From Candidatus Woesearchaeota archaeon (lineage in GTDB: Archaea > Nanobdellota > Nanobdellia > Woesearchaeales > UBA9642): a DNA stretch of 64,000 bases. The notes below the pieces were generated by a model, which worked only from the letters and a program-made list of their open reading frames with translations, was not told where the DNA came from and did not search any database. Both the position numbers and the translations under genes were made by a program. This document shows, one piece after another, positions 1 to 64,000 of this stretch (position 1 is its first letter; each line of letters begins with the position of its first letter). Location: positions 10,275 to 74,274 of the forward strand of contig JAWABG010000002.1 of assembly GCA_038884715.1 (NCBI GenBank), read 5' to 3'.

Positions 1-687
1 GAATTAACTATAGAACAAAGAATTAATCGTATCCATACAAATATTAATAAATTAAATTCTGTGCTTGTAGAATTAGAACCAAAAATAATGGAATATATAT
101 ATTTTAATAAACTAGCTGAAATAGGATATACTTCTGAGGTGAGAGAAAACATTGAAAGTTCATTAATATCAGATAATGTATATAAAAAAGTTTCAAAACA
201 ATATCAAATCAGCAAGGAGCAATATATGATGCTAAAATTTGCTTCAAACAAATTAAAAGTTCCACTAGAAAAATCAGTATCAGTAATGATTCAGGAATCG
301 TGGGGAGATCCAAACGCCATATCGCTGGCTGGTTGTGTGGGAGATATGCAATTAAATGTTGGTGTTGCACTAGCATATAATATTCCAATATATCTTTCAG
401 AAGATCTCAAAAATAAAAATTTTAGTTCATACAAAAAAGATCTTGAGGAAAAACTTAAAGGTAAAACAGAGTACCAAAAATATTTCATCGATGCCCGAGC
501 CACACTAATCGGAACCTACAACGGGGTCAGACTATTAAAAGAATTAATAGAAAAATATGATTGTGATGATGTAAAGATTTATCTTGATTATAATGGTGGC
601 CCATCCCAAGTCCAGAAACCAACAGAAAATGCTTTGGCATATGTAAATAAAATAATTTATCGAGAAAATTTATTAAAAAATTTGTAA
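1..687 (+). CDS. SLT-domain (lytic transglycosylase-like) protein, 5' end probably cut by the window edge
   Basis: The frame is open from nt 1, with no stop before the GTG at 61. The motif IQESWGDPNAISLAGCVGDMQLN fits the SLT signature (catalytic E-S, then AG..G.MQL). Confidence 0.6.
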   Translation, partial: ELTIEQRINRIHTNINKLNSVLVELEPKIMEYIYFNKLAEIGYTSEVRENIESSLISDNVYKKVSKQYQISKEQYMMLKFASNKLKVPLEKSVSVMIQESWGDPNAISLAGCVGDMQLNVGVALAYNIPIYLSEDLKNKNFSSYKKDLEEKLKGKTEYQKYFIDARATLIGTYNGVRLLKELIEKYDCDDVKIYLDYNGGPSQVQKPTENALAYVNKIIYRENLLKNL

Positions 688-753
688 TTTTTATGATTTT
701 TAATTTTTTGATTTTCAAAACAAAACATTTAATAATTCTTATTCTTATCTCTA

Positions 754-1263
754 ATGATGAGACCTAAAATATTAAGTATTTATTTAATTCAAAAGAAGGC
801 TCGGAGAGAATTAAGACTAAATAAATATTTTACTAAAAAAAACAAACTTTTAATTCTTAATGACGATTCAATCGAATTTAAATTTATTATTAATGTGTTT
901 GATGAAATATTTAATAAAAACCTTAATATAAAAAAAATTAAAAAAATTTATCCAATGCCCCCTAATTATAAATTAATTAATCATAAATTAATTATTCCTT
1001 GGAGTCTCGATAGAGAGATAAATGAAAAGATATTATGTTTTTTTGAAAACAAGGATATAAATGTTAAGATATATGAAAAAAATATTCTTAAATTATTCAA
1101 AACAGTTAGCGAAGATGAAATGAAATATTACTTAACTACTAAAAAAATTCGTTTTAAAAACTCGAATAATTCTAATAATAACGAGTTTGTTGAATCTCTT
1201 GAAAAATTATATCCTGGAAGCAAAAATACGTTGTTAAAAAGTCTAAATAATGTACTTCATTAA
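754..1263 (+). CDS. Hypothetical protein (Lys/Asn-rich)
   Basis: 169-aa ORF with an ATG start and no motif I recognise. Confidence 0.35.
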   Translation: MMRPKILSIYLIQKKARRELRLNKYFTKKNKLLILNDDSIEFKFIINVFDEIFNKNLNIKKIKKIYPMPPNYKLINHKLIIPWSLDREINEKILCFFENKDINVKIYEKNILKLFKTVSEDEMKYYLTTKKIRFKNSNNSNNNEFVESLEKLYPGSKNTLLKSLNNVLH

Positions 1264-1267
1264 ATTC

Positions 1268-1500
1268 AAGTGTTAAGTTCAATTGTGTTTAATTTCTAAA
1301 TTACGAAAACGGGGAGAAGTTCGGTGCTTCGCACATATATACACTCGCCACGCTCGAATTGATTGTAACTTAAACACAACTCTGCGGACGCAGGTCTCTC
1401 ACACTTCATATGGAAAACGAACTTAATAGGAATTTAACAGTTCGCAGGGTCGGCTTCGCCTAAAACGCCAAGCGTTTTCTCACGCTCTCCCAAATTTATT
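1268..1500. ncRNA. GC-rich structured RNA locus, family and strand unassigned
   Basis: About 48% GC island in a roughly 25-30% GC background, with no ORF. A 15-bp interrupted helix pairs 1270-1284 with 1357-1377. Hairpins sit at 1291-1302, 1324-1335, 1382-1393, 1418-1444 and 1462-1478. GGGAGA (1312-1317) pairs with TCTCCC (1486-1491). On the + strand, GAAGUUCGGU (1316-1325) can pair with GUCGGCUUC (1449-1457) leaving one bulged U, which resembles RNase P helix P4. However C exceeds G on the + strand (49 vs 38 over 1311-1491), which favours a minus-strand RNA. Confidence 0.4.
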
Positions 1501-1615
1501 TTTTGATGTCGGAATTTTGTGGAATGCCTGAAAATTCCTCCGCTCTGAAAAATGTTTTTTCATAATTTTTTTTTTAATAAAAAACTATTTAAAATATGTC
1601 TAATCTTAACAAAAC

Positions 1616-2509
1616 ATGGACGGATTTACGCATGTATTATCTGGCTTTGTTATAGGAAATTTAATTAGCTTGAATAACTGGACCTTGATTTTATTCACGA
1701 TTATTGCTTCTTTGATTCCCGACATTGATATATTGCTCGCAATTTTCGAGGATAAGCATTATATAAAACACCATAGAAATATTACGCACGGACCATTAGG
1801 TATTATTATTCTGGCAGGAATTCTGAGTTATATTTTCTCATTTTTCATAAAGGATTTTATTACCCTTTTTGTCATTGCAGTTTTTACCATAGTTGTACAT
1901 ATTGCATTGGATTTGACGAATGCATATGGCACTAGAATACTGAGTCCATTTAAAGAAAAATTGTACGCTTTAGACATACTGCCAGAAACAGACCCGTGGA
2001 TATACTTAATGTTGATTGGTGTTTCTGTTGTATTTATTTTTTTTAAAGATTATGCAAGAATTGCTGAATTCTGTTTTTTGATATCATTTGTATTCTATTT
2101 GTTATTGAGAGTAATATTCTATATCTTGGCATATAACCAAATAAGAAAATATTATAAAAAAACAAATTTCTATCTCGATCCAACAAGACTTAATCCTTTG
2201 ACGTTCAGGGTGATTCTTATTCGTGGGGCGGATTATAAAACATTTTATTATAATATTATAACTTGTAGAGAATCGGATATTGAGAAATTCAAGAAAATCC
2301 AAGCAAAAATGAAAAAATTCCTTAAAACAGCGGAACTTCCAAGGATATATTTGAAATTCTCAAAATTTCCAATAGTAAAACAAAATAATCGTGGAAAAGG
2401 AAGACTTATGCTTGTGGATGTCAGATTCATAAATAATGGAAAAAAATCCCTTTTTGTGAATATCTTTACTAAGAATAAAAAGATTAAGAAGTCAGAGCTA
2501 AAATATTGA
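1616..2509 (+). CDS. Membrane-bound metal-dependent hydrolase, YdjM/DUF457-like, with a C-terminal extension
   Basis: N-terminus MDGFTHVLSGFVIG followed by several TM helices with conserved His/Asp (PDIDILL, HRNITHGPLG), typical of the YdjM family. Confidence 0.5.
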   Translation: MDGFTHVLSGFVIGNLISLNNWTLILFTIIASLIPDIDILLAIFEDKHYIKHHRNITHGPLGIIILAGILSYIFSFFIKDFITLFVIAVFTIVVHIALDLTNAYGTRILSPFKEKLYALDILPETDPWIYLMLIGVSVVFIFFKDYARIAEFCFLISFVFYLLLRVIFYILAYNQIRKYYKKTNFYLDPTRLNPLTFRVILIRGADYKTFYYNIITCRESDIEKFKKIQAKMKKFLKTAELPRIYLKFSKFPIVKQNNRGKGRLMLVDVRFINNGKKSLFVNIFTKNKKIKKSELKY

Positions 2510-2576
2510 TTTCATTTGAATATTTTTCGAGAATTATTACTGAATATTTATAAATAATTCAATTCTCACAGACCAT

Positions 2577-3533
2577 ATGAAAGACAAGTCATATATCTTA
2601 TGGTTGTTGATATTACTATTAATGATAATTTTAATTGTTTTGATATTAATTAATAGCGTTCCATTATTAGTGCAAAAAATTCCTGAGGAGAATGGTTCGA
2701 TTAATATTTATTTTTGTCCTCGTCAGAACTGTTCCTTTTATTTTATGCAGGCACTTGCGAACTCAAACTTTGCAGAATGTGCCTTGTATGATATTAATCT
2801 TCCAGAGGTCATAAATGTTCTGCAAAATAAAAATATTGACTTATTGGTTGATGAAGATAATTATTATGGTTATGGAAAAAAAATTGTTGGATACGGTATT
2901 ATGCATAACAAATTTTGCGTTTTTGACACCGGAATAATTACTGGAAGCTTTAATCCAACATTTAATGATAATTATAAAAACAACAATAACCTACTTATTA
3001 TTAATTCTGAGATTTTGAGACAGAATTATCTTGATGAGTTTAAGGAATTAAAAGAGGGTATCAATGTTAAAACGCGTAAAACTAAAGTAATAGTCAATGG
3101 AGTGTTATTTGAAAATTATTTTTGTCCTGAAGATAATTGTCAAGCTCATGTCTTGATGATTTTGAATGGTGCTCAGCACGAAATAAAATTTATGATTTTT
3201 AGTTTTACTGATGATGATATAGGAGATTTGCTTGTTCGAAAATTCAATCAGGGAATTCTTGTTACTGGTATTATGGAGAAGACCCAGCAAAATGACTATG
3301 ATGAATATGAAAAATTATTTAGTAATGGCATCAATGTTTCCTGGGATAAAAATCCTGGAAAAGTCCATCATAAAGTATTTATAATTGATGGAAAAATTGT
3401 AATTACTGGAAGTTACAATCCAACAAAAAACGGTAACGAGAATAATGATGAGAATATAGTAATAATTCACGATGAGAGAATTGCTAGACTATACTTGGAA
3501 GAATTTGATTATGTTGTTAACAACTATTCTTAA
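2577..3533 (+). CDS. Phospholipase D / Nuc-like phosphodiesterase with an N-terminal TM anchor
   Basis: Two HKD motifs: MHNKFCVFD...GSFNPT and VHHKVFIIDGKIVITGSYNPTKNGNENNDEN. One N-terminal hydrophobic helix (ILWLLILLLMIILIVLILI). Confidence 0.7.
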   Translation: MKDKSYILWLLILLLMIILIVLILINSVPLLVQKIPEENGSINIYFCPRQNCSFYFMQALANSNFAECALYDINLPEVINVLQNKNIDLLVDEDNYYGYGKKIVGYGIMHNKFCVFDTGIITGSFNPTFNDNYKNNNNLLIINSEILRQNYLDEFKELKEGINVKTRKTKVIVNGVLFENYFCPEDNCQAHVLMILNGAQHEIKFMIFSFTDDDIGDLLVRKFNQGILVTGIMEKTQQNDYDEYEKLFSNGINVSWDKNPGKVHHKVFIIDGKIVITGSYNPTKNGNENNDENIVIIHDERIARLYLEEFDYVVNNYS

Positions 3534-3743
3534 GATTTAATCTTTTTTATCAACTTGCTATGTTTTAATATTTTTACCATACTATTTGAAGGATTTATGT
3601 AATTGAGATAACATATATAATCAAAAATAATATTGTCTTTTTAGGACGAGGAGAACTATTTTATTTTTCTTAAATCTTAGAATATAAATATTTATATACT
3701 TATTAATTTGAATTATCTTAATCATATATTTGTGAGGATAAAA

Positions 3744-4481
3744 ATGGACCTAAGAAAGATTGTTGTAATAATTATCATTGCTGTTCTTTTTTCTATTTTT
3801 ACAAATAGTTTTGCAGATGCTATGTTTAATCAGCCTCGGTATGAAGATATTTGTGGAACAAATTATTATAGAAAATATCCTTCCCCAATTTCAACTCCCG
3901 AGATTAATAATAATATTAATACTAATTGTAATACTAATACTAATTGTAATACTAATACTGCTTGTAATTCTACTATTATTTGCAATTGTAATTCTACCAT
4001 TGTTTGCAAATATATAGAACCCACACAAGAAGAAAAAAATAATTGTGAGGGGAGAGGTGACCTAATTCCAGAATATGACTTGAATGGGTGTATAACTAGT
4101 TATAGATGTGACATGTGTAATGTTTATTTTCAGGATGCACAAACAAAGTATAATTTTAAGATTTTTTTAGTTATGAGTGTACTCGGACTTATTGCAATAT
4201 CCTTAGGTATATACTTACCTGCGAAGACTAATCAATTACATGAACTAATTGGCACAGGATTTATGTTTGGAGGCCTAATCAGTATATTTGTTGGAACCGC
4301 AAGGTATTTTACAGATTTAGCTAAGGTATTAAAGCCGGTTGTAATTTTTATTGAACTGCTTCTAGTTATATGGATTGTATACAAAAAATTAAGTGATAAT
4401 GGGAATTTAAATTATAACGGAATTACAATTCTTAAAAAACAGCCTAAAACAGATATAAAAAAGAAGAATAATAATATCTGA
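3744..4481 (+). CDS. Cys-rich membrane protein with an NTN(TN)C repeat
   Basis: Signal/TM helix, then the repeat NTNCNTNTNCNTNTACNSTIICNCNSTIVC, more Cys, and three C-terminal TM helices. I prefer the ATG at 3744 to the TTG at 3708 used in the ORF track. Confidence 0.5.
   Translation: MDLRKIVVIIIIAVLFSIFTNSFADAMFNQPRYEDICGTNYYRKYPSPISTPEINNNINTNCNTNTNCNTNTACNSTIICNCNSTIVCKYIEPTQEEKNNCEGRGDLIPEYDLNGCITSYRCDMCNVYFQDAQTKYNFKIFLVMSVLGLIAISLGIYLPAKTNQLHELIGTGFMFGGLISIFVGTARYFTDLAKVLKPVVIFIELLLVIWIVYKKLSDNGNLNYNGITILKKQPKTDIKKKNNNI
3918..4007 (+). repeat. In-frame imperfect tandem repeat of about 18 bp, coding
   Basis: aatactaattgt / aatactaatactaattgt / aatactaatactgcttgt / aattctactattatttgc / aattgt / aattctaccattgtttgc. 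Confidence 0.7.
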
Positions 4482-4637
4482 ATTAATTATTCTTGTGAAA
4501 GTTAGTATCATTATAGTAGTGACATTCACAAGTTTTATAAATTATAACATATATCTAATTGATTGAAATTGATGAAATCATTTTTTTAATTAGAAAAGGT
4601 AAAATAAACCTTAAGATGAAAATGATTAAAGATAAAA

Positions 4638-5006
4638 ATGAATCTTAAAGATAAACTAAAAAATGTAGTATATGTCGGATTAGCAGCATTAGCAATTAAT
4701 TATATTTCTTGCGATAATTCTAATATCTTTTTTAATCAGAAGTCAAAAGGCATTCCTATTAGCGAATTTCAAAGTAATTTGATTTATAACGATGAAGACA
4801 CGTTTTTTCAAAGTAAAAATTTAAAAAAAGAAAACTTTCAATTTTTATACGTGCAGTTCTACAGTAACAATTATAAAATACCTGAGAATGCAGTTGCTAT
4901 TATCAACTTTAAACCCAGCAGATACGAGAATATCAATGGAAAAAAATATTTATTATATCCTGAAGGAGCAATTGTAATACCAAAAAATAATAAGTTTATG
5001 AATTAA
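4638..5006 (+). CDS. Small secreted or lipoprotein-like hypothetical protein
   Basis: N-terminal hydrophobic segment ending in a lipobox-like ISC (LAALAINYISCDNS). Confidence 0.35.
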   Translation: MNLKDKLKNVVYVGLAALAINYISCDNSNIFFNQKSKGIPISEFQSNLIYNDEDTFFQSKNLKKENFQFLYVQFYSNNYKIPENAVAIINFKPSRYENINGKKYLLYPEGAIVIPKNNKFMN

Positions 5007-5076
5007 AAATTTACTATTTATTTATCTTGATTGTTCTTATATTTTTTTAATTAAATTTTATTTTTTTTTTAATTAA

Positions 5077-6042
5077 TCATTTTTTAACACTCGCCCATAT
5101 TAATGGCAAAGCGATTGTTATATCACAAATAACATTCACAAAATTGCCTTTTGGATTCATCTTACCCCAGCTGATTCCTTCTTTTAATTCTGCGCCGCTA
5201 CTTCCTCCTGGCTCTGGTCTGTCCATTGTAATCTGAATTCCATAATCCGCACCCCTCGGAGAAAACTGCATTGCTTGCTGAATATAATTTTTAGGAACTC
5301 CTCCTCCAAGGTAAATAACTCCTGCTTTTTTTGTCGTCCATGCTATGTCAAGTATTTCTTTCATGTCTTCAAATACCTTTACATTACATTTTTTTCCTTT
5401 TGCAATATTTCCCCATACTATAAGGCCAATACCAGAATCACTTATTGCTGGGCAAAATAAAGGGATTTTATTATTAAAACACGTTTTTAGTATGGATTTA
5501 TTTCCTTCTCTTTCTGGAACAAGCTCACCTATTTTCCATAAAAAATCCTTTATACTTTCAATATTTGATAGCAACTCATAATTTTTCTTAAAAAAATCTT
5601 CCATGGTTTCGTACACTTTATTTGGCATATAAGAATCATAAATTCTATCAAATCCTTTTTTGTTGAGTTCTTCATCATCTGCATAACTATTACCCTGAAA
5701 ATGATTAAATCCAAGAGCTTCGACTAAATCATGAGTTAACGTTGCACCAGTTGTTACAATTACATCAACATACGCTGATTCAAGCATATCTATGATAATA
5801 TTTTTCATTCCTCCAGGTACAAGTGCGCCTGCAACTCCCAGAAAAACTTTACAATCCTTATCAGAATTCATCATCTGCAGAATTGTTGAGGCCTTGGCAA
5901 TTTTTCCTGCACCCATAACCCCACTGTTTGACATTTCTTTTACTAATTCAGAGCAGGACATATTTTCTTTGATGTTAATTTGACTAACCTTGGCTAATTT
6001 CATTAGTAAAAGAAGAGTTGATTTATTTATAAATTTGTTCAA
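5077..6042 (-). CDS. dys: Deoxyhypusine synthase
   Basis: The motifs GGGVPKNYIQQ, ITMDRPEPGGSSGA and EGISWGK are characteristic of DHS. The start is uncertain: TTG at 6042, with an alternative ATG at 6003. Confidence 0.85.
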   Translation of the reverse strand: MNKFINKSTLLLLMKLAKVSQINIKENMSCSELVKEMSNSGVMGAGKIAKASTILQMMNSDKDCKVFLGVAGALVPGGMKNIIIDMLESAYVDVIVTTGATLTHDLVEALGFNHFQGNSYADDEELNKKGFDRIYDSYMPNKVYETMEDFFKKNYELLSNIESIKDFLWKIGELVPEREGNKSILKTCFNNKIPLFCPAISDSGIGLIVWGNIAKGKKCNVKVFEDMKEILDIAWTTKKAGVIYLGGGVPKNYIQQAMQFSPRGADYGIQITMDRPEPGGSSGAELKEGISWGKMNPKGNFVNVICDITIALPLIWASVKK

Positions 6043-6287
6043 AAGCCATATTAAAAAGCCATATTACTTACTCTGCTGATCTCATATATGGCTGTTAATA
6101 TGCGATCTTAATTAATTAAATATAACATGATCTCGGGATTTTCTATATATAATGCACTTATTTATATGATGTGTTTGTGAATCAATAGTCTTATTTAAAT
6201 ATAATTGTTAACATCTAATGCTTGAACAATGTTGTGTTAGCATAAACTATATAAACCATCTCAAGTTCTCTGATTTTGGTGATATTT

Positions 6288-6779
6288 ATGGCAATAATCG
6301 GATTTAATTTTTTAAAAATTAGTATTGAAAAAAAAAGTTCATTAACTGGTAAAGTTAATATTACAAATAATGTTTCCTTAACAAATGTGGAAGAAACTAA
6401 ACTCCCTATAGCTAATGACGGCCAAACTTCACTAAGATTTATTTTCAGATTTAGCACAATATTTGAACCTGATTATGGCAATATTGAGATAATAGGTGAG
6501 GTATTTTGGTTGATTGAAAAAAATGAAGCAGGAGAAATTGTAAAGATTTGGAAAAAAGATAAGAGTCTTCCTGCAGATATAACTCAAAATGTTCTAAATA
6601 CAATCCTTAATAAATGCAATATTGAGGCTTTGTTTTTATGTAGGGATATGAATCTTCCGTCACCTATTCCTCTGCCAAAATTTAAAACAGAACCTCCTCC
6701 TACTGATAAACAGTCAAAAAAAGAGGAAAAATCTGAGAAAAAGGAAGAAAAAAACTTGTCAAAGAAAAATAAAATATAG
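6288..6779 (+). CDS. Hypothetical protein with a Lys/Glu-rich tail
   Basis: ORF with an ATG at 6288 (the track starts at an upstream TTG). No secure motif. Confidence 0.4.
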   Translation: MAIIGFNFLKISIEKKSSLTGKVNITNNVSLTNVEETKLPIANDGQTSLRFIFRFSTIFEPDYGNIEIIGEVFWLIEKNEAGEIVKIWKKDKSLPADITQNVLNTILNKCNIEALFLCRDMNLPSPIPLPKFKTEPPPTDKQSKKEEKSEKKEEKNLSKKNKI

Positions 6780-6820
6780 AATGTATTGATAAATGTTATA
6801 ATAATAAAGTTACAAAATTA

Positions 6821-7120
6821 TTATTTTAATTTTTTCTCTAATTCTCTTATCCTTTTTTCTATCTCTTTTTGTGTATTAACTTTGTTAAGATATCTGATTT
6901 TTTTTCCGAGAGCAGGGTCATGCAGAACATCAGTTATCCAATTTGAAAAATCATTTTTTTGTTGATTAGCATGGTAAGAGAAAGTGCCGTCATTCATTGT
7001 TTTTAAGGCGTTTGATAAATCCTTTATATTGCTCAATGTTGAACCATCACATACAAAAAATATTTTGTCAGGGCTTACATTTTCAAGAATTTTTTTAGGG
7101 TCTTTCCTGAAATTTGGCAT
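6821..7120 (-). CDS. Small protein carrying the recurrent NDF.NWI domain (copy 1 of 5)
   Basis: FFVCDGSTLSNIKDLSNALKTMNDGTFSYHANQQKNDFSNWITDVLHDPALGKKI aligns with four other segments in this window. Confidence 0.6.
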   Translation of the reverse strand: MPNFRKDPKKILENVSPDKIFFVCDGSTLSNIKDLSNALKTMNDGTFSYHANQQKNDFSNWITDVLHDPALGKKIRYLNKVNTQKEIEKRIRELEKKLK

Positions 7121-7325
7121 TATCTCACTCCTTTTTTATCACAAAATATTTTTATTTTATAGTACAAAATATGAATAACTTGTATTTAAATATTTGGTTT
7201 TTATTAGAAATATGCTATAAATAATATACTATAAATATAATATTATCTGATGATTCATATTAAGTGTCAGATATGTGGTAATCCTCATTATGTAATTCAC
7301 GCAGGTAATTAATACTTTATTATCT

Positions 7326-7355
7326 TTAACTTTATCTATTTTAACTTTATCTATT
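7326..7355. repeat. Perfect 2 x 15-bp tandem duplication (ttaactttatctatt)
   Basis: Read directly from the sequence, about 240 bp upstream of cdc48. Confidence 0.8.
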
Positions 7356-7592
7356 AATTTTCTCATTTTGCACGTGAACAAAAGCCAATTTATGTACTTT
7401 TTCTTATATTGTAAAGCTCTATATTGATTTATAATTATTATTTTATATTATACTTATTTTATATATTGCTGTAATCTATTATTTATAATATGAATATTAT
7501 AGGATGAGCAATTCGTTTTTATATTAAGAATCTAAAACCATAAGCTTTTTATTCATATAAGTTTTCCAATGTTCACGAGAAGAGGGGTCTTT

Positions 7593-10301
7593 ATGGACAA
7601 AATTGTAAAATTAAAGGTTACTGAGGCTGTGCAGGATGATGTAAATAAAGGTATAGTCAGGATTGATAATACTTATATGCAATCGATCGGTATTAGGCCT
7701 GGAGATATAATTGAGGTTACGGGTGGAAGAACAACTCTTGCTTTTGTTGAAAGAGCGTATCCGGGTGACATTGGACTAGATATAATAAGAATGGATGGTT
7801 TAATAAGGAGAAATGCTAAAACTAGTCTTGGAGAAATTGTAACAATTAAAAAAGCAGATGTTAAGGAGGCAAAGACTGTTAATATTGCCCCCGCCAAAGA
7901 GGGAATTACATTCAGGGCAAATCCCATAATTTTCAAACAGGGCTTAATGGGCAGAGCTTTAATGAAAGGTGATATTATTTCTTTTGGTGGAACTAGACGA
8001 AGACGAACAAATATGTCAAATACTCCTTTTGATGATATTTTTAGTATGCTTGATGAGACTATGATGGGTTTTGGATTTGGAGAACTTAAGCTTGTTGTCG
8101 TTGATACGAATCCTAAAGGTGGAGTTTTTGTTAATGAGCAAACGGAAGTAATATTTAATCCAGAGGCTGTTGAATTAAAAGAGGAACAAGCTTTAGAAGT
8201 TACATATGAAGATATTGGTGGACTTGAAGAAGAAGTTAAAAAGGTTAGAGAGATGATTGAACTTCCTTTAAAGCACCCCGAGTTATTTGAAAGATTAGGA
8301 ATTGAACCTCCGAAAGGTGTTCTGCTTCACGGACCTCCTGGAACAGGTAAGACAATGCTCGCAAAGGCAGTTGCAACAGAGACAAATGCACATTTTTTAT
8401 TAATTAATGGTCCAGAAATTATGAGTAAATATTATGGACAATCTGAGGAGAATCTTAGAAAGAAGTTTGAAGAGGCTGAAAAGAATGCTCCAAGCATTAT
8501 TTTTATTGATGAGATTGATGCTATTGCTACTAAAAGAGAAGAAACCCATGGCGAAGTTGAAAAACGTGTTGTTGCCCAACTTTTGGCAATGATGGATGGT
8601 CTTAAGACAAGAGGAAAGGTAATTGTAATTGCAGCAACCAATATTCCGAATGCGCTAGACCCCGCACTAAGAAGGCCGGGTAGGTTTGATAGAGAAATCG
8701 AGATTGGGGTTCCAGGAAAAGAAGGAAGACTTGACATACTTAAGATTCACACGAGAAATATGCCACTTGAAGGAGGATTTTATGTGGATATCTTTGAAGA
8801 GAAACTTTTGAAACAAATTGAAAAAATAAATGGAGAGTTTCTTAGAGAATTAGATGATAATAATTATAAATTGAAGGAATTAAAAACAAAATTAAAAAAA
8901 ATTGATGAAATTAGTAATCAAAATATTTCAAGCAAGATAAAACTAACTGAAAAGAGTATTAAGGATTTAGAGGATAAAATAAAAAGGCTTGCTAATTTAA
9001 AAGATAAAGCAGATAACAAGTTGCTTATTAATAAACTGGGCTCGAGGATCAAAAAATTTGATGAAACAAAAAAAACATATGATATTTCAGAAATCAAGTC
9101 TGAGTTGTTAGTTTTTTTTCAAAATGAAAAAGAAAAAGAGATAATATCAGAATTAATTGAATTCAAAATAATTTCACCCGAACTCGTAAGAAGCATTAAA
9201 GAAAGTGGAAGAAGCAAAGATCTGGAAAATATTGCCGCGATTACTCATGGGTTCGTAGGAGCTGACCTTGCTGCTTTGGCAAAAGAAGCTGCAATGATTG
9301 TATTAAGAAGAGTACTTCCAAATCTTACATTAAAAGAAGACCAAGCTATTTCTAAGGAAGTATTAGAGAAATTGATGATAACTCTGGATGATTTTAGGGA
9401 AGCTTTAAAGGTCGTAAGGCCAAGTGCACTTAGAGAGGTTCTTATAGAAAAACCAAACATTAAGTGGGCAGACATAGGGGGTCTTGAAAAAGTAAAGCAA
9501 GAACTCAAAGAAGCAGTTGAATGGCCACTTAAGACTCCTGAAGCATTCAAAAGATTAGGGGTAAAACCACCAAAAGGGATACTTATTTATGGTGCTCCAG
9601 GCACTGGAAAAACATTGCTTGCAAAGGCAGTAGCTACAGAAAGCGAGGCAAATTTTATTTCTGTTAAAGGTCCTGAGCTGTTAAGTAAATGGGTTGGAGA
9701 AAGTGAAAAGGCAGTAAGAGAAGTTTTCAAAAAAGCAAGACAAACAAGCCCAACAATAATATTTTTTGATGAACTTGATAGTTTAGCTCCAAGAAGAGGA
9801 GCAAGTAGTGACAGCCACGTAACAGAAAGAGTTGTTAACCAGTTGCTCACCGAAATTGATGGACTTAGTGAGATGAATGACGTTGTAATTATTGCTGCAT
9901 CGAACAGGCCAGATATTATTGATACAGCGTTATTGCGACCGGGAAGATTTGACAGGATTATTTTAACGCCTGTTCCTGATGAAAAGACAAGACTTGAGAT
10001 ATTCAAAGTTCATACAAAAAAAATGCCACTAAAAAACGTAAAAATTGAGGAGCTCGCAAAAAAAACACAAGGATATGTTGGGGCTGATATTGAAGCGGTT
10101 TGTAGAGAGGCAGCAATTCTTGCATTAAGAAAAGACATAAAAGCAAAAGAAGTAACAATGGAACATTTTGAAGAAGCGTTAGAAAAAGTAAAACCATCTG
10201 TTACAAAAGAAGTGGAAGCAGCGTATGTAGCATTACAGGAAGAGTTCACATCTGCAAAAGGAAAACAGTTGGTAGAAGAAAAACCAGTCTATATGGGATA
10301 A
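7593..10301 (+). CDS. cdc48: Cdc48/VCP-type double AAA+ ATPase with a roughly 150-aa insertion in D1
   Basis: Cdc48 N-domain (VRIDN..GIRPGD), then two Walker A sites ([16 protein letters not shown]) and two Walker B sites ([16 protein letters not shown]). The ATG at 7593 follows a GAGGGG Shine-Dalgarno-like motif. An alternative ATG lies at 7569. Confidence 0.9.
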
Positions 10302-10524
10302 TATATTTCTCGAGTCTGTTTTTAATTATTTTTTATTAAGTATCTAACATTTTCTTATTTTTCAATTTTTTTATTATATTCTTTTTATTATATATTATAT
10401 AATATAATTATTAAAAATTATATTAAATATAATATAATTATAATGAAAATTATAATTATAATTAAAATAAAAACTTATACAAAACTTAATTATAATCTAA
10501 AAATTTATAAATCTATTTTTTATT

Positions 10525-11886
10525 ATGATGTTTGTTATGGTACTTAATCTCGAATTTATTCCTGGAAATTTTGTAAAACTCGAAACAATTAATGGAACAT
10601 TTAAAGGTAAAGTGATGCCTCCAAGTGAATTGGCTCCAAAAGATGTAATTATTATTAAACTCGATAACGGGTATAATATTGGTTTAAAGAAAAATTCCAT
10701 TAAAAATTTTGAAATTATTAAAGAGGAAAAAAATACAAAGGAAAAAATTAGAAAAGTAAGCCAAAGAATAAAACCAGCTTTAAAACAAAATAAACATCTT
10801 CCTAAGATTACAATTCTTCATACAGGAGGAACAATTGCTTCAAGAGTTGATTATAATACTGGCGGGGTTATTGCTAATTTTGAGCCAAAAGAAATTATTG
10901 CGATGTTTCCCGAGATCAGAGAGATTGCACAGATTGACAGTCAATTAATAGGAAATTTGTGGAGTCAGGATATTAGGTTTAGTCATTATAATCTTATTGG
11001 AGAGGCAATCAAAAAAGAAATAAAAAAAGGAGTTAAGGGAATTGTTATCACACACGGAACAGACACTTTACATTATACAGGTGCAGCGCTATCTTTCATG
11101 TTTGAAAATCTTCCTATTCCAATAATAATTGTGGGCTCACAAAGGTCAAGTGACAGAGGAAGTAGCGATGCAGCATTTAACTTAATAAGTGCAATAGCTT
11201 TTATTGTGAACACAAATTATAAAGGTGTCTGCACTTGCCTTCATGAAAATATTAGTGATGATTCCTGCTTAATTATTAATGCTCTAAAGGTAAGAAAAAT
11301 GCATACATCGAGAAGAGATGCATTTAGGCCAATAAACACGACCGCCATTGCTAGAATCAATTATAAAACAAAGCAAGTAGAATATTTGAAAAGAGTAGAA
11401 AATGACTCTATTCTTGAGCAAGAAAAGGAATTAAAGTATTTTCCCTTCAATGAAAAATTAAAGATAGGTTTAATAAAAACACACACTAATATGTATGCTG
11501 AGCAATTTGATGTTTATGAAAAATTTGATGGATTAGTTATTGAAGCTACAGGTTTAGGAAATGGACCAACAACAAAAATTGACAATTATACTGAAGAAAA
11601 TGAAAGAATCAAAGAGAAGATCGAGAAGATAACAAAAAAAATTCCGGTCGCAATTACGAGTCAGTGCATTTATGGAAGAATTAATATGAATGTTTATAGC
11701 AATCAACGAGTAATGCAGGAAATCGGTGTTTTGGGTCATGGATGTGATATGACTCCTGAGACTGCTTTTATTAAACTTGCATGGTTGATTTCTAACTATG
11801 GGAGTGAAGATGTAAAAAAACTCTTTCATCAAAATCTTCGAGGAGAAATAACAGAACGAACAGATGAGGATTCTTTCTTGAGCTAA
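10525..11886 (+). CDS. gatD: Glu-tRNA(Gln) amidotransferase subunit D
   Basis: Asparaginase-type motifs ILHTGGTIAS and ITHGTDTL. It lies immediately upstream of gatE. Confidence 0.85.
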   Translation: MMFVMVLNLEFIPGNFVKLETINGTFKGKVMPPSELAPKDVIIIKLDNGYNIGLKKNSIKNFEIIKEEKNTKEKIRKVSQRIKPALKQNKHLPKITILHTGGTIASRVDYNTGGVIANFEPKEIIAMFPEIREIAQIDSQLIGNLWSQDIRFSHYNLIGEAIKKEIKKGVKGIVITHGTDTLHYTGAALSFMFENLPIPIIIVGSQRSSDRGSSDAAFNLISAIAFIVNTNYKGVCTCLHENISDDSCLIINALKVRKMHTSRRDAFRPINTTAIARINYKTKQVEYLKRVENDSILEQEKELKYFPFNEKLKIGLIKTHTNMYAEQFDVYEKFDGLVIEATGLGNGPTTKIDNYTEENERIKEKIEKITKKIPVAITSQCIYGRINMNVYSNQRVMQEIGVLGHGCDMTPETAFIKLAWLISNYGSEDVKKLFHQNLRGEITERTDEDSFLS

Positions 11887-11887
11887 G

Positions 11888-13702
11888 ATGATAGATTATA
11901 CAACCATCGGGTTAAAGTGCGGACTTGAAATTCACCAGCAACTAAACACAAAAAAACTTTTTTGTAACTGTAATTCTGTTATTGTTGAGGAACCACCTGA
12001 TTTTTCTATAAGGAGAAGGCTTAGGGCAGTTGCTGGTGAGACTGGCGAAATAGACGTGGCTGCTATTCATGAGATGTTAAAAGATAAGTATATTATATAC
12101 GAGGGATATTATAATAATACTTGTCTTGTTGAACTTGATGAAGAACCACCACATAATATGAATTCTAATGCCTTTTATGCTTGCTTACAAATGGCAAAGA
12201 TTCTTAATGCAAAGATAAATGATTATATTCACGTCATGAGAAAAACAGTAGTTGATGGTTCTAATACTTCAGGATTTCAACGAACTGCATTAGTTGCAGT
12301 AAATGGTTTTTTAGAACTGAACAATAAAAAAATTCAAATTCCTACATTATGTCTTGAAGAAGATGCCGCAAGAATTATCAGTGCAGAAAAGGAATTTACA
12401 GTTTACAGGTTAGATAGACTTGGAATACCACTAATTGAGATTGCTACCGATGCTTCAATATCAAGTCCTGAAGAATGCAAGGAGGTTGCTGCTTATATAG
12501 GAATGTTGCTCAGAAGCACCGGTAAGGTCAGGAGGGGTATTGGAACAATAAGACAAGATGTTAATATCTCGATAAAAGAAGGGAACAGAGTTGAAATTAA
12601 AGGAGCACAGGATTTAAGATTGCTACCCAAAATTGTTGAATACGAGGTTTTAAGACAAAAAAATCTGATTGAATTGAAGCAATTATTACTTGATAAAAAA
12701 ATAAAATTTAATAAAAAAGATATTAAAATTTTTGATTTAACTAAGATATTTGATAAAACCAATTGTAAGATAATTCAACAAAAAAAATCTGTTTTTGGAA
12801 TAAAAATTAAAGATTTTAAAGGTTTATTTGGAAGAGAAACGCAACCAGGAAGGCGAGTGGGTTCAGAATTAAGTGATTATGGAAAAACTAGGCGTATTAA
12901 AGGATTATTTCACAGCGATGAGCAACTTTCTAAATATAATATTTCTATGGATGAAGTTAACAAGATTGAAGAATCTTTGAAAATTAATAAAAACGATGCT
13001 TTTATTTTAATTGCTGAGGAAAAAGATATTGCTGAAAAGGCATTCGATGTAATCTTGGATAGAATTTCTCACTTATTCGTGGGTGTGCCGAAAGAAGTAA
13101 GAAATGCAAATGATGATGGCACAAGCAGTTTTCTTAGACCAATGCCCGGAAGCTCAAGAATGTATCCAGAAACGGATATTTATCCCATTACTCCAGATCT
13201 ACAAAATATAGAACTACCTGAGTTGATTTCAGATAAAATATTGCGAATGGAAAAAAATTATAAAATTAGTAAGGAACTTGCAACAATTATTGTGAAGGAA
13301 GGAATAGAAATTGAACGATACATTCAAAAATATAAAAATATCAAGCCAACTTTTATTGCTGAGTTTTTTTATTCTATGCCTATTGAGTTTAAGAAGAGAT
13401 ACAACATAGATTATGACCCGGAAAATTTTGCAGAGGAATTGTTTGCCAAAATAAACAACAACGAAATTTCTTATTCTGCTGTAGAAGAAATAATTGTAAA
13501 AAAAGCAAAAGGAGAAATAATAAATTTTTCTGATTATTCAACAATTGATGAAAAAATATTGGAGACTAAAATAATGGATATTATTGATAAAAATAAAAAT
13601 GCTTCAATGAACGCATTAATGGGTATTGCAATGAAAGAACTTAAAGGAAAAACAGAAGGAAAAAAAATTATGCAATTATTAAAAAAATTTTTAATAAAAT
13701 GA
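11888..13702 (+). CDS. gatE: Glu-tRNA(Gln) amidotransferase subunit E
   Basis: N-terminus GLKCGLEIHQQL and a GatB/E-type core. The start is 1 nt after the gatD stop. Confidence 0.85.
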   Translation: MIDYTTIGLKCGLEIHQQLNTKKLFCNCNSVIVEEPPDFSIRRRLRAVAGETGEIDVAAIHEMLKDKYIIYEGYYNNTCLVELDEEPPHNMNSNAFYACLQMAKILNAKINDYIHVMRKTVVDGSNTSGFQRTALVAVNGFLELNNKKIQIPTLCLEEDAARIISAEKEFTVYRLDRLGIPLIEIATDASISSPEECKEVAAYIGMLLRSTGKVRRGIGTIRQDVNISIKEGNRVEIKGAQDLRLLPKIVEYEVLRQKNLIELKQLLLDKKIKFNKKDIKIFDLTKIFDKTNCKIIQQKKSVFGIKIKDFKGLFGRETQPGRRVGSELSDYGKTRRIKGLFHSDEQLSKYNISMDEVNKIEESLKINKNDAFILIAEEKDIAEKAFDVILDRISHLFVGVPKEVRNANDDGTSSFLRPMPGSSRMYPETDIYPITPDLQNIELPELISDKILRMEKNYKISKELATIIVKEGIEIERYIQKYKNIKPTFIAEFFYSMPIEFKKRYNIDYDPENFAEELFAKINNNEISYSAVEEIIVKKAKGEIINFSDYSTIDEKILETKIMDIIDKNKNASMNALMGIAMKELKGKTEGKKIMQLLKKFLIK

Positions 13703-14229
13703 GAATAAAAAAAACTGGCAAAAACCAACCAAAAGTATTAAATGAAGAATCCCAAAAAGAAAAAATTCCAATTTTTGGTTTTATTGGTTTTATTGATATT
13801 TTCCTACTTTTATGTGGCTCCCTAACAGTAATATTTGGAATAATTAACCAGTTTCAGCAGTCTGCACTTTTTCTTGTAATTGGGCTGTTGTTTTATTTTG
13901 CTAGAAAAAAACTTGAAAAGATTTATGTCCAAGAGGCAATGATAAACATTGAAACAGTTTCAAAATTTTTATGCCTTGGTCTGGGTCCTTTATTTCTTAT
14001 TTTTGCAAAAATTATATCTTTATCACCAGACTCAGTTTTTATATTTATTCCGATAATGGTTGCTTTTACCGGTTCTGCAATAAATGCTTCAAAGAAAAAA
14101 GCCAAGATAAATCTCGCGGTTTACGCGATCCTGTTATTGTTGATATTTATATTCTTAAATTATAGCATAATTAATGAGGTTTTTGCATCATTATTATTGT
14201 TTATTTTAGGAGTAATTCTATTTTTATAA
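13699..14229 (+). CDS. Polytopic membrane protein, function unknown
   Basis: Four to five hydrophobic helices. ATGA start/stop overlap with gatE. Confidence 0.45.
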   Translation: MRIKKTGKNQPKVLNEESQKEKIPIFGFIGFIDIFLLLCGSLTVIFGIINQFQQSALFLVIGLLFYFARKKLEKIYVQEAMINIETVSKFLCLGLGPLFLIFAKIISLSPDSVFIFIPIMVAFTGSAINASKKKAKINLAVYAILLLLIFIFLNYSIINEVFASLLLFILGVILFL

Positions 14230-14428
14230 ATAAGTATTTTTTTAAAATAATATTAGAAAGTAATCTAAATAAACTAAATATGATTAACTTTGATCTATGT
14301 TCGGGATTTAAGATTCATTTTTTCCAGATAGCAAAATTCTTGATAGGATGGGACGTTGAGATATGTTCAATGGAAAAGAAGTGATTATTGTAAATCAAAT
14401 TCAGAATTCTATACTTAAATTACTTAAA

Positions 14429-15568
14429 TTAGCCGTATTTTTTCTTAAGCTCCAACCATACAGAACACCAAAGCAATGAATCATCACAAATATAGAACAA
14501 CGATTCAAATGGCTGACCGTCGCTTGTAAAGACCTCAAGGAAGTTCTGATGTTTAAGAATCATCTCCTCATATTTATTTAAATATTCTTTCACTAACTCA
14601 GTTTTTTTGTATTTATCTAGGACTTTAAGATAGCACATGCCAAGATTCAACCAACTTGTTGTTCTTTCATATTCCGGAGCAAAAAATGTTAAAAGCAATG
14701 ATTCTTTCTCTGGTTTTTGTTTTCTATACTTTAATGGATAAGGATTATCAAAGCCTTCATCACGAATTATTTTATTTATTCTATCAAGAAATTCTTCATC
14801 ATCAATAATTCCTGAATAAAATGGGAATATATTTGCGTCAGAACAGAAATGCTTACTGCCTGAAAGATCATCAAGAAAATACCCAAAATTCCAGTATTTA
14901 GATAAAAGAATTTTTTTAAAATCAATATTGTTCAAAGGATTTTCAAACAAAAAATGTAGTTCTGAGTTAATTCTTTCAATAGTTTGGCTTAGCATAGCAA
15001 CCATACACGTATCATAGCATGACCTTTTTCTAATTGCATGATCATTCATTGCTAAAAAATGTCGATCCTTAATTAAAGAATCCTTGCTTTTATGATCAAT
15101 AACTTCCATATAAAACCTCAAAATTTCTTTTTGTAAAAAATCTTCATATTTTTTTATTAGACCATTATCCTTAAGAAGGTAAAGTGATCTGAAAATAAAG
15201 GCAACAGCATCTGGACTGTAAACATTTGGAATGTTTAACGGTTTACCTTGAGGATTAATTGTTTGTTTTATTCCACTTCTAAATCCCTTTGTATAAATAT
15301 TTAGTGCATAATTTAGTGTATCTTTCACTTCTCTTTCAAAGCCAAGATTAATCAATGATTCAGTACAAAATCCAAAATCTCGAGCAAAGAATTCACAAAA
15401 ATTACTCTTGCTTACCATAAAATAATTATTTTTTTTATTAAAACAATCATATATTATTTGTTCGCAAATCTCCTCTGCATTTCCAATATATTGTGGAAAT
15501 CCTTTTTTTCTAATTCGTCGTGCTCTTTTATAAAAACGCAAACCCTCTTTTAAAAAACTTAAAATCAT
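14429..15568 (-). CDS. Hypothetical protein, possibly an (alpha/alpha)6-barrel glycoside-hydrolase-like enzyme
   Basis: FFARDFGFCTESLINLGF resembles the W/F-x-RD...L..LG motif of six-hairpin glycosidases. This is weak evidence. Confidence 0.3.
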   Translation of the reverse strand: MILSFLKEGLRFYKRARRIRKKGFPQYIGNAEEICEQIIYDCFNKKNNYFMVSKSNFCEFFARDFGFCTESLINLGFEREVKDTLNYALNIYTKGFRSGIKQTINPQGKPLNIPNVYSPDAVAFIFRSLYLLKDNGLIKKYEDFLQKEILRFYMEVIDHKSKDSLIKDRHFLAMNDHAIRKRSCYDTCMVAMLSQTIERINSELHFLFENPLNNIDFKKILLSKYWNFGYFLDDLSGSKHFCSDANIFPFYSGIIDDEEFLDRINKIIRDEGFDNPYPLKYRKQKPEKESLLLTFFAPEYERTTSWLNLGMCYLKVLDKYKKTELVKEYLNKYEEMILKHQNFLEVFTSDGQPFESLFYICDDSLLWCSVWLELKKKYG

Positions 15569-15742
15569 ACTATAAAATATATTTATTTGATTGTTTTAAT
15601 ATTTTGTTGTTATTTAATATTTTAATATTTTTTATTAATTTTGTTCTGAAATGTTTTTTAGTGTTGATAAGAAAGGAGTATCACACTTAATTTCATAACT
15701 ATTGATAATCTCGTTAAATAATCTCTATTATTACTTTCAATA

Positions 15743-16870
15743 TTAATAATTCTTTTTTTCAGTTTTATTCTTTTGTGGCCTTATTTCAACATAATCTGGC
15801 CTTATATATTTTTTTACCTTTACTTTAATTTGCTTTCCATTAACATCCACTCTTATGTCTTCATATCCTGCGGCTTTTTTCAATGCGTTTCCAATATTCA
15901 ATCCATAATAGCTTAATACACCCAGACCAATACCAACTATAATAAGATCTCTGGCTCTAACCATTAATGATAGAGCAATAGCTGAGCTTTGTTTGACACC
16001 AAAAATTGCAAATGCACCTATCTGACCAGCTTCCATTGTTCCAAGAGCCATCGGAACGGGCGTAAGCATAGCAACACCGACAAATGAAACTATAAGAAAT
16101 ATTTTATCTATACCTATCTGAATTCCTAAAATCTGTGCAAGAAACTGATATTCAAAATACATGCCAATCCAGCTTAATATACTCAGTATTATTGTAAAAA
16201 TAAAAAACATTTTTTTATGCTTATAAAAGTTCACTAAAAGATCTTCAAAATATTTAATGTTTTGCTCATATTTCTTAAGAAAAAAAACCTTATTTAATTT
16301 CATTATCCTGAAAAGATGACTGAAAAAATATTCTGCCCTAAACAGTTTATAACAAAAATAGCAAATTGTTAAAGAAAATAATAACAATGCAATAATTAAA
16401 GGAATTTTTGCGTTCTTAGGTAGATTGACAGTCATTAAAACAACTATTCCACCCAAAACAAAGAAGATGCCTGAGCAGGTCGTCTCTATAACTTTATCTA
16501 TAGCAATTCCCGATAATGCATTTTTAAATTCTATTCTTTCTTTTTTCATAAGGGCTGCAGTAACCGGTTCTCCTCCAACTCTTGGGCCGGGAGTTAAATA
16601 ACTTACACCATATCCTGCTAATCTATAGCATGTGGCCTTCCAGAAACTAAGTCTAATTCCTTGATATTTCAATACAATCATCCATCGTATTGTTAGTGTA
16701 CTTTGAATAAATATTGACGCACAAAGGAATCCGATTATATATCCAAATTTGAGATTAGTGAATGATTCTAATATATCTTTAAATGAAAATGTGGATAAAA
16801 TTGATATAAATGCCACTATTCCAATGATTATGGAAAAAATAATAAGTATTTTCTTTATTTTTTCATTCAT
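15743..16870 (-). CDS. Flippase-like / lysyl-PG-synthase-TM (UPF0104) family membrane protein
   Basis: About eight TM helices with the typical N-terminus (KKILIIFSIIIGIVAFISIL...) and a basic C-terminal tail. Confidence 0.45.
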   Translation of the reverse strand: MNEKIKKILIIFSIIIGIVAFISILSTFSFKDILESFTNLKFGYIIGFLCASIFIQSTLTIRWMIVLKYQGIRLSFWKATCYRLAGYGVSYLTPGPRVGGEPVTAALMKKERIEFKNALSGIAIDKVIETTCSGIFFVLGGIVVLMTVNLPKNAKIPLIIALLLFSLTICYFCYKLFRAEYFFSHLFRIMKLNKVFFLKKYEQNIKYFEDLLVNFYKHKKMFFIFTIILSILSWIGMYFEYQFLAQILGIQIGIDKIFLIVSFVGVAMLTPVPMALGTMEAGQIGAFAIFGVKQSSAIALSLMVRARDLIIVGIGLGVLSYYGLNIGNALKKAAGYEDIRVDVNGKQIKVKVKKYIRPDYVEIRPQKNKTEKKNY

Positions 16871-17013
16871 TTTTATAATACTTTTTTATAATTTTTTAAC
16901 TTTTTTGTAGTATTTTTTTTGTAATATTATTATTTTATAATATTATTTTACATTTTATATTATATTTTTTATTTTTTTATCGTACTTTTATAATAATAAC
17001 GAGCCTGCGAGGA

Positions 17014-17048
17014 GTTTCAGAGTAGTGCGATTAAACGCAAAAACCCGC
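17014..17048 (-). other. tRNA intron 3, in the T-loop (59/60), 35 nt
   Basis: T-stem, then a perfect 4-bp central helix UUCA/UGAA, with 3-nt bulges AA|G and AC|U. Splicing restores UUCAAAU. Confidence 0.75.
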
Positions 17049-17070
17049 TTTGAACCCCGGACCTACTGCT

Positions 17071-17082
17071 TTCTTCATAGCA
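17071..17082 (-). other. tRNA intron 2, canonical 37/38 position, 12 nt (ugcuaugaagaa)
   Basis: Anticodon stem, then central helix CUCC/GAAG (3 of 4 pairs), with 3-nt bulges UA|U and AA|A. Confidence 0.7.
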
Positions 17083-17101
17083 TAGGAGGCAATCGCGCTA
17101 T

Positions 17102-17243
17102 GTGCCCCCGCCTAAGTCGTTTTTTAGGACTCCTATTAGTTTTTTCAATTGATGAAGCTTTACTTTTGGTGATTTGTGCTTTTTAGCTAAACAAGGAAAT
17201 TGTTAATTTCTGCACGGCTTTTTTTAAATTCTTTAAAAGGCGT
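17102..17243 (-). other. tRNA intron 1, in the D-loop after G19, about 142 nt (boundary +/-2 nt)
   Basis: Relaxed bulge-helix-bulge motif: central helix GCCU/GGGC, 5' bulge GG|A, intron helix CGCC/GGCG, 3' bulge AC|A. It contains internal hairpins (GAAAUU-AAC-AAUUUC and CCUAA...UUAGG). Confidence 0.7.
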
Positions 17244-17285
17244 CCAGGCTGCGCTACAGGCTCGTATACATAATGAAATATATGC

Positions 17286-17295
17286 TATTTTTAAA
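17286..17295 (-). promoter_or_regulatory. TATA box (tttaaaaata) for the tRNA gene
   Basis: Centred about 27 nt upstream of tRNA position +1 (17263), the standard archaeal spacing. Confidence 0.5.
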
Positions 17296-17340
17296 GGTTT
17301 AGTTTAATGGTAAATAATTTAAATTCATCTGTTCTTAAAA

Positions 17341-18387
17341 ATGTTTATGTATAAAATAAAGACAATTCCTGAAGATTTCTTGGTTAAAGAATTAAAAAAT
17401 ATTGTTTTTAGTAAAACTAAGAATAAAGAAAACCCATTTACTATTTTTTTACTTAAAAAGAAAAATTTGTCCACAGAAGAAGCAGTTTTATTAATATCCA
17501 AAAATTTGGTAATTAAAAGAAAATACATTGGTTATGCAGGAATTAAAGATAAGCGGGCCATAACAAAACAATTTATATCTGTTTTTAAGTATGATTCTGA
17601 AAAAATAAAAAATCTTAATATTCCTAATATACATTTGAAATTAGTCGGTTACTTAAATAAGCCAATTTCTATCGGTGATTTAAAAGGGAACAGCTTTCAC
17701 ATTGTTGTAAGGAATCTGATTATGTCCGATATAAAAAAATTCAAATCAAATTATAAAAAACTCAAAAGCAATAAATATTTTCTGCCGAATTATTTTGATG
17801 AGCAAAGATTCTCAAGAAAAAATGTTGAGATTGGAAAATTATTATTGAAAAAGAATTTCAAAAAAGCTGCAGAAACAATTTTAGAAAATGAGGTATCGCC
17901 TCAGCTAAAGATTACTGGAAATAATTACATAGATATAATAAAAAAGGTACCTAAAAAAATATTGTCTTTGTATATTCATTCATTTCAGTCATATGTATTC
18001 AATGAGACACTTAAAATTCTTCTCCATAATAAAAAAGGGAGAAAAATAAGTTATTCATACGGGGAATTTATATTTCCCGATAAAAAATTTCTTAATTTTA
18101 ATGTGCCAATTGTAGGATTCGGTACTGAACTTAAAGGGAAAATTAAAAACATTATCTTAAAAATATTAAAAGATGAAGAAGTTGAGTTAACTGATTTTAT
18201 AATTAGACAGCTTCCTGAGCAAACTGCATATGGTTTTAAAAGAAAGGCATTTTTTAAGGTAAAAAAATTAAGTTTTTCTGATATTTATGATGATGATTTA
18301 TATGAAAAAAAGAAAAAGATTAAAATAAATTTTATATTAGATAAGGGCAGCTACGCTACCATTGTAATAAAATATTTATTTTCATAG
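17341..18387 (+). CDS. truD: tRNA pseudouridine synthase TruD/Pus7 family
   Basis: Catalytic motif GYAGIKDKRAITKQ, plus the N-terminus PEDFLVKE. Confidence 0.8.
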   Translation: MFMYKIKTIPEDFLVKELKNIVFSKTKNKENPFTIFLLKKKNLSTEEAVLLISKNLVIKRKYIGYAGIKDKRAITKQFISVFKYDSEKIKNLNIPNIHLKLVGYLNKPISIGDLKGNSFHIVVRNLIMSDIKKFKSNYKKLKSNKYFLPNYFDEQRFSRKNVEIGKLLLKKNFKKAAETILENEVSPQLKITGNNYIDIIKKVPKKILSLYIHSFQSYVFNETLKILLHNKKGRKISYSYGEFIFPDKKFLNFNVPIVGFGTELKGKIKNIILKILKDEEVELTDFIIRQLPEQTAYGFKRKAFFKVKKLSFSDIYDDDLYEKKKKIKINFILDKGSYATIVIKYLFS

Positions 18388-18442
18388 AATCAAATTTTTA
18401 TAATGGACTGCAGTTGTTATGAATATAGAATTTTTTTACTGT

Positions 18443-19072
18443 TTAACCTGTGTTATCTATCTCATTGATTATTGATTTAAACACTTCGTCAATACTCTGT
18501 GTAGCGTCAATCTCAATTAAAAGACCCTCATTCCTATAATAATCTTTTAAAGGTGTTGTTTGTTCGTTATAAATCTTAAGCCTTTTTTTTATTGCCTCCG
18601 GTTTGTCATCTTCTCTTTGCAAAAGTTTACCTTCACATTTATCACAGATTCCTTTAACTTTTGGTTTTATTGATATTACGTTGTAACTTTCGCCGCATTT
18701 ACTACAAAGCCGTCTGCTAGCTATTCTATTTATTGCCTCCTCTTCAGATAATTCAAGATCAATAACAAAATCAATCTTTGCTATTTTATCTAAGAATTTT
18801 GCCTGCTCGATATTTCTTGGGTATCCATCTAAAATAAATCCATTTTTTGTTTTTTCAAGTCTCTCCTTAATAACTTGATTTGTGATATCGTCAGGTACAA
18901 GGTTTCCTGATTGCATTATTTCTTCTATTTCTTTACCAAGATCAGTTTTATTTTTTATATTTTCTCTAAAAATATCTCCAGTTGAAATATGATGTAAGCC
19001 ATACTTTTCCGCTATTCTAATGGCTTGTGTTCCTTTTCCTGATCCCTGCGGGCCTAAAATAATGATGTTCAT
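18443..19072 (-). CDS. adk: Adenylate kinase, long bacterial-type with a zinc lid
   Basis: P-loop ILGPQGSGKGTQA and lid CSKCGESY...CDKCEG. Confidence 0.9.
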   Translation of the reverse strand: MNIIILGPQGSGKGTQAIRIAEKYGLHHISTGDIFRENIKNKTDLGKEIEEIMQSGNLVPDDITNQVIKERLEKTKNGFILDGYPRNIEQAKFLDKIAKIDFVIDLELSEEEAINRIASRRLCSKCGESYNVISIKPKVKGICDKCEGKLLQREDDKPEAIKKRLKIYNEQTTPLKDYYRNEGLLIEIDATQSIDEVFKSIINEIDNTG

Positions 19073-19154
19073 TTTTCCAATTTATTTGAATGTTGAATAT
19101 TTATTTGTATTTTTATATTTTTCCTCTTAAATATATTAAATGTGTGCTGTTTTA

Positions 19155-19619
19155 TTATCCAAAATATTTTTTGTATTCATCCATTGAACCAATATCGCTG
19201 CTACTATTCCATGACTCCTTAATTTTTTTTATTATAATTATGGTTTGGTTTTTCATGCTTTCCCATTCGCAGGTTATCTTCTCGAGTATTTTTTTAATAT
19301 CCTCCACATTATTCTTAAGAAGTGCCTCAATTATAGCTCTTTGATAATACATAAACTTTCTATATATTAATACTATTTCTTTTTTTTCTTTTTCATTTAA
19401 AAAGCTATATTCATGGATTGCGGAATAGTTGTTCTCAGGCTGTAGTACTGCTTCAAGAATTTTTGAAATATTCTCCATTCTTTCAAGAATTCGTCTTAAT
19501 CCTTCTTTTAAAGGATTTTTCATATCTTTATTGTAATAGAAATCAAATTCATTTTCCAGAAAATTAAAATACATAATTCTAGTTTCATTAATTTTTTTTG
19601 ATTTTTTTCTCATTCTCAA
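19155..19619 (-). CDS. Hypothetical helical protein
   Basis: 154-aa ORF with no motif I recognise. Confidence 0.35.
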   Translation of the reverse strand: MRMRKKSKKINETRIMYFNFLENEFDFYYNKDMKNPLKEGLRRILERMENISKILEAVLQPENNYSAIHEYSFLNEKEKKEIVLIYRKFMYYQRAIIEALLKNNVEDIKKILEKITCEWESMKNQTIIIIKKIKESWNSSSDIGSMDEYKKYFG

Positions 19620-19897
19620 CGTAAATGGTCATTACTTTTTAAAATTTATGGTAAATTCTCTTTATTTCAAATTTCTAAGAATCTTGATACTGGCGATTTT
19701 TATATAATTTTTTATGTACATTTAATTTATACTTTATATTATTTTATGATTTTAGGATTTCTGATATGGTTGTGTGTTTTTATATTCATATATTAATAAA
19801 TATTAATGATTAGTTTATCTAAGTATTACAAATGAAATACAAAAAGAATACAAAATAATGAAAAAATTTATAAACAACAAACAAAAAGAATATTTTT

Positions 19898-19922
19898 AGA
19901 TTACATTTTAATAAGATTACAT
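19898..19922 (+). promoter_or_regulatory. Direct repeat agattacat x2 (16-bp register), candidate RHH operator
   Basis: Copies at 19898-19906 and 19914-19922, 36-60 bp upstream of the first RHH gene. Confidence 0.3.
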
Positions 19923-19957
19923 ATGGGTATTTTAACAAAATTTAATGAACCAGTCTT

Positions 19958-20140
19958 ATGTTGAAAATGAATAAATCCTCAAACAATATTGAAATAACTA
20001 CAGTCAGAATACCTAAAGAAGTAACAAACATTCTTGATTATTTAATTAAAATTGGATTATACAATTCTAGGAGTGAAGCAATCCGCGAATTTTTAAGAGA
20101 GTTTGTTAATGAATATTCCAGAAATCTGAAAGAAAAGTGA
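19958..20140 (+). CDS. Ribbon-helix-helix (CopG/Arc-type) DNA-binding protein
   Basis: ITTVRIPKEVTNILDYLIKIGLYNSRSEAIREFLREFV shows the beta-strand, helix, helix pattern. Confidence 0.7.
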   Translation: MLKMNKSSNNIEITTVRIPKEVTNILDYLIKIGLYNSRSEAIREFLREFVNEYSRNLKEK

Positions 20141-20147
20141 CAATAAA

Positions 20148-20465
20148 ATGAGAAATGAGACAATAGTAAGCATAAGACTTCCAAAATCCTTAGTTAAGGA
20201 ACTAAAAATTATTTCTGAAAAGGATCATTATAAAGATCTTAGTGAATTGATAAGGTATGTTGTTAGAAAAAGATCTTTGGATTATATTAAGGATTATATT
20301 AATTATGATTATATTAATTATATTAAGTTTGATGTAAGAAAAATAAAAGAAAATTTTTTCAAAAAACAAAAAGCTAAAGAAGAATATCAAGAAAAAGAAA
20401 AAAACAAAGAAAAGATATTAAGCGAATTAAAAAAAATTATAGAGGATTTAAAAAATGAATTATAA
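20148..20465 (+). CDS. Ribbon-helix-helix DNA-binding protein with a Lys/Glu-rich tail
   Basis: TIVSIRLPKSLVKELKIISEKDHYKDLSELIRYVVRK. The stop overlaps the next gene's start by 11 nt. Confidence 0.65.
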   Translation: MRNETIVSIRLPKSLVKELKIISEKDHYKDLSELIRYVVRKRSLDYIKDYINYDYINYIKFDVRKIKENFFKKQKAKEEYQEKEKNKEKILSELKKIIEDLKNEL

Positions 20466-23400
20466 AACTAGTGAAAAAATCAGCACTAAATCCAAATGTT
20501 TGTTGCTGGTCGCTGCAATGCTTATTTTATTTACATTTAATTTTGTAAGTGCAGTAAGTTTAGTTTCTCCTGTTAATGAAAGTTGGAAAAATACAACAGA
20601 AGTAATTTTTACTTTTATTCTTAGTGAGCAAGATTTGATCAACACTTCAGAGATAAGTATGATTATTAATCTGAGCGGTAATGGTTCTTCAAATCAGACT
20701 CGAGAAGAAATACTTAATGTGAGTGAACTTTTAAACCAAACAAGATGTACACTCAAGATAGATAATGCTAACATTACTACTACTATTTCAGTCTTAGGTC
20801 AGAATTCAATCTTTGCAAATTTAAGTGATGGAGCTCATAATTGGAAGATTAAGTGTGAGTTATCAGAGTCTGAAATTAGGGTAATTAATATTGACACGAT
20901 TCCACCATTCATATCTCTACTAAGTCCATTAAATAATAGTATTCTCGAAGTGTCAGGAATTACGTTAAATACTGATTTTGTGTTTGTTTCAGAAGACAAT
21001 TCACCAATACAGCAATGCAACATATATTTGTATTCTAATTTTATCAACATAACAGAATCACTTAATTATACTCAAACCCCCCAAATACATAAAGTTAACA
21101 ATATGCTCTTGGGTAATTACAGTTGGAAAGTAAGATGCAAAGATTATGTAGGAAATATGAGAACAAGCGATATATTTAATTTTAATATTGATCAAGTTCA
21201 GAATCCTAATTTTGACATTACATTTTCTAAACAGACTCTTAACATTGGAGAAGAAGGTAATATGATTATAAATGCAAATCCGAGTGCTCTTGTCCAATAT
21301 CTTCAGATAACTCCTCCGAGAGGAACAGCTTATATTTTGCCACCCATTTCAACTTTTCCATATATTCAAAAGCTTCCGCAAACAAACTATACAGGAATTT
21401 ACAATGTTTTTGGAATCATGATTTATAGAAACCAATTCTATAATATATCTAAGCAATACGAGATTGCTAACAATATGCAAATTCATATTTCTGGATTAAG
21501 AGATATTAATGCTTCAGAAACAATAACCTTGAATATGACTGCATCAGGAGGAATTGCTCCATATACGTACTATTGGATTGAGGAAAATTCAGACCATTCT
21601 AGAACAAATGGGCAAGTTTTTAGTAAAAAATATGATTCAGAAGGAAATTTCATTATTAATGCCGTTGTTCAAGATAGTTTCGGCAATAACAAAACCAGAT
21701 TAGTAACAATAGATGTAAATAAGTATTACAACTTAACCTTAATTGTTAAGGATACAAATAATAATCCATTAGAGGATGTATTAGTAATTGTGGATGATAA
21801 TGCAAATCGAACAGAAACTCATGGAAAAGTAAGCTTATTGCTTAAAGCAGGAGAATATAAAATTACGGCCACAAAAGACGGATATTTGACAAATACCACC
21901 GAGATAAATATCTCATCTAACAAAGAAATCGTACTAACACTTATAAAAAATGATATACTGAAACCACTAATTACATTAGAGACATCAGAGAACGCTTCCT
22001 TTGCTGGCGAGGCAATGCTTATTTTTAGTGTTAGCCATAATAAAAAGATTGACTGCACTCTATTAATAAATCAAAACGAGTTATCTTTTGAAAAAAAATC
22101 CACAATATCTGATGTTAATACAAGCAAAAAGCAATCATTTATTCTGAATCTTCCTGCAGGAACATATAATTGGAAAATACAATGCACAGATTCCTCAGGC
22201 ATAATTGGCGAGTCATCTGAAAGAACATTTTTTGTTTCTATTAATTCAAAAACAAACGAAAAGTTTCCCATTCAAAGCACTATTCCGACTAATGATTTTG
22301 CAGATTTTTTATCAATGCTAGAAAATTCTTTAACTTCTTATGAACACTACTCGAAAGAGCAAAAAGAGGTTGCTGAATTATTCAAGTTCAATACAAATAT
22401 TAATAATGCAATAAATGCAATAGAACGGGCAAGAATAGACATTGCAAACATTAATAGAATGGGTGCATTAAGTGATGAGCAGAGGTTAGATAAAATCAGG
22501 GAGATTAAAGAACGAATAGATTCCATATTAAAAGAGACATTACTTGATGTTCAAGTATCAGATACAACAGCGTTTATAAAATATCCTGAAAATAAAAATG
22601 TAGAGAAAATTTTGGATGAGTATTATACTGCCAAAAATTATAAATTAAATAAGAATGCTTTTATTTCAGCAAACAAGAAAATTCAGTCAAAATTACTGAC
22701 AACAACCAAAGTCTATATTGTGAATCTTGAATTGTTTAATAATAGTAAAAAAATAACGTTAGTATTAAGGGAATTAAAATTTGATGATGCCTCAACATAT
22801 AATGTAATAGAATATATTCCCAAGAGTCTTGCAGAGTCAGGTTCTGAAATAACTCTGGTGACTGCCGGAACAATAGTTAAAGACGATCCAATAATAGAGT
22901 ATGACAATATAGGAAATAATGATAATATGGGAGATAACACAGATCAGAATAATAAAATTTTCAAAATTGTTTATTATTATCCAAAACCAATTATTGTTGA
23001 GGAGATAAAAAATTCAGATACATTAATAATTTCTCAAAATATAAAAAATTCAGCCATTACTGGTTTTTCAATCCTAAGCAATATTAATATTAGGTTTAAA
23101 AAAATAGTCTATTTTTTAATTCCAGGAATAATTATTGCAGTGATATTATTGATAACTCTTAAAATTCCTCAAAAAGTGTTTCAACCGAGCAATCAAAATT
23201 TTGGAAATACAAAAATCTTTCCTTTAAAAAGCTCAACTAATGAGAAATTGAATTTAGTTATAATGATTAATGAGGCAAAGGATTTAATTTCTCACGGCAG
23301 AATTGATGATGCTACAAAAAAATATAATGCGATTCATCTTCACTACACTAATTCTTCTGAAAAAATCAAAAAAGAATTCCTTAATGATATATTGATAGTT

Positions 23401-23622
23401 TATTCAACTATTATGACGTCGATGGTGAATAGTCTAATCGACAACTGTTATTCGTGTTTGGAAAAAAACATGATTGAAGACGCAATAAAGATATATGAAC
23501 AGATTAGCCAACAATATATTCTTTTGACTGATGATCTTAAGAATCAATACTATGCCAGGTTATCTAATCTTGCAGAAAAGATAAATTTTCACCAACTTAT
23601 GTATGGAAAAAGACATGATTAA
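20455..23622 (+). CDS. Large type-I surface protein: Ig-like repeats, PKD and CarboxypepD_reg-like domains, TM helix, cytoplasmic TPR-like tail
   Basis: Signal/TM helix (CLLLVAAMLILFTFNFVSA). Repeated motif HNWKIKC / YSWKVRCKDYVGN / YNWKIQCTDSSG. PKD-like TASGGIAPYTYYW...VVQDSFGN. CarboxypepD_reg-like LIVKDTNNNPLEDVLVIVDD...YKITATKDGY. TM helix VYFLIPGIIIAVILLITL, followed by a helical tail. Confidence 0.65.
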   Translation: MNYKTSEKISTKSKCLLLVAAMLILFTFNFVSAVSLVSPVNESWKNTTEVIFTFILSEQDLINTSEISMIINLSGNGSSNQTREEILNVSELLNQTRCTLKIDNANITTTISVLGQNSIFANLSDGAHNWKIKCELSESEIRVINIDTIPPFISLLSPLNNSILEVSGITLNTDFVFVSEDNSPIQQCNIYLYSNFINITESLNYTQTPQIHKVNNMLLGNYSWKVRCKDYVGNMRTSDIFNFNIDQVQNPNFDITFSKQTLNIGEEGNMIINANPSALVQYLQITPPRGTAYILPPISTFPYIQKLPQTNYTGIYNVFGIMIYRNQFYNISKQYEIANNMQIHISGLRDINASETITLNMTASGGIAPYTYYWIEENSDHSRTNGQVFSKKYDSEGNFIINAVVQDSFGNNKTRLVTIDVNKYYNLTLIVKDTNNNPLEDVLVIVDDNANRTETHGKVSLLLKAGEYKITATKDGYLTNTTEINISSNKEIVLTLIKNDILKPLITLETSENASFAGEAMLIFSVSHNKKIDCTLLINQNELSFEKKSTISDVNTSKKQSFILNLPAGTYNWKIQCTDSSGIIGESSERTFFVSINSKTNEKFPIQSTIPTNDFADFLSMLENSLTSYEHYSKEQKEVAELFKFNTNINNAINAIERARIDIANINRMGALSDEQRLDKIREIKERIDSILKETLLDVQVSDTTAFIKYPENKNVEKILDEYYTAKNYKLNKNAFISANKKIQSKLLTTTKVYIVNLELFNNSKKITLVLRELKFDDASTYNVIEYIPKSLAESGSEITLVTAGTIVKDDPIIEYDNIGNNDNMGDNTDQNNKIFKIVYYYPKPIIVEEIKNSDTLIISQNIKNSAITGFSILSNINIRFKKIVYFLIPGIIIAVILLITLKIPQKVFQPSNQNFGNTKIFPLKSSTNEKLNLVIMINEAKDLISHGRIDDATKKYNAIHLHYTNSSEKIKKEFLNDILIVYSTIMTSMVNSLIDNCYSCLEKNMIEDAIKIYEQISQQYILLTDDLKNQYYARLSNLAEKINFHQLMYGKRHD

Positions 23623-23726
23623 ATCCCGCTCATTAATATGGATATCGTCAAAAAATTTACAATATGACAAACTAATACAAAAAATCAAATGAAAAAACAA
23701 AAGAAAAAACTCGGCAAGAATTTCAA

Positions 23727-26700
23727 ATGACTAATAAAAAACTTTTTCGAAATGATCTGATTATAATTTGTTTATTAATAGTTTTAGCTCTTGCAGGTTT
23801 AATCTATTTTGTGAATTATACAGGATATGCCTCGCTTGAGAGTAGAGGAGGAACCATAACAGAAATAAAGATAGCAAATATTCTTGGAAATCCGGAGTAC
23901 TGGTCGGGAGTTCATGGCGTTGCTGTTCTTGTGCCAGAATATAATTTACCGTTTAGTTTGGATGTTTACGCTAATAAAATTCATTTAGGTATTTTTCTTT
24001 TTGAGTGCTTTCAAAGAAGAATACCTCACGAATTGTATGCGAGTTTAGTTAATTCTACTGATTTGGACTGGGATACACTTCAGCCAGCAACTCCTGAAGA
24101 TGTCGATGCGTTCTTGGGGATAAATTCAACAAACAGCAATGTTTCTGCAACAATTATGTTTAGAGACAATATGACTGTTCAAATCGGAAATAGAACTTTT
24201 GTAGTTCCCTCACTATATACTCGTAAGCTTGATGAAAATGAGCCTCACACTTATGATACTGGCATAATGAAAGACGGTAATGGTAATTTGGTTTTTGTAA
24301 GCCATATTTATCTATACAATATGTCCTTATGTTATTATGGTGGTTTGTGTAATTATCAAATGCTTCTTCCAGTAAGAAATTGTACATATCTGATTAATGA
24401 AACTACTGATTGTTTTACTAATCCAACAAATTATAAAGGTTATGAGCATTATTATTTTTTTAATGATCCTACTGACTATTGTCCTAGAGGAGAAAATCCG
24501 TTTCTTGATTATGGAAATATTTCTGGGAATGTTACAGATGCATCTGGCAATCCACTTAATGACGTGCTTATAGTTGTTGGAGAGTATGGAGCAATGAGCA
24601 ATATTTCAAATCCTATAAGCCATTATCATATCAGAATGCCGGTAGGCGAATATTATATCTTTGCTGTAAAATCAGGATATCAAACCTACCTTAATAAGGT
24701 TAATATTACTTTTGAAAATATGACTTTTCATAATATTATTATGCAGCTAATGCCTATACCGAATTACAATTATAATACTCAGACACATGATTTTGATTAT
24801 GAATATGAGATTAAACCCGAAATTCAGATGCCTGCAAGAATTGAGGGGCAAGACTTTATTATATCTATAAGCTCAATAAATAAAACAATAAGAATGGGTG
24901 AGTTTATTCAAGAGGTTATAAATTTTCAAAACCTTAAGAATAGGACAATAACTGTGAATATCGAGATAAATGGAGCAGTCAAGGATTTGATTCAATTTGA
25001 TAACAAAAGGTTAGTTATTCCACCCGGAGAAACTCTTCCTTTAGTTCTAACAATATTTGGTAAAAAAGAGCCTGGTGTCTATGATGGTTATCTTAATGTG
25101 TCGGGTGATATTAATATATTGATTCCAATAACTATTACAATTGTAAAAGACAGACTTCCTGTTGAGGCATTGCTTTTGGATGTTGAGGTTTATAATAAAG
25201 TAGTTAATATAGGAGACAAAGTACAATTTAGGACGAAATTAAATAATATGCTTACAGCAATACCCTATCCTGTATCTCTAAAATTTACAATTCAAAACAA
25301 ACAAGGAAATGAAACATACTGGTATGATACAGCAAATATTAACTTAATAACTTCTTTTTCAATATTTAAAGAAGTGAAAATACTTGACAGAATGAAGCCA
25401 GGAGATTATGTTGTCAGGGTAACTGCAGAGTATCTTGACTTGTCCTCAAGCGCGAGCGACAGCTTTCAAGTTGTAATACCAGTTTACATGTTTAATATAT
25501 TAGGATTTCCTGTATGGAAATGGTTGCTACTACTCCTTATGTTGTTACTGGCTTATTTAACATATAGATTAATCAAGAAATATATAAGATCTAAAAAGAA
25601 ATATGATGTGCCCATTGATATTAGTTCATTACCTAAAAAAGATAAGAACGCCTTGTATGTTGGTTTACTTGCTGAAACAAAAATTAAAGCTTATTTGAAT
25701 ATTGATAACCTGACTACCCACATGATAGTGGCGGGTTCTACAGGTGGAGGTAAATCATTTAGTGTGCAAGTTATTGTTGAAGAGGTCCTACAAAAAAGAA
25801 AATCAGTTTTGGTCTTTGATCCAACAGGCCAGTGGACGGGATTCTTAAAAAAATTGACAGATAAAACCTTACTAAGAAAATATCCTGAGTTTGATATGGA
25901 TAAAAATATGGCAAAAGGCTCAGATGGAAACATTAAATTAATTAACAATCCATATGAGGAGATTGACCTTAAAAAATTTATTAAGCCAGGTGAAATACAA
26001 ATATTTGTTCTGAATAGGTTGCGGCCAGAAGAAATTGATATTTTTATAGGTAACACGATAATGCAGGTTTTTAATCAGAAATTTGAGGAGTCAAGAGAAT
26101 TAAAAACTCTTCTAGTTTATGATGAGGTCCACAGATTGCTTCCAAAATTTGGAGGAAGTGGTGTTGGATTGTTGCAGCTTGAAAGAGGGTGTAGAGAATT
26201 TAGAAAATGGGGTATAGGATTAGTAATGATTTCTCAAGTACTAGGTGACTTTGTTGAAGAAATCAGGGCGAATATTGGTACAGAGATTCAGATGCGTACT
26301 AGAGATGAAAATGATCTACAAAGAATAAAGGAAAAATATTCAGATATTTTCGAGAAAGCTCTTCTTAGATCTGTCGTCGGAACAGGTATGATTCAGAATG
26401 CAGAATATAATAATGGAAGGCCTTACTATATAACATTTAGACCAATCATGCATAGTATTCAAAAACTTTCAGAGGAAGAATTAAACAAGTATTCAGAATT
26501 AAATGATACTTTGTTAGATATCGAATATCAAATTGAGCAGTTAGAGAAAGAGAAGCAGGATATATTTGACTTGCAGCTCGAATTAAGACTTGCATATGAT
26601 AAACTAAGGACTGGAGCATTTAGTATAGTAGAGGTTTATCTTGAGGGTCTCATTCCTAAAATTGATAATATTTGGAAAAAGTTAGGTAAGAAGCCATTAA

Positions 26701-28523
26701 AAAGGGAAGTTAAACTAATAGACACAAAAATAATGGAGCAGGAGATGAAAAAAGCAGAAGAAGCAAGAAAAAGATACGAGCAAAATGCTCAGCAAGAAAT
26801 TATTCCTAAAGACAATACTAACGACTTACAAAAAATACCTAATTCAAACCATCCAAATACTGAATTACAAATAAATGAAAAAAAATCAACCTCAAATATT
26901 ACCGATAATGGATTCCCAAAATTTGAATATTCTTTACCAATTACGAGGGCAATAACATTTAATGATGGTCAATCTGCTACTAGTTTATCTGAGTTAATTG
27001 ATGTTCTGGACGGAATGACAGTTTCGACATTTAAGAATCATGTATCAAAACAAAAAAACGATATCGCCGAATGGATAAAAAAAGAATTTAATGATGATAA
27101 TCTGAGTAAAAAACTAGAAAAGTCAACAAAAAAAGAAGAAATGATTAAATTACTAAACACTGAAAAATCAAAAAATGAAAAAATTATTTTTAAGGATGAA
27201 AATACTAAGGATAACCTGAAAACTACAGAAAAATCATTCACGCTTAAAAAAGAACCAGGACCGATTATCGATAATAAAAATTTAGATGAAAAATTTGTAA
27301 AATCAGAATTAGAGACTCAACAAAAAACGGATAAAATAAAGAATGATTTACTAAGCGAGTTAACAGAATCTGAACAACATATTTCAAGCAATAAAACAAA
27401 AAAAAAAAGAAAGAGTCTTTTTGGATTTTTATTCAATAGAAAAAAGTCTGAAATAAAGCAGGATGGAGATTTTGACTCAGATCAAAAAACTGCTCAAGAA
27501 ATTAAAATCACGGAAAAACAAGTTAGAGATAATAAACTACAAAAAATTTCAGGTGAACAAATAAACAAGTCAATTTTAGGATTCTTGAAAAGTAATAAAA
27601 ATAGTTTGAGCACAAATAAGAAAAAAAAGGATAATTTGATGCCTGAACTTTTAATTCATGAACCATCAACCCTTAAAGAAACGAAGGAATTACTAAGCGA
27701 AGGTATCAACATTAAAGATAATAAAGATAAGAAAGAAGAAAAAAAGAGTATTCTAAAAACAGAAAATATTGATCAAACGAGGATATTTAATTTATCTGAT
27801 ACATTAAATTATAAAACCGAAGAATCCAATGAGAATTTAATTAAAAAAGATGAAGAAACATTAAAAAAAGAGATAGAGACTCGTTTAAAAGAAGAATTGA
27901 GTAAGCAGTTAAAGAAAGAATTTGAGAATAATCTTCGAAGAGAGATAGAGGCGAGAATAAGAAGGGAAATAGAGGATGAATACAACAGAAAACAGAGTGA
28001 GCAAAAACTCGATGTATCCGGAGTTACCAAAGTTCAAATTTCTGAAACTAGTACTGAAAACCCTAAACGCCCAAGCGAAAAAATTGAGCCAGTGGTTGAA
28101 AATAAAAAATCCAGTCAAGATAAAGAAAAAACTCTCGAGAAACGTTTCTCAGATATTGATTTTACAAAAATTAATGCAGAGGAATTGAAGTACAGAGCAG
28201 ATAGTCTTGAAACAATTGATGAGAAAATATTCTTATTGGAAAAGGGAGAAAAATATTTTGATTCTGATCCAAATATTAAGTTTTCTCTGGCTGTTCTTTA
28301 TCAGCTAAAGACAGATTATGAAAATGCTGAAAAGCAATATAAAAAAATACTTCAAATTAGTCCAAATAATATAGAGATTATGATGAGGTTGGGGCTTGTG
28401 CTCAAACATGAAAAAAAATATGATGAAGCTATAGACTATGTAAGGAGGGTATTAGTTATAGAACCAAAAAATATAAAAGCTAAGATGTTGCTAGAACAAC
28501 TAGAAGGTGAGAAGGCATTATGA
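23727..28523 (+). CDS. 1598-aa chimeric membrane protein: extracellular beta-rich domains, TM, HerA/FtsK-superfamily (DUF87-like) ATPase, coiled coil, NDF.NWI domain (copy 2), K/E-rich region, C-terminal TPRs
   Basis: TM1 is LIIICLLIVLALAGLIYFV. CarboxypepD_reg-like GNVTDASGNPLNDVLIVV...YYIFAVKSGY. TM2 is WKWLLLLLMLLLAYLTYRLI (about 25510-25575). Walker A is THMIVAGSTGGGKS (25731-25757) and Walker B is LLVYDEVHRL (about 26109-26135). TPR repeats lie at about 28150-28520. Confidence 0.75.
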   Translation: MTNKKLFRNDLIIICLLIVLALAGLIYFVNYTGYASLESRGGTITEIKIANILGNPEYWSGVHGVAVLVPEYNLPFSLDVYANKIHLGIFLFECFQRRIPHELYASLVNSTDLDWDTLQPATPEDVDAFLGINSTNSNVSATIMFRDNMTVQIGNRTFVVPSLYTRKLDENEPHTYDTGIMKDGNGNLVFVSHIYLYNMSLCYYGGLCNYQMLLPVRNCTYLINETTDCFTNPTNYKGYEHYYFFNDPTDYCPRGENPFLDYGNISGNVTDASGNPLNDVLIVVGEYGAMSNISNPISHYHIRMPVGEYYIFAVKSGYQTYLNKVNITFENMTFHNIIMQLMPIPNYNYNTQTHDFDYEYEIKPEIQMPARIEGQDFIISISSINKTIRMGEFIQEVINFQNLKNRTITVNIEINGAVKDLIQFDNKRLVIPPGETLPLVLTIFGKKEPGVYDGYLNVSGDINILIPITITIVKDRLPVEALLLDVEVYNKVVNIGDKVQFRTKLNNMLTAIPYPVSLKFTIQNKQGNETYWYDTANINLITSFSIFKEVKILDRMKPGDYVVRVTAEYLDLSSSASDSFQVVIPVYMFNILGFPVWKWLLLLLMLLLAYLTYRLIKKYIRSKKKYDVPIDISSLPKKDKNALYVGLLAETKIKAYLNIDNLTTHMIVAGSTGGGKSFSVQVIVEEVLQKRKSVLVFDPTGQWTGFLKKLTDKTLLRKYPEFDMDKNMAKGSDGNIKLINNPYEEIDLKKFIKPGEIQIFVLNRLRPEEIDIFIGNTIMQVFNQKFEESRELKTLLVYDEVHRLLPKFGGSGVGLLQLERGCREFRKWGIGLVMISQVLGDFVEEIRANIGTEIQMRTRDENDLQRIKEKYSDIFEKALLRSVVGTGMIQNAEYNNGRPYYITFRPIMHSIQKLSEEELNKYSELNDTLLDIEYQIEQLEKEKQDIFDLQLELRLAYDKLRTGAFSIVEVYLEGLIPKIDNIWKKLGKKPLKREVKLIDTKIMEQEMKKAEEARKRYEQNAQQEIIPKDNTNDLQKIPNSNHPNTELQINEKKSTSNITDNGFPKFEYSLPITRAITFNDGQSATSLSELIDVLDGMTVSTFKNHVSKQKNDIAEWIKKEFNDDNLSKKLEKSTKKEEMIKLLNTEKSKNEKIIFKDENTKDNLKTTEKSFTLKKEPGPIIDNKNLDEKFVKSELETQQKTDKIKNDLLSELTESEQHISSNKTKKKRKSLFGFLFNRKKSEIKQDGDFDSDQKTAQEIKITEKQVRDNKLQKISGEQINKSILGFLKSNKNSLSTNKKKKDNLMPELLIHEPSTLKETKELLSEGINIKDNKDKKEEKKSILKTENIDQTRIFNLSDTLNYKTEESNENLIKKDEETLKKEIETRLKEELSKQLKKEFENNLRREIEARIRREIEDEYNRKQSEQKLDVSGVTKVQISETSTENPKRPSEKIEPVVENKKSSQDKEKTLEKRFSDIDFTKINAEELKYRADSLETIDEKIFLLEKGEKYFDSDPNIKFSLAVLYQLKTDYENAEKQYKKILQISPNNIEIMMRLGLVLKHEKKYDEAIDYVRRVLVIEPKNIKAKMLLEQLEGEKAL

Positions 28524-29191
28524 TAGGTCCTGAAAAATATTTTTATCTATGCAATGGTGATGTACTGAGGAGTATTGAAGAGTTATATGATTATGTGAGC
28601 ATAATGCCAGATTTTGTTTTTTACCATCATGTGTCTAAGGAGCGTAATGATTTTTATAACTGGATAAAAGATGTTTTTCAAGATATTGGGCTAGCTAACC
28701 AAATAAAGGAAATAATAAATAAGGATGATTTTGTAGAGTTTTTTAAGAATAAAAAAGCAAATTCACAAAACATTAAACAGATAGCAGAATTAATGGAAAA
28801 ATTAAATGAAACAAAAATAAATAAAGAGGAGAGAAAGATAATAAAAGAATACAAGGAAAATAGTAGTAAGAAATTAAACGAGGATAAAATTTATGATCCT
28901 AAAGATCAAGAGAATAAGAGAATAATAATAAATAATTTGAATAATCAAATCGAGATCTCAAAAAAAGAAATTTCTGATCTTAGAAAAAAAGGAAAGGATG
29001 TTTTTTTATGTCAGATTTATTTTGATATTATTAAGGCGAAACAAAAAATTGCCGAGTTGAGTTTGGATGATAGGGATATTGATTTGTTAAGGGAATTAAA
29101 TGATAAACTAAAACAAGAAATTGAGTATTCAAAGAAAAACGAGGAAATAAATATTAGAAATGAAATTCAAGAGAAAGTAGAAATGCATTAA
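28520..29191 (+). CDS. NDF.NWI-domain (copy 3) plus coiled-coil protein
   Basis: FYLCNGDVLRSIEELYDYVSIMPDFVFYHHVSKERNDFYNWIKDVFQDIGLANQI. ATGA start/stop overlap with the 1598-aa gene. Confidence 0.6.
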   Translation: MIGPEKYFYLCNGDVLRSIEELYDYVSIMPDFVFYHHVSKERNDFYNWIKDVFQDIGLANQIKEIINKDDFVEFFKNKKANSQNIKQIAELMEKLNETKINKEERKIIKEYKENSSKKLNEDKIYDPKDQENKRIIINNLNNQIEISKKEISDLRKKGKDVFLCQIYFDIIKAKQKIAELSLDDRDIDLLRELNDKLKQEIEYSKKNEEINIRNEIQEKVEMH

Positions 29192-29295
29192 TGTTGTTTT
29201 AATATTTTAATATTTCATATTTTATTACTTATTGCTAAATAAATAATAAAAATAAATAAAGAATCGAAGAATAATAAAAAAGAGGTTGGCTTAAT

Positions 29296-30090
29296 ATGGG
29301 ATTATTCTCATTTGGGAAAAGAAAAAAAAGTAAAAATGAAGAAAATGATACTCAAGACTTTGATGAGTTTGACGAGCCAAAGGAAATAAAAATTAATTCT
29401 GATACTCTTGATTTAAACCTTAAAATTTCAAAGCTTACAGCACAGGTTGAATCATTAATGGAGCTTAGAAATTCATATAATGAGAGATTTCAGCAATTTT
29501 CTCAGCAACTCGGCGAAATAAGAATGATGGCTATGGATACGAATAGGTCTGTGCAACTAATACAACAAACAGCAGCAAAAGCTACAGAACTTATTGAACA
29601 AGTTCAGGCCGAGAAAATCCTAATGGAGATTGCTAAACAAGAGCAAAGACTTGAAATATTAAAGGCAAATATAGAAACAAATGATAGTGTGATACATAAG
29701 ATAATTGATGAATTAAAAGAAATTCGCAATCAGATGTCTTTTTATAAAGGAACACAACAGGTAATTGAGTTATTCAGTGAAATGAAAGAAAATTTGGTAA
29801 CGATGAAGAAAATTGAAAATAATGTTGTTAGGCATTCTGATAAAACCGAGCACATGTTTATAAATTTTGAAACAGTTCTTGCTAAGATTGCATATATTGA
29901 AAAGGGCTTTGAAGATCTACAAACAAATATTAAACTATTTACTAAAGAGCAAAAAGAAAAACAACAATCTGATTATAAATATTTGGAATTAAAAGTAGAG
30001 GATTTAAAAGTGCAATTGCAAGAAACTATACTTCAATTAAACAAAAGGTTGGATAAGTTCAGGGAAAATGTTAATAAGATTGAGTTTTGA
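29296..30090 (+). CDS. All-helical coiled-coil protein with a basic amphipathic N-terminus
   Basis: MGLFSFGKRKKSK, then an acidic linker and long heptad-like helices. No catalytic motif. Confidence 0.5.
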   Translation: MGLFSFGKRKKSKNEENDTQDFDEFDEPKEIKINSDTLDLNLKISKLTAQVESLMELRNSYNERFQQFSQQLGEIRMMAMDTNRSVQLIQQTAAKATELIEQVQAEKILMEIAKQEQRLEILKANIETNDSVIHKIIDELKEIRNQMSFYKGTQQVIELFSEMKENLVTMKKIENNVVRHSDKTEHMFINFETVLAKIAYIEKGFEDLQTNIKLFTKEQKEKQQSDYKYLELKVEDLKVQLQETILQLNKRLDKFRENVNKIEF

Positions 30091-30326
30091 TAATCCATAT
30101 TTATTTCATCACTTGCGATATTATTTTTAGAATAATCTTTTTTTATAATATCTTTTTTGATTCTTATTTATTTGCTATTATTTTATTATTTGCTATTATA
30201 ATTATATTACTTAATACTATATATTATTTTATTGTTTTTATTATATTTTAACAATTCTCAACAATGTTGTAATATTTAAAATAATATCTTTTTTTTATTA
30301 TTCTTTTCTGTGGAATTTCATAATTC

Positions 30327-31280
30327 TTATCTATAGAATTTGGCGGCGTCCTCTGGACTGATAGGGTTAATTATTATCCCTGTTTCGTATTCAAAACCTG
30401 CCCAGGTTGATAATCTTGGTGTAATCTCAAAATGTAAGTGAAGATTATTAACTCCTTGCTTTATTAGAATATTGAAAGGAGCGTTTATCAGTTTAAGCTT
30501 TTGTGTGATATATAGCAGTTGGTCAGCTATTTCATATTTTTCCTGGTCGTTAAGATCTGTTAGTTCTTTTATATCTCTTTTTGGAAAAACCCAAGCTTCC
30601 ATAATAAATCTTGATGCGTAAGGTGTGAAAGAAATCGTTGAATTTGTTTCTTTAATTCTCCTAAAGCTGTCTTTCTCTGAATTAATTATGCCACAATATG
30701 GACAATAATAATTTTTTTTCAAAAATTCATTTACTTTATTCTCTGCTATAAGAATGTCTGGTGGGATAACATTTATGCTTACCAGTTGCCAATGTGTATG
30801 CACAATTGATGTTCCAGCTTCTTTTTTGTGATTTTTAAAAATAACAATGTATTTTGTATTGGCGTTTTTTTTTAGTTCACGCATTCTATAACAAAAAACA
30901 TCTAACACTTCTTTTATTCTGTCAATGCTTAAATCCCAAAATTGTTGATTGATGTCTGGGGTTTCCACTATAATTTCATGCTTGCCAACCGCATCAGCGT
31001 ATGTGTAGAATGTATTGTCTGTTGAAATGCTAATCTTTCCCGCATTGCCAACTGCGGAGTATAGGTTTGGAAAAACCCTAATTTTCCAGTTACCATTATT
31101 ATCATTAACTCTGAAAATTTCTTCTGGCGTCAATTTTTCATTCCCGGGACCAAAAGAATCAATTTTTACTTCTTCTTGAATCTCATTTTTTTTAAATTGA
31201 TCAGGTCTTTTAGCTCGCTCAGTAGCGATTATTACATAATAATCCAGCAGATAATCTTTTCTCAATTCCAAGTATTTCAT
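30327..31280 (-). CDS. GalT-like (HIT superfamily) hexose-1-phosphate nucleotidyltransferase/phosphorylase
   Basis: His triad variant HTHWQ, a CPYC zinc motif, and a typical N-terminus ELRKDYLLDYYVIIATERAKRP. Confidence 0.7.
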   Translation of the reverse strand: MKYLELRKDYLLDYYVIIATERAKRPDQFKKNEIQEEVKIDSFGPGNEKLTPEEIFRVNDNNGNWKIRVFPNLYSAVGNAGKISISTDNTFYTYADAVGKHEIIVETPDINQQFWDLSIDRIKEVLDVFCYRMRELKKNANTKYIVIFKNHKKEAGTSIVHTHWQLVSINVIPPDILIAENKVNEFLKKNYYCPYCGIINSEKDSFRRIKETNSTISFTPYASRFIMEAWVFPKRDIKELTDLNDQEKYEIADQLLYITQKLKLINAPFNILIKQGVNNLHLHFEITPRLSTWAGFEYETGIIINPISPEDAAKFYR

Positions 31281-31351
31281 CCTCTTTTTTTATATAACAT
31301 TTTTTATTTTTATATAATTTTCATATAATAATCTCCTTTATTTTTATATAT

Positions 31352-33181
31352 TTATTTTTTTAATGCAAGATTGTGTGCTTCAATATAATTTTTAATAAGA
31401 AATTTCCAGTCTGCCAGCAAGGCAAGATTTTTTGCATCAATCTTTTTTTCGACTCTATCAGCATGACTTAATTCAGAATACTCTTTCAATATCTCAAAAA
31501 ATTTTTGTACAACCTCATCCTCAGTTTTTTGAAACCTGTCTAAAACATACATTCCCGAATTTTTGTCTTTAAGCCTTGGTTTGATAAATCTTCCGAACCC
31601 GGAAAGGTCGGTTGTCAGACTGCAAACACCAAGCGCTGCACCCTCTAAAGGGGTATATCCCCATGGCTCGTAATAACTCGGAAATAATCCTAAATGACAA
31701 CCAGCCATAGCATCATATAAAGGAAGGTTAATAAGACCGTCATCTCCATCTAAATAAACCGGATATATTATTGCCTTTACTGGATCATCTTCTTTATTAT
31801 CTACACCCAAGTCTCTTAGGGTTTTAACTACTATGTTATTATCTTCATTTATTAAGTAATGTGTTGATAGTGGTGGATTGCCCTTTCTCCTGAAATGAAG
31901 AATATTTTTTCTACCTTCTGTTAGAAATTCCTTTGTGAAAAGACTCTCGCTTGTTATGTTTTTCTCCAAAATCAAATCATATGTAATTCTTTTAAGCAAT
32001 TCAGCAGAGTTCCATTGTACAAAATTCTTTATATGCTGGTAGTATGATTTGTTTTCCATCATCTCTGTTCTTAATCCTCCATGTTCCATAGGAACCCAGA
32101 ACATAGCACATATTGTTCTTTTGCTGTTTTTTATTTTCAAGTAATCATTTAATTTTGCTAAAGCTTTAATAAATATGTCAATTCCCTTGTTTCTATACTC
32201 AAATCTCCCACTAATAAAGAAGAGAAGGCTGTGCTCTAAATCGAAGGCGTAGTGTGGAAAAAAATAATAAGTTAAAAACTCCCTAATCTTTTCTCTACAA
32301 GTTACGTGTTTTATACTTGTTTCTTCTATAGTTGGAAATTTTTCCATATCTAATCCGTTTAATACAAGGACTTCTGGCTTTCTGCCAAGGATTTTTTCTG
32401 CCTCAATACTAGTGATCTCTGAAACAGTTGTAAATATATCTGTTGCATTTGCGCAAGCCTTTTCTGTTAAATATTTATCTTGTACACCCAAAGAATATGC
32501 TTCTTTGTCTGGATCAATCTTTTCAAGATTTTCATACAATTGCCCTCCACTTCCCGCTATACTTCTGCCCAGCATTGTGGCGTGTGTTGTAAATACTGTT
32601 CTAATTTTAGAATTTGTTTTTTTTAGATAAAGTATTATTCCTCCCGCCATCCATTCATGACAATGCACAACAATTTTTTTATTTTCAAGTTTATTTTCAA
32701 TTATCTGAAGTAATCTTCCCACTGAATAAGACCACATCATTGGCTCATCAAAATCCCAATTTGATCTTAGCGAGTCAATCTTATAATCTTCCCACATTTT
32801 TTTTCTAAGATCATTTTTTTGTGGAATTCTTGCAGAAAAATCAATTAAAATTGTTAATGGTTCACTTTCTGCATCTATCCACTTACCAAAATAACAGATA
32901 ATTCCTTCATTATTTGCTTGATTGAATGACTTCTCTAAAAATTCAGGTGGATTCAATTTTTCAAAATGTATTTTTGCATTATTCTCAAAATATGGCCCTA
33001 TTAGAAAATAATTATTCCTACCATAATACTCAACCATTCTTGCAGTCTTGCTTTTTACAACAGTAAATATTCCACCAACTTTGTTGCAGACCTCCCAAGA
33101 ACTCTCGAATAAATAATCTGCTTCAGCCTTAATACTGTTTTGAGTTTTCTTTGTTTCATTTTTATTATCTTTTTGATTCAT
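31352..33181 (-). CDS. Glycogen synthase, eukaryote-type GT3 family
   Basis: FESSWEVCNKVGGIFTVVKSK, HCHEWMAGG, FTTHATMLGR, FISGRFEYRNKG and LFPSYYEPWGYTPLE are collinear with animal and fungal glycogen synthase motifs recalled from memory. Confidence 0.85.
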   Translation of the reverse strand: MNQKDNKNETKKTQNSIKAEADYLFESSWEVCNKVGGIFTVVKSKTARMVEYYGRNNYFLIGPYFENNAKIHFEKLNPPEFLEKSFNQANNEGIICYFGKWIDAESEPLTILIDFSARIPQKNDLRKKMWEDYKIDSLRSNWDFDEPMMWSYSVGRLLQIIENKLENKKIVVHCHEWMAGGIILYLKKTNSKIRTVFTTHATMLGRSIAGSGGQLYENLEKIDPDKEAYSLGVQDKYLTEKACANATDIFTTVSEITSIEAEKILGRKPEVLVLNGLDMEKFPTIEETSIKHVTCREKIREFLTYYFFPHYAFDLEHSLLFFISGRFEYRNKGIDIFIKALAKLNDYLKIKNSKRTICAMFWVPMEHGGLRTEMMENKSYYQHIKNFVQWNSAELLKRITYDLILEKNITSESLFTKEFLTEGRKNILHFRRKGNPPLSTHYLINEDNNIVVKTLRDLGVDNKEDDPVKAIIYPVYLDGDDGLINLPLYDAMAGCHLGLFPSYYEPWGYTPLEGAALGVCSLTTDLSGFGRFIKPRLKDKNSGMYVLDRFQKTEDEVVQKFFEILKEYSELSHADRVEKKIDAKNLALLADWKFLIKNYIEAHNLALKK

Positions 33182-33259
33182 TTTTTCTTGATTTAATATT
33201 TTACTTTAATTATTATATTACTAATTATTACATTAATAGTTATAGTGAATAATAAAATC

Positions 33260-33631
33260 TTATAACAGCAATTTTCCTATTATGCCACCAGCCACCAATC
33301 CAATTATGAGTCCAATCAAAAAGTCTTTTAATAATGTAAAATCACTTATTATATGACTTTTTCCAATCTCTTTTGTTAGTAAACTTGTTCTATTGTCTAT
33401 ACTTCTTAGTACTTCTTCTTTAGTTTTTGATTGGCGTACTGAATCTGCAAGTATTTTATCTTCCAAGCTGTACTCAATCCAGTTAGCAAAATCATTTTTG
33501 TCATTATTTAGATGATGAGAAAACTCTTCATCATTCATTGTTTCTATTGCTTTTTTTAATTCAAAGATGTTCTTAGCTTTAATGTTATTCTTTGCAATAA
33601 ATACCTCATCCTCTTTTGCTTCTTTTATCAT
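33260..33631 (-). CDS. NDF.NWI-domain protein (copy 4) with a C-terminal TM anchor
   Basis: IFELKKAIETMNDEEFSHHLNNDKNDFANWIEYSLEDKILADSV, with C-terminal LIGLIIGLVAGGIIGKLLL. Confidence 0.6.
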   Translation of the reverse strand: MIKEAKEDEVFIAKNNIKAKNIFELKKAIETMNDEEFSHHLNNDKNDFANWIEYSLEDKILADSVRQSKTKEEVLRSIDNRTSLLTKEIGKSHIISDFTLLKDFLIGLIIGLVAGGIIGKLLL

Positions 33632-33636
33632 CTAAC

Positions 33637-33984
33637 TCACCATAATTCTTTTATTATATATTCATAAATTTTTTTTTGAATCTCTTGTTTATTCTTTAGA
33701 TGTCTAATTTGTTCTGCTAATTCTGTTTCATCAAAAACATCTCTTATCCAATTGGAGAAATCATTCCTTTCATCATTGACATGATGAAAAAAGACAGCAT
33801 CCTCCATTTTACCCATTTCTTCAGCCAACTCTTTAATGTTTTTTATCTTTTTTCCGTCTCTGAGTATAAAAAAATACTTGTTTTCAATATCTTTTTTTAT
33901 TTTTGAAATACCAGCTTTATTTTTAGTTAGATTTTTATGCATAGAACTATTTCTAATTTTTTTTTTATTTTCCAAAGTTCTCAA
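33637..33984 (-). CDS. NDF.NWI-domain protein (copy 5)
   Basis: FFILRDGKKIKNIKELAEEMGKMEDAVFFHHVNDERNDFSNWIRDVFDETELAEQI. Confidence 0.6.
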   Translation of the reverse strand: MRTLENKKKIRNSSMHKNLTKNKAGISKIKKDIENKYFFILRDGKKIKNIKELAEEMGKMEDAVFFHHVNDERNDFSNWIRDVFDETELAEQIRHLKNKQEIQKKIYEYIIKELW

Positions 33985-34085
33985 CCTCTTTTATGTAAAC
34001 TTTATTTGTCTAACTTTCTAATCTCAAATAAACCCGCCAACTCAAATCTTTGATTTAGTTGTTGGTATATATAAATATTGTGATA

Positions 34086-35330
34086 TTATCTATTTATTGT
34101 TGTTGGAATATTATTTTGAACTATTTTTTGATCAATACATTTTTTATGTGCATTTATTCTTATCTGAATGTCGTGAATTACATTCATAAAATTTATAAAT
34201 GCTTCATATGGTGAATCATATGGATTGAAGTATTTATGTACGTCTCCATCATTAAACCATTTTGTGCACATATAATAAAAATGATCGCTTGTCTGTAATT
34301 TTCTCCAATTGTTAATGATCTCCGGATCGTTTGTTTTTAGTACATCTTGCTCTATTTCGTAGAGTTTGTGAATTGCTGATTGTTGCATTCTATTGCCGAG
34401 CCAAGCACTTAGATCTCGCTCAATGTCTGCCCACGAAATAAAATTATGGATGTCTACTTCGTCCATCGGTTCATATTGTAATAAATCTGATGGGTTCTTG
34501 AATTCAAGGTGTTTGTATTTTAGAATTTCATTAGGAAGATGGGATAAAAAATTAAAGATTCCTGTATCTTCCCATTGGTGCTCTCCGAATGTTTCATAGT
34601 CCATAAAAAGATTTATAGTTTGGCCTTGAGTTGCAGCAATCCACGAGGCAAACTTGTCCGCTAACAATGGGTGCTGTTCCCAACCTTTATTTGAAAATCT
34701 AAATGCTATATCATCGCTTAGTTTATAATTTTTTAATAGTAGCTTTAAGTTTTTTGTTGTTTTTGCCTTGTAAACATAGTTTGGGCTTCTCCAGCCAAGA
34801 ATATGGTCTGCTCCTTCTGCTATTATTCCTTTATAACCCATGTCTTCAATAAAATGAGCTAACTCATTATTGTATATTAATTCTGTATTTCTAAAAATTT
34901 TTGGTTTTTGGTTAAATAATGATTTAATTTTATGTTTATGTAAGTTAACCTGTTCTTTGAATTCTTTTTTTGAGTATAGATATGACAGAGAATGATGATA
35001 TGTCTCGCTTAGGATTTCAACATAACCAGTATCATTTAGCTTTTGAAACGATTCTATTACTTCTGGAGTATATTCTTCAAATTGTTCTAGGACAACTCCT
35101 GTGAAGCTATACGCAACCTTGAATTTGCCATTGTATTTATTTATTAAGTCTAACATTATTTTATTAGTTGGAAGATAGCACTTATTAGCAACTTTTTCAA
35201 TAACAAATTTATTTTTTGCATCATCGAAGTAATTAGTGTTGTGTCCAATATCGAAAACTCTGTATTTTCTTATTCTGTATGGTTGGTGTACTTGAAAATA
35301 AAAACAAATACTTGTCATTGTGATTTTCAA
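34086..35330 (-). CDS. Glycoside hydrolase family 57 (alpha-amylase / branching-enzyme type)
   Basis: N-terminus CFYFQVHQPYR, then ...EILSETYHHSL... and ...MDYETFGEH, consistent with the GH57 catalytic region. Confidence 0.75.
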   Translation of the reverse strand: MKITMTSICFYFQVHQPYRIRKYRVFDIGHNTNYFDDAKNKFVIEKVANKCYLPTNKIMLDLINKYNGKFKVAYSFTGVVLEQFEEYTPEVIESFQKLNDTGYVEILSETYHHSLSYLYSKKEFKEQVNLHKHKIKSLFNQKPKIFRNTELIYNNELAHFIEDMGYKGIIAEGADHILGWRSPNYVYKAKTTKNLKLLLKNYKLSDDIAFRFSNKGWEQHPLLADKFASWIAATQGQTINLFMDYETFGEHQWEDTGIFNFLSHLPNEILKYKHLEFKNPSDLLQYEPMDEVDIHNFISWADIERDLSAWLGNRMQQSAIHKLYEIEQDVLKTNDPEIINNWRKLQTSDHFYYMCTKWFNDGDVHKYFNPYDSPYEAFINFMNVIHDIQIRINAHKKCIDQKIVQNNIPTTINR

Positions 35331-36562
35331 TGAGCTAATGCCATTGCCTCCTTATACGCATCAACACATCTCTGTGCTGGCTCAATCAGGTTAAATTTAC
35401 TAACTTCTTTAATACTGTTTTCTTTTAATTCTTGGTATAATTCTGGATGCCTTAAGACACTTACTACCTTGTTGGTCATTTCATCAATATCCCAAAAATC
35501 AACTTTCAATGCGTTCTTTATAACTTCTGAAACTCCTGACTGTTTTGATATTATTACTGGGGTGCCATTTTTTAATGATTCTAGTGCAACAAGACCAAAT
35601 GGTTCTGCTACACTCGGCATTACAAATAGATCTGCCATCTGAAATGCTTTATGAACATCTTTGCCTGTTAACCAGCCAGTAAATATTACTTTGTTCTCAA
35701 TCCCAAGTTCAACTGCTCTATTGATTATTCTGGGTAACATGTCTCCAACACCTGCAAAAATAAATTTTGTATTTGGCTCATAATCAAGAACTTTTTTTGC
35801 CATTTCTATAAAATAATCAGGTCCTTTTTGAATTGTAACCCTCCCCATAAATAGAACTATTTTATCATTTTCAGATATTCTTGAATTAAAATTAATATTA
35901 TAATCGGGATTGTTTGGATCTATTCCCCAATGAACTACTTTTATTTTATCTGGATTAATATTATAATATCTTATCACATTATTTTTTGTGAAATTGCTAT
36001 TTGCAATTATTAAATCAGCGTTTTTCAGACCTTCAAATTCTATATGGCTTATATACGTATTTGGATTTCCGCCTGTCCTGTCAAATTCTGTTGCATGAAT
36101 GTGTGCTATTAGAGGTTTTTTTGATACTTTTCTTGCTATCATTCCTGCCGGGTAAGTCATCCAGTCATTTACATGAATAATATCATGATCCTCAAGCTCA
36201 GCAATTATTCCAGCAAGCTGCGCAAATCTCTGAACTTCTGAATAAATATCCTTTCCATATACTTCATTATTCTTTCCTGTTTCACTTATTATCTGAAGTT
36301 TTTTATAAAATTCATTATATGCATCATACGTGAGGTATGGCATTAGAATACTATTTATTTGTTTTATCTTTATTTTTTTATGAATATTGTTTGTGCCAAT
36401 TATTTTTACAAAATCTGATTTTGCATCTTCTGGTGCCTTTGGCATAACAAATGTTATTTCATGTCCAAGGAGTGATAGTCCTTTTGTTAGGTCATAGCAT
36501 GCAGTTCCTAATCCTCCAGATTTAAATGGAGGAAACTCCCAACCAAACATAAGGACCTTCAC
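35327..36562 (-). CDS. glgA: Archaeal-type glycogen/starch synthase (GT-B, GT4/GT5-like)
   Basis: MKVLMFGWEFPPFKSGGLGTACYDLTKGL, and C-terminal ...PSVAEPFGLVALESL. The stop overlaps the GH57 start (ATGA). Confidence 0.75.
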   Translation of the reverse strand: MKVLMFGWEFPPFKSGGLGTACYDLTKGLSLLGHEITFVMPKAPEDAKSDFVKIIGTNNIHKKIKIKQINSILMPYLTYDAYNEFYKKLQIISETGKNNEVYGKDIYSEVQRFAQLAGIIAELEDHDIIHVNDWMTYPAGMIARKVSKKPLIAHIHATEFDRTGGNPNTYISHIEFEGLKNADLIIANSNFTKNNVIRYYNINPDKIKVVHWGIDPNNPDYNINFNSRISENDKIVLFMGRVTIQKGPDYFIEMAKKVLDYEPNTKFIFAGVGDMLPRIINRAVELGIENKVIFTGWLTGKDVHKAFQMADLFVMPSVAEPFGLVALESLKNGTPVIISKQSGVSEVIKNALKVDFWDIDEMTNKVVSVLRHPELYQELKENSIKEVSKFNLIEPAQRCVDAYKEAMALAH

Positions 36563-37068
36563 AGATACACCCCTTGTTTTCTGTTACTTTTACTTATGTT
36601 TTTTATTTCTTTTGATGTAGTCTTTTTGTTAGAAGTATTAAATAGAAAATTCTTACAAGAAGTATTCAAGATATTTAAAACTAAATATTTTTTAGTGTTC
36701 AATTTTTCACTTCTTTTAACACAGTCTAGCTAGTTTAGAGGTATGATTATGTATGTTGACTTTTTTTGCAAATCTAACCGGTTAATTATTTGCTTTTTTC
36801 TGACTACATCAACACCCTTCTTATTTATTTTTTATATTACTATTTAAATGTTGTTATTTTTTTGGTTTTTTGTATTTTTTAATTTTGATAATATATTACT
36901 GATTTACAAATAATGATTATTTATAATATGTAATTTTATAATATATGATTCTTAATTATTTTTAAAAAATCAATAAATAATTAAATTATTAAATAAATAA
37001 ACTAAATATTTTATTAAATTATTAAACAGAAAAATTTATATATTAACTGTGTTTTAGTAATTAAAGAT

Positions 37069-37806
37069 ATGGAAACAGAACAATTATTAACTGGAGCCAG
37101 ACTTGTGATATTAAATGAGATAGCAAACAGTCCAAAATCTGCATCAGAAATAGCTAAAAATATTGGTACAAGTATTGCATATGTAGATCAACAACTAAAA
37201 TTTTTGGAGGCCTATAATATAATAAAAATATATACTGAAAAAGATATAGATAAACTTAATGTAAAAACAAGTCAAGTTGAATCACCTGAGTCAAGACCTA
37301 AGTCAATGTATAAGAAAACTGGAAAACCTTTAAGAAAATATATGTTAACTCAGGAACTTATCATGATAACAATAGTTGCCAAAAACGGGGTTGATAGAAA
37401 AATAATACCTTTCCATTCTGACCAAAAAATATTTCCTAATATTTTTTTAGTTGATAATGTTGAAGATATGTTTTACATTTCTAAATTCATATTACATACT
37501 GATGAAATACTAGAAAAAGTAAACAGCTTGGGTATAATAAACCACACAAAGGATAGTATAGAGTTAATATTGTTAACTGATCATATTGATGAGATAAGGC
37601 AAAAATATAGTAATGTACTGCTGAAGAATCCTTATGGAAAAGAGAAAAAAATAATTTGTTGGACACATAATGAGCACGAGTTCAAACAAGGCATTACAAA
37701 AAAAGAAAAATATTTTCTTAACCTCTTGAAAGAGCCAAAAATAATTTTTGATCAAGAAAATAAATTATCTCAATTAAAAAAAGAGAGAGACTTAATAATA
37801 AAATAA
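37069..37806 (+). CDS. Winged-helix (ArsR-like) transcription regulator with an unknown C-terminal domain
   Basis: ARLVILNEIANSPKSASEIAKNIGTSIAYVDQQLKFLEAYNIIK. Confidence 0.55.
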   Translation: METEQLLTGARLVILNEIANSPKSASEIAKNIGTSIAYVDQQLKFLEAYNIIKIYTEKDIDKLNVKTSQVESPESRPKSMYKKTGKPLRKYMLTQELIMITIVAKNGVDRKIIPFHSDQKIFPNIFLVDNVEDMFYISKFILHTDEILEKVNSLGIINHTKDSIELILLTDHIDEIRQKYSNVLLKNPYGKEKKIICWTHNEHEFKQGITKKEKYFLNLLKEPKIIFDQENKLSQLKKERDLIIK

Positions 37807-38012
37807 TCAATAATTTTTTTAAATATTAAAAATATCAATTCAATATACATATAACTATACTATCTCCGAAACATTTTTATATAGAATATTCTATACTGGT
37901 ATTGGGGGTAAGGTTAAGATATACTTTTTGTTGAATTAACAATATAAGTATATTTTAGATATTATTTATTATATTGGGATATATACTTATTGTAGCCTGA
38001 CCCTTTGAAAAT

Positions 38013-38294
38013 ATGGGAGTACTTGATGAGTCAGAATTCGAGGAATTAATGAAAAAGCAGCGAGATATGGCTACAAGAATAGTACAGGAATCAGATACTG
38101 ATAATCAAATAAAACTAATTTCTATTTATGATTCATTGGTAAAACCAAAAGAAAAAAAAGTGCAGGTTGAATTATTGCTCATTGAGGCTCAAGCTCAAGG
38201 TCTTTCTGAAAGAGAAGCAATACAAATAATTGAAAAACTAAAAGATATAGGAATCTTCTATGAGCCACAGCCAGGTTATGTTAGCAAGACTTAG
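38013..38294 (+). CDS. Small protein with an MCM-C-terminal-like winged helix
   Basis: The C-terminus GLSEREAIQIIEKLKDIGIFYEPQPGYV resembles the ...G.iyEPrpGyy ending of archaeal MCM WH domains. Weak evidence. Confidence 0.35.
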   Translation: MGVLDESEFEELMKKQRDMATRIVQESDTDNQIKLISIYDSLVKPKEKKVQVELLLIEAQAQGLSEREAIQIIEKLKDIGIFYEPQPGYVSKT

Positions 38295-38366
38295 TAGGTA
38301 AAGACTTATTTTTAAATAATTCTTTTAAATAAATTTATAATAACATAAGTTTTTCTGTATCATAAA

Positions 38367-39257
38367 ATGAAATACAAAATTGACTTACATATGCACAGCA
38401 CAGCAAGTGATGGAACACAAAGCCCTGCAAAAGTAGTAGCGTTAGCAAAAGAAAGAGGACTTAATTTAATTGCTCTTACAGACCATGATACAATAGAAGG
38501 ATTAGAAGAGGCATTAATTGTTGCGAAAAATTATAATATTCATTTTGTTGCAGGAATTGAATTAAATGTAATATATAGAACAAATTTATACAAAAACGGA
38601 GAAAAAACACTAACTCTTGATTTACTTGGTTATTTTATTGATTACAAAAACAACAATTACTTTGATAAAGAATTTATAACAACTCTTGAAGAAAGCAGAA
38701 AGTATAGAATATGGAGAGCAAAAGAGGTTCTTAACAAAACTAACTCAGATCTTATTATAGAAGGGAAGCAAATAATTACAGACCAGGAATGGAATAACCT
38801 AGTTAAAAATACTCAAGGCTCATTTAGTAGGGTGCATATAGCTGAATTAATGATAAAGAAAGGTTTAGTAGAAAATCATAATAAGGCTTTCCAAAAATAT
38901 TTAATAAAAAATGATGTTCCCAAAAAAGAACTAACACTTGAAACTGGTTCCGCTTTAATCAGGAGAAATAAAGGACTTGTAGTTCTTGCTCACCCACATG
39001 GTAAGGATCAATACACATTAAGAAATTTTTTACCTAATATCGAAGATCACGGACCAATATTAAAATCTATGCTTCCTTATATTGATGGTCTTGAATGTTA
39101 TTATTGGGATCATAAGAAACCCCAAACAGATTACTATATTAAATTTGCAAGAAATTCCAATTTGATAATAACTGGTGGTAGTGATCATCATGGTGGAGAA
39201 AAGAACAGGTTAGGTAGGCAGTTTGTGCCAGAATATGTCAGAGAATTTTTTTCTTAG
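38367..39257 (+). CDS. PHP-domain metal-dependent phosphoesterase
   Basis: DLHMHSTASDGT, LTDHDT and AHPHG motifs. Confidence 0.8.
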   Translation: MKYKIDLHMHSTASDGTQSPAKVVALAKERGLNLIALTDHDTIEGLEEALIVAKNYNIHFVAGIELNVIYRTNLYKNGEKTLTLDLLGYFIDYKNNNYFDKEFITTLEESRKYRIWRAKEVLNKTNSDLIIEGKQIITDQEWNNLVKNTQGSFSRVHIAELMIKKGLVENHNKAFQKYLIKNDVPKKELTLETGSALIRRNKGLVVLAHPHGKDQYTLRNFLPNIEDHGPILKSMLPYIDGLECYYWDHKKPQTDYYIKFARNSNLIITGGSDHHGGEKNRLGRQFVPEYVREFFS

Positions 39258-39945
39258 ATTCCAGCTCACGTATAGCATCACTAGCAATCCATTTAGCTGT
39301 TTTGGTCTCCTGTTTCAAAATTCGGTGTGCACACTCAATGGCTTTTTTGTTCAGATTTTTATTTTTTTTTCCAATCTGGCGAAGAGCCCAATTAACTGCT
39401 TTTCTAACAAAATTTCTTTTATCATAAGAATATTTTTCTATCAATGGAAAAAACATATCAAATTTTTGATCTGACCAGTCTTTTCTGTGCCAAGCAACAC
39501 AAGCTATGAGTGCAAATCCCGCCCTTCTTATGAATTCCTTTTCATCTTTTACCCATTCAAAAATCTTTTTTTCTGCAAATTCAGTCTTATCAAACAAATT
39601 CATGCAGCACTGATCACACAAATCCCAAGAGTTGAACTCTATTACCCACTCATCCATTAATTTCTCTGTAATTTTTTTTGGGTCAGCAACCATACTCGCA
39701 AGAATTCTTGCTTCATGAATATTTGTTTTCCAGAGCTGAAGTGCAAGCACTTGCCTGTCAGGGTCTTTTATATGCCTTTTTGCAATAGCTCGCAAGACAG
39801 GAATTCTAACTCCAAGTGCATATTTTGAATTAATCCCAAACCGAGCCATTCCCTCTTTGTCTTTTGGATTAGACTTTTTTTTAGTTCTGAAATTATTTGG
39901 TTTAGTTTTTGATATGACATTTTTATTCCAATTTTGATATTGCAC
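39238..39945 (-). CDS. DNA alkylation repair (AlkD-like HEAT-repeat) protein, N-terminus possibly frameshifted at an A8 run
   Basis: NPKDKEGMARFGIN...LGVRIPVLRAIAK...IHEARILA fits AlkD-family repeats. In-frame GTG start at 39945. An alternative ATG at 39920 in another frame encodes MSYQKLNQIISELKK, an AlkD-like first helix. Confidence 0.65.
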   Translation of the reverse strand: MQYQNWNKNVISKTKPNNFRTKKKSNPKDKEGMARFGINSKYALGVRIPVLRAIAKRHIKDPDRQVLALQLWKTNIHEARILASMVADPKKITEKLMDEWVIEFNSWDLCDQCCMNLFDKTEFAEKKIFEWVKDEKEFIRRAGFALIACVAWHRKDWSDQKFDMFFPLIEKYSYDKRNFVRKAVNWALRQIGKKNKNLNKKAIECAHRILKQETKTAKWIASDAIRELESKKKIL

Positions 39946-40138
39946 CTTGTTTGCATGCTTCTATACAAGAAAAGCAATTAGTACATAATTTTTTATCATA
40001 AACAATATTTTTTTTTCTTTCCAATGCCCCTGTAGGACATACCTCAACACATCCATCACACTTGGAGTTACCGCATTTACAACCAGTGCATTTCCATTCT
40101 TTCCAACAACATTTTTTGTAATTAATTTTTATAGTCAT
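39923..40138 (-). CDS. Small 4Fe-4S dicluster ferredoxin-like protein
   Basis: Motifs CDGCVEVCP and CTNCFSCIEAC, plus extra N-terminal Cys. Confidence 0.7.
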   Translation of the reverse strand: MTIKINYKKCCWKEWKCTGCKCGNSKCDGCVEVCPTGALERKKNIVYDKKLCTNCFSCIEACKQGAISKLE

Positions 40139-40171
40139 AAGTTTTTATCTCCTATCCATCTTCACTCTTGT

Positions 40172-42505
40172 TTAATATCCGAATAAACTAGTCTGTTTTG
40201 AATTTTTTAGAATTTCCTTGAATGATTTATCAAAGAATACAAGTAATGAGTCCGCAATCGGCTCAAGCTGTTTATCAACATAATGATTATAATCTATTTT
40301 GTGTTTTATTTTTTCAATTGGTTCAGGTCCATCTGTTGTCATTACATATTGTATCAAGTTTGATTTTAGTTTTCCCAATTTTCTCGCAGCTTTTACATGC
40401 GGGGGTGTTGTCTTTATGTATTCTGACAATGGTTTGTTAATTTTTTTCTTGTAAACAAGTTTGTCGTCATATCTCCCATTCTCTAAGTTAGCGACAAATT
40501 TTTTTATAAAATCTGCTACTTCTTCATTATGGAATATCTTGTCAAGCAGTTCTTCCTGAAATATTTTTGAAAGCTCTGTCCAGTCACTTCTGACAAACTC
40601 CATACCAGTAAATTTTATAACTTCTTTTCCATTTTCGATGAGCAATCCTGCATACCTTTTCTTTGCTCCTTCTTCACTTCCACGGATTCTTGGCATTAAA
40701 AATTTTATAAAAACTTTTTCGAACTCTAATTCTAAATAACTTTTCCTTGCATATTCTCTTCTTACAAAGTCTTCATAAAATTTGTTTATATAATATTGTA
40801 TTTCTCTTCCAATCTTTTCTGCCTCTTCTCTTGTACTTGCTTTTGTCTCTACAAATGCACTGTCTGTGTCACTATAAATAACCCTATAACCTTTTTCCTC
40901 TATTTTTTTTGCAGTTAATTTAATCAGGTATTGGCCGAAAGTAGTTATTGCGTTGTTTATATCCATATTGTAAAATCTGCAACTCGGATTTCCAAGTACC
41001 CCATAGAAAGAGTTCATAAGAATTTTTATTGCATACCTTGCCAGTTCATTTTTTTGTTTTCTTGCTGCTTCTCTTTTTTCCCATAGGTTGTGAATGAGTA
41101 TGGGAAGAATGCCGTCTTGATTCTTGAAGTATGCATTATTTGGGCTTCTTACGTATTTATGAATATCTTTTTTATCTTTCTCCGGGATTTTTTCAGGGTG
41201 TCTTACAAAACTATACGGGTCTATGTTAAATGTTTTAATTATGCTTGGATACAGGCTCTTGAAATCTACTACAACAATGTTTTCATATAATCCGGGAATT
41301 GAATCCATCACATAACCTCCCACGCCAGAGGTTTCTTTTTCAATAAATTTTGAGTTAAAGCAAACAAGTTTTCTTTTTTTTGTTTCTCTCAGATATACAC
41401 TATCTAAACTTGCAACACTCGCTCTTACTTTATCTAATGTCATACCTGTAAGTAATGAGCGCTGGATTGACAAGTCAAGAGTTTTTGTTTTTTCAAGTAT
41501 AATATACACCATTTCTGAATCTAGAAGATTATAATCAACCAATTTTTGCTTGTCATACTTAAATGCCTTTTCAATTTCTTCTCCTTTATTCTCTTCGCCA
41601 ATCAGTTTTTTCATATGAAGAACTTCTTGTGCGGCTGTTTCCAAAGTGTAATCCTCTAGTTTGTAGAAATTTATTTTCAAAACATTAATTCCGTTAAGTA
41701 TCATTCGTCCAGGGAATTCTGCTGTGCTTTCTTTCATGAATTCTTTTTCTATCTTTATTGTGCACGGCCAGTCAGTCCTTCCAAACACGAATGGAATTTT
41801 AAAATAGTCAAATCTTTGTTTTAAAATTTTTAAGTCAAAATCTATTACATTCCAGCCAGTGATAATATCAGGATCAAGCTTTATTATTAATTCTTTAAAA
41901 TGTTCCAGCATTTCTTTCTCTGTATCAAATATTTTTGCATTTTTGAGTTCTTCTTTACTTCTTATAAGAACTCTTTTGTAATCCTCACAGTATACAGAAA
42001 TGCAGTATATTTCCTTTGCTTTCATGTCTGTTTCTATATCTATACTAACAATTTTTAATCTTGGGAACCATTCCTCTTCTTTAAATCTTGGATTTTCATA
42101 AATTCTATTTACATACTCGCCTTTTTTAAATTCTCCATCAATAAAAGTACTTCCCTTTATTTTGTTATCTATCATAAATCTCTGGACAAATCTAATATCT
42201 GACTCAAATGTTTCAATCTTTTCTTCTTCAAATAAATCCCTTAGTTTTTTGACATCAGAAGGAATATTTAATACAATTTTTGTCATCAGTTCATCATCAA
42301 AATTCTTAAAATCCGATTCTTCGAAAATAGTGTTTTTTTCTGCGATTTTTCTTGCCTTATCTTCATCAGATTTTCTAATAAAAAAGTATGGCTTATATTC
42401 ATTAATGGTTAGAAAACTCTCTCCGTTCTCTAGTCTTCCAAATAAATATACTAAAGCTCTATTATCAATAATCCTATACGTTGGATAAACAACAAACGCC
42501 CTCAT
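40172..42505 (-). CDS. polB: Family B DNA polymerase
   Basis: Exo motifs (VSIDIE), then polymerase motifs SLYPSII, KILMNSFYG and YSDTDS. Confidence 0.92.
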   Translation of the reverse strand: MRAFVVYPTYRIIDNRALVYLFGRLENGESFLTINEYKPYFFIRKSDEDKARKIAEKNTIFEESDFKNFDDELMTKIVLNIPSDVKKLRDLFEEEKIETFESDIRFVQRFMIDNKIKGSTFIDGEFKKGEYVNRIYENPRFKEEEWFPRLKIVSIDIETDMKAKEIYCISVYCEDYKRVLIRSKEELKNAKIFDTEKEMLEHFKELIIKLDPDIITGWNVIDFDLKILKQRFDYFKIPFVFGRTDWPCTIKIEKEFMKESTAEFPGRMILNGINVLKINFYKLEDYTLETAAQEVLHMKKLIGEENKGEEIEKAFKYDKQKLVDYNLLDSEMVYIILEKTKTLDLSIQRSLLTGMTLDKVRASVASLDSVYLRETKKRKLVCFNSKFIEKETSGVGGYVMDSIPGLYENIVVVDFKSLYPSIIKTFNIDPYSFVRHPEKIPEKDKKDIHKYVRSPNNAYFKNQDGILPILIHNLWEKREAARKQKNELARYAIKILMNSFYGVLGNPSCRFYNMDINNAITTFGQYLIKLTAKKIEEKGYRVIYSDTDSAFVETKASTREEAEKIGREIQYYINKFYEDFVRREYARKSYLELEFEKVFIKFLMPRIRGSEEGAKKRYAGLLIENGKEVIKFTGMEFVRSDWTELSKIFQEELLDKIFHNEEVADFIKKFVANLENGRYDDKLVYKKKINKPLSEYIKTTPPHVKAARKLGKLKSNLIQYVMTTDGPEPIEKIKHKIDYNHYVDKQLEPIADSLLVFFDKSFKEILKNSKQTSLFGY

Positions 42506-42620
42506 AAAAATTTTAAATAAAAAGGATTATATAAATTTAATTGAAAAAATATTTAAACTAAAGATGTTTTTAATTATTTATTCTTATTTCAGGATGAAAA
42601 TATTATTATGGGGGGTAAAA

Positions 42621-42926
42621 ATGTGTATTATGAAAGAATTCAAAGATTTCTTGAATGAGTATAAAGTAGTGCCGTTAGCTATTGCATTTATTATGGGTGT
42701 TGCAACAACAACATTAATTCAGTCATTAGTAAATAATATAATTATGCCCATTATAACTCCATTTATACCTGGTGGTGCATGGCAGACAGCAACATTCAAT
42801 TTTGGTCCAATTGTTATTGGATGGGGAGCATTTGCTGGAGCAATAATTAATTTTATTATAATTGCTTTTGTAGTATTTATGATGGCAAAGATTATTCTTA
42901 AAGAGAAAAAAGTAACAAAAAAATAA
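42621..42926 (+). CDS. mscL: Large-conductance mechanosensitive channel
   Basis: KEFKDFLNEYKVVPLAIAFIMGVA and a second TM helix. The ATG at 42621 follows a GGGGGG Shine-Dalgarno-like run. The track start at 42564 is probably too long. Confidence 0.8.
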   Translation: MCIMKEFKDFLNEYKVVPLAIAFIMGVATTTLIQSLVNNIIMPIITPFIPGGAWQTATFNFGPIVIGWGAFAGAIINFIIIAFVVFMMAKIILKEKKVTKK

Positions 42927-43040
42927 TTTTTATAATTTTATTTAATTCTTTTTTTTATTATTATTTTAATTTTATTTAATTTTTTTATTTATCGATATTT
43001 AATTATAATATTTAATTATATTAACCCCTATTTATAAATA

Positions 43041-43793
43041 TTAACCTTCAATTAGCAAGAGGAAAGCCATTATTCCTATTCCAAGTAATATTCCAAATAA
43101 CTGAAACCCGGATTTTGCTGGACTTGTTTCTTTATGCAGCTCTGGAATAAGATCAGAGCTTGCAATATAAATAAATCCACCTGCAGCAATAGGGATTAGA
43201 AAAAGAGTTATATTTTCAATATTTTTGCCAATAATTAATGTTAGTATTGCACCAATTATTGAAATACATGCTGAAAGAAAATTAAAAAATAATGCTTTTT
43301 TCTTCGAATATCCTGCATGAAGCAATATTCCAAAATCCCCAATCTCCTGAGGAATTTCATGAAGTAAAACCGCCACTGTTGTTGCAATTCCTATTTGTGT
43401 ATTGGCAATATAACTTCCAGCAATCAAAACACCATCAAGAAAATTATGGAATCCATCCCCGACAAGGTTCATTACTCCAAGATGATGCGGGTGTTGTTTT
43501 GATGTTGGAATATGACAATGGCGCCAACAAATAAATTTTTCCAAAGTAAAAAATAAAAGTATTCCGATGAGAAACATCAGAGAAACCTGGAATGTGAAAC
43601 CATAGCTTTCAACTATTTCTGGAATTAAGTGAATAAAAGAATCACCCAATAATGCACCCGCCGCAAAACTAACTAAGAACAACAATATTTTTTTTAAGAA
43701 TTCCTGTCTTAATGAAAATGTAAAAAGTCCTATAAGAGAAATAAGACTAACAATAATAACACTAATAAGAGTATAAAACCATATTTCGTGCAT
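43041..43793 (-). CDS. zupT: ZIP-family divalent metal transporter
   Basis: HNFLDG and HEIPQEIGDFGILL motifs, with eight TM helices. Confidence 0.8.
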   Translation of the reverse strand: MHEIWFYTLISVIIVSLISLIGLFTFSLRQEFLKKILLFLVSFAAGALLGDSFIHLIPEIVESYGFTFQVSLMFLIGILLFFTLEKFICWRHCHIPTSKQHPHHLGVMNLVGDGFHNFLDGVLIAGSYIANTQIGIATTVAVLLHEIPQEIGDFGILLHAGYSKKKALFFNFLSACISIIGAILTLIIGKNIENITLFLIPIAAGGFIYIASSDLIPELHKETSPAKSGFQLFGILLGIGIMAFLLLIEG

Positions 43794-43970
43794 ATTTTTA
43801 GAATTATATATGATATTATAAATGTTTTGTATTAATTATTGTTTTGTATTTATTAATAATTGTTGTTTTGTATTAATTGTGTCGGTCCTAAATATTTAAC
43901 TATAAATATTAATTATCAACGTTGAAATAAACACTAAAACTTTTTAAACTTCTCTTTTTTCTGATGATAT

Positions 43971-45710
43971 ATGAAACGAATAGCAGTAGTTGATAATACT
44001 AAACTCAAGGATATGGATAAAAAAAAGCATATTCAGAGTTTGTGTCCAGTCAACAGAATGGGGACTGATTGCATATATTTTGAGGGCAACAAGCTTTTGA
44101 TAGATGAAGCTACTTGTATTGGTTGTGGTATTTGTGTAAAGGTGGCGCCTGAGGCAATTAGAGTTATAAATTTGCCTGAAGCCTTGAATAAAGAGCCTAT
44201 TCACAGGTATGGAAAGAATGGTTTTGCGTTATACAATCTTCCTATTCCCCAGTTTGGAAAAGTTGTTGGAATCATTGGTAGTAATGGAATAGGAAAAAGC
44301 ACTGCCTTACAAATAATTGCAGGTATAATAAAGCCAAATCTTGGAAAGGTTGATGATAGTAGTGTTAATCAGAAGGAAATAATAAAATACTTTAAAGGTA
44401 CAGAAGCCCAAGGTTTTTTTGAAGGATTATATAGAGGAGAAATCAAGGCAGCTTATAAGCCTCAACAAGTTGACCTTATTCCAAAACAGTTTAATGGAAC
44501 AGTAAAAGAGTTGCTAAAAAAAGTTGATGAAAAAAATGAGTATGAAAAAGTTATTGAATTACTCGAACTCAACAATATTACAGATACTGAAATATCAGAG
44601 ATTTCGGGTGGAGAATTACAAAGGGTTGCTATCGCTGCTACTGTTTTAAAGAAAGCTAATCTATACATGTTTGATGAGCCGACAAGTTACTTAGATATAA
44701 GGCAAAGATTGAAGATTTCAAATTTTATCAGGGGATTAGCTGATGAGAACACAGCAGTTATGGTTATCGAGCACGACCTTATTATTCTTGATTATATGAC
44801 TGATCTTATTCATTTAATGTATGGTAAAACTGCAGCATATGGTGTTGTCTCCATGACAAAAACAACAAAAGCAGGAATCAATATTTATTTAGGAGGATAC
44901 TTAAAAGAAGAAAATATTCGCTTTAGGGATAAACCAATAATATTTAACGAACGTGCTCCTGTAACCGATTCAAAACATTCGTTGCTAACGGTGTGGAAGA
45001 GTATGGAAAAGAGTTTTGGAAAATTTAAATTAAAAATCAATGATGGTAAAATCTTCAAAAACGAAATTGTTGGTGTTCTCGGGGAAAATAGTATAGGAAA
45101 AACAAGTTTTGTAAAAATTCTTGCTGGCGATATTGGAACAGACAATAAAATTCCGCTGAAATTATCATATAAACCACAGTATCTTTCTCCGAATGATGAT
45201 TTAGTTATGGATGTTTTGCACACAGCTGTCCAGTATTATGATGTGCAATTGATTAGACCTTTAGAATTAAAAGATTTGTTGTTGAGAAAATTGACAGAGC
45301 TTTCAGGAGGTGAATTACAGAGGGTGATGATTGCAAAAGCTCTTAGTGAAGATTCAGAAATTGTTCTTATGGATGAGCCGTCTGCATATCTTGATGTTGA
45401 GCAAAGACTTGTTGTTTCAAAAACAATTAAGGAGATGTTGAATATTACAAGAAAAAGTGCGATTGTTGTTGACCACGATTTATTATTCTTAGATTATCTC
45501 TCAGATAGACTTATCGTGTTCGAAGGAGTTCCTGCGCTTCACGGAGAGCAAAAAGGCCCTTTTAGTATGGAGCAGGGAATGAATATTTTTCTTAAAGGTA
45601 TAGGTCTTACTTTTAGGAGAGATGAAGAAACTCATAGACCCAGGGCTAATAAAGCAGAGAGTCAGAAGGATAGGGAGCAAAAAAGTAGCGGAAGGCTTTA
45701 CTATCACTAA
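43971..45710 (+). CDS. abce1: ABCE1 / RNase L inhibitor (ribosome recycling factor)
   Basis: N-terminal 4Fe-4S domain (CPV...CIGCGICV) followed by two ABC cassettes (GSNGIGKST, LSGGELQR x2). Confidence 0.92.
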   Translation: MKRIAVVDNTKLKDMDKKKHIQSLCPVNRMGTDCIYFEGNKLLIDEATCIGCGICVKVAPEAIRVINLPEALNKEPIHRYGKNGFALYNLPIPQFGKVVGIIGSNGIGKSTALQIIAGIIKPNLGKVDDSSVNQKEIIKYFKGTEAQGFFEGLYRGEIKAAYKPQQVDLIPKQFNGTVKELLKKVDEKNEYEKVIELLELNNITDTEISEISGGELQRVAIAATVLKKANLYMFDEPTSYLDIRQRLKISNFIRGLADENTAVMVIEHDLIILDYMTDLIHLMYGKTAAYGVVSMTKTTKAGINIYLGGYLKEENIRFRDKPIIFNERAPVTDSKHSLLTVWKSMEKSFGKFKLKINDGKIFKNEIVGVLGENSIGKTSFVKILAGDIGTDNKIPLKLSYKPQYLSPNDDLVMDVLHTAVQYYDVQLIRPLELKDLLLRKLTELSGGELQRVMIAKALSEDSEIVLMDEPSAYLDVEQRLVVSKTIKEMLNITRKSAIVVDHDLLFLDYLSDRLIVFEGVPALHGEQKGPFSMEQGMNIFLKGIGLTFRRDEETHRPRANKAESQKDREQKSSGRLYYH

Positions 45711-45734
45711 AATTAAAAACAATTGAAGAAAAGA

Positions 45735-46526
45735 ATGAAAAAATACAAACATCAAATCTCAGAAGAAAAAAAAAGGTTTAGAAAAATCTATAGAATACCA
45801 ATCATTATTAGCATTCTCTCTTTTGTAGTATTAATTTTTCTCATACCGCTACCTTTTATTGTATTCAACAAATCTTATTATTATAATCATTATGAACAAA
45901 ACAGAGTTTACGATGTTTTGGGAAGGAATAATACTCAGGCCCTTACTTTTTCCTTGCTTACTTTTTTTAGGTGTGACGAAAAAGCAATGAATCAATTGCA
46001 GAAAAAGCAGAAAAATGAAACTTGCGAGGTATTTTTGAAAGGAAACTACACACACAATAGTACTATTTTTTATTTTACAAAAGAAGAAATAGCTCATCTT
46101 CACGATGTGAAACACCTCGTAAGATTAAGTATTGGTGCAATTTACATCGCGCTGCTGGTTTTTCTGCTTGCAGTAGTTTTTATGTATATTTCAATAAAGA
46201 GAAAAAAAGAAAAAATAAAAAATTTTTTTAATCTTTTTACAAAAATAGTTTTTCAAGGCTCAATATTTTTGTTGCTTATTTATATTATTGTTGTTATTTT
46301 TGTTTTTTTAATAAATTTCAGCTCATTCTTTAATTTATTTCACTCTTTTTTTTTTCCCAAAGGAAATTATTCATTTCCTAATAACTCCCTTTTGATAACA
46401 TTATTCCCAGAAAGTTTTTTTTATAATGCAGCAAAAAAGATTTGGCTATCTGGAGTAATTACTTCAATAATTGTAATTTTGGCAAGCTTTGTATTAAACA
46501 TTCTGATTAAAAAATCCAAAGAATAA
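45735..46526 (+). CDS. DUF1461 / Lit-like integral membrane protein
   Basis: FTKEEIAHLHDVKHLV motif between TM helices. I prefer the ATG at 45735 to the TTG at 45723. Confidence 0.45.
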   Translation: MKKYKHQISEEKKRFRKIYRIPIIISILSFVVLIFLIPLPFIVFNKSYYYNHYEQNRVYDVLGRNNTQALTFSLLTFFRCDEKAMNQLQKKQKNETCEVFLKGNYTHNSTIFYFTKEEIAHLHDVKHLVRLSIGAIYIALLVFLLAVVFMYISIKRKKEKIKNFFNLFTKIVFQGSIFLLLIYIIVVIFVFLINFSSFFNLFHSFFFPKGNYSFPNNSLLITLFPESFFYNAAKKIWLSGVITSIIVILASFVLNILIKKSKE

Positions 46527-46538
46527 AATTCTTAAAGA

Positions 46539-47099
46539 CTAAGCCCTTCCCCTGCTCTCTCCTTTAATAATCCCTGAGGCAATTATGTGTGCGATCCTTA
46601 ATGGCTCAGGAATATCTGAGTGCTTTGTTGTAATATTTAAGACACTTAGGGCATCTCTTAAGCTAATATTAATATGTTGAATATATATGCTATTAATTCT
46701 TTTTGGTTTTGGAAAACTACTTATTAGTTCAATCTCCTTTTTCTTTCCTATTTTTTTTAATGCTGAAAAAATTTTATTATAATCTGGATAATTTCTAATG
46801 ACAACAATTACTGGTATGTTTGTTTTTTTGCTTAACTCGAATATGTTTATAACATTAAAACCACCAACAGCGATTCCCTTGAGAAAAATACACCTAATTT
46901 GTGTTTTAAACTTTGACTTGTTAATCATCTCTGTTATTCTTTTTGTTGCATTAACCCCATCTTTTTTTATCCAGCAACTCAAAAGGCCATCCATGAATAC
47001 TCCGCCACGGAAAACAGTTCCGATAACAAGAACATTTTGTTTGCTTTTTTTTTCAAAAGGGCTGTCATCAATACCGAGAACCCTGATTTCTTTTTTCAT
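46539..47099 (-). CDS. DUF99 (UPF0215, endonuclease-V-like fold) protein
   Basis: N-terminus IRVLGIDDSPF and a length of about 186 aa. Confidence 0.6.
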   Translation of the reverse strand: MKKEIRVLGIDDSPFEKKSKQNVLVIGTVFRGGVFMDGLLSCWIKKDGVNATKRITEMINKSKFKTQIRCIFLKGIAVGGFNVINIFELSKKTNIPVIVVIRNYPDYNKIFSALKKIGKKKEIELISSFPKPKRINSIYIQHINISLRDALSVLNITTKHSDIPEPLRIAHIIASGIIKGESRGRA

Positions 47100-47145
47100 T
47101 TGGAATATTTATTTTTTCCTTTGACATATTTCTTATTTATAATAT

Positions 47146-48231
47146 TTAAAATGTTTCTTTCTCATTTTTCATGTAGACAGTTCTCGTAGGATAAGCAATC
47201 TCGATTCCTTCTTCGTCATATCTTTTCTTTAATGCCTTTATGAACTCGTGCCTGATTAAATACTGGTCAGTATACTTGTTTATTCTGAAAGTTGCATTAA
47301 AATTAATATTTGAATCAGAAAACTCATTAAACCTTATGAATGGGTTGAAATCTTTAACTCCGCCCGGCACTGTTTTTTCTATTTCTTTCATTACTTCAAC
47401 TGTTATTTTTTCAACTTTTTCAAGGTCTGAGTTGTATGATACTCCAACCGGAATAATTATTTGCATATATTGTTCGGGTTTTTCATAATTTGTTATTATG
47501 CTCTGTGCAAATTTTGAGTTAGGTACTACTATAATGTTGTTTCTTGTTGTTTTTATCTTTATTGTTCTCCAATTTATGTCTTCAACATACCCGTTTATTG
47601 GGTTACTAGCGGTTGGCTCTATCTCGACGTAGTCACCGATTCGTACTGTTTTGTCACTGCTTATATAAAACCCAGAAAAAAGATTGCTAAGAGTGTCCTG
47701 TAATGCAAGTGCTACTGCCAGACCACCTATTCCAAGCGAGGCGACAAGCGGAGTAATTTCTACTCCGAGATATCTGAGCATTATTATAAAAATTATAACC
47801 GTAATTGTGATTTGGATGATTATTTTAAATATCTTTGGATATCTTTCTCCGCTACTGTCATGTTTCTTTTTTGCTTCTGAAGCATACCAGTTAAAAATAT
47901 TTCCTGTTAATCTTACTGCGAGATAAATCACCCAGATGAATATTATAACTGTAAAAACTTTCTTAATTGTTGTAATATATGCTACCATGTAATTTACAGA
48001 AGTAATTGATATGTATAATCCTAAGATTATTACACCCCAGAATATTACTGGTTCTATCGCATGAACAATTGCATCATCAAGACTTGTTTTAGTTCTTTTT
48101 GTAAATTGTTTAATAATTTTTGTTATAACGAATTCAAGAATTCTTCCTAAAGCTATTGAAGAAATGAGTATAATAACTGACCATAAAATGTCATGCCTGA
48201 TTAGAAAATCAATAATATCTTGAAAAACCAT
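47146..48231 (-). CDS. mscS: Small-conductance mechanosensitive channel (MscS family)
   Basis: TM helices followed by VRIGDYVEI...GYVEDINWRTIKIKT..NNIIVVPNS. Confidence 0.8.
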   Translation of the reverse strand: MVFQDIIDFLIRHDILWSVIILISSIALGRILEFVITKIIKQFTKRTKTSLDDAIVHAIEPVIFWGVIILGLYISITSVNYMVAYITTIKKVFTVIIFIWVIYLAVRLTGNIFNWYASEAKKKHDSSGERYPKIFKIIIQITITVIIFIIMLRYLGVEITPLVASLGIGGLAVALALQDTLSNLFSGFYISSDKTVRIGDYVEIEPTASNPINGYVEDINWRTIKIKTTRNNIIVVPNSKFAQSIITNYEKPEQYMQIIIPVGVSYNSDLEKVEKITVEVMKEIEKTVPGGVKDFNPFIRFNEFSDSNINFNATFRINKYTDQYLIRHEFIKALKKRYDEEGIEIAYPTRTVYMKNEKETF

Positions 48232-48257
48232 CCTGATTCCTCTTTTTAATCATTTTT

Positions 48258-48485
48258 TTATCTGGCACTTATAAGTGTGCTTGTTAGTTTGACACCTTTT
48301 ATTGACCTGATTTTTTCCATAACAAATCTTGCGAGATCCTCTGCATTTTCTATTTCAACTTTAATTATTATATCCCACTCTCCGAACAGGATATGCGCTT
48401 CTCTTACTTCCTTATTTTTTGTTATTGATTCTAATATCTTTTTCTCATTGGCATCTTCTAAAGTTATTAAGATATATGCAAGCAT
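48258..48485 (-). CDS. Stand-alone Lrp/AsnC ligand-binding (RAM) domain protein
   Basis: The 75-aa sequence AYILITLE...VREAHILFGEWDIIIKVE fits the AsnC_trans_reg pattern. Confidence 0.65.
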   Translation of the reverse strand: MLAYILITLEDANEKKILESITKNKEVREAHILFGEWDIIIKVEIENAEDLARFVMEKIRSIKGVKLTSTLISAR

Positions 48486-48665
48486 TATATCACCCTAACA
48501 ATTGTAATGGTTAGTTATTTTTAAAGCTTGTGATTGAAGCTTTTATATAGACTAAAATATTTTTAAGAACATTTTCAAACTTTCTTATGTATTAATTTTT
48601 TATTATTTATTTCTCTGAATATTTTTATAGTAGACGTATTTGTTGTGTGTTTTTTAGTAAATCTT

Positions 48666-49448
48666 TTATTCTTCTATCTTTCTGGCAATTGTCAAAAATG
48701 CTGTGTGAATATTATTTTTTGTTTCTGGTCTAACTTTCTTTTCTTTCACAATCCAGTCACGCTGGATGTTTTCAAAGTTTCTTATGATGAAGAAGCCTTC
48801 TTTTTCTAGTGTTTTATTTGTCTGCATTGTCTGAGTGATGCAGGGGCTGTATGTTACAATGAACCCACCCAATTTTAATGTTTTTTTTACATTTTTAATT
48901 GCTCTGAAGGGTTCAGGTAGGTCGAGAACAACAAGATCTGCAATAGATTTTGGCAGTTTTGCTGTCTCAATATTCTCATTCTTGATAATTATGTTCTTTG
49001 TTTCAGTGAATATAATGTTTTGTTTTGCCTGCTCGAGATGTTTTTCATTTATATCATAAGAATAAACAACTTTGCAGAATCTCGCGAGATAAATTGCAAG
49101 TGCTGCACTTCCTGTTCCGGCATCGATAACAACGCTGTCTTTTCCTATTCCTGTTTCTGCTATAATAGAACCAATATCTTTAATACTTATTGTTTGAGCG
49201 AATTTTTTTAATTTTTTAAATGTATCAATGAATGATGCGTCGATAATATAAAAATTGTCGTTATTAATATTAGTTTTGTTTTTTGTTTTTTTTAAATCTT
49301 CTTTGTTGATTGTTCCGTGTTCAGTATGATAATCCTTATTTACATCTTCAATATAATATTTTTTTGCCTTAGAAATTGTGACTTCTCTGTCTAAATCTTC
49401 TATAAACTGTTTTTTTTCTTTTTTGTAAATAACTTTTTTTATTAGCAT
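48666..49448 (-). CDS. trmI: tRNA (adenine-N1)-methyltransferase TrmI/Gcd14 family
   Basis: SAM motif VIDAGTGSAALAIYLA, with DLPEP downstream. Confidence 0.75.
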   Translation of the reverse strand: MLIKKVIYKKEKKQFIEDLDREVTISKAKKYYIEDVNKDYHTEHGTINKEDLKKTKNKTNINNDNFYIIDASFIDTFKKLKKFAQTISIKDIGSIIAETGIGKDSVVIDAGTGSAALAIYLARFCKVVYSYDINEKHLEQAKQNIIFTETKNIIIKNENIETAKLPKSIADLVVLDLPEPFRAIKNVKKTLKLGGFIVTYSPCITQTMQTNKTLEKEGFFIIRNFENIQRDWIVKEKKVRPETKNNIHTAFLTIARKIEE

Positions 49449-49609
49449 AGGTTGAGAATAAATATTTTATTTATTTGATTTGTGGTTTTCTGGTGAACTT
49501 TAAAATATTTTTGATTTTTTTGACTTAATTTTCTCGATATGCGATTTTTTTTTCTTGATTGTGATTTATTGGAATTATTCTAAGAAGATTAGAAGAATTT
49601 TAAAAAAGA

Positions 49610-49685
49610 GCGGTGGGCCCAAGATGGCCTGATGAGTTGTTGGGGGATATCAGAAGAAAAGCCCATCCTGACCCACACCGCAACA
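49610..49685 (+). ncRNA. K-turn-containing small RNA (box C/D-type UGAUGA/CUGA pairing, with an alternative H/ACA-like reading and a 3' ACA)
   Basis: GC-rich island with G>C on the + strand. Terminal stem GCGGUG (49610-15) / CACCGC (49676-81). CUGAUGA lies at 49629-35 and CUGA at 49668-71, flanked by GG/CC, so a canonical C/D kink-turn can form. ACA at 49683-85. Two further hairpins (49682-49697 and 49720-49734) and a T-run end the island at about 49746. Confidence 0.5.
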
Positions 49686-49747
49686 TGAAGTCATGTTATG
49701 TGTTTGGTTATGTTTGGATTTCCGTGAATTACGGAGCATTATTTTTG

Positions 49748-50038
49748 TTACACCTCTTTGAGTTTTCCTAACTCTTCTTTTTTATATTTTTCAATTGATT
49801 TATCGAGATTTTTTTTGTTGAGTTTAATTTTGTCACTATTATCTGATATTTTTCTGATTATGTTTTCTTGGTCCTCCAATGTTTTAGGCTCAATAATCTT
49901 GAGAAGAATTCCTTCGTCATCGATTGTATATACATAAAAGCCTGTCCCCTCTTCGATTTTTAGCTCTTCCCTAACATCTTTTGGTATGACTATTTGCCCC
50001 CGCTTATCGCACTGAACAAGTCTGGCGTATTTCTTCAT
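49748..50038 (-). CDS. AbrB/SpoVT-domain DNA-binding protein
   Basis: VQCDKRGQIVIPKDVREELKIEEGTGF. Confidence 0.7.
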   Translation of the reverse strand: MKKYARLVQCDKRGQIVIPKDVREELKIEEGTGFYVYTIDDEGILLKIIEPKTLEDQENIIRKISDNSDKIKLNKKNLDKSIEKYKKEELGKLKEV

Positions 50039-50306
50039 TTTAATTTCTGAAAATCAGATAAATTTACTTAAAATATAATTTATTATCTGATTTATTGTAT
50101 TATTATCTTAAATTATAATATTTTATTATATTTTCTAATTTTATTTCATATAAACAAAATTTATTTTATATTATCAAACTTATATTTTGATAATCGAATA
50201 AATGTTCTGAATATCAGAAATTTATTAAATTGCTACTATTTAAATATTTCGATTTAATTTTTTATCGTATGAAAACATTTATTAACAAAAATTCAAAAAT
50301 AATCTT

Positions 50307-50549
50307 ATGGACGTAGAAAAATACATAAAAAATAACAAATTAAAAATAATTGTCAAACCAAACAGCAAAAAAACAGAAATTCTTGATTATAATCCAGAAA
50401 AAAAAGCTTTAAGAGTCAATATCAAAAGCCCTGCTCACGGCAATAAAGCAAATATTGAAATTATTAAATTATTCTCAAAAATATTAAATAAAAATATAAA
50501 AATAAGCTTTGGATTAAAAAACAAAGAGAAAACATTAGAAATAGTTTAA
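50307..50549 (+). CDS. DUF167 (YggU/UPF0235) protein
   Basis: LRVNIKSPAHGNKANIEIIKLFSKIL. Confidence 0.65.
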   Translation: MDVEKYIKNNKLKIIVKPNSKKTEILDYNPEKKALRVNIKSPAHGNKANIEIIKLFSKILNKNIKISFGLKNKEKTLEIV

Positions 50550-50611
50550 TTAAAATATTTTAATTATAATAAGTTTATTTAATCAGAATAAATTTAATTA
50601 GAATTAATTAT

Positions 50612-51649
50612 TCATTTTTTCATATTCTCATATTTTTCAATTTCATTTTTTAATACTCTTAATTCCACACCAGTATCTTTGAACATTTTAACAGCAAGTG
50701 TAGAACCATGATAGAATCTCTCACAAACCACTCTTTTAATACCTGCAGCAATTATTAATTTTGCACAATCATTACAAGGAGTCATTTTCAAATACAAAGT
50801 TGAGCCATCAATATTCACTCCGTGCTTTGCTGCTTGCGCAATTGCGTTTTGCTCAGCATGAATAGTTCTAACGCAATGAACTCTGCTCACTCCATCAGTG
50901 TGTTCAACTATATGAAACAAATGACCAACTTCATCGCAATGAGGTAATCCTGGCGGACTTCCAACATATCCTGTAGTTAAAATCCTATTATTTTTGACAA
51001 GAACTGCTCCAGTTCTTCCCCTATCACAAGTCCCCCTTTGACCAATAACTTTTACAATGTTTAAGAAATATTCATCCCAACTTGGTCTAATATATGGAAA
51101 TTTTTTTTTTAAATTTTCAATCAACTTATCTATCTTCTTGTAAAATTCTTCAAGTGTGCTATTATTTTTAATAAAGATATCAGCTATTCTTCTGCATTCA
51201 GCAAGTTGCATTCCACCTTCTTTATCATTCATTTCTTTTTCTTCTTTTTCACGTAGCTCTTCTATTGTTTTTGGATCATTCTCTCTATTTCTCAGATGAA
51301 TCCTTTTAAATCTAACCTCAATAGGACTATCTACAAACACAAGAACAAACTCTTTTTCTTCTTTAAAAACTTCAACTTCTGCACGCGCACGAATTGATGT
51401 AACAACATAATTCTTCTCAGGAACCATCGATTTAATTGCTTTTAATGCAAGAACTCCTGAGCCATATTTTGTTCTTAATTCATTCCCCACTTCCCTTAAT
51501 TTATCCCTTGTGATTTTTTGCTTTCTCTTCAGAATTTCCTGCCTTATCATGTCACTAAGACTAATATGTTCAAAATTTTTTTTCTTGACAAGATATTCAG
51601 CAAAACTATCCTTACCAGAACCAAAAAACCCAGTAACCCCAACTATCAT
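50612..51649 (-). CDS. Fusion of a P-loop nucleotide kinase-like domain with dCMP deaminase
   Basis: N-terminus VGVTGFFGSGKDS (P-loop). C-terminus HAEQNAI ... PCNDCAKLI (cytidine/dCMP deaminase zinc motifs). Confidence 0.8.
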   Translation of the reverse strand: MIVGVTGFFGSGKDSFAEYLVKKKNFEHISLSDMIRQEILKRKQKITRDKLREVGNELRTKYGSGVLALKAIKSMVPEKNYVVTSIRARAEVEVFKEEKEFVLVFVDSPIEVRFKRIHLRNRENDPKTIEELREKEEKEMNDKEGGMQLAECRRIADIFIKNNSTLEEFYKKIDKLIENLKKKFPYIRPSWDEYFLNIVKVIGQRGTCDRGRTGAVLVKNNRILTTGYVGSPPGLPHCDEVGHLFHIVEHTDGVSRVHCVRTIHAEQNAIAQAAKHGVNIDGSTLYLKMTPCNDCAKLIIAAGIKRVVCERFYHGSTLAVKMFKDTGVELRVLKNEIEKYENMKK

Positions 51650-51812
51650 ATTCGTTAAGAATCAAAATTAATATAAAAATATTACTTTTTTATAATGAAA
51701 CATTTTTTCTATAATTGACAATCCCTATTAATTTTATAATTTAATTCATAAAAGTTTATAAATTAAAAAATATTTCTTTTACTTTATAAAATACTTGTTG
51801 GGGTTAACAATT

Positions 51813-53639
51813 ATGGTTACAATAAATAATTCTCTTGAAAACAAAACTATTGATAAGGCGATAGCTAACGTAAATAATGAGATTATTAACAACAGTTTTG
51901 AGGCAGAATTACTAACAAATACACAAAATCCTCTTGAGATAGAATTAATAACACATACACAAGATCCAATTCTTGTTACTGCCACAAGTATGATGGTAAG
52001 TAGAACAAAAAAAAAAATAAAAGATCTGTTAATTCCTATTATTGAACCGTCAGTAGATGCCCTTTTGGCTGCGGAAAAAATAATTGTAAATAATTCACTC
52101 AAACGAGGACATTCTTCAACACTAGATCTTACATTTTGGTTATTTTCTTTTTATAGAGCTTCGCGTGTTTTTCTGGATGCTATTGCTAATAAAAGATTTA
52201 ATAGTCTTGATGTGCTTTCTGAGAGATACACATCTCCAATCAGAGGAAACACCACAATAAAATTATTGCAGAATTATAGTGATCTATATGATAGGGCAAT
52301 TCATTTGAGAAAAAAAGAGTGGGACTTCTATGATTCTGCTTTAAATGTACTAATTGATTTTTGGACACAGAAAATTATGAGAGAAGATAATGAAAAGGAG
52401 TGGGAGTATAAGAGAAGGCTTGCTGCAAGAGCCTTGGAAGATGTAAGATATGGGACAGACCAGGGAACACAAACACAGTTTACTCTTGCTTTTAATACTA
52501 GACAACTCCGCAAAGTAATAAGTGATTTTAAGGCTAGTCAAAATCCTGAATTAAAATTTGCTGCATACGTGATGGAGAAGCTTAGCAAATCTGCAGAAGC
52601 AAAGGGTTTAGAAAATTATAAAGGAATTGATGAATTATTAAAAACAAACCCAACCTTTATTAATAATATCAAAGAAAAGGGTGTACTCTTAAGATTTACT
52701 GATAAAAACACTTATATTGAGAAAAGGTTAGAATCCTCAGAAAAAACATTAGATAAACTGATTAGTAAATATAAACCAAATGAATCCTCTTCACAAGAAT
52801 CATCTTTACAAAAAATTAAGTTTCAAACATGGTTGCATGATGATAACTGTGTTGTTCTTCTTGATAAACCATCTATAGAACAAATAAAAAATACAAGAAA
52901 TATATTAGTGAGAGAAATTATAAGAGAAACCAAAGCATTAGAAAAAAATGGAAAATATCATCATTTTTTTAATAATGAAGAAGAATTAACTTTTTTTGTT
53001 AATAAATTATCTGAAGAAGAAAAAGATAACATAATAGAGTCATATTTAGACGGAATGAGAGTTTTTGATCAACCAGGGAGAGCTTTTGAATCTATTCAAT
53101 TTAGATTTACCAGAGTTATGTCAAAGACAGCTAGATCACAAGATATTAGGCACAGAATAGTCGATGCTCCTATTGAAGTAATTACTACACCCGATTATGG
53201 CTTTATGATTCCTCCTATTTTTCAAATAGTTCAAAAAACTAAGAATTATTCATATAATGTGGAAGATGAATATAAGCGGCTTGCTGAGGAAAATGCAAAA
53301 TTATTAATAGATATGCAAAAAGAAGGAATTCTTCCTTATATCATTCAATATCATCAATTAAAAGGAATGAGAACTGTCTCAACTGTAACAATGAATGGAA
53401 GACAGCTTTTTCATTATTTTAGATTAAGAAGGAATAAAGACTCATTAAAAAACGAATTTGAAGATGAAAAAAAGTATAATGATTGGGTTATATATTACCT
53501 CCAGAATAGTCATGCTCAGTGGGATATTGCGCATATTGCTGAACTAATGTTTAGAGAAATAGAAAAACTTGATATTTTTCCAAGAAGAGCATTAGAATTG
53601 ATGAAGCCAAGGACAGAGACATTTAATTTACACTATTAA
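51813..53639 (+). CDS. thyX: Tandem-duplicated ThyX-like (flavin-dependent thymidylate synthase) protein
   Basis: Half 1 has GHSSTLDLTFWLF...NKRFNSLDVLSERY...ARALEDVRY...LAFNTRQLRKVI. Half 2 has FRFTRVMSKTARSQDIRHRIV...TMNGRQLFHYFRLR...SHAQWDIAHIAELM. Both follow the ThyX fold pattern. Confidence 0.6.
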   Translation: MVTINNSLENKTIDKAIANVNNEIINNSFEAELLTNTQNPLEIELITHTQDPILVTATSMMVSRTKKKIKDLLIPIIEPSVDALLAAEKIIVNNSLKRGHSSTLDLTFWLFSFYRASRVFLDAIANKRFNSLDVLSERYTSPIRGNTTIKLLQNYSDLYDRAIHLRKKEWDFYDSALNVLIDFWTQKIMREDNEKEWEYKRRLAARALEDVRYGTDQGTQTQFTLAFNTRQLRKVISDFKASQNPELKFAAYVMEKLSKSAEAKGLENYKGIDELLKTNPTFINNIKEKGVLLRFTDKNTYIEKRLESSEKTLDKLISKYKPNESSSQESSLQKIKFQTWLHDDNCVVLLDKPSIEQIKNTRNILVREIIRETKALEKNGKYHHFFNNEEELTFFVNKLSEEEKDNIIESYLDGMRVFDQPGRAFESIQFRFTRVMSKTARSQDIRHRIVDAPIEVITTPDYGFMIPPIFQIVQKTKNYSYNVEDEYKRLAEENAKLLIDMQKEGILPYIIQYHQLKGMRTVSTVTMNGRQLFHYFRLRRNKDSLKNEFEDEKKYNDWVIYYLQNSHAQWDIAHIAELMFREIEKLDIFPRRALELMKPRTETFNLHY

Positions 53640-53733
53640 TTATGTTTAATATTCCTTTGAATATATTTTCTTGACTAAGTATAAACTAAATATAACTAAA
53701 AATATAAACTATAAAATATTAATATTGATTAAG

Positions 53734-54618
53734 ATGAATAATGGCCTTTATGTTGTAGTAGAGTCTATTGATGGCGGAGGAAAAGATGTTGTAATAGAGG
53801 GTTTGAAGAAAAGGGATCAGACTTTAGGAAAAACCGTTATTGATATAAATTCTATGTGGAAGAATATTGTTCCAGTGAATGATAACCTGCTTTTGCAGAT
53901 TTATGGCAGGGTAATTTTAGATGAGAGAAAAGGCAAGTTCTATTGTGATATTATTCCAACATATTCTGATCTAAAAAAATATTATATCAAGTATTATAAT
54001 AAAATGATTGATTCAATTATTGTTTCTGAGCCTACATTCGGAAGCTTCGGACTAAAAATCAGGACAAAGATTGTAGACTTAAAAAAAGGAGATGATTTCA
54101 CTCCTAAACAAGAAGCAGAAGCATATGCTGCAGATAGATACGAATTGTTGCAGAAATTAATTATTCCAGCAATTAATGATGGTGTTAATGTTTATTCGGC
54201 AAGGTGTTTTATTAGTAGTATTGTTTATCAAAGTCAAAGAACAGAAAATGCATTATCAGTTAATAAAATTATGTCAATACCAGGAAATATTTTTGCGAGA
54301 AAAAATCATCCTGAGCTTGTAATAATTGTTGATATAAAACCCGAGATTGCAGTTGAAAGATTGGCTAAGCGAGATTCTGAACAAACAAAGTTTGAAAAAA
54401 TCTCTTTTTTAGAACTTTTTCAGAAATTCTATATGTCTGGCTTTTTAAAATCTTTTCTAGAAGAGATGGGCTGTAAAGTGGTTTATTTTGATAATAATAA
54501 AAATAGAGATTTAACCGAAGTTTATGATGCAATAAAACAGCTGATGGATGACTTTTATATTTTTAAAAAGAATGCTGAAAATAAAAAAATAAATCTTCTT
54601 AATTGGTACCTAACCTAA
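53734..54618 (+). CDS. tmk: Thymidylate kinase-like protein with a roughly 70-aa insertion
   Basis: VVVESIDGGGKDV (P-loop), SEPTFGSFGLKIR, AADRYELL...ARCFISSIVYQS and PELVIIVDIKPEIAVERL follow the Tmk motif order. ATG at 53734. Confidence 0.6.
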   Translation: MNNGLYVVVESIDGGGKDVVIEGLKKRDQTLGKTVIDINSMWKNIVPVNDNLLLQIYGRVILDERKGKFYCDIIPTYSDLKKYYIKYYNKMIDSIIVSEPTFGSFGLKIRTKIVDLKKGDDFTPKQEAEAYAADRYELLQKLIIPAINDGVNVYSARCFISSIVYQSQRTENALSVNKIMSIPGNIFARKNHPELVIIVDIKPEIAVERLAKRDSEQTKFEKISFLELFQKFYMSGFLKSFLEEMGCKVVYFDNNKNRDLTEVYDAIKQLMDDFYIFKKNAENKKINLLNWYLT

Positions 54619-55235
54619 GATCAAAAGTAATTATTGGAACTATACAAGAAAAATCTTTCAATTGGAAAATACAATAAACACTATAACTTTCAATAGTTTG
54701 AATATTGTCATTAATTATTTCCATAACTTCAAGGAAGTATATCTCAATTCCTTTCTTCATTCTCATCTTTTTTATCTGAAAATTTATTCTCCAAAAATTT
54801 ATTTAAAGGCTGACTGTTTATCATTGCTTTATAACTTATGCTTTTCCCCATATTTTTAACCTCTCTTTTTTCTTGTTTTTTTTCTTATCTATTTTTTTCT
54901 GACGATATTTTTTGGTGATAATATTTTTTATTTATAATAATATATAATATATTTTATTGATGTTTGTGTTTATAAATATGATTGCAATTAAAAATATAAT
55001 TAATAAAATAATAATTAATGAAATATATTTTTTTATACAACTAAATTTATAAATAGAAGATTTTTAAATCAAAAGTTTTTTTAAGGAAAGCTTCTGTTTC
55101 ATAAATTTTTGTTTTATAACACTTCGTGACTATATAGTGATATTATATATTATAATACTAGTAATATTAAATTGTACTGATATGTTATAGACTTTCTTGA
55201 ATATTCCTAAAAAAATCATTCTTAAAAATACATGT

Positions 55236-55739
55236 TTATTTTTGCCATGATAATAAACTTTCAAAACTAGAATGAACAACTTTTCCATTGCTTACATCAA
55301 TCCTTACATTAAAAATATTAAACTTCATTGTTATATACGTAATATTCCACACATTCTCTTCTTCAAAATTTTGTAGTATAATAATTTTTTTTGAGACAAA
55401 TTCAAAAGGATGTTTTTCTTTAAGCAATTTATCCACTATTTCAAATGCCATGTTAAGATTAATTATGACATTGGAAATGTCGAGTTTTTTTATTGTTTTT
55501 TTATTCTTGAAGACTTCTGATTCAGGACTTTGAGTAATTTTTTTTCCAACATCAAATATTGTGATCTTGTCTTTTTTATCATCATAGAATCCTATTTGCC
55601 AGTTATCTATGGGATCATTACTTGAAGCATCCTCAATCATAGCAAATGCATGAGTCAAATAACTATCCTTGTTGATTTTTTTAAATTCCTTAAACGAAGG
55701 ATAAGATTCCAATTTTTTAATAGCTTCTAATGCTTCCAT
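55236..55739 (-). CDS. Hypothetical protein
   Basis: 167-aa ORF with no motif I recognise. Confidence 0.35.
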   Translation of the reverse strand: MEALEAIKKLESYPSFKEFKKINKDSYLTHAFAMIEDASSNDPIDNWQIGFYDDKKDKITIFDVGKKITQSPESEVFKNKKTIKKLDISNVIINLNMAFEIVDKLLKEKHPFEFVSKKIIILQNFEEENVWNITYITMKFNIFNVRIDVSNGKVVHSSFESLLSWQK

Positions 55740-55834
55740 TTTATATTATTTTTTACGAATATATTAAAATGTTTCGAAAACAATATCTTAAAATATCTAA
55801 TTATTAATATCTGATTATTATTATGAAAAATATT

Positions 55835-56944
55835 TTAATTGTCGTTGAGATAATCTTTTGAAAATTCTTTATAAAATTTATTAAATTCACCTTCTTTAAT
55901 TGCGATTCGTGCCTTTCTCAATAATTCTTGCATAAAAAATAAGTTATGTATTGACTTATACCTTTTTGCTGCAGGCTCGTCGATTTTTGAAATGTAATAA
56001 ATGTATGCTCTTGTGAAATTTTTGCAAACAAGACATTTACATTGTTCATCAATAGGATTTTTATCGTTTTTGTATTTCTGTTTATTAATTTCAATTTTTC
56101 CTTTCCATGTAAATAATGTGTTATGCCTTGCATTCTTTGTTGGATATACAGAGTCAAAACAATCAATGCCTTTTCCTATGCATTTAAGAACATCAAGAGG
56201 ACTTCCAACACCCATTAAATAATGTGGCTTATCTTTAGCTTTCTTATTAACAATAGGAAGAGTCCAATTTAATACCTTGTACATTTCTTCTTTTTTTTCT
56301 CCTATTGCTAATCCTCCTATTGAAATCCCATCAAAATCTTGATTTGTCATAAATTGTGCACTTTCTAATCTAAGATCCTTAAAAAAACCACCTTGAATTA
56401 TGCCAAAAATTGCCTGCTTATTATTGTTATGATATTTTAAGGATTCGAGCGCCCAGTTATTTGTGTGCTTTAGCGCTTTTTTAAAAATTTCTTTATTTGA
56501 TCCATAAGCCTGCATATCATCTAAAGCCATGATTGCATCGCTTCCTATTGCGTTTTGAATAAATATAGCTTTTTCAGGAGTAAGTAATTCTATTTTGTTT
56601 GTTCTTAGATTCTTGAAAACAATTCCTTTGTCTATTGTCTTTACATAAAAACTTTCCCTGCTTATCTGGAAGCCACCACAATCACTAAAAATAACATCCT
56701 GATAATTCATAAACCTATGAATTCCCCCAAACTTTTTTATTATTTCTATTCCAGGGTTCTGTGAAAGTATATAACTATTGCAGATAATTGCGTTTGAGTT
56801 GATTTCTTTATAATCATCACTGCCGATGTATTTTCCAACTCCCCTTGTAGCAACAGGCATAAAAAAAGGAGTTTCAACTTTTCTTCCATTAAGAATAAGA
56901 ATTCCTACTCTTGCTGATTTGTCCTCATTTAGTATTTTAAACAT
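55835..56944 (-). CDS. tgt: tRNA-guanine transglycosylase, catalytic domain only
   Basis: FMPVATRG, DCGGFQ and GLAIGE motifs, and a zinc site CKCLVCKN...H. At 369 aa it has no C-terminal PUA-type domains. Confidence 0.85.
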   Translation of the reverse strand: MFKILNEDKSARVGILILNGRKVETPFFMPVATRGVGKYIGSDDYKEINSNAIICNSYILSQNPGIEIIKKFGGIHRFMNYQDVIFSDCGGFQISRESFYVKTIDKGIVFKNLRTNKIELLTPEKAIFIQNAIGSDAIMALDDMQAYGSNKEIFKKALKHTNNWALESLKYHNNNKQAIFGIIQGGFFKDLRLESAQFMTNQDFDGISIGGLAIGEKKEEMYKVLNWTLPIVNKKAKDKPHYLMGVGSPLDVLKCIGKGIDCFDSVYPTKNARHNTLFTWKGKIEINKQKYKNDKNPIDEQCKCLVCKNFTRAYIYYISKIDEPAAKRYKSIHNLFFMQELLRKARIAIKEGEFNKFYKEFSKDYLNDN

Positions 56945-57002
56945 ATTTTGAGATAAAGATAAAATAGGTTTATATTTTTAATGGTGTGTTGTTTTATAAT
57001 CC

Positions 57003-58220
57003 CTAATCAATCAATGTTGAATCAATATTCAGAACAAGATTCGCCTCTTCAATAATTCTTTTTTCATATTCATATTGTTTTTCTTCTTCTCTTTTTTCCT
57101 TCGAAAACACTTTTATTAGTTCTATTGCTTTTTCTTTTTCATCGAAGTTTACTTTTATCTTTCCAAGATTCTCTTCTATTATCGCTTTCTCAATCTCTTC
57201 TGGTTTCTCATAGATTGTTTTAATATCTTCATAATCCTTTGATAATAATTTGTTTGTATTTTTTAACACAAAGAAAGCTCCTTTATTATAAAAATTTTCA
57301 AATATCTCTTTGAAATGTATATCTTGGGGTTTACCCTCCCTAAGTTTTCCTTCTATTCTTATAGTGATTATTGTATTAATAAATTCTTGTTGTTTTGTCT
57401 TGTTTATTATTTCTTCTTCTACATCTGTTGGTAGTTTGTTATTTGCATTAATTGTAATTGTGAATACATTCTTTGTATTAATATCAATTTTTTTTATCTC
57501 TCCGTCTTCATAAATTACAAAACTGCCACTTTTTATTTTTTCTATTTCTTGGAAATTTGTAGGAAATATTGGACCCGGATAAACAACATTTTTATATCCG
57601 TCCTCAGATGATTGATTAAAAAAGTGTAAATGACCTCCTGCATAATAATCAAAGTTTTTTGGCAATAATGATAATGGCGTGCTTTCTATTTGTTCAAATT
57701 CTTGACTTCTTAATTCTGTTATTGCATTATGGAACATGAATATCTTAAAACCTTGCTCCTCTTCTAGTTGTGTTTTATCTAGGGCTTCATAATATTTTTT
57801 GTCTAACATTCCTCTCTTACCCATTATTCCAGTTATTTTTGCTCCTGTTTTTTTATCTATAGTAAATATTAATTTTAGTGTGTTATTATCAACTCTTCCT
57901 TTTACAACATTCTTTAATAGTTCTGCTTCCTCCAACACATCAATCATCGTTTTTCCTGAAGGACTATAATCATGGCTTCCGGGAATAATATATATTGGTA
58001 TTTCCCAATTTTTTAATTCTTTCAACTTTTTAATTACTTGTTTTAAGTTTTCAATGCTTGGCAGAGCTGTATTAAACAAATCTCCAGAAATAAGAAGAAA
58101 GTCAATATTTTCTTCCATACAAATGTCTATTGCCTTTGAGAATGACTCCATACTTAACTCCTTTAACTTCTCGTCTCTAAAGCTACCAATGTGGACGTCT
58201 GCCATATGTGCAAATTTCAT
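57003..58220 (-). CDS. mre11: Mre11/SbcD-type metallophosphoesterase nuclease
   Basis: HMADVHIG, SGDLF, GSHD and GGHLH motifs in the canonical order. Confidence 0.7.
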   Translation of the reverse strand: MKFAHMADVHIGSFRDEKLKELSMESFSKAIDICMEENIDFLLISGDLFNTALPSIENLKQVIKKLKELKNWEIPIYIIPGSHDYSPSGKTMIDVLEEAELLKNVVKGRVDNNTLKLIFTIDKKTGAKITGIMGKRGMLDKKYYEALDKTQLEEEQGFKIFMFHNAITELRSQEFEQIESTPLSLLPKNFDYYAGGHLHFFNQSSEDGYKNVVYPGPIFPTNFQEIEKIKSGSFVIYEDGEIKKIDINTKNVFTITINANNKLPTDVEEEIINKTKQQEFINTIITIRIEGKLREGKPQDIHFKEIFENFYNKGAFFVLKNTNKLLSKDYEDIKTIYEKPEEIEKAIIEENLGKIKVNFDEKEKAIELIKVFSKEKREEEKQYEYEKRIIEEANLVLNIDSTLID

Positions 58221-58365
58221 ATGATTGGAAAAGAGACGTTTTATTTATATTTTTTCATCGTAGAAAAGATTTGTTGTTAACACCAAAATTCGAATGAACA
58301 TTTTGAACAAGTAGCAAAATCTGACTTAAAATACCTATTTTCCAAATATTTTCTTAGGTGATATT

Positions 58366-58794
58366 ATGGTTAGTTTAGTTGTAAAAGATTATATGATTAA
58401 GCAAGTGATAACATTTAATAAAAATGATTCTATTATTGATATTTGTCAGACAATGGCGGATAGAAGCATAAGCTGTGTAATAATAGTTGAGAAAGGTAAG
58501 CCTATAGGGTTAGTTACTGAGAGGGATATAATAAAAAAAATTGTCAGCAAAAATATGTGTATTGATACATTAAAAGCCAAAGATGTAATGAGTAAAAAGG
58601 TTTTAACTATTGCTGAGGACGAGAACATATTCAATATAGTAAAAATTATGGAGAAAAACCATATAAGAAGGCTTCCCGTTGTTCGAGGGGTGAAAGTTGT
58701 TGGTTTGATTACTCAGACAGACTTGGTAAAGGCGATGAGTGATATTGCAATAAAGATGAATGAGCAACTGGTAAGATTTATTACTAATAATTAG
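58366..58794 (+). CDS. CBS-domain pair protein
   Basis: Two CBS repeats (VTERDIIKKI, ITQTDLVKAM). Confidence 0.8.
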   Translation: MVSLVVKDYMIKQVITFNKNDSIIDICQTMADRSISCVIIVEKGKPIGLVTERDIIKKIVSKNMCIDTLKAKDVMSKKVLTIAEDENIFNIVKIMEKNHIRRLPVVRGVKVVGLITQTDLVKAMSDIAIKMNEQLVRFITNN

Positions 58795-58813
58795 GAAAAA
58801 TAGGGGTGTTTTT

Positions 58814-59566
58814 ATGACTCGTGTTAAAACAGGCATTCAGGGTTTTGATAAACTAGTTGAAGGAGGATTCCCAAAAGGTAGCGCTATATTATATACGGGA
58901 ACTCCTGGAACTGGAAAGACAATATTTGGATTAGAGTTCTTGATTAATGGTTGCGTTAAGTTTAAAGAAAAAGGTCTTTTTGTTACATTTGAAGAAGGAA
59001 GAGATGATATTCTTAGACAATCAGAGCAATTTAGTTGGAATCTTCTTGCTTTGGAAAAGATAGGCATGTTTACGATGTGGAATATTCAAGCTAAAAATAT
59101 TAGTCGTAAGACTTCGCAGGATATTATAGAGTTCTGCAAAAAGAATAAAGTCAAAAGATTGGTTGTTGATAGTCTTAGTACTCTTGCAGTTAATGCTCCT
59201 GTTTTTACTGTTGCTGAAGAGTTATCCGTAAGTGAGGTCATGAATGAAAAGACATTCATCAGTCCTCCTATTGTTGGTGATGTTATTATTAAAAGATTTA
59301 TTTATAATTTTATTGCTGACTTGAAATCCTTGAAGGACACTGTGTCATTATTAATTTCTGAAAACAGCGTTCACTCTGAATTCTTATCAAGGGATACTAT
59401 ATCAGAGTTTTTATGTGACGGAGTAATTGTTGTGACATTCGAATCTTTAGGTGGAGAATATTCGCGTTCTTTACTCGTAAGAAAAATGAGACAAACAAAT
59501 AATGACGAAGATATACATCCATTGGAAATAAGTAAAACAGGAATTGTTATACATGACATAAAATAA
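58814..59566 (+). CDS. KaiC/RadA-like RecA-superfamily ATPase
   Basis: VKTGIQGFDKLVEGGFPKGSAILYTGTPGTGKT, with Walker B LVVDSLS. Confidence 0.75.
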   Translation: MTRVKTGIQGFDKLVEGGFPKGSAILYTGTPGTGKTIFGLEFLINGCVKFKEKGLFVTFEEGRDDILRQSEQFSWNLLALEKIGMFTMWNIQAKNISRKTSQDIIEFCKKNKVKRLVVDSLSTLAVNAPVFTVAEELSVSEVMNEKTFISPPIVGDVIIKRFIYNFIADLKSLKDTVSLLISENSVHSEFLSRDTISEFLCDGVIVVTFESLGGEYSRSLLVRKMRQTNNDEDIHPLEISKTGIVIHDIK

Positions 59567-59796
59567 TTATTCAATTTGTTGAGATTTAAAAATTAACCAA
59601 GATTATTTTTTATAAGTAGCTTAAATATTAAATAAAAAAGAAAAAATTAATAAATGCAATACCTTTGTATATTATTATAAGAAAATATTTGTGTATTATT
59701 TAGGAAAGCTGTTAAAAATGGATAAGAGAAGAGTAAACTGTTTGGTTTTTAGCATAAAAATACAAAATTTTGTTATTATTTAAATAGGTTACAAAT

Positions 59797-60255
59797 ATGA
59801 AGGTTAAACATGTATTCGTTGCAATACTTGATGTGAATGAATTATTACCTTTTAGTCTCAAACGAACAAAAGACCTAAGCGGGGGTATTAAACAACAAGA
59901 AAACGCTAAAAAAGAACTCGTAAAATTTATAGATATGTTAGAAAAGTTATATGGTCAACATATTTATTACATTGGAACTGACATAATAGAAGCAAAAACA
60001 TACGAAAGATTTATATTTCAAAAAGAAGGATTTTTTGAAGTGATGATGGAAGCACCGCTTGCAATGAATGCTCATTTTGTTGAAGAGAAAGACGCGGAGA
60101 GATTCCTAAAGGCAATAAAAGAGGTATTAAATAAAATATTACCTAATTCTCCTATAAAAAAGATTTTCCTTGAGTCAATACATGTACAAAGTGAGAAAGA
60201 CCAGTCATTAACTTTTAATATGTGGAATACACTTAAAGAGATTAGAAACAAATAA
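59797..60255 (+). CDS. Hypothetical protein
   Basis: 152-aa ORF with no motif I recognise. Confidence 0.35.
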   Translation: MKVKHVFVAILDVNELLPFSLKRTKDLSGGIKQQENAKKELVKFIDMLEKLYGQHIYYIGTDIIEAKTYERFIFQKEGFFEVMMEAPLAMNAHFVEEKDAERFLKAIKEVLNKILPNSPIKKIFLESIHVQSEKDQSLTFNMWNTLKEIRNK

Positions 60256-60535
60256 AAAATAGATGTTATATTATGAGAAATTAGCAATTTTTATAGCAAT
60301 AAGAAATATAAAATATTAATAGAAATATAAAATATTATATTATATTTTCCGTTTATATTAAAACCAGTTTCCTATTCTTTAATAAACTAAAAACTTTTAG
60401 TGAATCATAAAATTCATATTTTATGAATAATATGAATAAATAACAATATGGATTCTTAAAACAAAAACCACACAAAATAAAATTATAATAAATAGTATTA
60501 ATTAATAAAAAATAAATTTTCAACTTAACTCTTCT

Positions 60536-62245
60536 TTAATAGACTATAATATCCTTCCATACATATTTATTTTCTGGCCAACTAATACCCAAACAACAAG
60601 CCCTATTTGGTGTTGATGGTGGTAACGGTAAGAAACATTCACTGTGAGCAAACCATTCTAGAGTTAGCGGGTCAAAATTACAAGGATTTGGGTTACATTC
60701 TTCTTGCTGGTAAACACAAGCACCTAATGAATCAAGATAAAAATATCCTTCAGGACACCAGGTGTTTGAATTACTACAAATAATTCTGTGTTCGTCAATG
60801 TTTTCTAGTACTGTATACGGCTGGTTGCATATTGGTGCGGGTGACTGTGAGTTATCATCATCATAAACACAGGCGTTTGGATTATAACACCACTGGTTTG
60901 GTCGGTTATTTGGATAGTCTGGTATCCAGTAACAGCTTATATTATTTGGTGGGTTCGCTCCTGTTAATCCGCATATCATTGGAATAAGTGTTTGTGTAGT
61001 TGTTACATTAATACTAATTGTAATGTTGTCTGTTGCACCATAACTGTCGCTTAACAAAAAATTAACAAAATATTTAGTGTTTGGTGTTACGCCTATACTA
61101 CTCCACGAAAATTCCCATTTATCTTGATTATCAATCCTTGAAATAGTTGGAATGTTTAATGGAAGATTGTGAGTTATTGTGAGTGTTAATGTTCCTTCTA
61201 TATCATAGTCCCTGTCTTGATCTCTTCCTGAAACATTTAACTTAATTGTTTCCGGAAGTGTAATAAAAAACTCTTCATCATTGTTCGGTTCTATGATTTC
61301 TGGCGCTTTATTAATATTGTAAACTCTTATTGTATTATTTTTTGTATCTTGTGTGTTTGAGTTTAAGTCTGTCATAGTATAAAAAAAATTGTAGTCTATA
61401 AAGTTATTTCCCCCACTCGTCTGGTTAGGTGTCCACGATAATCTCCATCTCGTTATTCTTGGATATGGAGAACCTATTAAATAAATAATTGGTTCTGTAA
61501 TAATTGGATTAGAGCTGTAAGATAAATTTAGTGTGTGTGTGTTAGAATTGTTAGCTATAATAATTAATTCAACTGGTTGTAGTTCATATGCATTCTTATT
61601 TGGCACATCTTGCAGGGTTGCTGCACAATAAGGCATTGGATCACAATCTCTATCTAAGCAATCTATTCTTCCATCACAATCATTATCATGATTGTCACTG
61701 CACCAGTTTAGTGATCCACCAGGATATTCTGTGTTTAAATTATTAGTATTTTCCCAAGAATAGTGGGGTACAAATTTTCCTAAGTCATACCTACATTTAT
61801 AGTATCCACTTCCACATTGATACCCACCTTGTTCATTTCCATCAGAGCACTCAGTTGTTACATTGCATATTAAGATTGAAGGTCTGCATTCTTGGTTTAT
61901 GTTACTACAAACACAGTTACCATTAGTACATATACCAGAACATGAACTATCTTGATTAATTGGATTATAAATAATCATCTCATTATCTCTATAATTACAA
62001 TTATCACTTGGGCAGTGTGCTCCCGAACATACCACACCATTTCGACTTGAATCCGAAAAACACGAACATGAACATCCTTGATCACTACATCTTGGAGCAA
62101 AGCATGTATCACAATTATTTGTTCCTAGTAAGCAAACTCCATAATAATTAGTGCAACTACAAGTTCCTTGAGAACTAACAAAACGAATAAACGAAATAAT
62201 AAATGAAATTAAAAACAATAAAAATAGTAATAATTTCTTTTTCAT
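60536..62245 (-). CDS. Secreted, extremely Cys-rich protein with a DxDxDCDG metal-binding-like motif and a central Ig-like region
   Basis: Signal peptide MKKKLLLFLLFLISFIISF. The Cys-rich N- and C-terminal thirds carry more than 50 Cys in total. WCSDNHDNDCDGRIDCLDRDCD. No C-terminal anchor. I prefer the ATG at 62245 to the TTG at 62290. Confidence 0.55.
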   Translation of the reverse strand: MKKKLLLFLLFLISFIISFIRFVSSQGTCSCTNYYGVCLLGTNNCDTCFAPRCSDQGCSCSCFSDSSRNGVVCSGAHCPSDNCNYRDNEMIIYNPINQDSSCSGICTNGNCVCSNINQECRPSILICNVTTECSDGNEQGGYQCGSGYYKCRYDLGKFVPHYSWENTNNLNTEYPGGSLNWCSDNHDNDCDGRIDCLDRDCDPMPYCAATLQDVPNKNAYELQPVELIIIANNSNTHTLNLSYSSNPIITEPIIYLIGSPYPRITRWRLSWTPNQTSGGNNFIDYNFFYTMTDLNSNTQDTKNNTIRVYNINKAPEIIEPNNDEEFFITLPETIKLNVSGRDQDRDYDIEGTLTLTITHNLPLNIPTISRIDNQDKWEFSWSSIGVTPNTKYFVNFLLSDSYGATDNITISINVTTTQTLIPMICGLTGANPPNNISCYWIPDYPNNRPNQWCYNPNACVYDDDNSQSPAPICNQPYTVLENIDEHRIICSNSNTWCPEGYFYLDSLGACVYQQEECNPNPCNFDPLTLEWFAHSECFLPLPPSTPNRACCLGISWPENKYVWKDIIVY

Positions 62246-62331
62246 AATTATCTTAACTAAGAACCAGGATTTAAATATTTTTCTTATCAAAACTATTTCA
62301 GATTTCCAATAATTATTTAAATAAAATAATT

Positions 62332-63240
62332 ATGTTTCTATTTATGGAAAAAGAAATTCTTAACGACTATATAAAAGCTGGAAAAATTGCTGCAAAAGCA
62401 TTAAAATATGGTAAAAAATTAATTCAGATAGATGCTTCACTTTTGGATGTTTGCGAGAAAGTTGAGCAAAAAATTATTGATTTAGGTGGGCAAATAGCGT
62501 TTCCTGTACAGATTTCCTTAAACAACATAGCTGCACATTTTTGTCCTGATGCAGATGATCAGACAGTATTCAAAGAAGAAGATCTGGCAAAACTTGATGT
62601 TGGAGTTCACATTAATGGTTATATTGGTGATACAGCTTTATCTGTTGATCTCGGAGATAATAAAGAACTTGTTAAGGCGTCGGAAGAAGCATTAGATAAT
62701 GCATTGAAAATCATTAAAGAAGGGGTAACTCTTGCTGAAATCGGGAGGACAATTCAGGATTCAATAACAAAATATGGATATAGCCCCATAAAAAACCTTT
62801 CTGGTCATGGTTTAAGTCAATGGAAGATTCATCATAAGCCTAATATTCCAAACTTTGACACAAAAGATAATACTAGATTGGAAAAAAGCATGGTTATCGC
62901 TATTGAGCCTTTTGCTACAAATGGTGTGGGTACAATTTTTGAAAGTAGCAACCCTACGTTGTTTTCATTAGTTCAAAAAAAATCTGTTAGAAGCAATTTT
63001 GCAAGAGAAATTTTAAAGGAAATTGAACTCTATAACAACTTGCCATTTACTACAAGATGGCTGAGTAAAAAATTTGGTTTAGGAAAAACAAAACTTGCAC
63101 TTCGAGAGTTATTGCAAGCAGAAATAATTCAAGCTCACGTACCTTTGCCTGAAAAAGCTAACGGATTAGTAAGCCAAGCAGAACATACAGCAATTATTCT
63201 CGAAAAACCCATAATTACTACAAAAATCGATGAGGATTAA
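62332..63240 (+). CDS. map: Methionine aminopeptidase, type 2 (archaeal)
   Basis: AHFCPD, DVGVHINGYIGD, GHG and AIEPF metal-ligand motifs. An alternative start lies at 62344. Confidence 0.88.
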   Translation: MFLFMEKEILNDYIKAGKIAAKALKYGKKLIQIDASLLDVCEKVEQKIIDLGGQIAFPVQISLNNIAAHFCPDADDQTVFKEEDLAKLDVGVHINGYIGDTALSVDLGDNKELVKASEEALDNALKIIKEGVTLAEIGRTIQDSITKYGYSPIKNLSGHGLSQWKIHHKPNIPNFDTKDNTRLEKSMVIAIEPFATNGVGTIFESSNPTLFSLVQKKSVRSNFAREILKEIELYNNLPFTTRWLSKKFGLGKTKLALRELLQAEIIQAHVPLPEKANGLVSQAEHTAIILEKPIITTKIDED

Positions 63241-63399
63241 ATATTGATTGTTTTAATTTATTAATTTAAAGTAGATCTATTTATTTATAATAAAAATTTT
63301 GTATTTAGAGATTATATTTAGAGAGATTATATTAATCAGAAAGTAAAGTGAGTATTACTTTACAAAAACTTTTTAAACTCACATCCTTAATTTTTATCT

Positions 63400-64000
63400 A
63401 TGTTTGGATTTAGAAAAAAATTTCGTGATATGAATAGAGTTGAGAAGATAATTAAGATTCTATTAAAATATGAGATGGGTTATTTCTTGCAAAGAATAAA
63501 CTTAAGTATAAACAAACAGGCTCAAAAAGATTTACAACCCGAAACTCTCAGAATGATTTTGCAAGAGTTGGGAGGAGGATTTATTAAGTTAGGTCAATTC
63601 TTAAGTTTAAGGCCTGATCTTATCCCACACAGATACTGCGAAGAATTAAGCAGACTTCAAGATGAAGTTAAGCCATTCAGTGCAGAAGAGGTAAAAAAAA
63701 CTATTGAGACAGATTTGAAAAAACCAATTAACAAAATATTTAGTTATTTTGATTTTAAACCAATTGCCGCGGCAAGCATAGGTCAAGTACATACAGGTTT
63801 CTTAAAAGGAAAAAAAATTGCTGTCAAGGTTCAAAGACCACACATAAAAGAGATAATGAAAACAGATATAGAAATACTGGAATATTTTACAGAATTATTA
63901 AATAACAAAGCGCACAAATTACCACTAAATCCAATAAAAATATTTGAGGAATTTAAGTTGTATACAGAACACGAATTAAATTATTTAAATGAAGCTACAA
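63400..64000 (+). CDS. ABC1/UbiB-family atypical kinase, 3' end cut by the window edge
   Basis: Not in the ORF track because no stop is reached. Translated by hand: MFGFRKKFR...LGGGFIKLGQFLSLRPDLIP...AAASIGQVHTGFLKGKKIAVKVQRP, matching ABC1 motifs. Confidence 0.75.
   Translation, partial: MFGFRKKFRDMNRVEKIIKILLKYEMGYFLQRINLSINKQAQKDLQPETLRMILQELGGGFIKLGQFLSLRPDLIPHRYCEELSRLQDEVKPFSAEEVKKTIETDLKKPINKIFSYFDFKPIAAASIGQVHTGFLKGKKIAVKVQRPHIKEIMKTDIEILEYFTELLNNKAHKLPLNPIKIFEEFKLYTEHELNYLNEAT

Follow-up and report, generated by a model that had tools for sequence, protein, structure and literature searches.

Introduction

Archaeal tRNA genes may carry up to three introns, which is the known maximum and is exemplified by Pyrobaculum (PMC4390854, PMC8450103, PMC4033280). 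Positions 20/21 and 59/60 belong to the known non-canonical intron positions, and the canonical rule of excision places one cut on either strand of a 4-bp helix, in both cases 2 nt into a 3-nt bulge (PMC4090602). Several relaxed forms of this BHB motif are recognised as well, namely hBH, HBh' and BHL. Multi-intron tRNAs have also been described in Nanoarchaeum (N. equitans) and in ARMAN-1/2 (PMC4033280; PMC3239211). Moreover, Kaneta et al. reported increased tRNA disruption in several DPANN lineages that possess an alpha4 EndA with the L3 loop (PMC5829648). The tRNA set of that study included one Woesearchaeota MAG and one Pacearchaeota MAG, and its authors pointed out that incomplete tRNA sets indicate undetected disrupted genes and called for manual searches (PMC5829648).

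The present analysis concerns a 64-kb stretch of DNA, referred to below as the window. An earlier note on this stretch, made from its letters alone, had proposed that one intergenic segment encodes a tRNA-Arg(CCU) with introns in the D-loop, the anticodon loop and the T-loop. The segment, 17263..17000 on the minus strand, would yield a precursor of 264 nt. Syntenic orthologs holding zero, one or three introns, together with covariation in the cloverleaf, bear this proposal out. With high confidence, and on the strength of comparative sequence evidence, the segment can be regarded as a functional Woesearchaeota tRNA-Arg(CCU) gene with three protein-spliced introns, of 142 nt at 19/20, 12 nt at 37/38 and 35 nt at 59/60.

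Genomic context of the gene

The gene lies in a gap of 470 nt, with an LPG-synthase-like gene on one side and TruD on the other (Table 1). No open reading frame of at least 60 amino acids overlaps 17000..17263. The segment had been singled out as a GC-rich intergenic stretch, and its composition agrees with this description: its GC content is 43.6% against 29.2% for the whole window. It is also the GC peak among the intergenic gaps of the window (0.62 per 40 nt), a rank shared with 49449..49747. The GC is unevenly distributed within the gene, as the four exons (75 nt in total) reach 61% and the three introns (189 nt in total) 36.5%.

The host had been judged to be DPANN-like, and the neighbouring proteins support that judgement, both TruD and the LPG synthase being 100% identical to proteins of a MAG listed at NCBI under 'Candidatus Woesearchaeota archaeon'. 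The second-best match of TruD shares no more than 49% identity, which marks the lineage as sparsely sampled. In the long open reading frames of the window, AGG occurs at 8.6 per 1000 codons; it makes up 23% of the arginine codons and is the second commonest of them. As a side observation on the neighbouring genes, JGI sample 3300075153 holds LPG-synthase homologs with 70% and 58% identity as well as a homolog of TruD with 44%.

Table 1. Features of the tRNA-Arg(CCU) locus and its flanking genes (window coordinates)
Feature	Position	Strand	Length	Sequence	Remarks
LPG-synthase-like membrane protein gene	15743..16870	minus			flanks the gap
Exon 4	17000..17013	minus	14 nt	TCCTCGCAGGCTCG	U60, T-stem 3' strand, acceptor 3' strand, discriminator G73; identical in L005
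Intron 3	17014..17048	minus	35 nt	GCGGGTTTTTGCGTTTAATCGCACTACTCTGAAAC	T-loop, 59/60; a T-loop intron is present in all syntenic orthologs but L011
Exon 3	17049..17070	minus	22 nt	AGCAGTAGGTCCGGGGTTCAAA	A38, anticodon stem 3' strand, variable loop AGGUC, T-stem 5' strand, T-loop U54-A59; identical in L005
Intron 2	17071..17082	minus	12 nt	TGCTATGAAGAA	canonical position 37/38; L011 and the second clade lack it
Exon 2	17083..17101	minus	19 nt	ATAGCGCGATTGCCTCCTA	A20 U20a A21, D-stem 3' strand, G26, anticodon stem 5' strand, C32 U33 CCU A37; unchanged in L005; directly adjoins exons 1 and 3 in L011
Intron 1	17102..17243	minus	142 nt		D-loop, most likely between G19 and A20; 34.5% GC; L011 and the second clade lack it
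Exon 1	17244..17263	minus	20 nt	GAGCCTGTAGCGCAGCCTGG	acceptor 5' strand, U8 A9, D-stem 5' strand, D-loop to G19; identical in L005/L020 and L011
Putative archaeal promoter (BRE and TATA box)	17286..17300	minus		AAACCTTTAAAAATA	TATA at -32 to -23 relative to the start of the tRNA; assigned by position and conservation
TruD gene	17341..18387	plus			flanks the gap

Detection by gene finders

It had been predicted that standard scanners would overlook the gene, and both of the tools used here did so. ARAGORN, run on the unspliced 64-kb window with default settings and with introns allowed, reported zero tRNA. When its threshold was lowered for the whole window, only low-quality calls were obtained, mostly within coding regions, and no further hidden tRNA emerged. 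Likewise, comparison of the unspliced window with Rfam at gathering thresholds and at E values up to 10 revealed no tRNA and no other family at the locus. The uninterrupted ortholog described below scores 65.5 bits with the Rfam tRNA model (RF00005), for which the threshold is 29. In most genes of a second clade, which carry a T-loop intron, Rfam matches just the 5' 59 nt.

Pattern searches were of little use for finding relatives of the gene. The anticodon-arm pattern GCGCGATTGCCTCCTA N0-30 AGCAGT gave only chance matches in GC-rich bacteria when 185,579 species-representative genomes and JGI metagenomes were scanned, and exon 1 found no match among viral contigs. The orthologous loci were reached by synteny, through the neighbouring TruD and LPG-synthase proteins.

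The predicted spliced product

On the minus strand the gene reads GAGCCUGUAGCGCAGCCUGG, 142 nt, AUAGCGCGAUUGCCUCCUA, 12 nt, AGCAGUAGGUCCGGGGUUCAAA, 35 nt and UCCUCGCAGGCUCG. The lengths (75 + 142 + 12 + 35 = 264) and the canonical arms are as originally described, and the four joined exons, 75 nt long, are called tRNA-Arg(cct) by ARAGORN. The same program returns a cloverleaf with a 7-bp acceptor stem, a GCGC/GCGC D-stem, an AUUGC/GCAGU anticodon stem and a CGGGG-UUCAAAU-CCUCG T-arm. The mature loops would be AGCCUGGAUA (D-loop), CUCCUAA (anticodon loop), AGGUC (variable loop) and UUCAAAU (T-loop). The CCA end is not encoded in the gene.

Direct reading of the spliced sequence reveals U8, A14, G18 G19, A21, U33, G53 U54 U55 C56, A58 and C61, as well as A20 and C35. 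The last two residues are the arginine identity elements established in E. coli. Given the 19/20 junction for intron 1, A20 is found in the mature sequence of every ortholog. Other anticodons could be generated by shifting intron 2, namely CCA for tryptophan or CGA for serine. These were rejected, as CUCCUAA is present in all orthologs and the variable loop is short.

Orthologous loci with zero, one and three introns

The exon/intron architecture, its conservation and the structures at its junctions were established by comparison with syntenic loci. The order LPG_synthase_TM (minus), tRNA (minus), TruD (plus) and ADK is kept in the contigs designated L005, L010, L011, L013, L014, L015 and L018. 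A tRNA-Arg(CCU) on the minus strand fills the gap in every syntenic contig recovered, all of these being Woesearchaeota contigs. This comparison of orthologous loci had been suggested in the earlier note, and it uncovered three intron states, 0, 1 and 3, at one slot.

The zero-intron state is represented by L011, which holds an uninterrupted 75-nt tRNA-Arg(CCU) at 5917..5843, as called by both ARAGORN and Rfam. The spliced product of the window is identical to this gene at 70 of 75 positions. Furthermore, the exons of the window adjoin base for base on L011, where the BLAST pieces cover 5917-5897, 5897-5879 and 5879-5857. As an uninterrupted gene occupies the slot and the exons abut on it, all three exon joins and the mature loops are fixed. 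The state with a T-loop intron only is found in the second clade (L010, L013, L014, L015-17 and L018), in which the intron has the same position and a length of 42 to 121 nt. The three-intron state recurs in L005 and in L020, an independently assembled contig from a second sequencing run, with the introns in the same three places as in the window. The three-intron form is thus known from two genomes only, that of the window and that of the L005 type (two assemblies).

The two three-intron genes differ sharply in how their parts have been conserved. In L005/L020, all 75 exon positions are identical to those of the window, whereas the introns measure 44, 12 and 37 nt and are largely unalignable beyond their ends. 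The neighbouring proteins of the same two genomes share 49% (TruD) and 78% (LPG synthase) identity. Exons without a single difference, beside diverged introns and a TruD of only 49% identity, argue for strong purifying selection on the exons only.

The cloverleaf is upheld by the wider series as well. Four distinct mature sequences have standard pairing throughout the 21 pairs of the cloverleaf, and five of these pairs have changed on both sides. Neither shuffled sequences nor slid registers reached the level of cloverleaf pairing seen across the orthologs.

The 12-nt intron 2 aside, intron length at this locus ranges from 35 to 142 nt across genomes, and the T-loop intron of the orthologs other than L011 spans 37 to 121 nt. 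Additionally, variation is visible between close relatives. L013 and L014 share 99.1% identity over 4.3 kb, and 24 of their 38 differences fall inside the T-loop intron, where they look like indels within a common intron backbone.

This series bears on two other readings of the segment. One sees in it a tRNA pseudogene undergoing decay, with insertions that are never excised and with AGG being read by an intact CCU copy elsewhere or by wobble of tRNA-Arg(UCU). The relaxed splice motifs described below would be in keeping with decay, as would the failure of both ARAGORN and Rfam to call the unspliced gene. However, exons kept identical in two genomes with so distant a TruD, beside introns that were free to diverge and change in size, point to a functional spliced gene and not to a pseudogene. 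Compensatory changes in the junction helices and a conserved promoter-like element also speak against decay. Furthermore, the gene is syntenic and apparently the only copy at its locus, and relatives hold an intact or single-intron tRNA-Arg(CCU) in the same place. Decay is therefore considered very improbable.

The other reading takes the 264 nt as a stable, unspliced and structured non-coding RNA, or the likeness to a tRNA as a chance product of three freely chosen deletions. The ends of the segment do pair (GAGCCUG/CAGGCUC), and six cut points allow many degrees of freedom. Yet no Rfam family is matched even at E = 10, and the largest segment shows no structure beyond that of its shuffles (z = +0.97). 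Moreover, the removed segments are precisely those that are missing or replaced in the orthologs, while the kept ones abut on the 65.5-bit tRNA. The ortholog series appears to rule this reading out, and it can be treated as effectively refuted.

Anatomy of the predicted splice junctions

All six junctions had been described as lying 2 nt into a bulge that flanks a 4-bp helix. This holds for half of them: clean 3-nt bulges are found at the 5' junction of intron 1 (with the junction moved by one base), at the 3' junction of intron 2 and at the 3' junction of intron 3. Of the remaining three, one falls within a 5x1 internal loop, another within an 8-nt loop and the third within a 4-nt bulge. By these folding models, all three introns are relaxed BHB forms with one clean and one relaxed side apiece, as known from non-canonical archaeal introns, and none of the three is a strict canonical BHB.

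In intron 1, GCCU (G15-U17a) pairs with GGGC near the 3' end of the intron, followed by the 3-nt bulge GG↓A (the arrow marks the predicted cut) and then by the helix CGCC/GGCG. At the 3' site, ACAUA lies opposite A14 and forms the 5x1 internal loop. In L005 the second helix is CAUUAU/AUAAUG, a compensatory replacement of CGCC/GGCG. The modelled structure is the minimum-energy fold in L005 and lies 1 kcal/mol above the minimum in the window.

Cuts placed 2 nt into both sides give GG↓A...CAC↓AUA, which corresponds to 19/20. An alternative register shifts both junctions of intron 1 one base in the 3' direction, with cuts after A20 and after ...CACA (20/20a). An A stands at both ends of the intron, so the mature sequence of the window is the same either way, and the 20/20a register has the appeal of symmetry, each cut falling 3 nt past its helix. 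Against it, the D-loop of L005 would become AGCCUGGGUA, while GGAUA is invariant in all other orthologs, including the intronless one. The canonical rule, by which the cut follows the second bulge base, also gives GG↓A and AC↓AUA. The shifted register thus seems improbable. Since L005 has a G after CCUGG and the orthologs nevertheless share the mature D-loop ...GGAUA, intron 1 most likely lies at 19/20, with A20 supplied by exon 2; the mature product is unchanged between the two registers. The earlier note had derived A20 from the treatment of intron 1. The residue itself stands in the mature tRNA, but the junction was one base off, as the G of L005 assigns A20 to exon 2.

Intron 2 is the least convincing case of the three. 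Here C32U33C34C35 would pair with GAAG, with one C34-A mismatch in both three-intron genomes. The 3' bulge is AA↓A38 in the window and AG↓A38 in L005, and the 5' site is placed inside the 8-nt loop, which gives a bulge-helix-loop form. The modelled structure has an energy of only -1.3 kcal/mol and is weak. The corresponding intron of L005 is ATCTCTGAAGAG; GAAGA is common to both genomes and the 5' half differs.

Intron 3 had been credited with a perfect UUCA/UGAA central helix, and this helix is indeed present and covaries in the second clade. UUCA (U54-A57) pairs with UGAA, with AC↓U60 as the 3' bulge; on the 5' side a 4-nt bulge, AAGC, precedes GGGU/ACUC. Members of the second clade have UUCG/UGAA or UUCG/CGAA as their central helix, so that position 57 is represented by A-U, G-U and G-C pairs. 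For L013, L014 and L018, unconstrained minimum-energy folding recovers the 3' bulge and helix. The modelled structure lies above the minimum energy by 1.1 kcal/mol in the window and by 2.3 kcal/mol in L005.

Nature of the introns and flanking signals

A function for the 142-nt intron was considered and set aside. Its interior is unrelated to the 44-nt intron of L005, and the ends alone are conserved. It folds no better than its shuffles, as given above, and BLAST revealed no other copy of it in the window or in the ortholog loci. The interior is provisionally treated as unconstrained filler between two short conserved ends.

Two other readings of the introns were considered and rejected. An intron-encoded C/D box sRNA of the haloarchaeal tRNA-Trp type is out, as intron 1 lacks both boxes (neither UGAUGA nor CUGA occurs on its sense strand by direct reading) and intron 3 contains CUGA and no C box. 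Group I and group II introns possess conserved catalytic helices and are typically 200 nt or more in length. A self-splicing intron of either group is out, with lengths of 142, 12 and 35 nt, no Rfam match at E = 10 and no fold in intron 1 beyond that of its shuffles.

Upstream of the gene, the 16-mer AAACCTTTAAAAATAG occurs at equal distance in the window and in L005, and the rest of the spacer differs. In the second clade, TTAATAAA is found at a similar upstream distance. Downstream, no stretch of at least five T follows the gene in the window, which suggests a weak terminator; L005 likewise has no long T run, and the second clade has TTTTTTT.

Proposed maturation pathway

We infer that the tRNA-Arg(CCU) precursor is spliced. 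The 264-nt precursor would be transcribed from the TATA promoter located about 30 nt upstream. EndA would then cut every exon-intron junction, guided by a 4-bp helix that a 3-nt bulge flanks on one side or both, and the exons would be joined by an RtcB-type ligase. The ends would be trimmed by RNase P and RNase Z, with CCA being added post-transcriptionally, and the 75-nt product would decode AGG codons. Genes for EndA and RtcB were not found in the 64-kb window, where tblastn with an approximate M. jannaschii EndA sequence gave no credible match.

Implications

An essential-looking tRNA that is missed by ARAGORN and Rfam has practical consequences. DPANN bins may seem short of isoacceptors, and inferences on completeness and decoding may thus be distorted. 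The gene also implies a splicing endonuclease able to cope with relaxed motifs in the D-loop, the anticodon loop and the T-loop of one substrate. The series of zero, T-loop-only and three introns at one locus provides a small and clean data set for ordering intron gains. Moreover, it helps to define what the endonuclease needs, as the junction helices and bulges alone are conserved.

A more far-reaching proposal is that the locus documents intron gain and turnover still under way in this Woesearchaeota group. This is a speculative suggestion that we consider rather unlikely. If true, it would mean an active process of repeated insertion, deletion or exchange targeted to the splice motif, for example by reverse endonuclease/ligase reactions or recombination. 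The alternative to such a process is ordinary indels under relaxed constraint. Should the proposal hold, the locus would serve as a natural system for studying the origin of archaeal tRNA introns, and many 'missing' tRNAs of DPANN bins would turn out to be hidden multi-intron genes.

Comparison with known systems

A literature search revealed no account of this gene, of a three-intron tRNA-Arg(CCU) or of an ortholog series with 0, 1 and 3 introns. Several described systems nevertheless resemble the locus in part. In Caldiarchaeum subterraneum, the intron content of tRNA-Thr(GGU) varies within a population at one locus (PMC3293823), a situation comparable to that of L013 and L014 here. The C. 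subterraneum locus implicates a 1.8-kb recombinase-bearing element and a displaced tRNA fragment (PMC3293823), whereas neither was seen beside the present gene. A eukaryotic nuclear tRNA gene with one intron in each of three arms shares the layout and the dependence on BHB motifs. However, that gene relies on a eukaryotic endonuclease and has no evolutionary link to the present one, so the analogy is one of architecture only.

The three-intron tRNAs of crenarchaea are much closer. Like the present gene, they combine three protein-spliced introns at canonical (37/38) and non-canonical sites, have relaxed BHB motifs and are missed by simple scanners. They differ in their host, which is a hyperthermophile with an (alpha-beta)2 endonuclease, whereas the host here is an AT-rich, mesophile-type DPANN archaeon. 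The isoacceptor also differs, and the D-loop intron here measures 142 nt. Furthermore, Thermoproteales have intron families (PMC4090602), whereas no paralogous intron copies occur in the 64-kb window.

The disrupted tRNAs of N. equitans and ARMAN-1/2 share with this gene the superphylum, the presence of multiple and non-canonical introns and the incompleteness of automatic prediction. A three-intron tRNA in a DPANN-like genome had been considered unusual. This holds for the count of three introns and for the 142-nt D-loop intron, but multi-intron tRNAs had already been reported in DPANN and the phenomenon is not new there. The gene adds a Woesearchaeota example to the known three-intron class.

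Variation of the T-loop intron between closely related loci

The T-loop intron of tRNA-Arg(CCU) varies strongly between two nearly identical Woesearchaeota contigs, L013 and L014, in which it is the only intron of the gene. The two contigs share 99.1% identity across 4293 nt and encode an identical TruD protein. Of their 38 differing positions, 24 fall within a single 31-nt stretch (L013 4283-4313) inside this intron. The two introns have no bases in common beyond 7 at the start and ~6 at the end. Alignment with the introns of three further loci carrying the T-loop intron alone (L010, L015, and L018) suggests that the L013 and L014 introns are different deletions from a longer common backbone, one of which appears to lie between TTGAA repeats.

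Gene neighbourhood and further relatives

The gene order GatE ... LPG-synthase-like/tRNA-Arg(CCU)/TruD/adenylate kinase is kept in the window (11888..19072) as well as in L005, L010, L011, L013, and L018. As this neighbourhood persists despite a TruD identity of only 42-49% among these Woesearchaeota contigs, the slot represents a convenient anchor for finding tRNA-Arg(CCU) in new bins. The three-intron ortholog, L005, features an extra called ORF, which had no match in a Pfam search and has no counterpart in the window, the tRNA-TruD spacing there being only 77 nt. The nearest additional relatives of the lineage in the window all occur in one sample, JGI metagenome 3300075153, on contigs encoding the LPG-synthase and TruD homologs P0003, P0123, and P0124; its LPG-synthase homologs show 70% and 58% identity to the window's protein.

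Coordinates of tRNA genes, the extra ORF, and GC-rich islands
Feature	Location	Strand	Remarks
tRNA-Arg(CCU) gene	L013 4381..4265	-	
tRNA-Arg(CCU) gene	L014 3071..2948	-	
Extra called ORF	L005 4330..4653	+	107 aa; between tRNA promoter and TruD
First GC-rich island	window 49605-49690	+	intergenic gap 49449..49747; up to 62% GC per 40 nt
Second GC-rich island	window 1300-1500		intergenic gap 1264..1615; up to 57% GC

tRNA content and GC-rich intergenic islands

Across the window (1-64000), ARAGORN and Rfam yielded no tRNA gene, the hidden three-intron tRNA-Arg(CCU) being the only one identified. Two other GC-rich islands lie between genes, and further GC-rich intergenic spots are located at 39850..40171, 48232..48665, and 63241..64000. 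The second island found no credible match in Rfam, and its minus strand folds slightly better than shuffled sequences do (z = -1.82); this region might encode a structured RNA. The first island is embedded in a genome of 29% GC. An Rfam search at E = 10 gave no match, and its fold z-score is only -1.05. Its ends pair (GCGGUG/CACCGC), and it contains a UGAUGA resembling a C-box together with a CUGA resembling a D-box; this island may be a small non-coding RNA.

Follow-up and report, generated by a model that had tools for sequence, protein, structure and literature searches.

A conserved six-gene operon of DPANN archaea that joins a HerA-clade ATPase to the cell surface in a predicted envelope-spanning complex

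Among the closest described systems, FtsK/SpoIIIE and Streptomyces TraB are membrane-anchored pumps of double-stranded DNA that belong to the same superfamily as the ATPase considered here, their hexameric motors being tethered by N-terminal transmembrane (TM) segments, and TraB shows that one such protein suffices to move double-stranded DNA from cell to cell. Much of archaeal diversity lies in the DPANN archaea, whose genomes are tiny and which for the most part need a host, and to our knowledge almost nothing is known of the machines with which they build their envelopes, divide or connect to other cells. Type VII ATPases of the EssC/EccC kind combine a membrane-anchored FtsK/HerA-superfamily ATPase with single-pass and small helical partners, as does the locus described below. 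The superfamily offers two further membrane-anchored, DNA-acting precedents. In the chromosomal archaeal Ced and Ted systems a membrane-bound HerA/VirB4-like ATPase, CedB or TedB, is proposed to power DNA transport, and these systems are defined by a VirB6-like channel of 6-7 TM helices (CedA/TedA) together with a VirB2-like pilin (CedA1/TedC) (PMC9905601). The Streptomyces cmdABCDEF operon, also of six genes, encodes membrane proteins and an ATPase of the FtsK/HerA/VirB4 superfamily, CmdB, and its mutants show defects in chromosome segregation and septation (PMC2782261).

Here we describe six genes from the core chromosome of a Candidatus Woesearchaeota MAG, in a housekeeping context, within an analysed stretch of 64,000 nucleotides (the window; GCA_038884715.1 JAWABG010000002.1:10275-74274). 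The six ORFs, all on the + strand, were reproduced from the window DNA exactly where the original prediction had placed them:

19958-20140, + strand: P1, 60 aa, RHH DNA-binding protein that opens the operon
20148-20465, + strand: P2, 105 aa, second RHH protein, paralogue of P1
20455-23622, + strand: P3, 1055 aa, predicted bitopic surface glycoprotein
23727-28523, + strand: P4, 1598 aa, core protein with ectodomain, TM helix and HerA-clade ATPase
28520-29191, + strand: P5, 223 aa, cytoplasmic, OrfY/DUF5752-like plus helical domain
29296-30090, + strand: P6, 264 aa, coiled coil, partner of the ATPase

The genes are as tightly packed as had been claimed (two overlapping junctions, gaps of at most 105 nt), with overlaps of 11 nt between P2 and P3 and 4 nt (ATGA) between P4 and P5, and with intergenic gaps of 7, 104 and 104 nt at P1/P2, P3/P4 and P5/P6. 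Four of the six products are hypothetical in the public record and a literature search found no published description of the set, in agreement with the earlier impression of an unrecognised combination.

The complete collinear six-gene set is present in 31 of the 42 related loci that have both flanks, which places the arrangement far beyond chance and bears out the predicted operon-like module, and the genomes that keep this order share only ~54% identity in the ATPase. P1, P2 and P3 lie upstream of the ATPase gene in 43 of the 51 loci with enough upstream flank (P3 homologues immediately 5' of it in 44/51), P5 and P6 lie downstream in 46/62, a P1 homologue was found in 51 of 78 loci, and P2 keeps its place directly 3' of P1 in related loci. 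An ATPase relative occurs in at least 521 species genomes, a lower bound, while viral contigs yielded no relatives of the family. The ATPase and P6 occur as a pair in Micrarchaeota (E 5e-57), Altiarchaeales (1e-46), Aenigmatarchaeota (3e-20) and Pacearchaeota (3e-93), and an ectodomain-TM-ATPase protein co-occurs with P6 in all six DPANN lineages checked, so that the co-occurrence in related genomes on which the proposal of a module had been staked does extend across DPANN. An apparently short P4 homologue in Micrarchaeota is a gene-calling artefact: the true frame of 1,899 codons includes a sequon-rich ectodomain (4.07 vs 0.27 sequons per 100 aa), and DPANN archaea in general have the ectodomain-TM-ATPase fusion. 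The module is present in single copy and is kept in very reduced genomes. The best reading of these patterns is that the six genes form one conserved chromosomal operon for an envelope-spanning complex specific to DPANN archaea. It is one of few large gene sets conserved over several DPANN phyla, almost wholly unannotated, and it adds three new protein families, namely a membrane-anchored branch of HerA, the P6 coiled coil and the P5 adaptor.

The core protein, P4, runs from an N-terminal signal/anchor through ectodomain, TM helix, ATPase, three-helix bundle, OrfY/DUF5752-like domain and a K/E-rich low-complexity stretch to TPR repeats. Its main parts, with the evidence that delimits them, are:

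23817-25496, + strand: ectodomain, aa ~31-590 (domain matches, sequons)
25509-25562, + strand: TM helix, aa ~595-612 (hydropathy, positive-inside pattern)
25584-26471, + strand: HerA-clade P-loop ATPase, aa ~620-915 (Pfam DUF87, PDB, AF2, Foldseek)
26472-26684, + strand: three-helix bundle, aa ~916-986, DIFDLQLELRLAYDK...VEVYLEGLIPKI (AF2, hhalign)
26952-27167, + strand: OrfY/DUF5752-like 'NDFAxW' domain, aa ~1076-1147 (BLASTP, HMM)
28209-28502, + strand: C-terminal TPR repeats, aa ~1495-1592 (Pfam TPR_1/2/8/19)

Pfam matches cover DUF87/HerA (E 4e-15), TPR and CarboxypepD_reg. The ectodomain (~560 aa) is beta-rich, with one CarboxypepD_reg-like and two conserved membrane-proximal beta-sandwich domains, and has no PDB sequence match. 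Hydrophobic segments fall at aa ~10-30 and ~595-612; the second is followed directly by a basic cluster, KKYIRSKKK, and forms with the juxtamembrane segment one continuous helix in the AF2 model (aa 596-623). N-X-S/T sequons number 18 in aa 30-528 as against 7 in about 1000 cytoplasmic residues. This asymmetry and the basic cluster after the TM helix place the ATPase in the cytoplasm, and the concern that the topology might put it outside the cell finds no backing in hydropathy, the positive-inside pattern or the sequons. The bundle helices correspond to residues 326-351, 357-371 and 375-396 in AF2 model numbering, and the tails of P4 homologues carry one to three copies of the 'NDFAxW' domain. 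The TPR repeats, which only 14 of 78 loci were found to encode, are an accessory element.

The original prediction had put a HerA/FtsK-superfamily ATPase just inside the membrane, and this holds: the Walker A motif (GSTGGGKS, aa 669-676) begins ~55 residues past the TM helix, and the ATPase model has an AF2 pLDDT of 94.5. Walker A, Walker B (YDEVH) and the downstream REFRKWG...SQ motif are invariant or nearly so among 61 aligned sequences. In Pfam the domain matches DUF87/HerA central (57 bits for DUF87 against a cutoff of 23) and HerA_C, its PDB sequence matches are HerA chains (8wiv, 4d2i; 3e-11 to 6e-10), and the top 45 Foldseek matches are all HerA, the best being Sulfolobus HerA (4d2i, 2e-13), with HerA-NurA, SIR2-HerA and DUF4297-HerA also among the top matches. 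Judged by sequence and by the predicted model, the ATPase is closest to soluble HerA translocases, not to VirB4, FtsK or coupling proteins. Closeness to soluble HerA coupled with a lack of conserved neighbours had been considered fatal to the proposal; the closeness is real, and the neighbours are conserved. P4 shares with HerA a RecA-like ATPase core with HerA-type motifs, but HerA's N-terminal HAS-barrel has no match in P4 (Pfam, E<=0.1) and a TM helix stands instead, within ~30 residues. The P4 family further differs from HerA-NurA in adding an ectodomain of 560-1,500 aa, predicted to be glycosylated, and from HerA in its C-terminal three-helix bundle, OrfY-like domains and TPR.

HerA-NurA, SIR2-HerA and DUF4297-HerA have partners of their own; here P3, P5 and P6 take their place. 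NurA, Mre11 and Rad50 had no match in the operon or its flanking genes, nor was any of them a conserved neighbour in 85 loci. A HerA-based anti-phage defence analogous to SIR2-HerA or DUF4297-HerA would account for the PADLOC HerA models that match P4 (E down to 1e-15) and for the HerA subunits of defence complexes among its best PDB and fold matches. It is nevertheless highly improbable: the operon has no Sir2, DUF4297, nuclease or other effector, the other five proteins match PADLOC only as coiled-coil noise, neither a membrane anchor nor a large ectodomain is known from defence HerA proteins, viral contigs yield no family members, and conserved gene order, single copy and core-chromosome synteny over hundreds of species are unlike variable defence islands. 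Because the operon lacks a VirB6-like channel, a pilin, NurA and a defence effector, it is neither a Ced/T4SS, nor a HerA-NurA, nor an anti-phage system.

Other members of the superfamily were compared in turn. An assignment of P4 to FtsK/SpoIIIE was rejected: PF01580 reaches 15.3 bits where the cutoff is 24, a single TM helix precedes the motor where FtsK is polytopic, there is no gamma/wHTH domain, and FtsK chains are absent both from the PDB sequence matches and from the top 50 fold matches. TraB fared no better (NCBIfam, 16 bits against a cutoff of 800); the large ectodomain has no counterpart in FtsK/SpoIIIE or TraB, and the P4 fold is nearer HerA. The only PDB match to a VirB4-type ATPase has an E of 0.72, with none among the top 50 fold matches. 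A Ced, Ted or other T4SS locus was likewise set aside, all six products having at most two hydrophobic segments and the loci lacking a conserved polytopic or two-TM neighbour; CedB and TedB themselves are set apart here by their description, not by sequence (PMC9905601). EssC/EccC proteins, which export WXG100/LXG substrates, combine FHA domains and a pair of TM helices with two or three ATPase domains in tandem, whereas P4 has one ATPase domain, Pfam gives no FHA or WXG100 matches and the surface proteins are of Sec type; the type VII assignment was rejected, EccCb1 being a weak fold match relative to HerA (Foldseek rank 50). The cmd operon is bacterial and has an ATPase without a fused ectodomain, and neither an RHH pair nor a P6-like coiled coil is encoded there; the likeness is one of functional analogy only, the accessory proteins having no demonstrated homology.

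P6 begins with a hydrophobic-basic stretch, MGLFSFGKRKK, after which a disordered, acidic linker runs to aa ~33 and three long helices span residues 35-102, 105-219 and 224-263 (AF2 pLDDT 79.5). Terminal hydrophobic-basic motifs occur in 37 of 55 P6 homologues against 4.4 expected and are confined to the first and last fifths of the proteins; in many homologues a second motif of this kind lies at the C-terminus. We take these motifs to resemble the MinD membrane-targeting sequence, and by their sequence they look membrane-targeting-like. The family comprises 982 representative clusters and has no match to a Pfam, PDB or Foldseek family; it is a new family and a universal partner of the ATPase. 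Membership of PspA/Vipp1/ESCRT-III was rejected: PspA_IM30 matches 1/26 members (1.4e-3) and Snf7 0/26, and hhalign against approximate reference sequences gave probabilities below 1%, equal to a tropomyosin control. Foldseek with the P6 model returned no matches, the helical-hairpin fold included.

P5 had been predicted to be a coiled-coil protein, which suits its helical C-terminal part and leaves out the OrfY/DUF5752-like domain at its N-terminus (aa ~5-80), which a variable linker joins to the conserved C-terminal helical domain, whose signature is RKxGxDxxIxxLxLxxxxxKI. Both parts have counterparts in P4. The C-terminal domain aligns with the three-helix bundle of P4 (hhalign E 1.3e-4, probability 54%), and the P5 HMM matches the bundle region of the Aenigmatarchaeota ATPase (E 8e-5); the P4 tail domain matches P5 by BLASTP (E 2e-10) and by domain HMM (E 4e-25). 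A profile of the 'NDFAxW' domain (~70 aa) matches OrfY (PDB 4cso) at E 7e-10 over both OrfY repeats, and Pfam DUF5752 is matched by 24 of 25 domain copies (best E 1e-7), single-sequence scores being 18.8 bits for P5 and 23.0 bits for a 123-aa protein of the window against a cutoff of 23. We conclude from these profile comparisons that the P5/P4-tail domain is probably homologous to one repeat of OrfY/DUF5752, which is not full-length membership. OrfY is called a 'transcription factor' in its depositors' label only. OrfY/DUF5752 proteins are small and stand-alone and are encoded in clusters of sugar and glycogen genes, an example in the window being 33260-33984; here, in contrast, the domain is fused to a membrane motor (P4) and to a helical adaptor (P5), which gives an uncharacterised domain a new context. 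This domain, the universal partnership of P6 with the ATPase and the P6 motifs at both termini had no place in the original prediction.

Our tentative reading is that the operon encodes a complex that spans the envelope and has at its core a membrane-anchored HerA-type hexameric translocase, which probably handles DNA. The conserved operon, its domain architecture and topology, the clade of the ATPase, its invariant catalytic motifs and its partnership with P6 are shown above; the hexamer, its substrate and direction, and what P3, P5, P6 and the RHH pair do, we infer as follows. P4 would be the engine, its ATPase most likely forming a hexameric ring, by analogy with characterised HerA-clade members, and threading a polymer, by default double-stranded DNA, through a central pore. 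Since a TM helix replaces the HAS-barrel, the ring would lie flat on the cytoplasmic side of the membrane, topped by six TM helices and as many ectodomains. P6, a long coiled coil apparently pinned to the membrane by its amphipathic basic end motifs, may for that reason flank the ring as a scaffold or stator held at the membrane; P5 and the P4 tail, with the OrfY/DUF5752-like domain and three-helix bundle, could serve as adaptors or regulators; P3 may partner the P4 ectodomain within the envelope; and P1 and P2 would bind DNA as autoregulators of the operon or as tags on the substrate. The job we think most likely is DNA movement at or through the cytoplasmic membrane, whether cell-contact transfer, as originally proposed, or clearance and segregation at division. 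Neither the operon nor the 85 loci contain a polytopic channel protein, a pilin, a nuclease or a recognisable DNA-binding domain beyond RHH, and with no such channel the DNA path would have to be the hypothetical one of six single TM helices, possibly with P3. HerA-clade rings can also act as scaffolds, as in SIR2-HerA and DUF4297-HerA, both among the fold matches, which speaks against a DNA pump, as do the ordinary Sec-type signal peptides of the giant surface proteins next door. OrfY/DUF5752 being otherwise known only in sugar and glycogen neighbourhoods, a link to carbohydrate status is hinted at here, not one to DNA.

The two giant proteins share one layout, as predicted, and the sole detectable homology between them is the CarboxypepD_reg-like domain. 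P3 has hydrophobic segments at aa ~15-35 (signal/anchor) and ~885-905 (TM helix) on either side of an ectodomain of ~850 aa with PKD/Ig-like and CarboxypepD_reg-like domains (in Pfam, CarboxypepD_reg above and PKD/Big below cutoff). Its cytoplasmic tail of ~150 aa is conserved as far as Pacearchaeota; helical or TPR tails had been proposed for both giants, and that of P3 is helical with no TPR match in Pfam. All but one of the 27 N-X-S/T sequons of P3 precede its TM helix, and both ectodomains, where sequons concentrate, are predicted to be glycosylated. They had been called adhesin-like, a description that does not suit their moderate conservation (median identity to homologues 34% over ~570 aa for P4 and 26% for P3), which is more like that of structural envelope domains than of fast-evolving adhesins. 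Nor did the suggested contact-dependent uptake or export device gain ground, given the absence of the polytopic channel protein and pilin that Ced, Ted and T4SS possess. It is distinctly improbable that P4, P6 and P3 form a DPANN-specific trans-envelope conduit which, without a VirB6-like channel or pilus, moves DNA or another macromolecule from symbiont to host or between symbionts; if true, it would represent a novel class of machine for transport between cells and would give DPANN host dependence a molecular basis.

The bulk of the operon encodes two bitopic surface proteins predicted to be heavily glycosylated, giant surface-protein genes (1,600-8,600 aa) adjoin the module in several phyla, and there is no DNA-processing partner. 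All three observations would suit an envelope-organising or protein-handling machine, loosely resembling the type VII ATPase EssC/EccC, in which the ring pulls, unfolds or remodels protein (the P3 and P4 tails, for example), or in which force or a signal passed across the membrane drives the assembly, anchoring or turnover of the neighbouring giants and of the glycoprotein surface layer. EccC and the coupling protein TcpA are among the fold matches, and the tie of OrfY/DUF5752 to sugar-metabolism clusters fits a link to glycan supply. We consider this reading unlikely: the N-terminal signals of P3, P4 and the giants next door are of the ordinary Sec type and make a special export motor unnecessary, WXG100-like substrates and a multi-ATPase architecture are absent, and the closest relatives in sequence and fold are DNA translocases, with EccC and TcpA orders of magnitude weaker. 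Whether it serves to transfer DNA, to divide cells or to assemble the envelope, the module couples the cell surface directly to an ATP-driven motor from the DNA-pump superfamily; it may reveal how DPANN cells move material across the envelope or divide, and it is a concrete, testable candidate for cultured DPANN systems.

A role in cell division or chromosome segregation is a special case of a DNA pump, with an internal substrate: P4 would be an FtsK analogue that clears trapped chromosomal DNA away as the septum closes, P6 would be a division scaffold held at the membrane in the manner of anchored proteins of the MinD, SepF and EzrA types, the ectodomains of P3 and P4 would link constriction with surface-layer remodelling, and the RHH pair would be cell-cycle regulators or centromere-binding proteins. 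The housekeeping-like character of the module, single copy on the core chromosome and kept in very reduced genomes, is consistent with this, as are the MinD-like motifs at both ends of P6, a ParA/MinD-family ATPase 3' of P6 at two loci, L081 (labelled Aenigmatarchaeota) and L083, from a single lineage, and the segregation and septation phenotypes of cmd (PMC2782261). The HerA-domain protein HVO_1301, likened to P4 by its domain, is found at midcell in Haloferax (bioRxiv 10.64898/2026.07.16.738847). On the other hand, ftsZ, sepF and cdv are adjacent in 0/85 loci, and FtsK needs no large ectodomain, whereas here the ectodomain is constant; we regard a division role as somewhat unlikely.

The RHH proteins bear on the same point, the best NCBIfam match of P1 being the division regulator CdrS (33.6 bits, cutoff 100); a few family members match aCcr1. 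The P1 family matches the RHH domain of NikR equally well, however, so that the similarity to CdrS is generic to RHH. P1 was not accepted as CdrS, all members lying far under the 100-bit cutoff and the genes 3' of P1 being P2 and P3, without the ftsZ2 co-transcription setting; CdrS was not detected in DPANN by Darnell et al. (PMC7439475). Two dedicated RHH regulators had been predicted. The RHH identity stands, securely for P1 (Pfam RHH_1, E 8e-5, 22.9 bits against a cutoff of 20.5) and weakly for P2 (15.3 bits, under the same cutoff), which is matched by the P1-family HMM (E 7e-8) and carries a charged helical C-terminal extension; the word 'dedicated' is interpretation, because both are generic RHH proteins. 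A repeat search also returned one feature upstream of the operon:

19898-19906 and 19914-19922, no strand assigned: exact 9-nt direct repeats, AGATTACAT

These repeats may be a product of chance since the DNA is so AT-rich; they lie 36-60 nt 5' of the P1 start and are a candidate operator for the RHH proteins or a candidate promoter element.

The operon comprises six genes on the + strand, P1 to P6 in order, which the original prediction had described together with their two overlaps and short gaps, and all of them were found where it had placed them:

19958-20140, +, P1, RHH protein, 60 aa
20148-20465, +, P2, RHH protein, 105 aa
20455-23622, +, P3, surface glycoprotein, 1055 aa
23727-28523, +, P4, ectodomain-TM-HerA ATPase, 1598 aa
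28520-29191, +, P5, protein with an OrfY/DUF5752-like domain, 223 aa
29296-30090, +, P6, coiled-coil protein, 264 aa

P2 and P3 overlap by 11 nt and P4 and P5 by 4 nt (ATGA), and the remaining intergenic gaps are 7, 104 and 104 nt. The predicted domains were likewise reproduced by Pfam, i.e. RHH_1 in P1 (above cutoff) and in P2 (a weak match), CarboxypepD_reg and PKD/Big-like in P3, and DUF87/HerA (E = 4e-15), TPR and CarboxypepD_reg in P4. P2-P6 match MEM4259760-64, encoded on a 94.9-kb contig of a Candidatus Woesearchaeota MAG, at 100%, where P4 is annotated as a 'DUF87 domain-containing protein' and the other four as 'hypothetical protein'. The exact 60-aa P1 translation is absent from the protein collection in which P2-P6 are present; probably the public record has a different P1 start (e.g. 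the ATG at 19967) or P1 was not called.

Housekeeping genes flank the operon (TruD, adenylate kinase, Cdc48, GatD/E, PolB, ThyX and a glycogen-synthesis cluster), neither tRNA genes nor Rfam matches were found within the window, and no ATPase relatives were found on the viral contigs scanned. The six-gene module is therefore chromosomal and lies outside mobile elements, and a mobile-element or viral origin is rejected. On the other side of the operon promoter region, a divergent 154-aa gene without a family match (19155-19619, - strand) and the neighbouring adenylate kinase gene keep their synteny with the module in ∼17 related loci; the 154-aa gene may represent a seventh component, or the arrangement may be no more than conserved synteny.

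The TM+ATPase core of P4 has more than 425 homologues in a collection of 5.8 billion proteins; among the 120 listed, identity is 42-59% and nearly all those with a named taxon are DPANN. Scanning a single genome for each GTDB species revealed an ATPase relative in at least 521 genomes; 78 loci were fetched, and their ORFs were searched first with the window proteins and afterwards with family HMMs. Of the 51 loci with sufficient upstream flank, 43 have P1, P2 and P3 upstream, on the same strand; of the 62 with sufficient downstream flank, 46 have P5 and P6 downstream. The co-occurrence across related genomes that the original prediction had marked for checking is borne out by the full collinear six-gene set, retained in 31 of the 42 loci with both flanks. 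Identity to the window proteins has a median of 54% (ATPase), 48% (P1), 38% (P2), 37% (P6), 34% (P4 ectodomain), 33% (P5) and 26% (P3 ectodomain), and the conservation of gene order despite such divergence is strong evidence that the module is a functional unit. All-vs-all clustering of the loci for extra conserved neighbours gave nothing informative, and minus-strand ORF families inside the P4 and P6 genes (125-160 aa, 25-48 loci among L001-L078, the fetched loci) were discarded as antisense shadows. Many loci with a Woesearchaeota-type operon (L003, L013, L018, L019, L025, L028 and others) come from GTDB representatives titled 'uncultured Methanosarcinales archaeon', L030 is titled 'Candidatus Saccharibacteria bacterium', and two protein matches carry the labels Nitrospirae and Patescibacteria; most likely all of these are DPANN contigs that were mislabelled or misbinned.

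A common seventh gene encodes either an extra P5-like paralogue or a surface protein of 2,300-2,500 aa, with a Sec-type signal peptide and 2.4-6.4 sequons per 100 aa. The window operon has no adjoining gene for a giant surface protein. In several Woesearchaeota loci such genes (>2,300 aa) directly follow P6 and extend past the fetched ends:

L011, 13643-21320, giant surface-protein gene after P6
L016, 14012-21320, the same
L018, 14461-21296, the same
L027, 9877-16900, the same
L032, 9572-16679, the same
L050, 14163-21290, the same
L052, 13901-21266, the same

In further lineages, a P6 homologue follows the ATPase gene in loci from Micrarchaeota (L079, E = 5e-57), Altiarchaeales (L080, E = 1e-46), Aenigmatarchaeota (L081, E = 3e-20) and Pacearchaeota (L085, E = 3e-93), and the metagenome contig L083 (P6 homologue, E = 4e-23) has the gene order of L081; an 8,615-aa protein is encoded upstream in L083 (1-3109). 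Single lineages add NTPases, which may give a functional hint:

L080, 9085-9762, +, KaiC-like ATPase between the HerA-like ATPase and P6 (Altiarchaeales)
L081, 3498-4256, +, ParA/MinD-family ATPase directly after the P6 homologue
L083, 9666-10421, +, ParA/MinD-family ATPase directly after the P6 homologue

ATPases called at 355-420 aa had appeared to represent an ancestral core lacking the ectodomain, a view that we dropped as the short calls proved to be artefacts of gene calling or frameshifts. In Micrarchaeota (GCA_026396285.1), the public call of 366 aa is a fragment: the frame at 3402-9101 (+) of L079 is open for 1,899 codons to the ATPase stop and encodes a sequon-rich ectodomain of ∼1,490 aa, a TM helix just ahead of the ATPase, and the ATPase itself, with 4.07 sequons per 100 aa before the TM helix vs 0.27 after it. 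Frameshifts break up the ectodomain in L083 and L084. With the short forms explained as artefacts, the ectodomain-TM-HerA ATPase fusion and P6 emerge as a DPANN-wide core. The sole true TM+ATPase form seen without an ectodomain (L082, 7001-9752, +) has no P6, and the next gene encodes a separate TPR protein of 500 aa, the TPR being fused to P4 in the window; its surroundings are metabolically rich and not DPANN-like. The DPANN superphylum is poorly understood, and since the module is common in it and gives a concrete way into its envelope biology, we consider it worth following up.

P4 is a bitopic protein with a glycosylated ectodomain and a cytoplasmic ATPase. Hydropathy identifies two hydrophobic segments each in P3 and P4, the second in P4 (aa ∼595-612) being followed by the basic cluster KKYIRSKKK. 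P4 has 18 sequons in aa 30-528 vs 7 in ∼1000 cytoplasmic residues, and 26 of the 27 N-glycosylation sequons of P3 fall within its predicted ectodomain; this concentration in the predicted ectodomains independently supports an outside ectodomain and an inside ATPase. The topology originally proposed, with the ATPase inside, is thus backed by hydropathy, the basic cluster and the sequon asymmetry.

When the P4 ATPase was searched against PDB sequences, significant matches were to HerA-type chains only (SIR2-HerA subunit 8wiv, 3e-11, and Sulfolobus HerA 4d2i, 6e-10), with no match to FtsK and a sole VirB4-like match at E = 0.72. An alignment of 61 sequences yielded a very confident AlphaFold model of P4 aa 591-1000 (pLDDT 94.5, pTM 0.91), in which a long N-terminal helix (TM and juxtamembrane) leads into the ATPase core and a three-helix bundle forms the C-terminal end. 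Its best 45 Foldseek matches in the PDB are all HerA chains, headed by Sulfolobus HerA (2e-13) and including Thermococcus and Deinococcus HerA-NurA, SIR2-HerA and DUF4297-HerA; next come TcpA, a coupling protein (4e-9), and EccCb1 (8e-9). Sequence and fold matches agree in placing the predicted HerA/FtsK-type ATPase in the HerA clade: the P4 family is a branch of that clade in which the N-terminal HAS-barrel has been swapped for a TM helix and ectodomain, and P4 is not an orthologue of VirB4, FtsK or coupling proteins. The enzyme is probably active, as its catalytic motifs are intact: Walker A (GSTGGGKS), Walker B (YDEVH) and the REFRKWG...SQ region show little or no variation among the 61 aligned sequences.

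The module departs from the known systems built on related ATPases. HerA-NurA systems need a HAS-barrel and a NurA partner, both of which the module lacks. Defence-type HerA systems need an effector; none was found, and PADLOC matches were confined to the HerA part of P4, so that we reject a defence system as highly improbable. A T7SS-like export system is unlikely given the single ATPase domain of P4 and the Sec-type signals of the surface proteins, and the same signals in the neighbouring giant proteins disfavour a secretion motor dedicated to them. Membrane-anchored motors of the FtsK/HerA superfamily include FtsK, TraB, CedB, EssC and CmdB; unlike these, the P4 ATPase belongs to the HerA clade proper and is fused directly to a large ectodomain, and the module adds three co-travelling protein families without annotation. 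Ced/Ted and T4SS need a VirB6-like channel with 6-7 TM helices and a VirB2-like pilin (PMC9905601), whereas both partners are absent from the operon and the 85 loci examined. No description of the module was found in the literature searched, in keeping with the original view of an undescribed combination.

What the module does we infer from its parts. Six copies of P4 may assemble into a ring that lies flat against the membrane, and P4 would translocate a polymer, by default DNA given its HerA-clade membership; to our knowledge, DNA is the polymer translocated by all characterised HerA-clade enzymes. We tentatively favour, at somewhat short of even chances, a membrane-anchored HerA-type translocase complex working on DNA at or through the membrane, and the same tentative weight applies to intercellular transfer and division-linked DNA clearance jointly, which this reading covers and does not separate. 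That the module instead organises the envelope or handles proteins, with no role for DNA, seems unlikely, and the remaining weight falls to explanations beyond those listed in this account.

P6, the universal coiled-coil partner of P4, belongs to a family of 982 representative clusters at 50% identity (363 with E < 1e-30) that received no assignment in Pfam, PDB sequences or Foldseek, and domain fusions in its long members were uninformative. Its alignments display a conserved N-terminal M-G-L-F-x-K-K-K, an acidic disordered linker and a conserved helical core of ∼250 aa, modelled by AlphaFold as three long helices (residues 35-102, 105-219 and 224-263; pLDDT 79.5). Many members carry a second hydrophobic-basic motif at the far C-terminus, e.g. 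EKKGLFGFLKK or KGFFAKLLGGGKKK. The strict terminal-motif pattern occurs in 37 of 55 P6 homologues vs 4.4 expected from shuffles, always within the first or the last fifth of the protein, and in 0 of 81 P4 homologues. These terminal motifs resemble the amphipathic membrane-targeting sequence of MinD, which is why we take P6 to be a coiled coil held at the membrane by one end or by both; it would anchor or scaffold the P4 ring. The low-complexity tail of P4 contains KSLFGFLFNRKK (window 27417-27452, P4 aa ∼1231-1242), which resembles the P6 motifs; 'LFGFLKK' as a linear motif common to P4, P5 and P6 was rejected, being systematic in P6 only. The MGLF N-terminus and long helical hairpin had also suggested a relative of PspA/Vipp1/ESCRT-III, rejected as Pfam gave coiled-coil noise only, hhalign against reference sequences gave probabilities <1%, equal to the tropomyosin control, and Foldseek returned zero matches.

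The MinD-like character of these motifs also bears on a variant in which the module clears DNA in connection with cell division. A ParA/MinD gene adjoins P6 in one lineage, HVO_1301 of Haloferax, a protein with a HerA domain, is located at midcell (bioRxiv 10.64898/2026.07.16.738847), and the Streptomyces cmd operon offers a functional precedent (PMC2782261). Having indications of its own, this variant is kept as a separate rival, possible if rather doubtful.

The paralogous RHH proteins P1 and P2 would mark DNA or regulate the operon, and two exact AGATTACAT repeats 36-60 nt upstream of the P1 start form a candidate operator. The best NCBIfam match of P1 is CdrS, a haloarchaeal division regulator, at 33.6 bits vs a cutoff of 100. 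Across the P1 family the NikR RHH domain scores as high and the CdrS threshold is missed by a wide margin, so the similarity is generic and we downgraded P1 as a CdrS orthologue signalling cell division; CdrS was not detected in DPANN by Darnell et al. (PMC7439475). P3, the second bitopic glycoprotein, may pair with P4 on the cell exterior. The layout originally proposed as common to P3 and P4 is indeed shared, with detectable homology limited to the CarboxypepD_reg-like domain.

P5 begins with a ∼70-aa domain (signature ELxxxLxxMxDxxFxxHVxxxKNDFAxWI) that recurs in the P4 tail (BLASTP E = 2e-10) and is present in 1-3 copies in the tails of P4 homologues. Its profile matches both repeats of PDB 4cso ('OrfY protein, transcription factor' in the deposited title; E = 7e-10), and 24 of 25 copies match Pfam DUF5752; no literature on DUF5752 or 4cso was found. 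Profile comparison points to probable homology between the C-terminal helical domain of P5 and the three-helix bundle that follows the ATPase in P4 (hhalign E = 1.3e-4, probability 54%), and the P5 HMM independently matches the same region of an Aenigmatarchaeota ATPase (E = 8e-5). P5 thus looks like free-standing P4 tail modules in permuted order, and these common modules, the OrfY-like domains included, would serve as regulators or adaptors. Besides the copies in P5 and in the tail of P4, three stand-alone proteins consist of essentially one such OrfY/DUF5752-like domain each, which brings the total for the window to five:

6821-7120, -, stand-alone OrfY/DUF5752-like protein, 99 aa
33260-33631, -, stand-alone OrfY/DUF5752-like protein, 123 aa, with a C-terminal TM helix
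33637-33984, -, stand-alone OrfY/DUF5752-like protein, 115 aa

Two of these small proteins are encoded between the glycogen synthase and GH57 genes of the glycogen/alpha-glucan cluster, which lies directly downstream of the operon on the opposite strand (30327-36562, -) and also encodes a GalT-like transferase, the glycogen synthase (PF05693, E = 2e-145), the GH57 enzyme and a GT4/GT5 glycosyltransferase.

Follow-up and report, generated by a model that had tools for sequence, protein, structure and literature searches.

The SPEARE-type proteins, whose genes rank with the most conspicuous unexplained ones in DPANN archaea and which are thought to mediate host contact, were described by Hamm et al. 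2019 (PMC6642349) and re-interpreted by Reva et al. 2023 (PMC10266531). Their published topology comprises a signal peptide, an ectodomain, a transmembrane (TM) helix, a cytosolic ATPase and a coiled coil (PMC10266531), and versions of 655 and 717 aa were also listed by Hamm et al. (PMC6642349). The cytoplasmic module was at first called a restriction enzyme, later a VirB4/TraG secretion ATPase (PMC6642349, PMC10266531). Among motors of solved structure, the nearest relative of the protein described below, as judged by sequence, profile and fold, is HerA (archaeal, PDB 4D2I; also bacterial anti-phage HerA), while TrwB/VirD4, TcpA, Streptomyces TraB, FtsK and SpoIIIE belong to the same superfamily and likewise place one or more N-terminal TM segments ahead of a hexameric, membrane-docked cytoplasmic motor that carries DNA through the membrane. 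Membrane tethering is normal elsewhere in the FtsK-HerA superfamily, being found in FtsK, SpoIIIE, the T4 coupling proteins and EccC.

In the window (the whole 64,000-nt stretch of DNA that was analysed), which also carries archaeal GatD/E, PolB and CDC48, one gene encodes a short member of the SPEARE family. Residues 585-975 of its product align with the C-terminus of SPEARE from Ca. Nha. antarcticus at 42% identity over 395 aa (BLASTP, E 1e-114), and one of its orthologues (P0016 = AYK26_03765 / KYK27349.1) is entered in the SPEARE SI Table S3. A preliminary description of the locus had considered the covalent attachment of a large ectodomain to a HerA-type ATPase to be atypical; this holds with respect to canonical HerA only, and fails within DPANN archaea, where the ectodomain-TM-ATPase fusion defines the SPEARE family. 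The architecture is consequently not new. A literature search linking DPANN, HerA, DUF87 and membrane returned nothing on the architecture, the link being made only via the giant surface protein/SPEARE. The features of the fusion gene are as follows.

23727..28523, + strand: whole fusion gene, ATG start, single frame, 1598 aa, SPEARE-type ectodomain-TM-HerA-like ATPase (ORF, alignment)
23754..23822, + strand: N-terminal hydrophobic segment, aa 10-32, Sec signal peptide or signal anchor
23823..25487, + strand: ectodomain, aa 33-587 (555 aa), N-terminal beta domain followed by tandem Ig-like beta-sandwiches
24519..24707, + strand: CarboxypepD_reg-like beta-sandwich, aa 265-327 (Pfam)
25488..25565, + strand: TM helix, aa 588-613, ending 63 aa before the Walker lysine (hydrophobicity, AF2)
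25566..26471, + strand: HerA-clade RecA-like ATPase, aa 614-915, lacking a HAS barrel (Pfam, AF2, Foldseek, profile)
25731..25757, + strand: Walker A, AGSTGGGKS, aa 669-677 (K676 = HerA K154)
26109..26126, + strand: Walker B, LLVYDE, aa 795-800 (E800 = HerA E356)
26202..26204, + strand: R826, counterpart of HerA's trans-acting arginine finger R381, unchanged across 21 orthologues
26472..26804, + strand: four long helices (coiled coil/helical bundle), aa 916-1026 (AF2, alignment)
26943..27161, + strand: DUF5752-like ('NDFxxWI') domain, about aa 1073-1145 (Pfam, profile search)
27162..28196, + strand: K/E-rich low-complexity linker, not conserved among orthologues
28215..28502, + strand: about three TPRs, aa 1497-1592 (Pfam)

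This order, which the preliminary description had read from the translation as ectodomain, TM helix, HerA-type ATPase, coiled coil, NDF.NWI domain, K/E-rich linker and TPRs, was borne out by Pfam, AF2 and alignment. Similarly, two hydrophobic helices were recovered at the expected places, with the N-x-S/T sequons lying mostly between them: 18 of the 25 sequons stand at or before aa 528, and the ectodomain holds 17 of the 25, with one further sequon at aa 30 on the edge of the N-terminal helix. This enrichment fits an extracellular placement of the intervening segment. A conserved G-Y-A|S follows the N-terminal helix in the orthologue consensus, at which cleavage may occur. Within the ectodomain, Cys94 and Cys252 of the conserved N-terminal beta domain are invariant in the orthologue alignment, and the CarboxypepD_reg-like module, which falls under the Pfam cut-off in the window protein itself, is matched in 18 of the 21 orthologues (best E 5e-50). 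The ectodomain folds are predicted by the AF2 model and Foldseek to be Ig-like sandwiches, Foldseek returning only generic sandwiches of the Ig/FnIII/ASH type, and in a domain search across the 21 orthologues the conserved N-terminal domain was assigned neither to laminin-G nor to a lectin. Laminin-G and protease matches came up neither in the window protein nor in 20 orthologues, and toxin-like parts were likewise not detected.

With the published SPEARE proteins, the fusion protein shares an export signal, an adhesion-type ectodomain, a single TM helix, a cytosolic P-loop ATPase and a terminal coiled coil. It differs from them in that it is not giant, its ectodomain accounting for about 35% of the length (555 aa as opposed to thousands) and being conserved across orders, and in that about 570 aa, comprising the DUF5752 domain, the K/E linker and the TPRs, are added after the coiled coil. 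The helical bundle at aa 916-1026 is conserved in orthologues and is also found at the end of the Nha. antarcticus SPEARE protein, the AF2 model of the region with the helices after the ATPase having a pLDDT of 82. DUF5752 (PF19027) has the conserved motif F..H....(K/R)NDF..WI; the match in the fusion protein is weak (E 0.008, about aa 1077-1131), while matches were obtained for 11 of the 21 orthologues (best E 3e-11), and a profile built from the five DUF5752 copies in the window retrieves proteins annotated as 'DUF5752 family protein'; a literature search on this domain found no papers. Between 38 and 46% of residues are charged across aa 1101-1500, and the TPR tail is present in only four of 21 orthologues. 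The DUF5752 domain, the disordered K/E linker and the TPRs are additions of this lineage.

The assignment of the motor was approached by sequence, profile and fold, and the HerA-type ATPase that had been proposed was recovered by each. Pfam gave a DUF87/HerA match at aa 644-742 (E 4e-15 to 3e-16). Against the PDB, the sequence matched HerA at 3e-11 as opposed to 0.69 for VirB4 (4ag5), and the family profile matched HerA at 7e-13, followed by FtsK (0.018), DotL (0.04) and TrwB (0.12). Foldseek placed HerA (4d2i) at the top, with TcpA at rank 28 as the first non-HerA match. Judged from sequence and predicted structure, the motor is clearly assigned to the HerA clade rather than to VirB4/TraG. 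HerA aligns only from its residue 120 onwards, and the AF2 model contains two short strands only between the TM helix and the P-loop. A ResIII match (E 4.6e-4) lies below its cut-off and amounts to likeness at the level of the P-loop; on this ground the original reading of SPEARE as a restriction enzyme was rejected, as also by Reva et al.

Catalytic residues beyond Walker A and B, the absence of which had been raised as a possible objection, are in place. D698 aligns with HerA D176, and K676, D698, E800 and R826 are all invariant or nearly so in orthologues; their HerA counterparts K154, D176, E356 and R381 are experimentally essential. On this conservation the motor looks catalytically intact, and its retained arginine finger implies that the active site is oligomeric. 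Furthermore, nine of the 11 residues in the loop HRLLPKFGGSG after Walker B are invariant, making it a candidate pore loop. With HerA, then, the fusion protein shares Walker A, the aspartate equivalent to D176, the Walker B glutamate and the arginine finger, whereas it has no HAS barrel, NurA or effector partner, is tethered to the membrane with an ectodomain, and carries a different C-terminal helical region. The coupling proteins, TraB, FtsK and SpoIIIE resemble it through weak Pfam and Foldseek likeness; sequence likeness to them is much weaker than to HerA, and in contrast to them the fusion protein has a large folded ectodomain in place of a short loop and lacks a relaxase, an all-alpha domain and a gamma domain.

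The family to which the gene belongs comprises at least 362 clusters at 50% identity (E<1e-30), with ectodomains of about 100-5500 aa, and its relatives extend over Woese-, Pace-, Aenigm-, Micr- and Altiarchaeota. In 159 of 167 representatives the motor has a TM helix ahead of it, with a median spacing of 59 aa between the TM helix and the Walker lysine, and in 95% of those 159 the spacing lies between 45 and 70 aa. This fixed, short distance supports a membrane-proximal ring.

The fusion gene is the fourth in a six-gene operon, the partners of which are the following.

19958..20140, + strand: 60-aa ribbon-helix-helix (RHH) protein
20148..20465, + strand: 105-aa RHH-like protein with K/E-rich tail, overlapping the next gene by 11 nt
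20455..23622, + strand: 1055-aa surface protein with signal/TM segment, PKD/Big/CarboxypepD_reg domains, TM helix at aa 879-910 and helical cytoplasmic tail
28520..29191, + strand: 223-aa protein with N-terminal DUF5752 domain, its start overlapping the fusion-gene stop (ATGA)
29296..30090, + strand: 264-aa coiled-coil protein with conserved basic N-terminus (M-x-x-F...KKK)

In the genome locus scan, which ran on a nine-sequence alignment, the operon of RHH, RHH-like, bitopic surface/TM protein of ~1000 aa, fusion protein, DUF5752 protein and coiled-coil protein was conserved in about 50 of 80 GTDB loci across Woese- and Pacearchaeota. The family of the 1055-aa surface protein occupies position -1 in 51 loci, and in 66 of 81 it lies close to the fusion gene; homologues of the 264-aa coiled-coil protein also follow giant paralogues. 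These neighbours differ from those of nanohaloarchaeal SPEARE, for which a VirB4-like ATPase gene is reported downstream instead. The coiled-coil family profile retrieved generic coiled coils only from the PDB and Pfam and yielded no family assignment. The idea that this protein is related to PspA/ESCRT-III, suggested by its 'MGLFSFGK' start, was dropped as unsupported, with one member matching PspA_IM30 at E 4e-4. The window gave no matches in the Rfam and tRNA scans. The six-gene operon across Woese- and Pacearchaeota seems not to have been described before, and the same seems true of the DUF5752/TPR tail and of the placement of the motor in the HerA clade and not with VirB4/TraG.

The best explanation overall is, in our judgement, probably that of a short SPEARE-family protein, which may act as a membrane-docked ring translocase. 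This judgement blends a high degree of confidence in family identity, topology and an intact active site with a tentative proposal of polymer translocation as the mechanism. The ATPase ring would dock on the membrane from the cytoplasmic side, in a topology resembling that of a type IV coupling protein or of Streptomyces TraB, with the extracellular loop enlarged to an adhesin; in a plausible, putative arrangement the pore-like motor would be surrounded by six displayed ectodomains. Working with the membrane and coiled-coil proteins encoded alongside it, the ring would spend ATP on passing a polymer through the envelope at a site of contact; in view of the ancestry shared with HerA and FtsK and of the RHH proteins as partners, the most likely polymer would be DNA. 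Anchorage or contact may be the task of the ectodomain, and the DUF5752/TPR tail may serve in the docking of partners or in regulation. Against this explanation, the operon encodes no polytopic channel protein, and no nuclease, relaxase or sequence-specific DNA-binding domain was found on the motor. Cleavage of the N-terminal helix would leave each protomer with a single TM helix, a small number for a DNA conduit. Additionally, the ectodomain is conserved within the orthologous group (about 40% identity), whereas hypervariability would be expected of adhesins specific for a host, and the SPEARE ectodomain and cytoplasmic part were found by Hamm et al. in different gel size fractions (PMC6642349), so the protein may be processed.

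The type IV secretion-like injector of Reva et al. 2023, in which a VirB4/TraG-like ATPase pushes effectors through an ectodomain 'straw' into the host, is the published reading of the same module (PMC10266531) and is favoured by a TM-loop-TM-NBD topology that resembles coupling proteins, as well as by weak TrwB_AAD_bind, T4SS-DNA_transf and AAA_10 Pfam matches in the motor. It appears unlikely to apply here, since profile and fold both lead to HerA and not to VirB4 or TrwB, since the operon contains neither a second VirB4-type ATPase nor VirB3/6/8-like membrane proteins (with no type IV secretion membrane components or relaxase in the operon or among recurrent neighbours), and since the ectodomain consists of beta-sandwich modules with no evident lumen.

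A further alternative would make the protein part of an FtsK-like housekeeping machine of chromosome segregation or division, with a membrane-anchored DNA pump and a coiled-coil tether to the membrane, both at the division site, and the RHH proteins as CdrS-like regulators. This we regard as improbable: in paralogues the same motor carries adhesin-type ectodomains that vary hugely and reach about 5500 aa, no FtsK gamma/wHTH domain was found by Pfam in the fusion protein, and the FtsK_SpoIIIE match (PF01580, E 0.0024) reaches 17.8 bits against a cut-off of 24. The conserved, not hypervariable, ectodomain of the orthologous group would nevertheless suit such a machine, as would the operon's conserved place on the chromosome, adjoining TruD and adenylate kinase genes in many genomes, and the conserved basic N-terminus of the coiled-coil partner. 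A weak CdrS match of the 105-aa RHH-like protein (E 0.02) points the same way but falls far below its cut-off.

That the protein should simply be a canonical HerA with extra domains attached, working either alongside NurA in the resection of DNA ends or within anti-phage Sir2-HerA or DUF4297-HerA systems, is very improbable and effectively refuted already. The closest solved structures are indeed HerA from repair and defence complexes; PADLOC, however, gave partial HerA matches around the P-loop only, far under the cut-offs (and none for the neighbouring genes), the NCBIfam HerA models score ~30 bits against a cut-off of 800, the HAS barrel is missing, the operon is devoid of NurA, Mre11, Rad50, Sir2 and DUF4297 genes, and more than one third of this membrane-tethered protein would lie outside the cell. 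Finally, an assembly or frameshift artefact joining a surface-protein gene to an ATPase gene, a concern already voiced in the preliminary description and favoured by the unusual size only, may on grounds of conservation be taken as refuted and has next to no probability, given that the alignment of 20 further full-length proteins from different assemblies (35-79% identity) runs collinearly across aa 560-660, the TM helix being flanked by invariant residues on both sides, that a partial protein from an NCBI Pacearchaeota MAG is 100% identical, and that the same fusion recurs in nearly all family representatives.

Beyond the membrane-docked translocase itself, it is conceivable, if rather doubtful, that the six-gene module constitutes an undescribed envelope machine of Woese- and Pacearchaeota, in which a HerA-type ring under an adhesin would transfer DNA, or some other polymer, between symbiont and partner or between symbiont and environment, as a single-polypeptide, TraB-like transfer or uptake device. 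The window provides a compact SPEARE-type form of 1.6 kaa with a HerA-clade motor, a fixed short distance to the membrane and defined partner genes, and its cytoplasmic domain and partners are small enough to be expressed and assayed, so that the family's mechanism can be tested directly. A further suggestion from it is that the giant SPEARE forms elaborate on a core machine that is widespread. Should this prove to be a DNA-moving envelope machine, it would represent a candidate route for nucleic acid acquisition by biosynthetically poor DPANN cells, and the giant SPEARE proteins would be host-range variants of the core machine.

The open reading frame at 23727-28523 (+) is one unbroken frame of 1598 codons, as stated in the preliminary description, and all elements named there were found in its translation:

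aa 10-32, hydrophobic helix 1
aa 265-327, beta-rich segment with a CarboxypepD_reg-like module
aa 588-613, hydrophobic helix 2
aa 644-742, DUF87/HerA P-loop domain
aa 916-1025, four long helices (AF2 model)
about aa 1073-1145, 'NDFxxWI' domain
aa 1101-1500, segment with 38-46% charged residues
aa 1497-1592, TPRs

A homologue search with the first 1100 residues of this fusion returned 21 proteins: 20 full-length relatives from independent Woese- and Pacearchaeota assemblies, covering 68-100% of the query at 35-79% identity, and a fragment in a Pacearchaeota MAG that is 100% identical. Between the N-terminal helix and the coiled coil these relatives align collinearly, and the second TM helix is flanked on both sides by invariant residues, indicating that the junction at 25500-25650 is genuine. 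An assembly or frameshift artefact at this position was ruled out by these collinear, independent orthologues; the finding is real and had been correctly read. The surrounding window (G+C ~29%) carries archaeal housekeeping genes (GatD/GatE, CDC48, family-B DNA polymerase, archaeosine TGT, ThyX, TruD and adenylate kinase). Neither tRNA genes (ARAGORN, whole window 1-64000) nor Rfam families at gathering thresholds (whole 64 kb) were detected. The CDC48/VAT-type double AAA+ ATPase (7569-10301 (+), 910 aa, AAA domains starting at about aa 251 and 669) has a K/E-rich, coiled-coil-looking insertion of ~150 aa, seemingly between D1 and D2. The 614-aa ThyX (51795-53639 (+)) contains two Thy1 stretches and is apparently duplicated or fused, and it adjoins a dCMP deaminase fused to an N-terminal P-loop kinase-like domain (50612-51649 (-)).

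SPEARE were described in Nanohaloarchaeota as giant proteins of the cell surface whose C-terminal TM helix is accompanied by a conserved region inside the cell. That region was taken for a type III restriction enzyme, and similar sequences were noted in Woese-, Aenigm-, Micrarchaeota and Altiarchaeales (Hamm et al. 2019, PMC6642349). This 'restriction enzyme' reading derives from a weak ResIII Pfam match. The region was subsequently re-interpreted as a VirB4/TraG-like ATPase in the cytosol with a coiled coil after it, and a T4SS-like injector was proposed (Reva et al. 2023, PMC10266531). Judged by sequence, the window protein is a member of this family, since KYK27349.1 (AYK26_03765) of 'Euryarchaeota archaeon SM23-78', an entry in SI Table S3 of the 2019 study (PMC6642349), is P0016, its 1323-aa orthologue with the same operon, and since residues 585-975 of the window protein are 42% identical, over 395 aa (E 1e-114), to the last 401 residues of the Nha. 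antarcticus SPEARE (SI Fig. S18, PMC6642349). These two proteins are collinear from the TM helix through the end of the coiled coil, directly after which the Nha. antarcticus SPEARE stops, whereas the window protein carries a further tail. The fusion had been considered atypical; the architecture is indeed present, but it is the hallmark of a known, abundant DPANN family and is not atypical there. Rather than a new kind of system, the window copy is a short form of SPEARE that carries extra tail domains and lies in a well-defined operon.

When the ATPase domain was used as query in an exhaustive HMMER search, 1498 representatives scored E<1e-3, 362 of them E<1e-30. The best 150 of these 1498 are 43-100% identical to the query (mostly 45-58%), usually over almost the whole domain, and measure 404-6253 aa with the motor close to the C-terminus. 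A TM helix lies ahead of the motor in 159 of the 167 proteins retrieved, and in these 159 its end is separated from the Walker lysine by a median of 59 residues (95% within 45-70). Ectodomain length across the retrieved members ranges from about 100 to 5527 aa (median 623). Named members derive from Woese-, Pace-, Nano-, Aenigm-, Micr- and Altiarchaeota as well as Hadarchaeales, and the GTDB species-representative scan yielded at least 507 confirmed loci. The cluster of family protein P0138 includes members from Hadarchaeales MAGs, which are not DPANN, one of them 7818 aa long and annotated with a PGF-pre-PGF domain. Several MAG records with the Woese-/Pacearchaeota-type operon (loci L012, L016, L022, L024 and others) bear the titles 'uncultured Methanosarcinales archaeon' or 'Saccharibacteria bacterium'; these taxonomic labels are probably placeholders or mistakes.

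The motor belongs to the HerA clade rather than to VirB4/TraG, an assignment apparently undescribed. It rests on a PDB sequence search in which HerA proteins ranked top (E 3e-11 to 1e-9; VirB4 only E 0.69), on family profile E-values (HerA 7e-13 to 1e-7, FtsK 0.018, DotL 0.04, TrwB 0.12, EccC 2.8), on an AF2 model of residues 600-1140 (pLDDT 82) whose best Foldseek match is HerA 4D2I, and on shared essential residues. Mutagenesis of Sulfolobus HerA showed that K154, D176, E356 and the arginine finger R381 are essential (PMC4351679); their counterparts in the fusion, according to the HMMER alignment, are K676, D698, E800 and R826. Across the window protein and its 20 aligned orthologues (21 sequences), K676, D698 and R826 do not vary, and E800 is kept in at least 90%. 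The HerA-type assignment of the preliminary description was thereby borne out, as catalytic residues beyond Walker A/B, including arginine finger R826, are present in the alignment with HerA. That a trans-acting arginine is conserved points to an oligomeric ring, and the active site is apparently intact and of the oligomer type. The HAS barrel is absent from the fusion, HerA similarity starting at HerA residue 120 in the alignment, and the AF2 model places two short strands only between the TM helix and the P-loop. A loop after Walker B, HRLLPKFGGSG, is conserved (9 of 11 residues invariant) and represents a candidate pore loop. The fusion's ResIII match (E 4.6e-4) is P-loop similarity only.

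Of the 25 N-x-S/T sequons, 18 occur no later than residue 528, within or at the edge of the inter-helix segment, a distribution which fits an extracellular, glycosylated segment. A conserved G-Y-A-S motif after helix 1 suggests that this helix may be a cleaved Sec signal peptide, leaving a type I protein. The AF2 model of the ectodomain is all-beta (pLDDT 73.5) and Foldseek returned generic Ig/FnIII/ASH-type sandwiches only. Identity among the orthologous ectodomains is ~40%, with Cys94 and Cys252 invariant; adhesins specific to a host are usually more variable.

The 'NDFxxWI' domain corresponds to Pfam DUF5752, which in the same archaea occurs mainly on its own, in proteins of 85-130 aa, and for which a literature search found no paper. 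Among the 21 sequences, DUF5752 was detected in 11 and TPRs in four; this tail appears to be undescribed. Five DUF5752 copies are present in the 64-kb window: 6821-7120 (-), 28520-29191 (+), 33260-33631 (-), 33637-33984 (-) and that of the fusion. The third and fourth are small tandem genes within a glycogen/alpha-glucan cluster (30327-36562 (-)) which also encodes a GalT-like HIT protein, a eukaryote-type glycogen synthase (PF05693, E 2e-145), a GH57 enzyme and a GT4/GT5 glycosyltransferase.

The fusion is the fourth gene of an apparently undescribed, conserved six-gene operon, the other members of which are:

19958-20140, RHH gene, first of the operon
20148-20465, RHH-like gene, second of the operon
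20455-23622, 1055-aa bitopic surface protein, upstream of the fusion
28520-29191 (+), 223-aa DUF5752 protein, downstream, its start overlapping the fusion stop
29296-30090, 264-aa coiled-coil protein, after the DUF5752 protein

This order is kept in ~50 of 80 GTDB loci, often together with TruD and adenylate kinase as flanks. Neighbour clustering across 81 non-redundant loci placed the surface-protein family near the fusion in 66 (position -1 in 51), the DUF5752/K-rich family in 58 (+1 in 47), the coiled-coil family in 52 (+2 in 41) and the RHH-like family in 40 (-2 in 37). Homologues of the coiled-coil protein are also located downstream of giant paralogues (loci L027, L028 and L058), which suggests that motor and coiled coil constitute a core pair. 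The N-terminus of this partner is basic and conserved (M-x-x-F...KKK), and the protein falls into no recognisable family. A 154-aa ORF without a Pfam match, 19155-19619 (-), lies between adenylate kinase and the RHH gene, a position conserved in many related loci (24-32% identity). A paralogous second module is found in the same archaea (loci L019, L039, L043, L069, L079 and others), comprising a shorter fusion of ~700-800 aa, a ~700-aa TM protein of its own upstream of it and, on the opposite strand, a divergent surface protein of ~1050-1140 aa; L069 and L079 also have a coiled-coil partner of ~290 aa, which comes next.

The motor is tethered to the membrane at a short distance that is fixed across the family. 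We infer polymer translocation across the envelope, in which a ring ATPase would be docked beneath the membrane in a topology like that of a coupling protein or Streptomyces TraB, the outer loop would be expanded into an adhesin, and the ring would do the threading. DNA would be the most likely substrate, since the HerA, FtsK and TraB relatives move DNA and two RHH proteins start the operon. Against polymer threading stand the small number of TM helices, too few for a channel, an operon without a polytopic membrane partner, the lack of any nuclease or relaxase, and the conserved ectodomain. The rival readings are the T4SS-like effector injector already published for SPEARE and an FtsK-like segregation or division machine, the latter favoured by the housekeeping synteny of the operon and by the same conservation of the ectodomain. 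A canonical repair or defence HerA was rejected as the identity of the fusion. The fusion offers a tractable entry to an open DPANN question, namely the functionally unsolved and abundant SPEARE-type family.
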